From a virus (lineage: Duplodnaviria > Caudoviricetes): a stretch of 36,949 nt of DNA. Shown here one piece after another: positions 1 through 36,949 of the stretch; the first letter of the stretch is position 1, and every line of letters begins with the position of its first letter. The DNA lies in IMG/VR virus record IMGVR_UViG_3300024331_000091, positions 1 to 36,949 of that record; one strand, given 5' to 3'. The notes beneath the pieces are model-generated. The model was not told where the DNA came from and did no database searches. It saw only the letters and a program-made list of their open reading frames with translations. A program made the position numbers and the translations under genes.

Positions 1-138
1 AGTTTATACTTCACTCCATCGATTTCGATAATTTTTCCATCCAGATCCAAGGGGTCAAGAGCATCTTTGCCACCACCAAGCTTCCGAGTATCCAAGGACT
101 TTAACTTGCGGACGGCAGCAAAACGAAAGTCCTCAAAC
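1..138 (+). repeat. Terminal direct repeat / circular overlap with 36812..36949
   Basis: First 126 nt identical; 4 mismatches in the last 12 nt (127, 133, 136, 137). Confidence 0.97.
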
Positions 139-512
139 CAGTCGTTCTCGAACCAGAACACGTGCAGGTACCGGTACGCCGAGTCGCCACTGAGGGACGC
201 GACGCTGCGGAAGTCGCGGATGGACCGCACCGTGCCGAGGGCGACAATCCAGTCTTTCCTTTGCAATTCAGGATGTTGAGCGCCCAATAAGAGCAACTCC
301 GTTGCCGTGGCTGGACGTAGACCTCGGGCATCAAGTTCCTTGATCGCATCTTCGGATGAAATTGTGCGATTGAAATTCACTATCTCAATCTCTTTCGCTT
401 TTGTAGGCTCAAAGGGAAATTTCTCAATATCATCATTAAACCAGTCATACTTCCCAGACTTCACAAGGGCAGAGATAGTATTTCCTCCCGCCTTGATTTT
501 ATATGCTTCCAT
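1..512 (-). CDS. DGR target protein 1 (177 aa; continues across the junction to a stop at 36790..36792), probable C-type-lectin-fold variable protein
   Basis: Not in the ORF track. Hand translation MEAYKIKAGG...GLRPATATELLLLGAQHPELQRKDWIVALGTVRSIRDFRSVASLSGDSAYRYLHVFWFENDWFEDFRFAAVRK...; paralog of 32751..33281; contains VR1. Confidence 0.93.
   Translation of the reverse strand, partial: MEAYKIKAGGNTISALVKSGKYDWFNDDIEKFPFEPTKAKEIEIVNFNRTISSEDAIKELDARGLRPATATELLLLGAQHPELQRKDWIVALGTVRSIRDFRSVASLSGDSAYRYLHVFWFENDWFEDFRFAAVRKLKSLDTRKLGGGKDALDPLDLDGKIIEIDGVKYK
106..230 (-). repeat. DGR variable repeat VR1
   Basis: 125-nt ungapped match to TR 32384..32508; 19 mismatches, all at TR adenines (minus strand: 9 A>T, 8 A>G, 2 A>C). 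Confidence 0.97.
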
Positions 513-1122
513 TTTCGCAGAGCTGTTTGATCCCGGCATACGCATCCATGATGCGAGAATGCATCTTGATCAAATCAGACATTGTTCTTTTTGTTTCAAA
601 CGACTTCACTTTTCCCGTCACTTTTATTTCTCGCCCAACACGCTGCGTCTCAAGCCAGTGTAACCAGATCTCGGCCGGGATTTTCTTATGCTTCAAAAAC
701 ACGCAGTAGGCATAGAAGGTCAACTGGCCGAAACTATCAACTCGATTTTGGGTCCATGGTTGCGTGGCGGTTTTGAGCTCATCGATGCGCTTTGATTTCG
801 GATCAAAACCATCGAGCTTTGCTTTCAGCCGGATGTTCTCACATGGCACGATAATTTGATGCTCATGCTTTGCGAACTCCGGAAGGAATATCATCGCATG
901 CGAGATACCGGGATCAGCTGAAATGCCGACCTCGAAATCCTTGGCGACTCTGCTTCCGAAATCCATGTACATCGTACTGCCGATATCTTGGCCCTCGATG
1001 TAGGAGCGCCGGAAGTCCTCCGGCCGCTCCTCGAACATCGAAAGCTGGGACCATGACAAATAGAATTCGGGTGTCTTGATCCATTCGGCGTACGGCATTT
1101 TTTTATTTCTTGAGTTTTTCAT
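499..1122 (-). CDS. PD-(D/E)XK exonuclease (RecB/Cas4-like), recombination
   Basis: YLSWSQL, KLDGFD, IDELKT and GQLTFYA motifs; adjacent to ERF. Confidence 0.8.
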   Translation of the reverse strand: MKNSRNKKMPYAEWIKTPEFYLSWSQLSMFEERPEDFRRSYIEGQDIGSTMYMDFGSRVAKDFEVGISADPGISHAMIFLPEFAKHEHQIIVPCENIRLKAKLDGFDPKSKRIDELKTATQPWTQNRVDSFGQLTFYAYCVFLKHKKIPAEIWLHWLETQRVGREIKVTGKVKSFETKRTMSDLIKMHSRIMDAYAGIKQLCENGSI

Positions 1123-1870
1123 CGATGATTTTCAAGAGTTGGTGCTTCTGGGCGAGTGTGTAGATTTCCGAAGCATCGATTTTACCGCGCCATGAGGCGA
1201 GTATCTTCGGACTCTTTTCCTTTTCGACTAAATCCTTGGCATAGGCGAACGGGTCTTGCTCCTTGGCCGGTTTAACTGGTCGCTGTTGGGCCCTAGGGTC
1301 GTCCTGGACGCTCGATTTGGTCGCATCTGTGTCTTCATCTCCTGTCATGATGCCAAAGGCATTGCAGAAGGCATAGCGCTTGGCGAACGTGAGAGCCGCG
1401 GCGACCTTCTGTGGACCGGACATGATTGACGTTCCGCCGCCGGACGGAACCTCGAAATCTGACTCTTCTTGATGACCGCCGACGTGCTTCACTATGCAAA
1501 TCGCTTTGAGTGAGTCTTTCGTGGATACAGTTTTGATCTGATAGCTAAACCCGTGCTTTCGGATGAGGTCTCGGGTCTGGGCGACGATTGAGTCGAGCGG
1601 TGCGTACTTGTAAGCCACGACACCGTTTCGGGTCTCACCGCCGGCTTTGGCCTTCTTGATAGTTGGGCATTCTGATTGGAATGCCGCCATTGAAGCATCA
1701 AAGGCTTTGCGAGCTTGCTTTGCTTCCCAACGGTCTTGGAGATCCATGAGCTTCTCCATCGTCTCGACCGGCACGCCTTGCGTGATGGCCTGAGCGATGA
1801 GGGTCTGCGGAAGTATCTCGCGCTGTTCGGGAACGACTGCGACTGCCTGCGTTGTTTTTTTCTTTCCCAT
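1103..1870 (-). CDS. erf: ERF-family single-strand annealing protein
   Basis: YKYAPLDSI and PQKVAAALTFAKRYAFCNAFGI motifs. Confidence 0.88.
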   Translation of the reverse strand: MGKKKTTQAVAVVPEQREILPQTLIAQAITQGVPVETMEKLMDLQDRWEAKQARKAFDASMAAFQSECPTIKKAKAGGETRNGVVAYKYAPLDSIVAQTRDLIRKHGFSYQIKTVSTKDSLKAICIVKHVGGHQEESDFEVPSGGGTSIMSGPQKVAAALTFAKRYAFCNAFGIMTGDEDTDATKSSVQDDPRAQQRPVKPAKEQDPFAYAKDLVEKEKSPKILASWRGKIDASEIYTLAQKHQLLKIIDEKLKK

Positions 1871-2469
1871 TATCGTGTCACAGTTGCCGCGATTTCTTTT
1901 TCAAAGACGCGCACTCCCGGAATTTCCTTGCCTGCGAGAGCGTCTCGACGAACGCTCACCATATCGAGTTGCCAGTATTCATCTGGCACGAGATCTCGAT
2001 CTATGACTTCGAAATCTTTAACTTTCCTGACTTGGAACGTGGAACCTTTATTGCCTTGGACGGTCGCATCCACGCGTTCGACTTTGTCCATTTTCTTCGC
2101 GGCGCTTTCCACCGTAATCTTGCCTTCCTCGACTTTCTTGGCGAGATCGAGCTCTTTGGCGCGAGCCTCGTCGTCGACTTTGCGTTTGTAGGTTAGAAGT
2201 TTCCCCTCAATCGTATGTTGAGCGGACTCAAATTGTTCTTCTATGGGCCGGAATAATTCCCGGGCCGACTTCAACGCTTCGTTCATCGGCTTGGTGATCG
2301 CTTCTTTGCGGTTTTTGATTAGCTTACCGAGCTCTTTCATCTTGCCGAGGACATCGATCGCTTGGACGTAATCCTCTTGGCTCTTAATGACGATGTCGTT
2401 CACCTTCGACTCCGCCTTCGAGAGCTGGCCTTTGATCACTGCTAACTCTTTCGTTTCAATTTTTGGCAT
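1870..2469 (-). CDS. Coiled-coil phage protein (Gp157/Gam-like)
   Basis: Helical charged protein ending in LVPDEYW...EIPGVRVFEKE; lies next to recombination genes. Confidence 0.6.
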   Translation of the reverse strand: MPKIETKELAVIKGQLSKAESKVNDIVIKSQEDYVQAIDVLGKMKELGKLIKNRKEAITKPMNEALKSARELFRPIEEQFESAQHTIEGKLLTYKRKVDDEARAKELDLAKKVEEGKITVESAAKKMDKVERVDATVQGNKGSTFQVRKVKDFEVIDRDLVPDEYWQLDMVSVRRDALAGKEIPGVRVFEKEIAATVTR

Positions 2470-2485
2470 TTCTTTTGATTAAATT

Positions 2486-2686
2486 TTATTCATCCGTCTG
2501 TCTGCAATGGCATTTCCTTTCCCGGACATCGTCGTGCTGACCTTCGACCACTGTCCCGGTTCCTAAACAATCCAGGCAGAGATCGGAACCATCGTCAGCA
2601 TAGCCTTCAATTTCCTTTTCCCAATTCTGACCAAACATGTCTTTCGGATCTTTGCCGGTGATCTCAATGTATTGTTCTCGTGTCAT
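2486..2686 (-). CDS. Small Zn-binding hypothetical protein
   Basis: CLDCLGTG...KCHC; overlaps the upstream gene by 4 nt. Confidence 0.65.
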   Translation of the reverse strand: MTREQYIEITGKDPKDMFGQNWEKEIEGYADDGSDLCLDCLGTGTVVEGQHDDVRERKCHCRQTDE

Positions 2687-2877
2687 TGGAGTGGAATGTT
2701 ATGCGCTTTGCACTGATCAATTTGCCAACGTGCCCAATAGCCATGACTCTCGAGCGACCACTGCGACCACCGATTGCATTCAAGAACTTCTTCCTTGTGG
2801 ATACTAGAGACCATCGCATAACAGATTACACCGAGCATCACCGCAACCAACACCGCATATCCGATTTTATTTCCCAT
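2683..2877 (-). CDS. Small membrane-anchored hypothetical protein
   Basis: N-terminal hydrophobic helix; tightly packed in the operon. Confidence 0.65.
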   Translation of the reverse strand: MGNKIGYAVLVAVMLGVICYAMVSSIHKEEVLECNRWSQWSLESHGYWARWQIDQCKAHNIPLQ

Positions 2878-3025
2878 GCTTTTTAATAATCAGGTGGACC
2901 ATCTGGCGCGTAATGTTGAAGTACGCGGCGAGGTCAACGACTGACCACTTTTGCTCTCTGTGCAATTTGATCAGGTGACGATCGCGCTGCATCAGAATGA
3001 CTTGTTTTTTATCGACATTTTTCAT
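2867..3025 (-). CDS. 52-aa HTH regulator (Cro/Mor-like), first gene of the leftward operon
   Basis: Below the ORF cutoff; MKNVDKKQVILMQRDRHLIKLHREQKWSVVDLAAYFNITRQMVHLIIKKHGK. Confidence 0.75.
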   Translation of the reverse strand: MKNVDKKQVILMQRDRHLIKLHREQKWSVVDLAAYFNITRQMVHLIIKKHGK

Positions 3026-3031
3026 ATTGAA

Positions 3032-3061
3032 AGGATATCATGCCCGATATTAAAGTGTCAA
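3032..3061 (-). promoter_or_regulatory. Sigma70-type promoter of the early operon
   Basis: TTGACA (3056..3061), 18-nt spacer ending TGa, TATCCT (3032..3037); ATG 6 nt downstream. Confidence 0.7.
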
Positions 3062-3071
3062 ATGCTTTTTC

Positions 3072-3080
3072 TGTGGATAA
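3072..3080 (-). promoter_or_regulatory. Perfect DnaA box TTATCCACA
   Basis: tgtggataa on the + strand, 10 nt upstream of the -35 element. Confidence 0.7.
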
Positions 3081-3187
3081 CTAATACTCTATATTATACG
3101 CCATTTACTTGATATATTATACTGTAAAACTGTATTGGTATCAATAATAACTTGGAATGATATCAACAGTGCTTTCGCCACATCTTT

Positions 3188-3196
3188 TGATAAAAT
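3188..3196 (+). promoter_or_regulatory. Extended -10 promoter (TGaTAAAAT) for the gene at 3203
   Basis: ATG 6 nt downstream; no SD. Confidence 0.55.
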
Positions 3197-3202
3197 CAAG
3201 AT

Positions 3203-3613
3203 ATGAGAAAGTTTCATCCGGTGCATTTCAGATGTCATGACTGTGAGATGATGATGTTTGTCGACCTCCCATTCAAAAAAATATGCACCGGCTGCGGCAG
3301 AGAATACGATTTCAGTTTTCTCAAACCTCCTGAACCTCGCATCTCGACTCCTCGAGACCCAAATGCTCCTCATCACCAACGCCATATCCCCGATCCTCCG
3401 ATTGGTGCACTCCAAGATGAGATAAGAATTGTCCAAATAAAAAACCGCCACCTTCCGATGGTTCGGCGCCGAGCCCGAGTCGTGGTTATCCTCCGGGACG
3501 AGAAGCACTATACCTATTCCGAGATTGCCCGCGCCATTGAACGCAACCACGCCACTGTCATCAACCTGTATCGCAGAGCTCGTATCCTTATGATCGGGAC
3601 CAACAAGACTTAG
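3203..3613 (+). CDS. Zn-ribbon plus DnaA domain IV-like HTH protein, putative regulator
   Basis: CHDC...CTGC; C-terminal MVRRRARVVVILRDEKHYTYSEIARAIERNHATVIN resembles the DnaA C-terminal R(D/N)HxTV signature; divergent from the early operon. Confidence 0.7.
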   Translation: MRKFHPVHFRCHDCEMMMFVDLPFKKICTGCGREYDFSFLKPPEPRISTPRDPNAPHHQRHIPDPPIGALQDEIRIVQIKNRHLPMVRRRARVVVILRDEKHYTYSEIARAIERNHATVINLYRRARILMIGTNKT

Positions 3614-4022
3614 AGGCGTTCCAGTGAGATAACCCTCCCTTAGATATCATCGTAGCAGCAAGTTCGGCCTGGATCTCCGGGTCGTTTTTATTATCGGTCG
3701 GTAGTCCAGCGGCCTGAGCTTGGGAGAAAAATGTAGAATCTAAAAACTGAAATATACCCGAGGCAGTCGAAACCTTGTTTTTAGCGTCCGGATGAAACCC
3801 GCTCTCGCATTTTGCAATGCGGAGGAGTAGGTCCGGGTCGATATGGAGATCGTGGGCCTTGGAAATAATTATGCTCTGAATGTCATCCTTTGGTTCCAGA
3901 GCTACGAATACCGGACCAGGTCCAACAAATGCGTCGGACATCTGATCTTCTGGAACCGCAGACACGGCATCTTTTGGATGGAACGCCCACCACGCAAGCA
4001 ACCACACGGCAATCACGATCAC
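3588..4022 (-). CDS. Lytic transglycosylase (SLT-like) with N-terminal anchor
   Basis: IAKCESG, STASGIFQFLDSTF and HWNASKSCW motifs. Confidence 0.85.
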   Translation of the reverse strand: MIVIAVWLLAWWAFHPKDAVSAVPEDQMSDAFVGPGPVFVALEPKDDIQSIIISKAHDLHIDPDLLLRIAKCESGFHPDAKNKVSTASGIFQFLDSTFFSQAQAAGLPTDNKNDPEIQAELAATMISKGGLSHWNASKSCWSRS

Positions 4023-4064
4023 TATGTACGGCCAGTAAGTCCTAATAGATAAAGTATACCACCC

Positions 4065-4087
4065 TAGGCGGATAAGTTGTCCACCTA
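4065..4087. promoter_or_regulatory. Imperfect inverted repeat of two degenerate DnaA-box-like 9-mers upstream of a minus-strand TGgTATACT
   Basis: taggcggataa-g-ttgtccaccta; agtata at 4053..4058. Confidence 0.35.
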
Positions 4088-4088
4088 A

Positions 4089-4274
4089 CTATCGAGACTG
4101 GTTCGTGGCTGAGACCGGAATGTTGTACTTGTTGAGAACTGCAACAAGCACTTTCAAACCGACCGCGATGCCAACAAGCAACAACGCGACGTTGAGGTTC
4201 GACTGTAACTGAGTCAGACCGGCGCCGGCGAGAGCTGAACCGATATCTCCTAACGAAAAGATTTGATTATTCAT
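4089..4274 (-). CDS. Holin-like membrane protein
   Basis: 61 aa, hydrophobic segments, lysis region. Confidence 0.55.
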   Translation of the reverse strand: MNNQIFSLGDIGSALAGAGLTQLQSNLNVALLLVGIAVGLKVLVAVLNKYNIPVSATNQSR

Positions 4275-4282
4275 TTTGATTT

Positions 4283-4420
4283 TTACTTATCTAACCACAT
4301 TAAGACCATCCCTATCACCATCAGCACCGCGCCGACGACCGAAACGGCTGGTACTCCCGACAAAACAATCGGACCCGCTACTATAAAAGTCAGACCAGTC
4401 CAAAGTAATTTTCCACTCAT
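4283..4420 (-). CDS. 45-aa two-TM membrane protein (holin/antiholin candidate)
   Basis: Below the ORF cutoff; MSGKLLWTGLTFIVAGPIVLSGVPAVSVVGAVLMVIGMVLMWLDK fills the gap almost exactly. Confidence 0.65.
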   Translation of the reverse strand: MSGKLLWTGLTFIVAGPIVLSGVPAVSVVGAVLMVIGMVLMWLDK

Positions 4421-4421
4421 T

Positions 4422-5354
4422 TTATTGTGTAGTTAATGCTTTGTTTATTTGTGCCAACTTATCAGGCAATCTGGCAGCAAGGTAATCGGCCAATAGCTTG
4501 CCGGTCCAAAACGCCACTCCTGCCTCATCACTGTACCCTTCCAATGCTTGCAACTGCTGTACGTCTTTTTCGGTAAGCATGTTTATTTCAGCGATGTCGA
4601 CACCGATGACTTCAAATACGCCACCGTTATCGAAATACGCCTTATTTAGATAATGACAGAAAACTTGCTGACCCTGCGGATCTTTGTGCTGGCACCACGA
4701 TGATTTTGCTTTGATGGCCGGAACGCCATGACGAAGCACGATACTCTCCTTGCCAGCGAAGAGTGCATGCGCCCAATCGGTCTGTTTATTGAAAGCGGGA
4801 TCTATCCACGACTCGTTCCATCCGTTCGACCAGCTCCCATCGATGCCGAGATGGATATAGCTGTGAGCGGTGATGGCCTGCGCGGCGCCGTCGATGGTTG
4901 CGTCGTAGAACTTATAGGTGAGGAGAAAGGTGCGAACACGACCACCATCGTTCACGGTGATGAGCTGAGTCATGTTCTGTTCGGTCTCCGGAGACGGGTC
5001 TGGGTACTTGGCCAGCTCGAGATAGCCGTTGTTGCGAAGGAAGTCTAACGGGGCATTGAGATACGCGCCACCGTTCGGAAGATGGACATGAGAATAGAGA
5101 TCCTCGCGGCTGATTTCAACCTTGGCTGAATATGCAAAACCATAGCCGGTCGCTTGGCACGTGCATGAGGAGCTACCACCTTGGTCTCGATCAGCGATAC
5201 CAAAGAGTTCAGGAACTGCTCCGACAGTGTCTTCTTTGACCTGCGACCAATCGAATGGCGGAATCGCTCCGGCCTGATGGTCTTTGACCTTGAGTTCGTC
5301 TGGGCGCTTTACTGCCCCATGTCCCGGCAATGGAAGAGTTTCATTATCGTTCAT
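4422..5354 (-). CDS. Papain-like (C1) cysteine peptidase, possible endolysin
   Basis: DQGGSSSCT, WAHAL and KSSW motifs; start trimmed to ATG 5354. Confidence 0.75.
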   Translation of the reverse strand: MNDNETLPLPGHGAVKRPDELKVKDHQAGAIPPFDWSQVKEDTVGAVPELFGIADRDQGGSSSCTCQATGYGFAYSAKVEISREDLYSHVHLPNGGAYLNAPLDFLRNNGYLELAKYPDPSPETEQNMTQLITVNDGGRVRTFLLTYKFYDATIDGAAQAITAHSYIHLGIDGSWSNGWNESWIDPAFNKQTDWAHALFAGKESIVLRHGVPAIKAKSSWCQHKDPQGQQVFCHYLNKAYFDNGGVFEVIGVDIAEINMLTEKDVQQLQALEGYSDEAGVAFWTGKLLADYLAARLPDKLAQINKALTTQ

Positions 5355-5361
5355 GGTTTTA

Positions 5362-5700
5362 TTATACACCTTTCTTCGGGATACGTTCATCAATGATAGT
5401 TTTCAACATCACCAATTCTCGACTCAGGTGACCGAATTGAGTATTGAGCGTTCGGACTTCAATCTCGACCGTATGGCTATGATTGAGTGCCAGCTTGAGG
5501 GCGTCTTCGAGATTTTTCTGGAGACTGGCGAACCGGCGCTCGTAGTCCTCGTCCTTGAGCTGAGCACGCTGTTTGATGAGCGCCTCTATCTGGCTCGAGT
5601 TTACCTGCGGGTCTCGGAAATATCGATAGACCGAAAACACGATAGCTCCGAGTGCTAGAAATCCGAGTAATTGGTCCATTGTGAAGACAGGTATATTCAT
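5362..5700 (-). CDS. Single-TM coiled-coil protein
   Basis: LLGFLALGAIVFSVYRYF followed by heptad-like sequence; start trimmed to ATG 5700. Confidence 0.7.
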   Translation of the reverse strand: MNIPVFTMDQLLGFLALGAIVFSVYRYFRDPQVNSSQIEALIKQRAQLKDEDYERRFASLQKNLEDALKLALNHSHTVEIEVRTLNTQFGHLSRELVMLKTIIDERIPKKGV

Positions 5701-5772
5701 CTCTTCTTCATTGATTTTTCGCAGTTTTGTTGTACACTTTGCATATTCATCTTTGAGGTATATTATTATCGT

Positions 5773-5928
5773 ATGTATCGATATAGACATCTTAGAAAAA
5801 GAACGGTCGACCATAGCTGGGCGATGTCAGGTCTCATGATCATCGGCATCATTCTGGTCGCCTTCATTTCTCCTATCATCTCAGTTGCTTGCATCATCGG
5901 ATGGGGTACTGAACATTTCTGGAACTAG
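5773..5928 (+). CDS. 51-aa membrane peptide, counter-oriented
   Basis: Basic N-terminus plus hydrophobic segment; TTGCAT-16-TATTAT ends 6 nt before the ATG. Confidence 0.55.
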   Translation: MYRYRHLRKRTVDHSWAMSGLMIIGIILVAFISPIISVACIIGWGTEHFWN

Positions 5929-7940
5929 CCTTTCTGAACTGGCACCTTCACTGGCGTCTGTTTTTTTAATCTCAAAGTTTCATCGTTTGGACGAAGATTG
6001 AGTGGCTTTCTTATGGGGATGCTCACGCTTTTTCCACTCTCATCGGTAATCTCGATTTTCTTCCAAGGACCAGCCCCAGAAACTCCTTTCGATTTTAGGT
6101 ATTCCTGAGCTTGTTCCTGCGTCATCCATCGAGACTTGGTAGATCCTTTGAACTCAGGAAGAATAATTGTCGGGCCCGAACTGATTTTTACCACGCCATT
6201 CTCGACGGTCGTTTTCGGCTCTGCAGGAGCGGGGAGTTGGAGACGGGCAGCTTGCGCAGTTTTCTGAGCATCCAAGTATGACTGGATTTTCTGAAATGCT
6301 TCGGGATTAGTCTGCTCGAGGTTATCAAGGACTTTGGTCTTGATGGCGTTCGGCATACCTTCAATGAAACGTTCAATCATCCCGCCGAACTGATAGCCGG
6401 CATAGCTTGAGATGAGACCGCCACCGAATAGATTGCCTACGACTGCGCCTCCGAGCTTTGCGCCAGTGGCCGCCATGCGTGAAAGGAATGATTGCGGAAC
6501 TGATTTGCCGTGAAGAGCATCAAGATAATCGGCAGCACGATACTGACTACTCAACTCTTTATTAAACTCACGGATTGGAATGTCAGATGGCGCATTCTTC
6601 TCAAGGAGCGCTCGAGCTGAGTCGGCAAGCGCCTTATTTTTAATCGCTTCGTTGTTGGTAGCAATATCCCCGACTGGGCTGTATTTCGCATTAAGGTCGC
6701 GGGTGATTTTCTCATCTTGAAGGTTTTCAAGACCCATTCCACCCGGATATTGTGAAGTGAGTGGCTCTTCGGTCGCTTGGATATTTTTGATGATTGTGGC
6801 CTTTGTTTCAGCCGGAATAGAATTGTTGCTCGTAATACGATCGATAGCGCCTTGGACGAGATCCGAGACTGGAGCTTTAGGTGCACCGCCTTGGTCAGCC
6901 ATCTGGAGCGATGGTCGGAGCATTTCATTGCTCATGGTCATGGTATCCTCGCGGAGCTTTGTGGCCGTATCGGCTGTGTCATAAACGGTGCGTCCTGTAT
7001 CAGACTTAGTGATGTTATCCTCGAGACGAATGCCGTTGTCCACGAGAGTCTCGCCAACATTAGTGCCACGATCCGCAGCTGAGGTAAAGATATCAGTCGG
7101 CTTATTGAATGCTGCCTTTGGAATGGTCGTGGGCTTTTCCCAATCCGAAACTGCCTGATTATAGTAATGGTTCTGAATTGCGTCGATGAGCGGTGCGCCG
7201 ACCTTGCCAGTGGCCGCAGTGACGGGTTCGGCAATCTTAGAAATAATACTCGGAGCTTCCGGGTTTACTTTGGAGTTGATTTCGTCGGCCGTGATAAGGA
7301 ATGGCGCAATCTGCTGGAATGGATGATTGGCGATGTCCTGCGCAGCGCCGGTGAAATCACCTTGAGCGACTTTCTGCGCGGCGGATGGCACGAGGGACTG
7401 GAGCATCCCCTTGGCGATGGTGACCTGCTCGCTCGGGTTCGGGTCTGTAAGAACGCCAAGGAAGTCGCCAATCGCTCCGACGATAGGATTTCCTGTTGGA
7501 CCAGTCGGAAGTCCCTTTTGAGCGGCGCGGGCCTGTGCTTCGGGTGTGAGAACGTTCTGAGGCTGATCAGTTACGAGACCTAATGCTTCTTTAGGAATTG
7601 CGCCGAAGACCTGTTTAGCCACACCAACAGGAAGATCCCAGAAGACCGTTTTGAGGAAATCCGGAACGACGTTGCCGACGGTCTTGGCCGCAATCTTTAC
7701 GCCAGTTCCTGGATTGATGGCGTCTTGCGGGGTTGTATTAAAAAGCGGACCAGGGTTCTGGTCTTGGGTAGGAGCTGATACGCCGTAGTCTGATGGCTGG
7801 AGACTGTTGATGTTCACCGTCGAACCTGCTGGACGTATGACCGGGGCCGGAGCGCCAGTAGGGGGTGTACCGGCATTCACTGCTGGGTTCGGCTGACCCG
7901 CTGAGTAATCATTGGGTTGTAGTTGTGAAATGTTTGCCAT
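5925..7940 (-). CDS. Internal virion / DNA ejection protein (putative)
   Basis: 671 aa, A/P/G-rich with a hydrophobic Gly-rich C-terminal segment; located at the end of the structural operon. Confidence 0.6.
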   Translation of the reverse strand: MANISQLQPNDYSAGQPNPAVNAGTPPTGAPAPVIRPAGSTVNINSLQPSDYGVSAPTQDQNPGPLFNTTPQDAINPGTGVKIAAKTVGNVVPDFLKTVFWDLPVGVAKQVFGAIPKEALGLVTDQPQNVLTPEAQARAAQKGLPTGPTGNPIVGAIGDFLGVLTDPNPSEQVTIAKGMLQSLVPSAAQKVAQGDFTGAAQDIANHPFQQIAPFLITADEINSKVNPEAPSIISKIAEPVTAATGKVGAPLIDAIQNHYYNQAVSDWEKPTTIPKAAFNKPTDIFTSAADRGTNVGETLVDNGIRLEDNITKSDTGRTVYDTADTATKLREDTMTMSNEMLRPSLQMADQGGAPKAPVSDLVQGAIDRITSNNSIPAETKATIIKNIQATEEPLTSQYPGGMGLENLQDEKITRDLNAKYSPVGDIATNNEAIKNKALADSARALLEKNAPSDIPIREFNKELSSQYRAADYLDALHGKSVPQSFLSRMAATGAKLGGAVVGNLFGGGLISSYAGYQFGGMIERFIEGMPNAIKTKVLDNLEQTNPEAFQKIQSYLDAQKTAQAARLQLPAPAEPKTTVENGVVKISSGPTIILPEFKGSTKSRWMTQEQAQEYLKSKGVSGAGPWKKIEITDESGKSVSIPIRKPLNLRPNDETLRLKKQTPVKVPVQKG

Positions 7941-10063
7941 TATTTGGTGGAATAGAGAGTGCCATCACCGCCAAGGACATAATTGCCGGCTGCGAGACCT
8001 GCACTGTTGCCATTGTTGAGCGTGATGATGTCGCCCGCTTTATTCCCAGCTGGAAGTTGGGGAGCAGTCTGGGTGATGTATGGGAACGTCGCGCTGAGAA
8101 CGTCACTGACCTGTTTCTGGAAGGTGGCAATTTTCTGGAATGCGCCTTGGACGCTATCGGTTGCGCCCGGAAGACCTTCGACGTTGGCGGCGATTTCAGA
8201 GCCGTTGATACGAAGACCAGCGCCACCGGCGAGACCGCGCACCAAGTTGACCGCCGTTTCTCGGTAGTTATTAAAATTGTTGAGTTGATTGCCCCAGTTC
8301 GTTTGCAGGAGACTGTTCACTCGGCCGAGTGTCTGGCCCATGATTGTACCTCCGACGCCACTGCCGAGCGTCTTGGCTGCGAGTGCCTGCATCTGGTCGA
8401 GCTGACCCATCGCATTTTGAATGCCGTGAATGTTCGCTACGTCTGCGCCGGTGAGATATGGAATACCCGCTTTGGCGGCTTGGGCCTGTGCGGCGGTCTT
8501 AAAGCTCGCTGGGACACGGTCATCGTTCATATAAGCCACGCCAAGCGGACCAGCATCCACGAAAGGCTGGAGACTCGCTGGCAGCTGTTTGACCTTGGTC
8601 TGGGCATCTGGGCTAAACTGACCGCCTACGGTCGACGTAGAACCTGCTTTTCGACTTGAGAGCTGTTCTGCGACGGCTGCGACACCATCTTGCTGGGAAG
8701 CGAACTTTACATAGTTGCCACCGCCTTCGCTGGCCGGCTTAGCCGTACCTTTAGAAGTCCCTGGGTGGCTGTCTTGATAGGCCTGACTCCACGTAATGCC
8801 ACCGAGATTATTATTCTTGGTTGCGACTGGAGAAGCTCCCATATTAGACTCCTGTTGCATGATACTGATGAGCATACCTGGGTCGACGCCGGTCTGGCCC
8901 GCAATTTGCATGATTTGAGAACCAGTGATAGTTGACTTCGGATTGAGCTTGCTGATGATTGCCTGCGCATCGGAAGCACTTTGCGGATTGCCAACAACCG
9001 AGGAAATCGCACCAACCTTAGAAGCATAGGATGGATCGGTCGCATAGGTCGAAAGGTCATAGCCGTTCACGACGGAAGATTGATTGCCATTGCCGGTACT
9101 GTTCCCGTTACCACCAAGCAATGGAGAACTGCCGTCTCCAGTGAGTGGGTGAATGTCGACAGTACCATCCGGTTTTGTACCAATAAAGAGTAACTGAGTT
9201 GGGTCGCTTGGATTTGGCATGATTTGCGTATCCTGATACGTCTTCTGTGCGCCGATATTTCCAGCTTTCGTATTGGCGATTTCTCCAGTGACTGGATTGC
9301 GCGTAGTGACATAGACATCACCAGTCTGCGGATTGACGTTTGTGGCGATATTCTGCGGAGCAGTTTCTTTGTAGATATTCAACGTATCGGTGAGCGCATT
9401 TCGGTTTGCGTCATAGAGGAACTGAGCCGCTTGGAGTTGCTGAGTGCGCGTACCCTGGAGCAAGGTGAGGTATTGAGTATAGAAAGTCTTCTGACGAAGA
9501 TTTGCGAGAGAAGTCGGGGTGAGACCGTTGGCGACATCGCCGAGTTCGCGGGTCGTTGCGGCTGTGATAGACGGTAATCCACCGCCGACATTGCGATCGA
9601 CAATACCTTCCTGTTCGCCAGTCTGACTTTGAGTGATACCGAGGAGTTTTTTCTTGACATCGATTTCTTCCGGACTGAGTTCGGTATTGGCGGCAACAGC
9701 TTGAGCGAGCTGAGGAGAATTTGAAAGATAGCCCTGCAACTTCTTGAGGAGATCATTCTGCCCGAGCTGGTCGCCGGCGCTTCCGGTGATATCAGCCATC
9801 GTGCCGGTCTTAGAGAGGCCTTTAGCAACATCGCCCGCATCGATGGTGAGCGAGTCGGTCGGAGCCGGTGGTTTGATGTTGGAACCTAAATTGCCCGGAT
9901 GAGTGCCGGTCGGAATTAAATCAGCATTGAGACCAGATTTGAATAATGCGGCGCCGGCCATAGGATCAACATAGCCGGTGGACTTGTTGAAAATATCAGT
10001 CAGACCCGAGTCAGGGTTTTGAGCCTTGAAATAGTCTTGTGGATTTGGGGCGATGTCTGCCAT
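7940..10063 (-). CDS. Internal virion / ejection protein with a lysozyme-like (glucosaminidase-type) domain
   Basis: GVDPGMLISIMQQESNMG, NNNLGGI and YVKFASQQDGV motifs. Confidence 0.65.
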   Translation of the reverse strand: MADIAPNPQDYFKAQNPDSGLTDIFNKSTGYVDPMAGAALFKSGLNADLIPTGTHPGNLGSNIKPPAPTDSLTIDAGDVAKGLSKTGTMADITGSAGDQLGQNDLLKKLQGYLSNSPQLAQAVAANTELSPEEIDVKKKLLGITQSQTGEQEGIVDRNVGGGLPSITAATTRELGDVANGLTPTSLANLRQKTFYTQYLTLLQGTRTQQLQAAQFLYDANRNALTDTLNIYKETAPQNIATNVNPQTGDVYVTTRNPVTGEIANTKAGNIGAQKTYQDTQIMPNPSDPTQLLFIGTKPDGTVDIHPLTGDGSSPLLGGNGNSTGNGNQSSVVNGYDLSTYATDPSYASKVGAISSVVGNPQSASDAQAIISKLNPKSTITGSQIMQIAGQTGVDPGMLISIMQQESNMGASPVATKNNNLGGITWSQAYQDSHPGTSKGTAKPASEGGGNYVKFASQQDGVAAVAEQLSSRKAGSTSTVGGQFSPDAQTKVKQLPASLQPFVDAGPLGVAYMNDDRVPASFKTAAQAQAAKAGIPYLTGADVANIHGIQNAMGQLDQMQALAAKTLGSGVGGTIMGQTLGRVNSLLQTNWGNQLNNFNNYRETAVNLVRGLAGGAGLRINGSEIAANVEGLPGATDSVQGAFQKIATFQKQVSDVLSATFPYITQTAPQLPAGNKAGDIITLNNGNSAGLAAGNYVLGGDGTLYSTK

Positions 10064-11634
10064 TATTTTGTTCCCGAGATGCCTGCCCGAATAATGATCG
10101 GGAAGAGAACCTCTGGATAGTTAGCTCCGCTCACCGTGTCCAGTTTGATCTGGAGTTGGAACGAGTCGCAGAGGTCGAAGTTTACGCCATCGTCTTCGAT
10201 AACCGCGTACTCGGAATTTGCTGCCGTGATGGTTCCGACTTTGGTGAAAGTGTCAGCCGAAGGAACTGTCGTGCCCGGAATGTATCGGCCGTACTGCTTC
10301 ACCCAGACGGTGTAACCACAATTTGCAGGGAGCGTCTTATGATATATTTTAATCTTTTTAATGCTTCCCTTGAACTCCAAGTTATCATCAATGGGGATGA
10401 GGTCGCTGGTATAGATGCCGGTCGATGGCGCGGACTGAGAGGATGAGATGCCAGTCGTACTCATCTTATAGACATTGCCCGAGCTGGTATCGATCCAGCA
10501 GATGATCATGACTGAGCCAAAGACACGGACCGATAGATACGTCCATGAGGTCGGTGCACCGTTCATCAGACGGAGGTTTGAGGTGTATTTCGGGACATTC
10601 AAAATTCGCGTGCCGTAGGTATAGAGGCCGATATTATCAAGACCGAAATACATGATGTTGCCATAAACCTCAAAGGTGCGATCCAGAACGCCTGCGGTGG
10701 CCGCTAGGCGCTGTTGGAACTGTAATTGAGGGGTGTAGCCAGGGATAGCCGTTGAAATGCGCATGACGGTCTCTGCAGAGGTCTGACCGATGTTCAGGGT
10801 AACGATGTTCGCCACGCCATTCACCATGCGGATGCCGTTCAAACCGACGTCACCGAGATCTTGTGAGTCTTCCACCGTGACTGCCGCGCCGTCCCAAAGA
10901 AGATAACGGGAGCGTTGGCCGTCATTCGTGGCCTTGATACCGATCAGGACAAACTGGCCCGCCTCTTGGACTGAGACGATATTGAAACCAGCGCCAAAAC
11001 TGAGAACGCCTTCGGTGAAGGTTGAATTGTCATACCAGCCGATCTTCGTATAGACACCACCATCGCCATGCGTAAAGAAAATCTTGGCGAGGCCTTTGTG
11101 GTTGAGGAAATGTCCGTAGCGTTCAGTAGTCGTGCCCAATGTTCCGATCGTAGTAGCGGAAGGAGACCCAGAAAGGTTGCCCCAGCGCTTGAAGAGATGG
11201 CGATCGCTGAAAAAGAGACCATCTTTATATTCTTCAAGAGGATAGTTGCCAGAAAGACCGGCGTTGTTGAAATCTCGAGAGTAGGTCGGTGAAGCAGCTA
11301 AGGCCGATGTTTCCCAGAGAGCATTGTTGACCACGGCGGAGATCGTCTCCTCACCGTGCAGATAGTATTTTCCGTTTGAGGAGAGATAGGTATTAAAAAC
11401 TTTTACGGCGGTTGCTCCGGCATCTTGGCTTGGCAATGCCATATCCTGCAAAGCCGGAAAGACCGGCCGGATACTGTTCCGGTTAGAATATACGTCAACG
11501 TCGGTTGCGGCTTGATAGGTTTGAATCGTAAGATCTTCGTAGAGATCTCGAGCCAGACCACCCTTTACACCGGGAATGACAATGACGCGATCGCGTTGGT
11601 AAATTTTATTGAGCGGATTTTGGTTGTTTGCCAT
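10063..11634 (-). CDS. Tail nozzle / stabilisation protein (putative)
   Basis: 523 aa, beta-rich; positioned just before the ejection genes. Confidence 0.5.
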   Translation of the reverse strand: MANNQNPLNKIYQRDRVIVIPGVKGGLARDLYEDLTIQTYQAATDVDVYSNRNSIRPVFPALQDMALPSQDAGATAVKVFNTYLSSNGKYYLHGEETISAVVNNALWETSALAASPTYSRDFNNAGLSGNYPLEEYKDGLFFSDRHLFKRWGNLSGSPSATTIGTLGTTTERYGHFLNHKGLAKIFFTHGDGGVYTKIGWYDNSTFTEGVLSFGAGFNIVSVQEAGQFVLIGIKATNDGQRSRYLLWDGAAVTVEDSQDLGDVGLNGIRMVNGVANIVTLNIGQTSAETVMRISTAIPGYTPQLQFQQRLAATAGVLDRTFEVYGNIMYFGLDNIGLYTYGTRILNVPKYTSNLRLMNGAPTSWTYLSVRVFGSVMIICWIDTSSGNVYKMSTTGISSSQSAPSTGIYTSDLIPIDDNLEFKGSIKKIKIYHKTLPANCGYTVWVKQYGRYIPGTTVPSADTFTKVGTITAANSEYAVIEDDGVNFDLCDSFQLQIKLDTVSGANYPEVLFPIIIRAGISGTK

Positions 11635-11651
11635 GGTAGTATTTTATAATT

Positions 11652-12707
11652 TTATTGGAATGCTTCATAGTAGATGCGGCATCGATAGTTCGCTCCCGCC
11701 GAAGAATATCCGGAAGACAATGCAATGGCGAGGTTGATCGTAAAACTGGCATCATCCACCGCGCTCACCGAGAGCGTGAATTTCACACCATTGTTGCTGA
11801 GCTGATCACCCGTGGTCGGATTAGTGGTACTGGTGGCAATGGCGATCAAGGCATCGATGTTTTGGACATTTCCATCATCAGCCGTCATATTATGTCCAGC
11901 CGTTGCCACAGTTGAAAATATACAAAAGTCCGCAAGCTGAGTCGTTCCAAAGAATGTGACGATGCCCTTCCTGCCCGCTAGACCACCAAGGCCGCCATTC
12001 GCGGCTTGAAGATAATAATAGAGTTTGATCAGCCGTGGTCGAAAGCCAACCGTGACCTGATCTGTGGTATTGCCCGCGCTCGGGTTGGTAGAGAGATAGC
12101 TTCCAAGTGTGGCGGGAATGCCCTCCATGTATTTGGCTTGAGTCATGATGCAGAGCGTGGTTGTAGTCACGGCCTGTCCGATTAGGCGTCCGAATGTTCC
12201 GGGTGTGGTACTGATCACGCCAGCCGTGTTGGTGGTGAAATAATATGCTCCGACCGTTAGACCCGTAAATCCAGTCACGATACCTCTGTTCAGAACATAG
12301 ACTGATCCATTCACGCCACTGCCAAGATTTTGAGCGGCATCGATAAAGCCCACAAAGTCCATAGCGGCTTCACCGGCAGATGTGGCATCGGTTCGATAAA
12401 CCTTGCCGTCGGATGCTTTCAAGTAGACCGCCTTAGGAACGGATGATGCATCGATCGCTTCGCCGGTCACAAAAGTCTGATGAGCCGCATCGGTAATCCC
12501 CAAGAGAGACGCGCTCGTGTGCTTATGGCCCGGATCTATCGACTGCGGTGACATCAATTTGAAATTGCCTCCCTTGGGAACGATAGAGCGGTATTGGACG
12601 TCAGTATCGCTTCGCTTTATTTCTTCTTGGAGTCTGGAAATTTCAAGAGACGTATTCGATTTGAATGCCTCAAAATCTGCTCTCAATTTTTCAATTTCTG
12701 GGTCCAT
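11652..12707 (-). CDS. Tail fibre / spike-like structural protein
   Basis: N-terminal coiled coil, GLTVGAYYF...GVISTTPG and VGFRPRLIK motifs common in phage structural proteins. Confidence 0.55.
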   Translation of the reverse strand: MDPEIEKLRADFEAFKSNTSLEISRLQEEIKRSDTDVQYRSIVPKGGNFKLMSPQSIDPGHKHTSASLLGITDAAHQTFVTGEAIDASSVPKAVYLKASDGKVYRTDATSAGEAAMDFVGFIDAAQNLGSGVNGSVYVLNRGIVTGFTGLTVGAYYFTTNTAGVISTTPGTFGRLIGQAVTTTTLCIMTQAKYMEGIPATLGSYLSTNPSAGNTTDQVTVGFRPRLIKLYYYLQAANGGLGGLAGRKGIVTFFGTTQLADFCIFSTVATAGHNMTADDGNVQNIDALIAIATSTTNPTTGDQLSNNGVKFTLSVSAVDDASFTINLAIALSSGYSSAGANYRCRIYYEAFQ

Positions 12708-13867
12708 TAGGATTTGTTTTGCAGGTTCCAGATATTCGATACGTTTTTCGAAACATCGGTCCAGACGTTAGATATGTTTTTGCTGACGAAACTCCATATA
12801 TTTCTGATCAAGTTTCCGTTGATAAAGAGCCAATCTTTAAGTTGGAGAGTTTCAGAGAAGGTTCGACCTAGCGTTCTAAACTGGCTAAAGGTATCGGTGA
12901 GGGAGAGTGTATCTACTAAAGTCCGCGCTCCCATTCGAATGGTTGAGTCAACCAGAGAAAGTGTGTCGGACAGTACCTTCGTGGTGGTCCGAATAATTGT
13001 GTCAGAGAGACTCAAGACTTCCGTAGTGAGATTTGAGCTTATAATCTTGGTCTTAGCTATCGTATCGGTTAAAGACAGGGTTTCGGGTAGAGATCGGTTT
13101 ATGGTTCGAAGGATGGAGTCTGACAAGGAGAGAGTCTCGCTGAGGGTCTGACTGTAACTATTTACGAATGGATAGGAAAAACCAGCACCAGAATTATACA
13201 AAGACGTTACCTCGCCAGATGTCAGGACCCTGCTCCAAAGACCAACCTCGTCGATTGTGCCATAGAAGAAATGGTCAGGTCCGTACATGCGTGCACCGAT
13301 TAAGAAATCGGCGGTGTTGTCATAGATTGAACTCGCTGCCTGGCTTCCATAGGTCACGCTCGAGGACGATCCATTGATATAGATAGTGATGACCTTAGTG
13401 GCCACCGCCATCGTGATAACGACGTGATAAAGAGTATTGAGATGAATAGTATTGTCTCCGGTTGACCCATAGGTCGCAGTGGAACCAGCAGCATCAGAGG
13501 CATAGTACGCTTGGATAGCGCCAGCAGTCGTAGAACCGGGAATGATTTCAAATTCGTAACCGAAACCCGAAGCATTTCCAAATTTGGTGAGTATTGCCTG
13601 TGCTCCGGTGGACTGCGGGTCTGAGGTCATGTACATCCAGAAAGAGATACTGATATCCCCCGTGATAGATAGCGCGGCATCGTCAGCTCGTCGCAATCTC
13701 TGGCTTGAACCGCCAGCGAATACAGCGCCATTGTTTATGATGGCGTGGACGTTCGAATACGTCACCGTGTTCACATTGGTGAGATTTTCAACACCAAGAG
13801 CATCGGCGGCATCTCCGCTTGACTCGTCCAGTTTCCAGTACGCGACCAAGTTTGTTGTTAGCGACAT
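12707..13867 (-). CDS. LamG / concanavalin-A-like domain virion protein with C-terminal repeats
   Basis: LVAYWKLDESSG and GTIDEVGLWSRVLTSGEVTSLYNSG motifs; six (S/P/V/T)(E/D)xLxLxD repeats. Confidence 0.85.
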   Translation of the reverse strand: MSLTTNLVAYWKLDESSGDAADALGVENLTNVNTVTYSNVHAIINNGAVFAGGSSQRLRRADDAALSITGDISISFWMYMTSDPQSTGAQAILTKFGNASGFGYEFEIIPGSTTAGAIQAYYASDAAGSTATYGSTGDNTIHLNTLYHVVITMAVATKVITIYINGSSSSVTYGSQAASSIYDNTADFLIGARMYGPDHFFYGTIDEVGLWSRVLTSGEVTSLYNSGAGFSYPFVNSYSQTLSETLSLSDSILRTINRSLPETLSLTDTIAKTKIISSNLTTEVLSLSDTIIRTTTKVLSDTLSLVDSTIRMGARTLVDTLSLTDTFSQFRTLGRTFSETLQLKDWLFINGNLIRNIWSFVSKNISNVWTDVSKNVSNIWNLQNKS

Positions 13868-13915
13868 AGTTGCAGAGTTATCTCAGCCTCCAGAAGAGGC
13901 TGAGTGATCCTACAA

Positions 13916-14512
13916 CTAGGATACTTTGATCTTCCAAGTGACCTGCAAAGAGTCGCCGTTCACGACGTTGATTGCGGAGAATACCTGGCGAGCAAGCAGA
14001 GTGACGCTTGATGCAGCGTTGAACAAACCAGACTCGGTGACGGCCTGAGTGCCAGTTACCGTATACGTGAGAACGATTTGCGCTGTGTCATTCGTCTGAG
14101 TGGTAGTGACCAAGGAGACGGAACCGGCAGCTCGACTCAAGCCTGAGGTTGAGAGCTCGGTCTGCAAAGCAGTATCGGAAGCGCTAGCGGCGTTCGTACC
14201 AGTACCAACGGCAATGTACGTGAACGCGGCAGGAGAACCGGAACCGTTGATACGACCGGCAACGGCGGCAAAGCCGACGTTGGTAGTCGTGTTGCGGACC
14301 GTGATTAAGCCGTTATTCCATCCACCGAGCATGAACTGGAAGAGGCCAGCATGTTCGTAGCTGAATGGGTTCAACCAACCGAGCTTCATCAGCTTGGTGT
14401 AGAGCCAATTCTGCTGGAACATCTTTTTGGCATTGCCGTCCTTGTCGCGCAACTGATATTGCACGTTGAAGGTCATCTTTGCTTTTCCCCCTAACATTTT
14501 TGGGCTATTCAT
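13916..14512 (-). CDS. Virion structural protein (tail/collar-like)
   Basis: YIAVGTG...DTALQTE, VTESGLFNA and GDSLQVTWKI motifs; start trimmed to ATG 14512. Confidence 0.65.
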   Translation of the reverse strand: MNSPKMLGGKAKMTFNVQYQLRDKDGNAKKMFQQNWLYTKLMKLGWLNPFSYEHAGLFQFMLGGWNNGLITVRNTTTNVGFAAVAGRINGSGSPAAFTYIAVGTGTNAASASDTALQTELSTSGLSRAAGSVSLVTTTQTNDTAQIVLTYTVTGTQAVTESGLFNAASSVTLLARQVFSAINVVNGDSLQVTWKIKVS

Positions 14513-14798
14513 TTGACAATTCCTTTCCCGAGAGGTTTTGTATAACCTCATCGGCATTTTGGTTCGCGGCATCGACCTCTGCCGACTTTTCCCCTAACTC
14601 CTTATCCGATATGAATGTGGCCAACATCTTCTTCGCAGCCGCTTCAATATCAGATTCTGGCGTCTCGAGCGGAAATTCTTCCGTCCGGGTCATTACGACT
14701 TCCTCGCCTTCGCAGATATCAAACGTAGCGTCCAAGACGCCGACATCATTCCCGACCCTATTCACTTTTCCGATTGAACGGATTTTTACTATATACAT
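14505..14798 (-). CDS. Acidic hypothetical protein
   Basis: 97-aa ORF packed into the structural operon. Confidence 0.7.
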   Translation of the reverse strand: MYIVKIRSIGKVNRVGNDVGVLDATFDICEGEEVVMTRTEEFPLETPESDIEAAAKKMLATFISDKELGEKSAEVDAANQNADEVIQNLSGKELSNE

Positions 14799-14826
14799 TT
14801 TTTTAGCGTGATATTACTCCGTCAGG

Positions 14827-15582
14827 CTACATGCCTGAACTGTATCGTCTCGAGATGCGCGGACGCACGTCTCGCTCACGATTGGCGTAATGATCCTGCA
14901 TTGATGCCTTTATGGTTTCAGTGTCCTTATCCAGACGCGCTTGGTTTCCTAACCCGCGCGGTGCTCCATAATCGACGCTATTCAATATGGCTATGATCTT
15001 GTGAAATGGCGCGGCAAAGCCAGGCTGTTTTGTGGTATCGGTAGCGACGAAGTATTCAGCAGTGCGCTGAAAGGTTACACGAAGACCGGCTGTGAGGGTA
15101 ACTGAGCCCGCTGCCGGTTTAGGCCAGACTTGGACCGAATTAGCAATTTTGCGATAGTGAGTGGCCATACCATTCGTCGGAAATCGTTTTTCGAACGAGT
15201 CGAAAGGATCGAGCTGGCTTTCATCGATTGGAATAAGTTTCTGATATTGGCCGGATGCATCCATGACTTCGACTTCCTGAATGCGAAGCAAGGTCGACAT
15301 GTTGCCCGAGCCGGTATTCGCCGGTAAGAGATAATCTCCAGTACCCGCAACCAAATCGCAAGTTCCAATCGGAAGGTTTGTATAGTTGGTGTCGTCCCAT
15401 TCCCACTCAGAATTTGCTTCGAGGATCCAAGCAACGGCAAGATCGTAATTGTTATTTGAAAGGCCAACGAAAATATCGAGCAAAACGGAATTGCCCGAAA
15501 TATATCCGTCCGAGAGACCCAGAAGAGTCTCGCAGAGCTGGATAATGCCCTGACGAGGAGTTGTGACTTGATTGAACTTCAT
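14827..15582 (-). CDS. Head-to-tail adaptor / tail tubular protein (putative)
   Basis: LVAGTGDYLLP, VQVWPKP and PGFAAPFHKII patterns; gene position. Confidence 0.65.
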   Translation of the reverse strand: MKFNQVTTPRQGIIQLCETLLGLSDGYISGNSVLLDIFVGLSNNNYDLAVAWILEANSEWEWDDTNYTNLPIGTCDLVAGTGDYLLPANTGSGNMSTLLRIQEVEVMDASGQYQKLIPIDESQLDPFDSFEKRFPTNGMATHYRKIANSVQVWPKPAAGSVTLTAGLRVTFQRTAEYFVATDTTKQPGFAAPFHKIIAILNSVDYGAPRGLGNQARLDKDTETIKASMQDHYANRERDVRPRISRRYSSGM

Positions 15583-16727
15583 TTAAGGTATTTGTCGAGT
15601 ACCGCCTTCCACCTCCACGCATTCTGAGACCATTGCCAGTTCTGAGCGATGTACCTGTACGCATTATACCCAATGCGTTTTCTCAGGTCATTGTTGTTGA
15701 TAAGTTTATCGATAGTATTGAACCACTCATTCTCGGTCTTGCAGAGAAAACCAGTCTTGCCTGGCTGAATTGTCTTGAGACGATTGAAGAAACCGCCGAT
15801 GCTTTTATAGTACGGATAAACTTTCGAAGCCACGACCGGAATTTGAAGCATCGACATCTCCATCCATTTGATATGAGACTTTCCCCGATTAAATTCATCA
15901 TCAACGAGTGGCGCCAGAGCGATATCCCATCCGAGCTCGGCCAAGCGTTCAGGATAACCTTTCCAGTTCAACGTGCCTTTCACGAAAGAGAGTTGTGTCT
16001 CATCGACGCCAAGTTTAGCGACGATGTCTCTGGCCTTCTCCGGTGTAATACCTCCCATGAATTCGACTCGGACATTTCGATATTTTTCTAAAATTCTCCT
16101 CAACGCCGTCAGCACGATATCAATATCGGCATCGTGAGTGATTGATCCAGCCCAACCAATACGAAGATAGCCGTCATTGAATTTAGCAACCTTTGTCGGC
16201 CAGTCTCGGATATCATTGCAGTTCGGTAAGATATCAATGTTTTTTTGAAGTTTTGAATATGCTTTTTTCAACGGTACAGTCGAGACTAGGAGACCACTCA
16301 CGAATGAAACCACAGCTTTCAAGATGGCATTGCGATCTCTGCCCTGCGCGTATTCGGCATAGGCGGGATTGTCTTCCCGGACCGCGAAAAGATTATCGTC
16401 TAAGTCCATAACTACTGGAATGCCGAAATATCGCCCGGCCGAGATAAGATCAGAGGCGGCGCGAGGTGTATCCATCTGACGGACATAGACTAAGTCGTAG
16501 GTATTGAAAATATGGGTCATGCGCTCCTCCTGAGTTTTGCCCAAATCGTTGAAGCCCTTTCCGATGACATCAACATCGTAGAATTGCTTGAGTATCTCGG
16601 CTGGCTTCACAATTCGGTAGTAACCGATACCGCCGTAAGAGTCATTGACAATACGCTCTGGGTTTTGAGCCCAGTCGGTTCGGATCATTAAAATCTTTTT
16701 TCTATTTGGAATTGCGTTTGAGGACAT
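15579..16727 (-). CDS. GT-B glycosyltransferase (GT4-like)
   Basis: GIGYYRIVKP, MDLDDNL, IGWAGSITH and DIALAPLVDDEFNRGKSHIKWME motifs. Confidence 0.9.
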   Translation of the reverse strand: MSSNAIPNRKKILMIRTDWAQNPERIVNDSYGGIGYYRIVKPAEILKQFYDVDVIGKGFNDLGKTQEERMTHIFNTYDLVYVRQMDTPRAASDLISAGRYFGIPVVMDLDDNLFAVREDNPAYAEYAQGRDRNAILKAVVSFVSGLLVSTVPLKKAYSKLQKNIDILPNCNDIRDWPTKVAKFNDGYLRIGWAGSITHDADIDIVLTALRRILEKYRNVRVEFMGGITPEKARDIVAKLGVDETQLSFVKGTLNWKGYPERLAELGWDIALAPLVDDEFNRGKSHIKWMEMSMLQIPVVASKVYPYYKSIGGFFNRLKTIQPGKTGFLCKTENEWFNTIDKLINNNDLRKRIGYNAYRYIAQNWQWSQNAWRWKAVLDKYLK

Positions 16728-17346
16728 CTTTTTTGATTGCGAGGAACTTGTCGCCGGTCCAACCGGAACTCACCGATCCATCGCGCCGATTAAAGTTATA
16801 AACAGTTTCCGGGAAGTATTCGAATTTGAAGCCCTTATTCTTAGCCCTTAGCCAGAAATCCCAATCCTCAGCCAATGGGTACGTAAAGCCTCCCAGAGCC
16901 TCCCAGACGCTCTTTCGGAACCAACTGACCCCAGGTATCGAATTGCGCTCCTCGAGGTCGTAGGGCGAGGCGTTTACGCCATATAGGCCCGTCTCCTTAC
17001 CGAACATCATGAGATGGAAATGCCAGATATCCGCATGGCTAGTGAGAATGTGTTTTTGGAGTTTGGAAACACCGACCCGAACCAAAGTATCATCATCGTC
17101 GAGAATAGCGATAATGTCGCCGGTGGCAGATTTGATAGCAGAGTTCTTGGCTTCGAAAAATCCCCGGTTCTTTGCGTGTTTTATGTAGTGGATACTCTCC
17201 GAGCCATCGGTCCGGATGTCCGGGAATTTCTCCGAACCGTCATTGACGATGACGATCTCATCGAAGAGACCAAGGGCCGAGTCGAGCGCATGCTGAATGA
17301 GCTTGAGGTCCGGGTTATAGCTGCCGATGATCAGGGAGAATTTCAT
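16702..17346 (-). CDS. GT2 glycosyltransferase
   Basis: IVIVNDGS, LDDDD and EDWDFWLR motifs. Confidence 0.92.
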   Translation of the reverse strand: MKFSLIIGSYNPDLKLIQHALDSALGLFDEIVIVNDGSEKFPDIRTDGSESIHYIKHAKNRGFFEAKNSAIKSATGDIIAILDDDDTLVRVGVSKLQKHILTSHADIWHFHLMMFGKETGLYGVNASPYDLEERNSIPGVSWFRKSVWEALGGFTYPLAEDWDFWLRAKNKGFKFEYFPETVYNFNRRDGSVSSGWTGDKFLAIKKDVLKRNSK

Positions 17347-18056
17347 ATTTGAATGACATCGCCATAAAAGTCGATGCGCTTGGTTATTCCGCTCTCCTTC
17401 ATGTACTGCTTGATATATCCGAGCGCACGTTGTCTATATTCTTGATAGTTTGGGTTAGAAACATGGTCATGGCGGACTTGGAGACGTTCCGTGAACCCAA
17501 CCTTTATTTTACCAAGATATTTGTGATACGGCACGAGATGATCCCCTATTTTCAGACGATCATCCCATGGGTATTTGGTCAAAGTGGCCGTTCGAGCGAG
17601 CATAAGGTTTGGAATGATATCGCATTGAAGAACGCCATCACCCAAGTCGTTCCCACCGCGGATATAGGTGAGCACTGAGCCCTCTTGTTTTAAAAATCCA
17701 TGATAGGTCAGCCCGGGAACCGAGAACCCAAGGATATCAAACTCATATTTCTCCATGAGTTGTTCCGCCAGCTCGAGATTTGTTTCTTTAATGAAAAATG
17801 AGTCATCATCCCCGCACCAAGCATATTTTGTTTTGACGTTGGCGAGACCGATGTTTCTCCCGGCTGAGACACCGATATCAAACTCCGTGAAAATTATCTT
17901 TGTGGCGCCGACGTATTCGGTCTTTTCCCGACTATCATCCACAACAATGATCGGGATGTCAGGATAAAACCTCCGGACGCTGTTAATAAGCCTCTGGCAG
18001 GCCTCAGGGCGCTCGAAGGTTTTGATCATGACGGATGTATTCATAGTTTTTTCCAC
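17343..18056 (-). CDS. GT2-like glycosyltransferase
   Basis: IKTFERP, IIVVDDS, GVSAGRN and GDDD motifs. Confidence 0.88.
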   Translation of the reverse strand: MEKTMNTSVMIKTFERPEACQRLINSVRRFYPDIPIIVVDDSREKTEYVGATKIIFTEFDIGVSAGRNIGLANVKTKYAWCGDDDSFFIKETNLELAEQLMEKYEFDILGFSVPGLTYHGFLKQEGSVLTYIRGGNDLGDGVLQCDIIPNLMLARTATLTKYPWDDRLKIGDHLVPYHKYLGKIKVGFTERLQVRHDHVSNPNYQEYRQRALGYIKQYMKESGITKRIDFYGDVIQI

Positions 18057-18583
18057 CAGACGGTGCTCTCGTTTTCAACCCCAAGAAGAGTGTCGGCGAT
18101 GGCGCGATGAACGCTCTCCCAGGTGAAATCGTGACCAGAAATGATACCGCCGGCTCGCAATTTAGGCTTCCAGTCCAAAATGTCCTGTTTCACGGCTTCG
18201 TAGGAGTGATCGGCATCGATGAAGACCATGTCAGCCATGTTGTTGAAACAATGGGCGACCGCCTCGTGCGTCGTGGCTTTCAGGACCGTGACCCGCTTAT
18301 GGATGCCGAACATCTTGAGGTTGAAAAGCATCTCCTTTTTCAAATTCGCCCCCTTGGCCCTTGCCTCGGCGTGGGCCTCTTCGCCGGGCGTACCCTTGAA
18401 GGTATCAACGCAGATCACGTGTAGCTTCTTTTTCAAAATGATGTCTGCCACGGAGCAGATCGAACGCCCTTTCCATGAACCAAGCTCAATGAGAATGCCC
18501 TGCTCAGGTAAAGACTCAACCAGGCGCCGATATGTCGCTATATTCTGTTCGCTGAACCAGCCGTTTGGGAGTTCGTTATTCAT
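18041..18583 (-). CDS. Class I SAM methyltransferase (Methyltransf_24-like)
   Basis: IELGSWKGRS, FIDADHSYE and GGIISGHD motifs; start trimmed to ATG 18583. Confidence 0.9.
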   Translation of the reverse strand: MNNELPNGWFSEQNIATYRRLVESLPEQGILIELGSWKGRSICSVADIILKKKLHVICVDTFKGTPGEEAHAEARAKGANLKKEMLFNLKMFGIHKRVTVLKATTHEAVAHCFNNMADMVFIDADHSYEAVKQDILDWKPKLRAGGIISGHDFTWESVHRAIADTLLGVENESTVWWKKL

Positions 18584-19136
18584 ACGGGAGTTTATTATCC
18601 TTGGTCCAATCCCAATTATCGCGGTGAATTGGCGTCCGCCAGTTCGGACCGTAATTTTCTTCAAGATATTTCTCTATCGGTCCCGGTATCGAGTACTCCT
18701 CGCCATAAAACTCTACTTTGTCAAAGTTCTGGAAGAAGTCATCGACCATGCGGGTCTGGAAATTCCCTTGGAAATCAACAGTGTAGAAGCGCCAGGCCAT
18801 CTTTCCCTTGTACGGCGTAATGAAAAAGATATCTATTTTATAAGTGTGACCGTCAACCTCTTTTGTGAATGAAAGCTCCGGCGCAATGAAGTCGGGCATC
18901 ACGAAATGATGTTCGAACTTGAAACCAATATCTTCAAAAGCTTTGATGATTTCTAGGAACCGAATATACGAGCTCTTGTGGATTGCGATATCAATGTCAT
19001 CTATATCGCCCGGACAAAAATCGTGGTCCCGGTAGGCTCCTAAAGCCGTGCCCAAGAATAGGCAGAACGGAATGCCGAGTCGTTCAAGCGCACCTTTAGC
19101 TTCTTTGAGGTTGTTAGCGGATATTTCTTTTTGCAT
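18576..19136 (-). CDS. licD: LicD/fukutin-family phosphotransferase
   Basis: GTALGAYRDHDF...DIDDIDIA, KIDIF and YLEENYGPNWRTP motifs. Confidence 0.88.
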   Translation of the reverse strand: MQKEISANNLKEAKGALERLGIPFCLFLGTALGAYRDHDFCPGDIDDIDIAIHKSSYIRFLEIIKAFEDIGFKFEHHFVMPDFIAPELSFTKEVDGHTYKIDIFFITPYKGKMAWRFYTVDFQGNFQTRMVDDFFQNFDKVEFYGEEYSIPGPIEKYLEENYGPNWRTPIHRDNWDWTKDNKLPYE

Positions 19137-19662
19137 AGCGCACGTACTTTACGAATTGGTCTTTGGGAATGGCTATCGGATTATTTCCGTCGAGCATGTG
19201 TAGCTGGAGCGGAATGTTTTTATCAAGATAGCCGAGAATGACATCCTCACTCTTGCCAACCACGCTCACGCGACTTATTTCTCCATCTCGGTCCGGCGTC
19301 GGTTCGTCATAGCCCTTATAGATATACTTGAACTGCGTTTTGATGTGATGCATGCCCTGTTCCGGTCTCTGAGAGTAGGGATAGGAGAACCACTCACCGC
19401 TCGCGCCAATAGACTCGAGGAAATGATTAAATCCGACGACTTCGGTGTATACCTGCTCGGCGGTTAATGTTCTCATGTCCGGATGACTGGCAGTGTGATT
19501 TCCAACGTACATGCCTAGCTTGAGCAATTCTTCAACCAACTCACGCACGTTCGGCTTATCATTCACGAAGAACACGCCCTTCATCCCATGCTCTTGTATA
19601 ACTCGCGCAGCGAAGATGTCTGACTCATTCCCATCATCAAATGTGAAGAGAGGCATAATCAT
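19114..19662 (-). CDS. Polysaccharide deacetylase (CE4/NodB)
   Basis: TFDDG, GNHTASHP and FSYPY motifs. Confidence 0.88.
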   Translation of the reverse strand: MIMPLFTFDDGNESDIFAARVIQEHGMKGVFFVNDKPNVRELVEELLKLGMYVGNHTASHPDMRTLTAEQVYTEVVGFNHFLESIGASGEWFSYPYSQRPEQGMHHIKTQFKYIYKGYDEPTPDRDGEISRVSVVGKSEDVILGYLDKNIPLQLHMLDGNNPIAIPKDQFVKYVRYAKRNIR

Positions 19663-20192
19663 GAGAATATGACGCCTTGGAGTTCAAGGCAGGTTACACC
19701 AGAGGCATTGCAGACCATTCGAGCCTCACAGACGAGCTTATTGTACTCGCGCTGATCGGCTTTGACGCTCGTATAGAGATCTTCTTTATCGAGCATGATG
19801 TACCGCACGCCGGAAGTTTTAATTATCTCATCAAGGAACTGGACGCCCGGAATGGTCTCAATTTTTGGAACGACCTGAATATCTTCGTGGAGTACTTCTT
19901 TGAGGTTATTGACCATAAGGCCGGACTCGACATTCGAGACGGCGAAGAAGCGGACCTTGGCCGCGAAGAGATTGGCGAGGTCGATAGCGTCTTCCATGCT
20001 GATCGTCGGAACCGGCGGCTTGCTTCTTCCTTGTGGATAGTCTAAATACACGGGATGCGTGATTTCGCGAAGGACTGCCGCCGCTTCCTCCTTACTCTTG
20101 ACCCAAGCCAAATTTAGACGTACAACTGTACCCTCTGGAATGGGATAGCCAATAGAGGCGAGATGATTTGAAGCTATGATGATTTTCTGCAT
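19659..20192 (-). CDS. Minimal pyruvate-kinase/HpcH-like TIM-barrel protein
   Basis: VVRLNLAW, VYLDYPQGRSK, PKIETIPGV and IMLDKEDL echo pyruvate kinase RLNFSH, KIE and MVARGDL motifs. Confidence 0.6.
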   Translation of the reverse strand: MQKIIIASNHLASIGYPIPEGTVVRLNLAWVKSKEEAAAVLREITHPVYLDYPQGRSKPPVPTISMEDAIDLANLFAAKVRFFAVSNVESGLMVNNLKEVLHEDIQVVPKIETIPGVQFLDEIIKTSGVRYIMLDKEDLYTSVKADQREYNKLVCEARMVCNASGVTCLELQGVIFS

Positions 20193-20446
20193 TTTAGGTA
20201 AATAATTAAATAGATAATCGTGGTAATGATGCCGAAAGAATACTTAATGAGCAGGGGATTTTGATGGATGAGCAGGGCATAAAACAAGGCATCGATATTG
20301 GCAATGAGGTAGATGGTGAAGAATGGTAGACTGATACCTTTCACGTCTTTGGTCCGGATTGTTTTAATCATCTGCGGAATGATCATCGCCGAAAACAGGA
20401 TGGTAGCAATCCAACCAAGAATTTGTGGGTCTATAATGTTTTGCAT
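20174..20446 (-). CDS. SemiSWEET / PQ-loop transporter
   Basis: 90 aa, three TM segments, IPQMIKTIRTKDVKGIS. Confidence 0.85.
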   Translation of the reverse strand: MQNIIDPQILGWIATILFSAMIIPQMIKTIRTKDVKGISLPFFTIYLIANIDALFYALLIHQNPLLIKYSFGIITTIIYLIIYLKCRKSS

Positions 20447-20820
20447 CTCTCAATAATTTGACTGGTTGATACGCCCTCGTGATAATTCAAAAGGACGCTT
20501 TGAACCTTGCGGAATTTTGGAACTTTGGTTTCCCAACCGGCGCCAGGACCTTTGGCGAGAATAGCAGGACGGTAGCGTTCGATATTCTTGCCCGGTTTAT
20601 ACTCTCCCTGCATAACGACTTTATCGACGCATTTAAGCGCGCCAACCATTCGCATACGTTCTCGCTCATCCATGATAGGTCGGCGCTTGAAGCTCTCCGC
20701 GGCGGCATCCGATAAGACTCCGACAATGAGACAGTCCCCGAGAGACTTGGCTTCTTCGAGCAATGCTAAATGCCCGGGATGCAGGAGATCGAACACGCCA
20801 TAGGTATAAACTTTTTTCAT
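20431..20820 (-). CDS. HxGH cytidylyltransferase (TagD/GCT-like)
   Basis: GVFDLLHPGH, LIVGVLSD and GVSTSQI motifs. Confidence 0.9.
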   Translation of the reverse strand: MKKVYTYGVFDLLHPGHLALLEEAKSLGDCLIVGVLSDAAAESFKRRPIMDERERMRMVGALKCVDKVVMQGEYKPGKNIERYRPAILAKGPGAGWETKVPKFRKVQSVLLNYHEGVSTSQIIERCKTL

Positions 20821-21749
20821 AGCAGGATTTCTTTATAGATTTTCTCAATTTGGAGAGCGACATTCTCCCAGGTCATCTCGCTCAACATTTTTTTCAGGGC
20901 TTCATTCGCCGGCTTCGTGAGAGATACTTGGATGGCTTTTTCGATGGCGTCGATGTCCCGATACTCCACATACTCGGTATTCGGGATTTGCCACTCGCAA
21001 TGATTGGTCAGGACGATGTTCGCGGCCTGTGAACCGGCTTCCATGACCGTAAGTGGCATCACTTCGGCTCGGGAAGAAAGGACAAACACCTTGCAGGACC
21101 GATAGAACCGGACCAGCTCGTTATGAGGCATCGGTTTTAAGAGGATAGCGCCCTCACCAGCGCATCTTTCGGCGTATTGGGCATCAACTATCTGTCCGAT
21201 GGCTACATATGCCAAGCCGAGGCGTTTTGACGCAATGGCGGCCTCTAGCTGACCCTTAGAGGGTTCGATACGGCCGACGGTGAGGGCAAAGGGCGGGATT
21301 TCAGGTGGAACGACGCCTTCAACCTTAAACCACCAGCTATCGATGCCATTCGGGATGATGTGGACCTTCTCGTCGTCGATTTTTAAGTGACGTTTCGCTC
21401 GAAGCACTTCCCCTTCTGTTAGAAAGATTGCCGCGTCGAGATTATCAAACATGATTTGCTGATCCTCGTAGGAAACGAAGGCGTCAGACTCATGGTAAAT
21501 CATCGAGCTCACGATTTTTCGGCGGGCATTTTTGGCGCACCAGATTTGATACTTGGACCACTGCATCGAAAAGTTGAAGTTGTGGACGATATCAAAGAGC
21601 AGCAACGCTAACGCAGGCTTATATACGGGCGTGCCGTTGAATTCGACAGTATGGCCGAGCTTGCGCATGGCCTCCATCGTCTTTTCAAGCTGAATTTGGT
21701 CTCCACCTTGCCAGAGGTCAGGGTTCCTGTTCTGGTATAGGATTTTCAT
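20817..21749 (-). CDS. GT4 glycosyltransferase
   Basis: GGDQIQ, IPNGID, VGRIEPSKGQ and EVMPLTVMEA motifs. Confidence 0.92.
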   Translation of the reverse strand: MKILYQNRNPDLWQGGDQIQLEKTMEAMRKLGHTVEFNGTPVYKPALALLLFDIVHNFNFSMQWSKYQIWCAKNARRKIVSSMIYHESDAFVSYEDQQIMFDNLDAAIFLTEGEVLRAKRHLKIDDEKVHIIPNGIDSWWFKVEGVVPPEIPPFALTVGRIEPSKGQLEAAIASKRLGLAYVAIGQIVDAQYAERCAGEGAILLKPMPHNELVRFYRSCKVFVLSSRAEVMPLTVMEAGSQAANIVLTNHCEWQIPNTEYVEYRDIDAIEKAIQVSLTKPANEALKKMLSEMTWENVALQIEKIYKEILL

Positions 21750-22063
21750 TTCAACTTATCGGCACTGTACTCGCCACGGCCGAACGTAGCATCCGCATAG
21801 TCTGGATCAGTTTCAATTCGATGGAGCATCGCTTTCACGAGTTCGACCATCTCAAGACGTCCGCGGTGTTTGACGAATGTCCCATTGGGCAATTCAACAC
21901 CATAGCCTTCGCTGGGATGATCGAAGACATTCCCGGACGGGCAGCCAATCAGAAATTGGCCTTGGTAGTGTATTCCGGCGAGGCCCTTAATTTTCTCGTT
22001 CGGAACGATCTCTAAGTCTTTACTTATCTTCTTCAATTCACGCTGGAATTCTTTAACTGTCAT
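21746..22063 (-). CDS. Hypothetical protein
   Basis: 105 aa; 4-nt overlap with the GT4 gene. Confidence 0.75.
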   Translation of the reverse strand: MTVKEFQRELKKISKDLEIVPNEKIKGLAGIHYQGQFLIGCPSGNVFDHPSEGYGVELPNGTFVKHRGRLEMVELVKAMLHRIETDPDYADATFGRGEYSADKLK

Positions 22064-22066
22064 GAG

Positions 22067-22131
22067 GTCTTAGTCTCAAATTAGTGGATCGTGTGGAGCA
22101 ATTTGAGTACTCCCCGCGATCCAACTAAGAC
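22067..22131 (-). ncRNA. Candidate structured cis-element (nested stems plus pseudoknot)
   Basis: Pairings 22067-74/22124-31, 22085-91/22117-23 and 22095-98/22110-13; loop 22100-07 complementary to 22075-82. Confidence 0.55.
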
Positions 22132-22174
22132 GATAACTGATTGTTAACCGTCAACCACGCCGCCAGCGCTAGAG

Positions 22175-23086
22175 CTAGGCAGTAGCACCAGTCTTTACGT
22201 TGATCACCCAATTTGCATTGAGGACCTTTGCAACGAACATGGCTTTCCAACCGACAGTTGAATACATATCCAACGGGTTGGAGGTGTCATTTGGACCAGG
22301 TTGCTTCACGAAGATGCGCTGGCCTTCCTGACCATCCAAGGATACTGCGCCGTAGGCGTTGCGTCCAAAGATGAAGTTGTGGTAGACAGTCACGGTCGAG
22401 CTTTCGCTTGAACCCTGGTTGCTTTCCACGAATTCTACACCATGCAACTTGCCGATCACACCTCGCTGAATGTTTTCAGTGTCAGTGTAGCGGTAAGCAT
22501 CCAACCATTCGCTATTCGCGAAGAGGTCGTATGAAGTGTAAGGCTGCGCGATACCGCGGAATAAACCGCTTTCAAAGCGTCGTGCCTTATTAGTCTTCAA
22601 GGTGCGTACTGCTTTTCGGATTTCAGCACCGGACAAAACGTCGGTAGCCGCCACAGCAGTGATGTTGCTCTTTGCGCCGGCGAGCTGAACAGTAGCGTTA
22701 GCTGAAAGTTCATTGCGGAGCAAAGCGTCGATCGTTTCGCCAGCATTCTGGCCGTGAACTTCGACGTGTTCTTTGAGGTCGACGTCCAAAGACGTTAATT
22801 CAAAGAGTTTGCCGACGGTGGTATAAGCACCATATTCGGCGAGCGAGCATGAAACCTGAGTTGACGTCATGTCGACAGCGGTCGGGTTAGTCGCCTCAGT
22901 TAAGGGCGTAGTTGCCAACGCGAGAGGGGAGAAACGATTGAAGTAAACCGTCTTGCCCATGTTGCGAGGAACTTTCTTGACCTGAGCACCGAAGTCGTGA
23001 CGCAATTCGGCCATAGCGCGCTCCAAGAAGGTCTTGTCGTAGAAAATGCCCATGGCATTCGACAAGCCTGTGGTAGTTGAGCTCAT
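22175..23086 (-). CDS. Major capsid protein (N4-gp56-like HK97 fold)
   Basis: FYDKTFLERA, PRNMGKTVYFNRF, IGKLHGVEFVES and SNPLDMYSTVGWK motifs; GGAGG SD. Confidence 0.9.
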   Translation of the reverse strand: MSSTTTGLSNAMGIFYDKTFLERAMAELRHDFGAQVKKVPRNMGKTVYFNRFSPLALATTPLTEATNPTAVDMTSTQVSCSLAEYGAYTTVGKLFELTSLDVDLKEHVEVHGQNAGETIDALLRNELSANATVQLAGAKSNITAVAATDVLSGAEIRKAVRTLKTNKARRFESGLFRGIAQPYTSYDLFANSEWLDAYRYTDTENIQRGVIGKLHGVEFVESNQGSSESSTVTVYHNFIFGRNAYGAVSLDGQEGQRIFVKQPGPNDTSNPLDMYSTVGWKAMFVAKVLNANWVINVKTGATA

Positions 23087-23131
23087 TCTGGTTGCCTCCG
23101 ATGATCCGATAGAAGGCTACAATAATGTCGC

Positions 23132-23695
23132 CTAACTTTGCGGACCCTTCGGGAGAATTGCCTCCAAATCTTTCAGCGGCATCGCGCGGAGTTCCTCTTC
23201 CGTATATTTTTTATATATCGGTGAGCGACCATCCTGCGAGGGAGTGCCTTCTTCGGTCCGCTTCTGTTTGGCTATTTCCTCCCGTTTGGATTCGATAGCC
23301 TGTTTAACATACGGATCGTTGAGAGCCGCGCGTCCACCGTTTTTAATGATGAACTCGGTCTCCTCCAAGTTATAACCATCGAACCTGAGGTCCTGATAAT
23401 CAGGATGGTCCTGCGGTCGCTTGGCTGCGTTCTGATCTGGTTTTCTTTCGTTGGCGTTGTTTGCGCCAGCGTCGTCAGCTGGAGGGCGCTTTTTTAGTTC
23501 GCCTTCCGCCTCCTTGGCTCGCTTGTACAGACCGGGAGTGGTTTTAGCACCCCAAGCAGCGATCTCCTTGAGCTTATCCATGTCCCCAGCCACGAAGGCT
23601 GCGTCCACGTCTGCCTCGGTGAAAGGTTTGAAACCTCCATCGGCTCCAGCATCTGCTCCAGCATTTTGACGCTGGTCGTCGTTTTGATCGGCCAT
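23132..23695 (-). CDS. Capsid scaffolding protein (putative)
   Basis: Acidic, low-complexity and helical; directly upstream of the capsid gene. Confidence 0.7.
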   Translation of the reverse strand: MADQNDDQRQNAGADAGADGGFKPFTEADVDAAFVAGDMDKLKEIAAWGAKTTPGLYKRAKEAEGELKKRPPADDAGANNANERKPDQNAAKRPQDHPDYQDLRFDGYNLEETEFIIKNGGRAALNDPYVKQAIESKREEIAKQKRTEEGTPSQDGRSPIYKKYTEEELRAMPLKDLEAILPKGPQS

Positions 23696-23800
23696 TTGTT
23701 TGTTGAGCGCATGGATCGTGCGCTCGTTAAATGAGTTAGCGTGGTTTCCGCCCTCACGACTGCCCCGGAGAAGTGCCGAAGCAGAGAGTGACTGAAGAAA

Positions 23801-24058
23801 CTATTCCGAAGTGTCCTTGCGTTCCTTGACCTCTTCGGCGTAGATGCCGATTTCAACGAGGAATTTCTTGAGCTGTTTAATAACCCAGACTCTTCCCGCG
23901 ACTTCGGTCTCCACTGATATTTTAGCAATCTCCCCAAGGTTATCAATCTTGTTGATATCTTCAAGGTGGGCATTGAGGACCTTCTCGATGACCTTCCAGC
24001 CATTAGTCTTGGTGAGTTCTTGAATTGTCGCACGTTCCGCTTTCGTGATTTCTATCAT
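23801..24058 (-). CDS. Small head-associated hypothetical protein
   Basis: 85 aa between portal and scaffold genes. Confidence 0.7.
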   Translation of the reverse strand: MIEITKAERATIQELTKTNGWKVIEKVLNAHLEDINKIDNLGEIAKISVETEVAGRVWVIKQLKKFLVEIGIYAEEVKERKDTSE

Positions 24059-24068
24059 TGGATTGAGG

Positions 24069-26054
24069 TTATTGGTTTATAAACTTGCTGATAGGCTGAC
24101 CACCACCGGGCTGACCAGGAATTTGACCGGCGCCTGAGGCTTGCGACATCGTCGCGGCAATCTTAGCCATGGCGTCTGGAGTCTGTTGACCACCTTGGCC
24201 GGCAGCGGCCGCTGAGGTGTGTTCCTGAGCCTCGGACTCAAGAGCCTCGAGCTCGGAAGAGTTCATGCCGACGAGGGTCATCATCTTGAAGAGCAAGCGG
24301 CGGAGGACTGGATTATCGAGGATTGTCGGATTGCGGGCAATGAGGCCGAGGACAGTCTGGACGTTCGCGAGCTGGGCTGCCACGTTCCTATTTTCGCCCG
24401 TGGTGACGAGATCGAGGTCATAGTCGACATTGGCATAGAAAGCCTTCTGCACGTCAATCCAGATGCGATTTCCAGCCTTCTCGAGTTTGGACATGACAGA
24501 CTGCTCAATCTGGTCGATTTCTTCGTCGGTGACATCTCGGCCGGTCTCTTGAACATGCTTCTCGACAGCGGCTTGAACGGCAGCGCGAGCGACCATTCGG
24601 CGCATAGCTTTCATTTCAGTGCTTGAGCCTTGGAAGCGGAAGCGGTGTGAAGCCATGATGTCTTTCTCAAGGTCTGGGAAGACGAGGTCGTGGACGAATT
24701 CTTCGAGGAAGAGGCCGACGTTCTCGCGCTTATAATCGAAGACTGATCCGGCTTGCTGGGTTTGATTGAGTACGGCGGTGGCCGTGGATGACGCTGGAGG
24801 CGCCTGGCCTGACATCAGCTGCGTGGAAAAGGTCATCTTGTCCGCAAGCATGTCATAGTCCTGTTTGAGCGCTTGGAAGTCACCCATGGCGAATTGGCGA
24901 GTATCGATACGATTGAGTTCCCCTTCGCCGGTTATGAAGATATCGCCTGACTCGGCATCCGAGAGAATGTTTCGACGCGCAGTCTTGCCACGAGTTTGGA
25001 GAAGGATGAGAGAAGCAAGCTCAATAGCTTTATCTTCCATATTGGCATAGCGGTTTCGCAAACGCTGGGCTTCGAAGGTGTCTTCGACGGCGCCGACGCC
25101 AATCCATCGGCCTTTGGTCTTGTTGGCATGAACTTCTTTGAATGGGTCGTCATCATGCTTGAGTTCTTCTTTGAAGAGGACGATACCAGTCTGATCAACG
25201 GGTGTGGTGACGGGCGCGGCTTGCGGGTTAGCAGCCGGAATGATTGATGCTTCGCCGATACCGGCAATAATCCAGTGTGAGTATTTGAAATTCCGAAGCA
25301 CGTTGTCCCCGACATCCCAATTCTCTTGACCTTCTTCGCCAGCGAGCCACTGCTCGGGGACCTCCATATAGACTTCATAGACGTTGGCGTAGGGCTCCCC
25401 AGCGGTGATATTCAAAGCGCCCGAGTCTTCATAGGACCGGATCGGCGCAAAGCTGGTGTGATGATCGATGACTTCGTCGACGTTCTTCCAGACACCTTTC
25501 TCACGCATCTCGCGCAAGCGTTCTGGCGTCATCATGTGATGGATAATCTTGTAGCGGGCTTTCTTGAGAGATGGCGCGGCTTGGTCCACATAGAAATGAC
25601 GTAAGTCGATGACTTCTGCGCCTGCGCCTTCGGTTTTGACCTTGCGCAAGACGACGGAACCGTAGATCGGTAATTCCTGTACAACCTGGTTGAGCACTTG
25701 ACCCATGTGGTTGCGCTTCATCCAGACCTTCAATTCGCGTTCAAGGAGGAAGACATTCCACTCCGTATCCGGATTGTTGGAGATGAGCATAAAATCCTTC
25801 ACATCGATGTCGAGCTGTTTGGACCAGACGTCGCAGCGCCATTTGGAGATGTTGTAAAACGGCTTTTTGCGGAGGACGCCGTTGATGCGTTCGTAATCCC
25901 CTTCCACAAAGTGAGAGTTGTAATACAGATGGATCTTCTTAATCAGCTGATATTGGCTGAACATGTAGCCCGGAACGATTTCGATATAGTTATACAAAAA
26001 GTCCTGTCGGCATTGCTGAGTGAGGGCGAAGATGTTTTGCGGAAATTTGAACAT
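24069..26054 (-). CDS. Portal protein (P22-like size)
   Basis: 661 aa downstream of terminase; LPIYGSVVLRK, GRWIGVGAVED and STATAV motifs; Q/G/P-rich tail. Confidence 0.82.
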   Translation of the reverse strand: MFKFPQNIFALTQQCRQDFLYNYIEIVPGYMFSQYQLIKKIHLYYNSHFVEGDYERINGVLRKKPFYNISKWRCDVWSKQLDIDVKDFMLISNNPDTEWNVFLLERELKVWMKRNHMGQVLNQVVQELPIYGSVVLRKVKTEGAGAEVIDLRHFYVDQAAPSLKKARYKIIHHMMTPERLREMREKGVWKNVDEVIDHHTSFAPIRSYEDSGALNITAGEPYANVYEVYMEVPEQWLAGEEGQENWDVGDNVLRNFKYSHWIIAGIGEASIIPAANPQAAPVTTPVDQTGIVLFKEELKHDDDPFKEVHANKTKGRWIGVGAVEDTFEAQRLRNRYANMEDKAIELASLILLQTRGKTARRNILSDAESGDIFITGEGELNRIDTRQFAMGDFQALKQDYDMLADKMTFSTQLMSGQAPPASSTATAVLNQTQQAGSVFDYKRENVGLFLEEFVHDLVFPDLEKDIMASHRFRFQGSSTEMKAMRRMVARAAVQAAVEKHVQETGRDVTDEEIDQIEQSVMSKLEKAGNRIWIDVQKAFYANVDYDLDLVTTGENRNVAAQLANVQTVLGLIARNPTILDNPVLRRLLFKMMTLVGMNSSELEALESEAQEHTSAAAAGQGGQQTPDAMAKIAATMSQASGAGQIPGQPGGGQPISKFINQ

Positions 26055-26113
26055 TTAGTTTGATTAAATTGCTCTGGAAGGTCCTCGCCAAATACGAGGA
26101 CCCTGAGAGAAAT

Positions 26114-26368
26114 CTATTTCGTTCCGTACTGCCCTGCGCCTGTGCCACCGTTCTCATCATGCATTTCTTCTTTGGTTTCGGTGTACTTGCCAGGATTATC
26201 GAGAACCGTTTCGTTGGCCTTGTTCACCGGACCAGTGATTCGGCCCTTCTCGTGAGTCGCGGGACTGAGAACACCTGCCACCTTCGGAGTCTCGCCATAA
26301 GGCGGAACGAAGCCAGTGGTGTTATCGGCCGGCGTACCGACTGATGGACGTGGTACTGATTGTTTCAT
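26114..26368 (-). CDS. Low-complexity hypothetical protein
   Basis: 84 aa, co-oriented with the operon. Confidence 0.6.
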   Translation of the reverse strand: MKQSVPRPSVGTPADNTTGFVPPYGETPKVAGVLSPATHEKGRITGPVNKANETVLDNPGKYTETKEEMHDENGGTGAGQYGTK

Positions 26369-26416
26369 CTGTTTTGCAGTTATCGGGTCCTTAGCTATGA
26401 GATCCGATGCCCGCGG

Positions 26417-26614
26417 TTAAGTTTGGAAATCGACCTTTCGGGAATTCTCGCCCATTGAGGGACGAGGCGCTTCGTGAGACCTCCCGAGTTGCTTCTCACG
26501 CTCACGGCGGAGCCCATGCTGCACGAACGTATCAAGAGCCTTATCCATCAGGCCTTTCATTTTGCCTTCTTGCTTGAGTCTATTGGTGAGGATAACCTCT
26601 TGATCTCTGGTCAT
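26417..26614 (-). CDS. Hypothetical protein
   Basis: 65 aa; starts 2 nt after the upstream stop. Confidence 0.65.
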   Translation of the reverse strand: MTRDQEVILTNRLKQEGKMKGLMDKALDTFVQHGLRREREKQLGRSHEAPRPSMGENSRKVDFQT

Positions 26615-26616
26615 GC

Positions 26617-26946
26617 TTAAAATTCGTTAGGAACCTGCTGCTTACATGTCGGACAGACGAGATGACCGGCGCCAATGCGCGCTCGCATCGCTTCGTGGTC
26701 CTCGGGACATGCTTCGACTTTCTGGCCATCAATAACGATGCCGAAAGACTTAGGAACTTCTTTGCCACATTCCTTGCAGACTAAGTGGCCGGCGCCCATT
26801 GCCGCGCGTTGCTCTTTGTGGGAAGGCGAGCATCCTGCGCCTTTGGCCGGATTGACTCCGGTCGCTGCATCGATTACATACTGATCGCTAACTGCGGCTT
26901 CTTTTGGAGCCGTTGCTTTCTTGGTAGTTGGTTTTCGTGTTGCCAT
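26617..26946 (-). CDS. Tandem-repeat Zn-binding protein
   Basis: Two copies of C-x3-H-x3-RA-x2-GAGHLVC-x2-C-x3-VP. Confidence 0.75.
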   Translation of the reverse strand: MATRKPTTKKATAPKEAAVSDQYVIDAATGVNPAKGAGCSPSHKEQRAAMGAGHLVCKECGKEVPKSFGIVIDGQKVEACPEDHEAMRARIGAGHLVCPTCKQQVPNEF

Positions 26947-26965
26947 TGCGGTGTTGAATTAAATT

Positions 26966-28312
26966 TTATTCTCCTAATTTCTTGTTTGCTCTCGTGTATT
27001 CGACCTGCATACTCTCGAGCTCATTCGACTGCTTGTCAAATCCACTCTTGAAGCCGATAGCCACATAACGGAAGGCATCCGAACCATGAGAGGACCAGTC
27101 ATGCTTTGGGTGGTTTTTATAGGTGTGATTACCCTCGTCGTACTCTTTGTGATAGGACCGGAGCGCGTCGACGCCTCGCTCGCATTTCGTCTTGTCGAAG
27201 AAACAACGGGGGAGGAGATTGCGAGCCGCTTCAATGCCGTCTTCCAGAGACAATCTCGGAAGCACGACGATCGGTTTGATGCCCAGCTGTTCGGCGATCT
27301 CCTTGCGGGATTTGCCGGTGGCCAACTCGCGCACCTCGACGTCGTGAGGCATATAGAAAGTTCCGTAGCGATAACCTTTCGAAGCCAGCACACCCTTATA
27401 GTATGCCAGACCTTCGCCAGATGTCTCGTGATAGTCGATAAGTCTGACCTCATTGAAGTGAGACTGTACGAACCAGAGTGCAGTTGAGTCGCCGACCCCG
27501 AGATCGAAGAAGACATCGACATCGAGCATTGGGTCATACGGAACGTCCGTGATGCGCCCTTGCTGTTCGATGAAGCGGAGTTGCTTCGAATAGTACGAGC
27601 CTTGAACCGGCAACTCGAAGGAGCAGTGATACTCCTGAAAGAATAGTGAGTCGTCACCGCCATTGTTGCGGATGATTTCTTTCTTCTCCTGTTCGAGCAC
27701 GTCGACGGGTATTGCCTTCGTATCCTTCACGGTCAAGACTTCAACGAACCATGTCGGGTCGTTCTTCGCGGCCTCATACAAGACAAAGCCGTGGTTCTTG
27801 CCGCGCGGAGTGAAGTTGAATATCGCCCAACCACCATTCTCGGCGAGGATAGGCCGGATGTAGTTCCAGGCCCGAGGGTCTTGAAGCGAGTATTCTGAGA
27901 ACACGGTCCCGATCGGGTTCGTACCGACGATGGAGTCGATATTGTCCGTGCCGATGACTTGGAAGATGGAGCCATTGATCAACTCGATCTTCATCTCGGT
28001 GTCGTTCTTGCGCTTGATTATTTCCTTGGGAAAGTGGTCGAGCAATTTGAAACCGTCTTTGCCGATAGCTTCCCAAAGCGCCTTCTTGCCCTGTGAATAG
28101 GTTGGGAAGAAATAATAATACGCGCCGACCTTCTCGCACATCTTCGCGACGACGATATTGAGATCGGTCTTGTCCTTGCCACTGCGCCGATGCCAGACCT
28201 GAATGATACGGAGTATCCCCCGGCCAATGGCATCCCAAACGCCCGATTGGTACGGACGCTCGATATAGCGATATGGAATTTCTATGTCCAGAGTTTTGAG
28301 GGTGCTACCCAT
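26966..28312 (-). CDS. terL: Terminase large subunit
   Basis: WHRRSGKD, VFSEYS, FTPRGKNH, DLGVGDST and HDWSSHGSDAFRY motifs. Confidence 0.95.
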   Translation of the reverse strand: MGSTLKTLDIEIPYRYIERPYQSGVWDAIGRGILRIIQVWHRRSGKDKTDLNIVVAKMCEKVGAYYYFFPTYSQGKKALWEAIGKDGFKLLDHFPKEIIKRKNDTEMKIELINGSIFQVIGTDNIDSIVGTNPIGTVFSEYSLQDPRAWNYIRPILAENGGWAIFNFTPRGKNHGFVLYEAAKNDPTWFVEVLTVKDTKAIPVDVLEQEKKEIIRNNGGDDSLFFQEYHCSFELPVQGSYYSKQLRFIEQQGRITDVPYDPMLDVDVFFDLGVGDSTALWFVQSHFNEVRLIDYHETSGEGLAYYKGVLASKGYRYGTFYMPHDVEVRELATGKSRKEIAEQLGIKPIVVLPRLSLEDGIEAARNLLPRCFFDKTKCERGVDALRSYHKEYDEGNHTYKNHPKHDWSSHGSDAFRYVAIGFKSGFDKQSNELESMQVEYTRANKKLGE

Positions 28313-28359
28313 ATTTTACGTTATCGCTCAGATACGACAAAGACCCTACGTTATCAACA

Positions 28360-28833
28360 TTAGGCTTTCTTTCGTACGAACGTGAATTTTACTTCGCCAA
28401 CATTTTCGACCACCGCTTTTTCTTGCCAGCCTTTGAAGACTTGTTTCCACAGTTTTACGCGATGAGCATCAGCGTTGCGAATGGTCCGGCGAGTAAAGGC
28501 CATATCAACATCCTTCTCAAAGCGCAGGACGTTGTTTTCCAAATTATATTTTGCAGTGAGTTCTTGAAAATCTTTACGCACCTGCCAATCAGTAAGAGTG
28601 TCGAGACTGACTTTGAAAACGGTGGCGAAATCTTTTTTGAAACGTATTTTGAGGAGCTTCCGGAAGTGCTCATCCTTCACATCGTAGCCAGATTTGAGCA
28701 ACTCTTTTTCGCTCATCGCTTTGAGAACGGCCGGAATAGACATCCAAAAAGCGAATGTATTAAAAACGTCAGTTAGCTTGATATCAGTCTTTTCGGACTT
28801 CTTCGGAGTTATCTTTTTCTTTTTTTGTGGCAT
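28360..28833 (-). CDS. terS: Terminase small subunit (putative)
   Basis: HTH-like FATVFKVSLDTLTDW; immediately upstream of terL. Confidence 0.65.
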   Translation of the reverse strand: MPQKKKKITPKKSEKTDIKLTDVFNTFAFWMSIPAVLKAMSEKELLKSGYDVKDEHFRKLLKIRFKKDFATVFKVSLDTLTDWQVRKDFQELTAKYNLENNVLRFEKDVDMAFTRRTIRNADAHRVKLWKQVFKGWQEKAVVENVGEVKFTFVRKKA

Positions 28834-28842
28834 AATTTTTAA

Positions 28843-29040
28843 TCAATACTTCGGCCAAATATACGGATAGAATGGAACAAGTTGAATTCCATATCCTTGT
28901 GACGATGCATATCCTTCACCCCTTCCTTCAAACTTTACTCCTGGAGATGTATCGAGTACCTTAACGCCAAAATTTACTTTCCAAACGAAAGACTTAACAT
29001 CAATCTTATTCTCTTCTGGTTTTTTATTATCGTCTGTCAT
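28843..29040 (-). CDS. Hypothetical protein
   Basis: 65 aa; 4-nt overlap with the upstream gene. Confidence 0.6.
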   Translation of the reverse strand: MTDDNKKPEENKIDVKSFVWKVNFGVKVLDTSPGVKFEGRGEGYASSQGYGIQLVPFYPYIWPKY

Positions 29041-29438
29041 GCTTCATTGCGCACAAGCCTCTCCGCCTCTTCTGCGCTGATTATATTTCCATACATCTTT
29101 CCAGAGAGATCGTTGATGATGTGTTTGAGGAGTGCTCTTCGCGCCGGTCGGGATAGAATTTTCTTTGCGTGCTCGTACTGGTTCCGATAGGCTTCAACCT
29201 CTTGAGACAATCGGAAGTCGTCGTCTGCGAGATATCTCTTCCACCATTCCTCGATGCCGATCGCCTTCTGCTGGCGCTCGTGGGTCTCTTCGTGGACCAT
29301 TAGGCTCTCGTCGATATGGCCACCACCCGGATTATATAATTTGTCTCCGTAGGCAAAGATGATAGTCTTCCGATTTCGAATATCGAACCGTTGACAGATC
29401 TCTTCGTAGTTGGGCGGATAGGCGATAACGATTTTCAT
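29037..29438 (-). CDS. HExxH metallopeptidase-like protein
   Basis: VHEETHERQQ...QEVEAY. Confidence 0.65.
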   Translation of the reverse strand: MKIVIAYPPNYEEICQRFDIRNRKTIIFAYGDKLYNPGGGHIDESLMVHEETHERQQKAIGIEEWWKRYLADDDFRLSQEVEAYRNQYEHAKKILSRPARRALLKHIINDLSGKMYGNIISAEEAERLVRNEA

Positions 29439-29713
29439 GAACGTGGAATATCATCGAATGCGCTCATCGGGACCTTGGTCATGCCAAAGAGGATGAGCTT
29501 GTCTTGGTCGGGTACTGGAATGAGCGCATTCCCCTCTCGGAGCATGGCCGCAGCGACATCGTGCTTCGTGACCACCCGGCTCGTGACCTTCTCACATCGA
29601 TCGCAACGCATGGTCGTGATGAGATGGAAAACCAAATCGGACTCTTGGCAGTATTCCTTCCATTGATGTTGGGAGGTGTGCTTACAGAAAATTTGTAAAA
29701 GTCTTTTGAACAT
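29435..29713 (-). CDS. Cys/His-rich hypothetical protein
   Basis: FCKH...RCDRC; 4-nt overlap with the downstream gene. Confidence 0.65.
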   Translation of the reverse strand: MFKRLLQIFCKHTSQHQWKEYCQESDLVFHLITTMRCDRCEKVTSRVVTKHDVAAAMLREGNALIPVPDQDKLILFGMTKVPMSAFDDIPRS

Positions 29714-29788
29714 ATGATTGGTGGAGGGGATAGGCTGTGAGCCTCACGAGGTCCCCTCCGCTTCCCCGAGATGATGGATCACCTCCTC

Positions 29789-29965
29789 TCAATGTGCAGC
29801 AACCTTGATGCCGAGACTCTGGGCGATTTGCTTCTGCGCCCATTCGGTCAAATTGTTCCAGCAGATCCGGTGGAAGACGTCATTCCCGAAGAAGACTTTG
29901 TCTCGTTCGTACGGCGCCACCACCTTATTGCATGATGGACAAAACTGTTTCTTGGGCTCGTCCAT
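29789..29965 (-). CDS. Small Zn-finger protein
   Basis: CPSC...HRIC; AAGGAG SD before ATG 29965; TATAAT at 29986..29991. Confidence 0.65.
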   Translation of the reverse strand: MDEPKKQFCPSCNKVVAPYERDKVFFGNDVFHRICWNNLTEWAQKQIAQSLGIKVAAH

Positions 29966-30008
29966 GCCGGCTCCTTTCACCTTTAATTATAACCCCTAAT
30001 TATCAACA

Positions 30009-30296
30009 TCACACGCCGACCATTTGCCTCATGGCGCGGGCGACGGGCGGGTTGGAACGGTCTCGGAACGGATACTTTATCCAGTACCAAACCGCTTGGA
30101 GGAACGTCGGACGAACCACCTTGCCGTTGCGGTTCTTTTTCAAGACGCCGAGCATGGGCTTGACCATCATGTTCTGCATGATGAGGTTCCGGAAGTATTC
30201 AAGGCGGCGTGGCAAATTGGCTCGACGGGCTTCTAGGATTGCTTCTCGGTGCTTTCGTTTTTTGTATCTCTTTTCATTCAATTCTTGTGGAGTCAT
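30009..30296 (-). CDS. Basic hypothetical protein
   Basis: 95 aa, co-oriented. Confidence 0.65.
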   Translation of the reverse strand: MTPQELNEKRYKKRKHREAILEARRANLPRRLEYFRNLIMQNMMVKPMLGVLKKNRNGKVVRPTFLQAVWYWIKYPFRDRSNPPVARAMRQMVGV

Positions 30297-30308
30297 GAGA
30301 GTGGGGAT

Positions 30309-30602
30309 TTAGATTAAATTCGGTCCATGAGTTCCCGCGTCGAAGCGTGAAGTCCGGGGATTGGGATCCCAGACTTTGAGATTGATGCGTTCGCGGTTCT
30401 TCATGCCGACCGTGCGGATGACGGTGCGGATAGCATGTATCATCGAGCCTTGGCGGCCAACGATGAGACCCATATCCGTCGGGTCGACATAGAGGGTGAA
30501 GAGCACGCCCATTTCATCGGGAGCGCTGCGTTCGACGCGAACCTTGTCAGGAACCATAACGATCGCCTGGACCATCAACTTCAAAATTTCTTCGGGTTTC
30601 AT
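30309..30602 (-). CDS. khpA: KH-domain RNA-binding protein, KhpA/YlqC family
   Basis: DEMGVLFTLYVDPTDMGLIVGRQG...IHAIRTVIR with an intact GxxG loop. Confidence 0.88.
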   Translation of the reverse strand: MKPEEILKLMVQAIVMVPDKVRVERSAPDEMGVLFTLYVDPTDMGLIVGRQGSMIHAIRTVIRTVGMKNRERINLKVWDPNPRTSRFDAGTHGPNLI

Positions 30603-31030
30603 AATTCTTTGGTGACTTCTTTTAGGTGGAATATCGCTCGCTCAAGGTTCCGTTTGATGGTGTACTTGTCGAGAATAGTCTCACGACCTTGGTGGTCTTT
30701 CTGAAATTTTAGCATTTCCAAGAAGTCCTGAACATTGATGATAACTACGGACTGGTCCATCGGCTTGCCCGGTGGATGCCAGACGACGCCTTCCTTGCCG
30801 TAGCCCATCGCCTCGCGGGCGACCTGCGCCGCGGCATCGGACCATCTGAATACTTTGGTGTTCTTGCATTCGAACGTCCAACCTATATCGGTTGAGATGT
30901 CTCCTTTACGCTTGCCATTGCCCGAGCCAATCTGACGCACAGCCCGGACATCGATGCCACGGCTTGAGAGCTGGTCAGCAAGATAATTCTCGAGATCTTT
31001 TCCTTTTTTAATTGCGCTTTTTGGGTTCAT
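30599..31030 (-). CDS. Holliday-junction-resolvase-like PD-(D/E)XK nuclease
   Basis: KGKDLE...GDI...ECKN motifs. Confidence 0.72.
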   Translation of the reverse strand: MNPKSAIKKGKDLENYLADQLSSRGIDVRAVRQIGSGNGKRKGDISTDIGWTFECKNTKVFRWSDAAAQVAREAMGYGKEGVVWHPPGKPMDQSVVIINVQDFLEMLKFQKDHQGRETILDKYTIKRNLERAIFHLKEVTKEL

Positions 31031-31039
31031 ATAATTATA

Positions 31040-32026
31040 TCATTTGTAGAGCTCCTGCATAGTTCGGCAATACTGAAAAAGTTCGAATGCGTTGCCATGC
31101 TTGAGAAGACCAGTGTACGACTGGATGGTTGCCGGAACGGGAGCAACTTTTATCCGGCGTTCCATGCGCTTCCGAGTGATTGTTCGCAATACTCTATGGG
31201 TTGGAAAGTGTATCCACCCTAGAAAATCTACGCCGGCAGATACCGTTCCAATCGAGATCTTATCCGGATGTAAGGATAATTTCAGGCCATTCATCAGAAA
31301 ATTCTCAATCCTTGGAAGAATCCCCCGAAGGTGGCTTTTCGAAGTGTTGAGAAGCACGAAGTCATCGGCATAACGAATGTAGTACTTCTGTCTGAGATGA
31401 TGCTTCACGAACTGATCGAACTCATTCATGTAGACATTGGCGAGGATCTGAGACGTGAGATTTCCAAGTGGTAGTCCTTTGCCTGGGCCAGACTCAAAGC
31501 TCTGAATTATGTCTCGCAGGAGATCGAGCATTTGAGCATCTCCGATGTATCGACCGAGAATTGCCATAATAACTTCGTGATCGATACTGGCAAAGAATTT
31601 CCGGACATCGCATTTCAACGCCCAACACGTCTGAGTATAATTCTTGCTGGCTTTCCGACATAATTCCTTAAACTTTACTCCTCCGGCATGGGTCCCCTTG
31701 TTCTGTCTGCACGAGAATGAATTTGAGATAAACTTCCGGTCAAAATAGGGATAAAGAACTTGGTGAATAGCATGATGCACAAGCCGATCTCGAACTGATG
31801 CTTTGCTGATCTGTCTCGGCTTAGGATCATTGATTTTGAACTCATGATATCCGCCATGCCGATATGTACCATTTTCTAAATCTTCGTGTAATAGCATCAA
31901 GTTATCCATCAAATCTCGTTCGAATACTTGGACGTCAGACTTATTTCTCTTTCCTCTAGCGAATTCATTCCACGCATTCAAGAGGTTGTCCAATGATATG
32001 ATTGTGCTAAAATTGATGGTATCCAT
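31040..32026 (-). CDS. DGR reverse transcriptase (start at 32026, 32032 or 32056)
   Basis: RDRLVHHAI, KGTHAG, KCDVRKFFASIDH, DGR-type GLPLGNLTSQ, YADD and VDFLG motifs; no endonuclease domain. Confidence 0.96.
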   Translation of the reverse strand: MDTINFSTIISLDNLLNAWNEFARGKRNKSDVQVFERDLMDNLMLLHEDLENGTYRHGGYHEFKINDPKPRQISKASVRDRLVHHAIHQVLYPYFDRKFISNSFSCRQNKGTHAGGVKFKELCRKASKNYTQTCWALKCDVRKFFASIDHEVIMAILGRYIGDAQMLDLLRDIIQSFESGPGKGLPLGNLTSQILANVYMNEFDQFVKHHLRQKYYIRYADDFVLLNTSKSHLRGILPRIENFLMNGLKLSLHPDKISIGTVSAGVDFLGWIHFPTHRVLRTITRKRMERRIKVAPVPATIQSYTGLLKHGNAFELFQYCRTMQELYK

Positions 32027-32381
32027 GAGCATGATCCAAGACGACCTGCCTATCATTAAGACCGCTACTGATGCCTATCTAATCTGGCATGCTAATCTCA
32101 CACATCTTCCTCGTATGAGCCGTTTCACTTTAGGCTCAAAGATCGATCGTATCTTCTTAGAAATTATCGAGTATCTTCTCATTGCTGGATATGCCAGTCG
32201 CGAGAAGAAACAAATTGTTGTTGGGCAGGCAAGCGCCAAACTCGACACTCTGAAATTTTTTCTGAAAATTGCATGGCGAACGAAAGCGTTAAGTAATGCA
32301 AAATATACAGAATTGTCTTCACCAATCGCCGAGATTGGTAAGATGCTCGGCGGCTGGCGCAAACAGCTTTCCTCTGAATAG
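32025..32381 (+). CDS. avd: DGR accessory variability determinant (four-helix bundle)
   Basis: LPRMSRFTLGSKI and EIGKMLGGWRK motifs; ~118 aa, basic; lies between RT and TR. Confidence 0.92.
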   Translation: MSMIQDDLPIIKTATDAYLIWHANLTHLPRMSRFTLGSKIDRIFLEIIEYLLIAGYASREKKQIVVGQASAKLDTLKFFLKIAWRTKALSNAKYTELSSPIAEIGKMLGGWRKQLSSE

Positions 32382-32383
32382 AG

Positions 32384-32508
32384 TTGCGGACGGCAGCAAA
32401 ACGATAGTTCTCATTCCAGTCGTTCTCGAACCAGTTCACGTTCAGGTTCCGGTTCGTCGAGTTGCCATTGAGGTATGCGACGTTGCGGTTGTCGTGGATG
32501 GACTGCAC
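32384..32508 (-). ncRNA. DGR template repeat (TR)
   Basis: 125 nt, 35 adenines, 11 AAC/AAT codons in the VR frame; holds A at every position where VR1 or VR2 differs. Confidence 0.97.
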
Positions 32509-32750
32509 ATTCGTATCTCACGCCTTCCATGACACTGTCCATTGAATTTTCTTTGGACTGTATTTTATTTGGAGACGTTATCTCTCTGACGCGAGACACC
32601 AAGTATATTGAGAGGTGGGAAGTATCGTTGGCACACTGATCAAAACCAATGGTCCGGATCATTCTGGCGTATCGATATATCCAGGTTTCGGTCGCTCGCA
32701 ACCTTGGCCACGAACTGTGTCACCTACTACCCACTTAAATTTTTAATCAA

Positions 32751-33281
32751 CTATCCTTTCAGTTTAAGAGTCCCTTCGTACGTCTTACCGCCAACCGTCA
32801 GATCAAACGACTGACCGTCCAAGGAACCAACTTCCTTTTCCGAACCAAGCTTCCCAGTATCCAAGGACTTTAACTTGCGGACGGCAGCAAAACGATAGTC
32901 CCCAGGCCAGACGAGCTCGAACCAGAGCACGCGCAGGTCCCGGCTCGCCGAGTCGCCATTGAGGCATGCGACGCGGCGGAAGTCGCGGACGGACTGCACC
33001 GTGCCGAGGGCGACAACTGGAAATTCACGCTGAACTTCCGGATGTTGGATACCGAACAATAAAAGTTCGGTCGCAGTAGCCGGTCGAAGACCTTTAGCTT
33101 CCATCTCTTTGATCGCATCTTCCGAAGAGATATAGCGATCGAAGTGAATAAGCTCGATGGATTCGGCTTCTGTTTTCTCGAATGAGAAATAAGAAATATC
33201 ACTGTCTTTGTAGTCGTATCTCCCAGCTTCGACCAGAGCTTTCAAATCATCTTCTTTTCCTATTTTTATTTTATATTCCAT
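32751..33281 (-). CDS. DGR target protein 2 (176 aa), probable C-type-lectin-fold variable protein
   Basis: Start trimmed to ATG 33281 (MEYKIKIG) by alignment with target 1; LRPATATELL resembles the RLPTxxE motif of CLec-fold DGR targets; contains VR2. Confidence 0.93.
   Translation of the reverse strand: MEYKIKIGKEDDLKALVEAGRYDYKDSDISYFSFEKTEAESIELIHFDRYISSEDAIKEMEAKGLRPATATELLLFGIQHPEVQREFPVVALGTVQSVRDFRRVACLNGDSASRDLRVLWFELVWPGDYRFAAVRKLKSLDTGKLGSEKEVGSLDGQSFDLTVGGKTYEGTLKLKG
32875..32999 (-). repeat. DGR variable repeat VR2
   Basis: 125-nt match to TR; 22 mismatches, all at TR adenines (11 A>G, 6 A>C, 5 A>T). Confidence 0.97.
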
Positions 33282-33283
33282 GT

Positions 33284-33697
33284 CTATGTAGTTAATTTTA
33301 GTATTTCTAGCGTGCTTGCGCACTCATCTTTGGTCATCCAGCCGACGTGACGTTTTGGAGCGTGCATACGCATCCACTGATACATCTCGTCGCGCTGCCA
33401 CTTCTTGCTGGTCCGCCAGTCGCCTTGGGCGAATTTCTGGGCCAGAGCGTCGTGGAGTTTGATCCGGGCATGTCGGGTTTCGACGTCGCCAGGCAAGCCG
33501 AGCGGTGAACCATTGGGATGAGCCCCTACCCGCATGCGACACCATGGTGAGTTCGGGCAGACCCAGAACATCTTGCTGTTGCCAGCCCTATCGGTGTATC
33601 GCTCGGTCTTCCGGAGGAGCATCCTGACCTTGCAATCGGGACACATTGGCGCCTTGGGTGTTCGTTCCAGATAATTTTTTATGACCTTCTTTTTCAT
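33284..33697 (-). CDS. Zn-finger protein (DUF3268-like)
   Basis: CPDC...WVCPNSPWC..VGAHPNGSPLG...RHARIKLHDAL. Confidence 0.72.
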   Translation of the reverse strand: MKKKVIKNYLERTPKAPMCPDCKVRMLLRKTERYTDRAGNSKMFWVCPNSPWCRMRVGAHPNGSPLGLPGDVETRHARIKLHDALAQKFAQGDWRTSKKWQRDEMYQWMRMHAPKRHVGWMTKDECASTLEILKLTT

Positions 33698-33785
33698 TCT
33701 CGCACAGCGGACACTTGCCTTTCACCTTTGATCGGTACTGGATCCCGTGCTTCGGGCATAACTGTCGCATTTTATTACCCATATC

Positions 33786-34451
33786 TTAAAAGGGGAGATC
33801 TTCTTCTCGGACGCATTCACAATGCGTCTTCGGCTCTCCGCACTTTGGACAAATGTTTTCATTCTCTTCAATCTCGACTCGAGGATCGACCGGAAGGGCC
33901 TCGGGCTTCTCAAAATTCGGTGGGGGAACTGGCGCCGCGGCTCTCGGCATTTTCATCGCAGCCGCGACTTCTGATTTTCTGGGCGGAACATATCCAGCTT
34001 CGTGCATCATCTCTTGTATCGTTTTCGGATAGCAGATTAGGCAGCGGTTCTCGGTCCCCGGCTTACCCATACATTCCTGTCCGCCAAGTTGTTCCTCATG
34101 CTCTTTCTTTTTGGCGTAGCGTTCTCGATCGAGCAGTTTTGAAAGGGCCCGGTACATGTCTCGAGCGCTCTCGATATTCGCATTGGTGAGAGTGCATTGG
34201 ATTTTCTTGAAAAACTTCGTGCCGAATGGCCGGCGCTCAATGGTGAAATATGCGCCCTCGCGGATGTACTTCGGATAATATCCTCGCTCGAGACACCAAA
34301 AGCTCACTTCATCGCCGGCGGTCTCTGGGTCTTTTTTAACGATAGCTATGAGCTCTTGCTGAAATACCCGTAGTTTTTGGCGAACGAACTGGTCATCTAA
34401 GTCCCATGCTGGATTGGTTGAGACGCTTTCTTGTGTTTTTTTTATGCTCAT
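33786..34451 (-). CDS. Hypothetical protein with Cys motifs
   Basis: CLIC and CPKC...HCEC; ends in EEDLPF, an SSB-like acidic tail. Confidence 0.7.
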   Translation of the reverse strand: MSIKKTQESVSTNPAWDLDDQFVRQKLRVFQQELIAIVKKDPETAGDEVSFWCLERGYYPKYIREGAYFTIERRPFGTKFFKKIQCTLTNANIESARDMYRALSKLLDRERYAKKKEHEEQLGGQECMGKPGTENRCLICYPKTIQEMMHEAGYVPPRKSEVAAAMKMPRAAAPVPPPNFEKPEALPVDPRVEIEENENICPKCGEPKTHCECVREEDLPF

Positions 34452-34636
34452 CTGATTTGGGGATTTCCTTTTACAATTTTGAAAGATTTTACTCTTCCTC
34501 TTGGGATAGTACGGCCTTGGAAATATATGTGCCGACTATCCTTTTCTAAAAACTTATCGACGAATTTTGTTCCATCGAGCATTTCAACCATGACTCTTTT
34601 GCCTCGATATACTCTCGTGTGTGGTGTTCTCATCAA
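34448..34636 (-). CDS. Small basic beta-rich protein
   Basis: 62 aa; overlaps both neighbours by 4 nt. Confidence 0.7.
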   Translation of the reverse strand: MMRTPHTRVYRGKRVMVEMLDGTKFVDKFLEKDSRHIYFQGRTIPRGRVKSFKIVKGNPQIR

Positions 34637-35313
34637 ACAATGAATTTTAATAATGTTTCGAGAGTATATTTTTTGAGCCAGCCATTCTCGTTAGCGGCTT
34701 CAATCTTTTCAAATCCGGCAGAAAGCTGATCGGCCGTGAAAGCCTCAAGCATCCGGGCAGCGCGGAGATTGCGCTTGATGAATGCCGACCATTGCGCTCT
34801 CGTGCGCAGATCCGGTTTCACCGTATCTGCCCACTCGCCGATGATTTTGATGTGCGCTTGCTTGGAGAGTTTGGTCCATGTATAGAATTCAGTGCAGTTC
34901 ATCGGTTCGGCTGCATGCCCATTCGCAAGTTCTTTCAACGAGGCGACCGGCGAAGCCGTCGCAGTTTCAGATGTAATAATCTTTGTACTACTATCATGGA
35001 CATTTTTGTCGGTAGTGCGAGACAATTTTGTCGTAAGCACTTGCGACATTTTTGTCGGTAGTCTGATCTCTCTTTTTGAGGTACTTCCACTCATTTCTAT
35101 TGCTCCAATTCCTTCGAGTTCAGAAAGCCATCTCTCAACGCTTTTCCGACTCACATGATATAGACCTGCAAAGTAAGGATTTCCTGCCCAGCAATATCCT
35201 TCCTTGGAACATAAAGCCGTGATCTCTCCGTAGAGGAGCTTTGCGTTCGGAGTAATGTCGGCATACCGGACATCGGCGGGGATGATAGCGTAGTAATTTG
35301 GTTTTTCTTTCAT
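34633..35313 (-). CDS. Phage replication initiator (N-terminal winged HTH)
   Basis: KPNYYAIIPADVRY...AKLLYGEITALCSKEGYCWAGNPYFAGLY; contains internal iterons. Confidence 0.88.
   Translation of the reverse strand: MKEKPNYYAIIPADVRYADITPNAKLLYGEITALCSKEGYCWAGNPYFAGLYHVSRKSVERWLSELEGIGAIEMSGSTSKREIRLPTKMSQVLTTKLSRTTDKNVHDSSTKIITSETATASPVASLKELANGHAAEPMNCTEFYTWTKLSKQAHIKIIGEWADTVKPDLRTRAQWSAFIKRNLRAARMLEAFTADQLSAGFEKIEAANENGWLKKYTLETLLKFIV
34999..35062. repeat. Three iterons, probable replication origin
   Basis: GACATTTTTGTCGGTAGT at 34999 and 35045; GACAATTTTGTC at 35021. Confidence 0.8.
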
Positions 35314-35318
35314 ATCAG

Positions 35319-35350
35319 AAAAAATATAAACCGCCGGTACAAGCGGCGGT
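35319..35350 (-). terminator. Intrinsic terminator-like hairpin just upstream of the rep ATG
   Basis: ACCGCCG-cttgtac-CGGCGGT followed by TTATATTTTTT. Confidence 0.7.
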
Positions 35351-35396
35351 GTATGAGAGTATCATAGCACATCACTTGTACTGATGTCTTTACTTA

Positions 35397-35424
35397 ATTA
35401 TAAACAATCTACACCCGCACGCAA
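35397..35424 (-). promoter_or_regulatory. Promoter upstream of the rep leader
   Basis: TTGCGT-16-TATAAT; DnaA-box-like TTATCCACT at 35432..35440. Confidence 0.55.
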
Positions 35425-35427
35425 TCT

Positions 35428-35895
35428 TTACTTATCCACTATCACTTGGCCTTGGTGGATATCGAACTCAAATTCTCGTTCATGCCACACCCCGCCGTCC
35501 GGGAAGTAATTGGAACCCACCAAATCGTCGCTGTCGGCGATTTTATGGCCACGCCATGTCTTGACCCTCTTGGAGACTTTCGCACGTCCTTGGAGCCATT
35601 CTAGGCCCAATGAGGTCAATACCCAATAGCCGGTCTTGTGGCTTCCATCCGGACCGACCCATTTGGCGATCAGACCGAAGTATTGGAGCTTTGAAAAGTT
35701 GGTTTGCTGACTGTATGAGAGGCCAACCTCATCGTGCGGGTGAACCTTGTTCTCGCCCTTGTCGCGAACCTTGAGCGCAAAGCGGCGGAAGCTAGCCACC
35801 ATGCCATTGGTGAGATTGTGCCAATACTCTTTTAGGAGCGCCCCGCAGTGCTCACAATGTAATTCAATTTTTTCCTTTTTTGGGAATTCTGACAT
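35428..35895 (-). CDS. Hypothetical protein (CxxC, possible winged helix)
   Basis: CEHCG and FSKLQYFGLI...YWVLTSLG. Confidence 0.7.
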   Translation of the reverse strand: MSEFPKKEKIELHCEHCGALLKEYWHNLTNGMVASFRRFALKVRDKGENKVHPHDEVGLSYSQQTNFSKLQYFGLIAKWVGPDGSHKTGYWVLTSLGLEWLQGRAKVSKRVKTWRGHKIADSDDLVGSNYFPDGGVWHEREFEFDIHQGQVIVDK

Positions 35896-36322
35896 TTGTT
35901 TTATACATATACTCCGGATCAGGGTCGGGGATGACCACTGTCATCAACGTCGGAGACTCACGGACGTATTGTCTTATCTGCTCAATATAGTCGGTCATTT
36001 CTTTCCAGTTCAGCTCGGTCGTCGACTTCGTGAAATCGTACGTCTTGCCTTTTACGGTCCGGCGGTACGATAGGAATTTTGTCTTGAAGAATTGGTGGAT
36101 CTCCTCATTGGTAAAGCCGGTGAAATCGGAGACGAGTGCACACACAACTCCACGGTAATAACGGTTCTGCTGGAGGGTACGAATTTTGAAACGGTCAGGA
36201 ATTTCGACCAAGACTTCCTTGCCGTTGAATTGTTTGAGCTCGACAGCGAACCGCTTCTTTTCTGCGGGCTTGAATTCGATGTTTTCATTTTTAATTTTCG
36301 CTAGTAGATATTTGGATGCCAT
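35864..36322 (-). CDS. NinB-like recombination protein
   Basis: RTLQQNRYY, EEIHQFFKTKFL and STTELNWKEMTDYIEQI motifs. Confidence 0.7.
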   Translation of the reverse strand: MASKYLLAKIKNENIEFKPAEKKRFAVELKQFNGKEVLVEIPDRFKIRTLQQNRYYRGVVCALVSDFTGFTNEEIHQFFKTKFLSYRRTVKGKTYDFTKSTTELNWKEMTDYIEQIRQYVRESPTLMTVVIPDPDPEYMYKTNVRIPKKGKN

Positions 36323-36803
36323 TTTTTGAGAATTGGTTGCGACCTTCCGGATTGAAGTATTTTGACATCATATCCTTCGGTAGCATCTCAAGGTTTTCTA
36401 TTCGATTATTCTGTGGGTTCCGATCCATATGCCAAATACAGTACCCGCTTGGGACCTTGCCATGATGCTTGATCCAGACGTAGTGGTGCATCATGATCCG
36501 ATTTCCTTTGACCGTACCGCGGAGGTGTCCTCCCTTGGTTAGTGAGAATTTGATGCCATCCAAGATCTGCAATCCTTTCAGTTGCTTCGATCGGAGCTGA
36601 TAGCCGCGGGTCCGGAACACATCATATATTGCTTGCCGGCTGCGCTTATATACCCGAGCAATGTCTTCGAGAGATTTCCCGCTTTTATACATAGCAAACA
36701 TGGCAGCGACGATATGGTTATTCTGGCGTCGGATGTGCTTGTTGTACCGGATCGGATTGACCAATCGTTCGTCTCGAACGGACCCGTCTTTATTTAGGCG
36801 CAT
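36291..36803 (-). CDS. HTH plus HNH endonuclease-like protein
   Basis: KSLEDIARVYKRSRQAI and HHYVW...IWHMDRNPQNNRIENL. Confidence 0.78.
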   Translation of the reverse strand: MRLNKDGSVRDERLVNPIRYNKHIRRQNNHIVAAMFAMYKSGKSLEDIARVYKRSRQAIYDVFRTRGYQLRSKQLKGLQILDGIKFSLTKGGHLRGTVKGNRIMMHHYVWIKHHGKVPSGYCIWHMDRNPQNNRIENLEMLPKDMMSKYFNPEGRNQFSKNGIQISTSEN

Positions 36804-36949
36804 TCTTTACGAGTTTATACTTCACTCCATCGATTTCGATAATTTTTCCATCCAGATCCAAGGGGTCAAGAGCATCTTTGCCACCACCAAGCTTCCGAGT
36901 ATCCAAGGACTTTAACTTGCGGACGGCAGCAAAACGATAGTCCCCAGGC
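36790..36949 (-). CDS. 3' end of DGR target 1 (joins 1..512), carrying an alternative VR end
   Basis: ...PGDYRFAAVRKLKSLDTRKLGGGKDALDPLDLDGKIIEIDGVKYKLVKNAPK*. Confidence 0.9.
   Translation of the reverse strand, partial: PGDYRFAAVRKLKSLDTRKLGGGKDALDPLDLDGKIIEIDGVKYKLVKNAPK

What the first reader, a model, noticed from the sequence alone, without database searches (positions are those of the whole stretch)
31040..33281. Complete phage DGR that hypermutates small non-structural proteins rather than a tail fibre
Seen: intact RT, Avd, TR and two VRs with all 41 mismatches at adenines and no stops. The targets are ~176-aa paralogs with no signal peptide or TM segment, located among replication and recombination genes; I saw no VR in the tail genes. 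Known: the BPP-1 paradigm diversifies the receptor-binding protein Mtd through a CLec fold. Inference: the phage makes a library of intracellular binders, for example adaptive anti-defence or host-takeover proteins.
Basis: partly seen in the sequence, partly recalled or inferred. Interest (0 to 1): 0.92.

Follow-up and report, generated by a model that had tools for sequence, protein, structure and literature searches.

The report
Phage hypermutator borrowed from tiny hosts
A circular phage genome carries a complete reverse-transcriptase mutator that has rewritten the same patch in two small, predicted lectin-fold proteins encoded among its replication and recombination genes; the cassette was likely taken from an ultra-small (Patescibacteria) host and the proteins likely act inside the cell, a variant of a pattern already reported in other phages.

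Summary
Observation confirmed. TR 32384-32508 differs from VR-A (32875-32999) at 22 sites and from VR-B (106-230, across the circular junction) at 19; all 41 are TR adenines. No third VR exists. 'No stops' follows from TR codon design, not selection. The targets are predicted stand-alone C-type-lectin domains.

New here: this is a Patescibacteria-type DGR. It has the TR-(avd)-RT layout and an RT 56-61% identical to chromosomal RTs versus at most 40% to GenBank phages. The target family has 8,061 clusters and occurs in 29 of 301 sampled genomes of one CPR phylum. Phage-type members lack the chromosomal N-terminal module and carry a C-terminal tail read through from the DGR's 3' element. In relatives that element is an 8-nt periodic array I did not find in print.

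Non-virion is likely; 'intracellular binder' is untested, and chromosomal relatives also lack membrane signals. Non-structural phage DGR targets are published (Quimbyvirus, PMC8008677), and this scan noted the pattern on other DNA several times. New variant of a known kind; interest 0.5.

The parts
31040..32020 (-). DGR reverse transcriptase (326 aa from ATG 32020; ORF opens at 32056, 338 aa), YADD motif
   Evidence: Pfam RVT_1 2.3e-25, PHROG 1423 9.8e-112, motifs; 56-61% identical to chromosomal Patescibacteria-labelled RTs
32028..32381 (+). avd accessory gene, inverted relative to TR and RT; its stop ends 2 nt from the TR 3' end
   Evidence: PF22296 bAvd 53.4 bits, cut-off 40; PHROG 3206
31986..32013 (+). 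sigma70-like promoter candidate for avd (TTGTCC-16-TG-TAAAAT), inside the RT 5' end
   Evidence: consensus scan only, one of 15 hits versus 7.9 expected; not evidence of function
32384..32508 (-). Template repeat (TR), 125 nt, 35 adenines, 11 AAY codons; the adenine-invariant 3' end includes the IMH*-like GC-rich segment
32509..32750 (-). Non-coding stretch between target A and TR; inferred 5' leader of the DGR RNA
   Evidence: position; RNA fold of 32240-32750 has z = -2.1, weak
32751..33281 (-). Target gene A, 176 aa: predicted stand-alone CLec domain (1-137) plus about 40-aa tail ending in a predicted beta-hairpin
   Evidence: AF2 mean pLDDT 91; fold searches
32875..32999 (-). Variable repeat A (codons 95-136), 22 mismatches to TR, all at A
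32856..32895 (-). 40-nt repeat shared by both targets (IMH-like VR end plus start of the tail); second copy at 87-126
   Evidence: unitig of 40 nt at double depth
32754..32874 (-). Tail-coding stretch of A; its first part resembles the CCTTGG-type 3' element that is non-coding in chromosomal relatives
   Evidence: motif-free periodicity not significant here (p = 0.17)
1..512 (-). Target gene B, main part (177 aa in all; continues across the circular junction)
   Evidence: P0005
36790..36811 (-). 3' end of target gene B, overlapping the start of the HNH gene (36803)
106..230 (-). Variable repeat B, 19 mismatches to TR, all at A
36812..36949 (.). Terminal overlap with 1-138 (circular contig); the last 12 nt follow the VR-A allele instead of VR-B
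   Evidence: 4 differences

Best explanation
The phage carries a complete diversity-generating retroelement, likely captured from a Patescibacteria chromosome, that has rewritten adenine positions in two small paralogous proteins predicted to be stand-alone C-type-lectin domains, which likely act as non-virion binders inside the infected cell during phage-host or phage-phage conflict. Shown: the parts, the adenine-only mutation pattern, the gene context and the kinship of RT, layout and target family with CPR chromosomal DGRs. Also shown: both VRs match the present TR at synonymous sites (pS 0.03) while the rest of the paralogs is saturated (pS 0.83), so both were rewritten long after the duplication. 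From established DGR biology: TR RNA is copied by RT-Avd with errors at A, and the cDNA replaces the VR. Inferred: a CPR host; early or middle expression; variable residues forming one exposed face; loss of the host form's three-helix N-terminal module and gain of a tail by read-through of the 3' homing element; and a ligand that is a changing host defence protein (my first guess) or a protein of a competing phage.
For: 41/41 mismatches at A; no other VR. Paralog scaffold 61% identical with pS 0.83 and pN 0.28, i.e. old duplicates under purifying selection, versus pS 0.03 in the VR. AF2 model pLDDT 91; residues 1-137 match CLec folds (Bd2740 Z 7.2, rmsd 3.7, 103 aligned; TvpA Z 6.0; Mtd Z 5.8), and the Foldseek list is led by C-type lectins. 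On predicted strand 113-120 the AAC codons (113, 115, 117, 119) alternate with conserved R114 and L116. Layout TR-(avd)-RT is architecture B3, 90% of the CPR set (PMC5758913). The same layout with the same target family lies among housekeeping genes in L019/L044, L045, L048. RT identity is 56-61% to those versus at most 40.4% to 180 GenBank phage records. The family is in 29 of 301 genomes of the phylum of G020. Genes are embedded among Erf, NinB, Rep, RusA and HNH, away from the structural block at 5.9-28 kb. 0 of 14 capsid relatives carry target or RT. A's tail motif is kept in P0002 and P0004.
Against: No ligand, expression or localisation data. All fold Z-scores are under 8 and Foldseek E-values are above 0.001, and the best match is the tip of a Bdellovibrio adhesive fibre. 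Chromosomal relatives also lack TM or signal segments, so that trait says nothing phage-specific. Only one allele per VR was seen in the source-like run. Four other phages keep the gene with no RT or TR in their records, which fits frozen relics as well as function. The host is inferred; capsid homologues occur in only 2 of 401 genomes of that phylum, at 30-35%. Direction of transfer was not tested with a rooted tree.
Confidence: 0.55

Rival explanations
1. Passenger: a mobile host DGR cassette was picked up by recombination, and the targets are rewritten as a side effect with little benefit to the phage.
For: The cassette is absent from 14 of 14 capsid relatives searched. It has lower GC (RT 44% versus 50% for the structural block). 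The family is very common in CPR chromosomes. RT-less phages hold the gene, one with a degenerate VR (L014). One allele per VR in run X1.
Against: Two old paralogs under purifying selection, both still matching the TR and 3.5 kb apart. Both are tightly packed into the operon. Similar pairs appear in other phage-sized contigs (P0002/P0006 and P0004/P0009, paired only by equal contig length). Tailed, N-terminally trimmed forms need at least 3 changes on the tree.
Confidence: 0.18
2. Virion adhesin: the small CLec proteins are clipped onto the particle, as a fibre tip or head decoration, through the C-terminal tail and diversify adsorption as Mtd does.
For: CLec is the fold of Mtd and of the Bd2740 fibre tip, the top match. 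Phage-type members have a tail that chromosomal ones lack. Roux et al. caution that 'non-structural' viral targets may be uncharacterised structural proteins (supplement).
Against: Both genes lie in the replication/recombination operon. The phage has other receptor-binding candidates without a VR: a LamG protein at 12707-13867 and a weak tail-fibre match at 13916-14572. Tails differ widely between paralogs and phages (beta-hairpin, coiled-coil-like, Cys-rich), and homologues occur in phages that share almost no other genes with this one.
Confidence: 0.14
3. Host-function mimic: the proteins do whatever the chromosomal CPR targets do (for example binding in the episymbiont-host contact, or cell regulation) and the phage supplies extra variants that keep the infected cell productive.
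For: Same family and cassette as chromosomal DGRs. The phage also carries other host-type genes: a glycosyltransferase cluster at 15.6-21.7 kb and a KhpA-like KH protein.
Against: The phage forms lack the roughly 50-aa three-helix N-terminal module of the chromosomal form. No export signal. No integrase was detected among 56 ORFs, so long-term lysogenic benefit is not indicated.
Confidence: 0.13

Closest known systems
CPR/Patescibacteria chromosomal DGRs: clade 2 of Roux et al. 2021 (PMC8144416; passages, sections 8-9, supplement passages); architecture B3 of Wu et al. 2018 (PMC5758913; passages, section 14 part 1)
   Same: TR-(avd)-RT order with inverted avd; RT 56-61% identical; same target family and closely similar TR-encoded peptide; targets without TM segment or known domains.
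   Different: Here it is on a complete phage. Targets lack the three-helix N-terminal module and continue about 40 aa past the usual ...FAAVRK stop. One target is 3.5 kb away. Clade-2 membership was not tested against their reference tree.
Quimbyvirus ('Quimbyviridae') DGR, Benler et al. 2021 (PMC8008677; passages)
   Same: Phage DGR with a CLec target outside the structural module, proposed to act in phage-host conflict.
   Different: Quimbyvirus also has a target in the structural module, a frameshifted RT and Bacteroidota hosts. Here both targets are non-structural paralogs, none is in the tail, and the cassette is CPR-type.
Burkholderia phage Magia DGR (PMC7883833; passages) and viral target clusters PC_00009/PC_00007 of Roux et al. 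(supplement passage)
   Same: Phage DGRs with short targets, or targets classed as non-structural/unknown.
   Different: Magia is a temperate proteobacterial myophage; no integrase was detected here. Whether this family is one of those clusters was not tested.
Bordetella phage BPP-1 DGR (mtd-avd-TR-brt; Guo et al. 2011, PMC3240598, abstract)
   Same: RT, Avd, TR/VR, adenine-specific mutagenesis, predicted CLec fold (Mtd Z 5.8).
   Different: The target is not a tail protein, avd is inverted and downstream of TR, the VR is internal, and no GC-rich hairpin common to both VRs follows the IMH.
Nanoarchaeal AvpA (Handa et al. 2016, PMC5006420; passages, section 6)
   Same: Internal VR followed by a 46-residue extension whose coding DNA holds the homing element; AAY codons that allow no stops.
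   Different: Archaeal and cellular; a putative hairpin rather than a periodic array; no sequence match to the family in PDB.

Membership tests
Diversity-generating retroelement | DGR-type RT, intact | tested here: met
   RVT_1 over cut-off, PHROG 1423, YADD, no break
Diversity-generating retroelement | TR/VR pair with mismatches at TR adenines | tested here: met
   41 of 41
Diversity-generating retroelement | Accessory avd gene | tested here: met
   PF22296 53.4 bits
Diversity-generating retroelement | VR in a CLec (or Ig) fold | tested here: met
   Predicted model; both PDB searches are dominated by CLec-type folds over residues 1-137, though Z is at most 7.2
Diversity-generating retroelement | Variable residues clustered on an exposed face | tested here: inconclusive
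   Alternation with conserved residues on predicted strands; solvent exposure not computed
Diversity-generating retroelement | IMH/IMH* and downstream hairpin | tested here: inconclusive
   GC-rich adenine-invariant VR end is present. No shared local hairpin: VR-A z = -2.7 from long-range pairing, VR-B z = 0.3. Wu et al. find such repeats in only 34% of DGRs.
Diversity-generating retroelement | Ongoing retrohoming | tested here: inconclusive
   One allele per VR in contigs of run X1; synonymous identity to TR shows rewriting after the duplication
CPR-type DGR (Wu B3 / Roux clade 2) | TR-(avd)-RT architecture | tested here: met
CPR-type DGR (Wu B3 / Roux clade 2) | RT falls within clade 2 | tested here: inconclusive
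   In a 14-row quick tree it groups (SH-aLRT 96) with CPR-labelled and related RTs, apart from two long-branch outgroups; no clade-2 reference set was used
CPR-type DGR (Wu B3 / Roux clade 2) | Target without TM segment or recognised domain, of a family found in CPR chromosomes | tested here: met
   No Pfam or PHROG hit; hydropathy; 29 of 301 genomes; Atlas neighbours mostly Minisyncoccota
CPR-type DGR (Wu B3 / Roux clade 2) | Cellular (chromosomal) location | tested here: not met
   Circular genome with terminase, portal and major capsid genes and no host genes at the ends
BPP-1/Mtd-type tropism-switching DGR | VR in a tail or receptor-binding gene of the structural module | tested here: not met
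   Genome-wide scan finds only two VRs, both in the replication/recombination operon
BPP-1/Mtd-type tropism-switching DGR | Target present in the virion | not testable with these tools
   Needs proteomics or cryo-EM

The most novel reading that the evidence does not exclude
CPR phages have repeatedly captured their hosts' DGR-diversified intracellular lectin-fold sensor, removed its three-helix N-terminal module and redeployed the bare binding domain as an adaptive decoy or counter-defence protein. The 8-nt periodic CCCTTGG-type array 3' of the VR is this clade's target-recognition signal in place of a hairpin. It is kept in frame inside the phage tail, so that RT-less phages can have the gene rewritten by the host's own DGR while this phage carries a private copy of the machinery.
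Probability: 0.2. Interest if true: 0.82.

Novelty: new variant of a known kind. Interest (0 to 1): 0.5.

Why it matters
What CPR DGR targets do is an open question (Roux et al. 2021 leave it open), and so is the role of non-structural phage DGR targets. This genome joins the two. It gives a compact system with RT, Avd, TR and two soluble targets of about 176 aa that can be expressed, folded and used for pull-downs, and whose host-type counterpart differs by one N-terminal module. The 8-nt periodic element is a concrete, testable candidate for how hairpin-less DGRs recognise their targets. The general idea of phage DGRs acting on non-tail proteins is already in print, so surprise is moderate.

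Tried and rejected
Pfam and PHROG give no hit for either target. NCBIfam gave only five single-member weak hits over 84 chromosomal-type homologues. PDB sequence search with the family profile gave only chance hits, E >= 0.25. Viral structure library: 0 matches at E <= 0.001. AvpA was not among the top 50 fold rows, which excludes nothing. The tail alone found only itself and no usable Atlas hit. The homotrimer prediction of target A returned 'no answer' and is not used either way. The fold search of a chromosomal-type model was filled by the CLec domain, so its N-terminal module is untested. GenBank phages hold no homologue of target A (0 of 50,697). Target A as a single query found no viral locus, and a degenerate VR-end pattern found none. 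No RNA holder was listed. Runs X2 and X3 hold only 5-8% of words in short pieces at depth 2-3; one X2 piece carries the same 3' part of VR-A, possibly cross-talk, so it is not used. The ends of provirus record G009 showed no host genes (15 of 20 ORFs scanned). The KH protein search gave no host label. A third target at the window's end was rejected as the circular overlap. A conventional GC hairpin after both VRs was not found. Paul et al. 2017 (Nat Microbiol) could not be read and may describe CPR phage DGRs or the 3' element. Roux supplementary files 9 and 12 were not searched, and I did not test whether this element is already in that catalogue.

Full report
Setting. The window is a circular phage genome of about 36,811 bp: positions 1-126 equal 36812-36937. 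The unitigs of run X1 (8,919, 23,895 and 4,062 nt plus one 40-nt repeat at double depth) cover the circle at even depth (X1 may be the source, so it is not independent). Of 56 ORFs scanned, hits include terminase, an SU10-type portal and adaptor, major capsid, a LamG protein, a glycosyltransferase cluster, Erf, NinB, Rep, RusA, HNH and a KhpA-type KH protein. No integrase was found.

Observation. TR (32384-32508, -) has 35 adenines in 125 nt. VR-A (32875-32999) differs at 22 sites and VR-B (106-230) at 19, all opposite A. An adenine-blind scan of both strands finds only these three copies (90/90; next best 42/90), so no structural gene has a VR. 21 amino-acid positions can vary, about 9e18 variants in theory, and none can become a stop; Handa et al. 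note the same for AAY codons. RT and Avd are intact by profile, with avd on the opposite strand. Target B crosses the junction and is 177 aa. The window's last 12 nt join B's tail to A's VR across the shared 40-nt repeat; this is an assembly ambiguity or a rare recombinant, not a third target.

History of the two targets. Codons 1-88 of A and B are 61% identical with saturated synonymous sites (pS 0.83, pN 0.28). In the VR pS is 0.03, and it is 0 in the 6 codons before and 10 codons after. So these are old duplicates under purifying selection that were both overwritten from the present TR afterwards, with flanks homogenised beyond the TR by conversion or constraint. Current activity is not shown: one allele per VR is seen in contigs, which drop rare variants.

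Fold. The AF2 model of A (40-sequence alignment) has mean pLDDT 91. Residues 1-137 match C-type-lectin folds: Bd2740 C-terminal domain Z 7.2 (rmsd 3.7, 103 aligned), TvpA 6.0, Mtd 5.8. Foldseek ranks animal C-type lectins first, with E above 0.001. Scores are middling but the lists are nearly uniform. AAC codons alternate with conserved residues along strand 113-120, which fits a one-sided variable face; exposure was not computed.

Origin. The layout TR-(avd)-RT is architecture B3, which Wu et al. report for 90% of their CPR set and as nearly absent elsewhere. The family profile hits 8,061 clusters at 50% identity and 29 of 301 sampled genomes of the phylum of G020, labelled Minisyncoccota. 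Among 39 loci examined, the same target-TR-(avd)-RT cassette is complete in L019/L044, L045 and L048, cut by contig ends in several others, and rearranged in L027. Neighbours there are housekeeping genes such as tRNA synthetases, enolase and RuvA (76 of 126 ORFs from 7 loci scanned). The RT is 56-61% identical to these and at most 40.4% to the 180 GenBank phage records hit. Shine-Dalgarno motifs precede 3 of 52 genes versus a 10% background; that CPR genes often lack them is recalled, not from a call. A CPR host is therefore likely but not shown. Roux et al. state that clade-2 CPR targets lack TM and other domains and leave their role open.

Phage-type remodelling. Of 186 homologues, 158 end within 8 residues of the domain and have a median N-terminal extension of about 51 aa, predicted as three helices in one model. 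23 have tails of 25 aa or more, and 18 of those have no extension. 24 of 26 chromosomal ends are tail-less (3 of 29 loci dropped for lacking the domain end). Tailed forms occur in replication-type regions of four IMG/VR phages and L038, which share 0-3 other genes each with this phage. None of the four records has an RT or TR/VR pair; two are rated complete. A quick tree (198 rows, 100 columns, weak) needs 9 changes of the tail label, at least 3 forced by strong branches. Conversely, 0 of 14 capsid relatives (14 of the 20 loci; 3 complete) carry target or RT (the same profile rang in 4 of 4 records). The gene is thus accessory and recurrent, not core.

The 3' element. In chromosomal loci the DNA after the VR stop holds CCCTTGG/CTTTGA-like units spaced 8 nt apart. 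A motif-free lag-8 score averages 6.9 over 29 VR ends versus 1.3 background and 1.7 over 10 TR ends, with 19 of 29 at p < 0.05 (some loci are near-copies). In 26 held-out ends it averages 4.3 versus 1.4, again peaking at lag 8, with 9 of 26 significant. In phage-type genes similar units are read in frame as the S/L/G/P-rich linker. For the window's own two genes the motif count is high (3 and 5 versus 0.45; motif chosen by eye) but the motif-free score is not significant (p = 0.17). AvpA is a precedent for a homing element inside a coding extension. I did not find this array described or in the passages read; Paul et al. 2017 was not available. Its role in homing is an inference from position.

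Function. I favour soluble binders used in conflict inside the infected cell (0.55), over passenger (0.18), virion adhesin (0.14) and host-function mimic (0.13). The support is contextual: operon position, accessory distribution, purifying selection, repeated remodelling. No ligand is known.

Prior art. Benler et al. 2021 report a Quimbyvirus DGR target outside the structural module and infer a role in phage-host conflict. Roux et al. class two viral-associated target clusters as non-structural/unknown. Magia has short targets. Two-VR phage DGRs are reported in PMC11792537 and PMC10743442 (passages). Wu et al. note one CPR-set DGR annotated in a free phage. PMC8867640 was read in passages without bearing on the targets. 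Searches showed no paper on a CPR-type DGR phage with this target family. Earlier notes of this scan record the same general pattern on other DNA. Verdict: real; new variant of a known kind; interest 0.5.

Noticed in passing
3' of VR ends in L005, L007, L009, L019-L049, L087-L116: 8-nt periodic CCCTTGG/CTTTGA-type array directly after the VR in CPR-type DGRs, also in three with other targets (L005, L007, L009), and not after TRs; candidate target-recognition element. Replicated in a held-out set.
   Followed up: partly
G001:C1:1769-2173, G002:C1:33636-34016, G003:C1:5769-6218, G004:C1:27264-27650; L038:10004-10510: Unrelated phages carry a tailed member of the target family with no RT or TR in the record (G001-G004; for L038 only 20 kb seen): relics, or rewritten in trans by a host DGR.
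   Followed up: partly
window 15579-21749: Nine-gene glycan-modification cluster (four glycosyltransferases, methyltransferase, LicD, polysaccharide deacetylase, aldolase/PK-like, PQ-loop membrane protein, cytidylyltransferase) inside the structural module between capsid and adaptor genes; may glycosylate the virion or host surface.
   Followed up: no
window 30309-30602: KhpA/KhpB-type KH-domain RNA-binding protein (PF13083, 58.9 bits) two genes downstream of the RT; one 81% identical homologue lies on a 35.8-kb contig.
   Followed up: partly
window 36938-36949 versus 127-138: Contig end joins gene B's tail to gene A's VR allele at the 40-nt shared repeat; assembly ambiguity or a rare recombinant that would swap tails or excise about 4 kb.
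   Followed up: partly
window 32028-32384: The avd stop lies 2 nt from the TR end (37-48 nt in L019 and L045), so any 3' spacer of the DGR RNA would be antisense to avd coding sequence.
   Followed up: no
window 1-36949: Only 3 of 52 genes have a Shine-Dalgarno-like motif, and no integrase or repressor was detected; a DGR in an apparently non-integrating phage.
   Followed up: partly
P0041-P0060 and G288:C9:9471-14982: The family includes tandem two- and three-domain proteins, and one genome has five matches within 5.5 kb.
   Followed up: no
L012:8270-9323: Another viral DGR with two small targets (193 and 165 aa) next to TR and RT, unrelated to this family by tblastn.
   Followed up: no
window 7940-10063 and 3588-4022: Glucosaminidase domain in a 707-aa probable ejection protein, and a separate SLT transglycosylase.
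   Followed up: no
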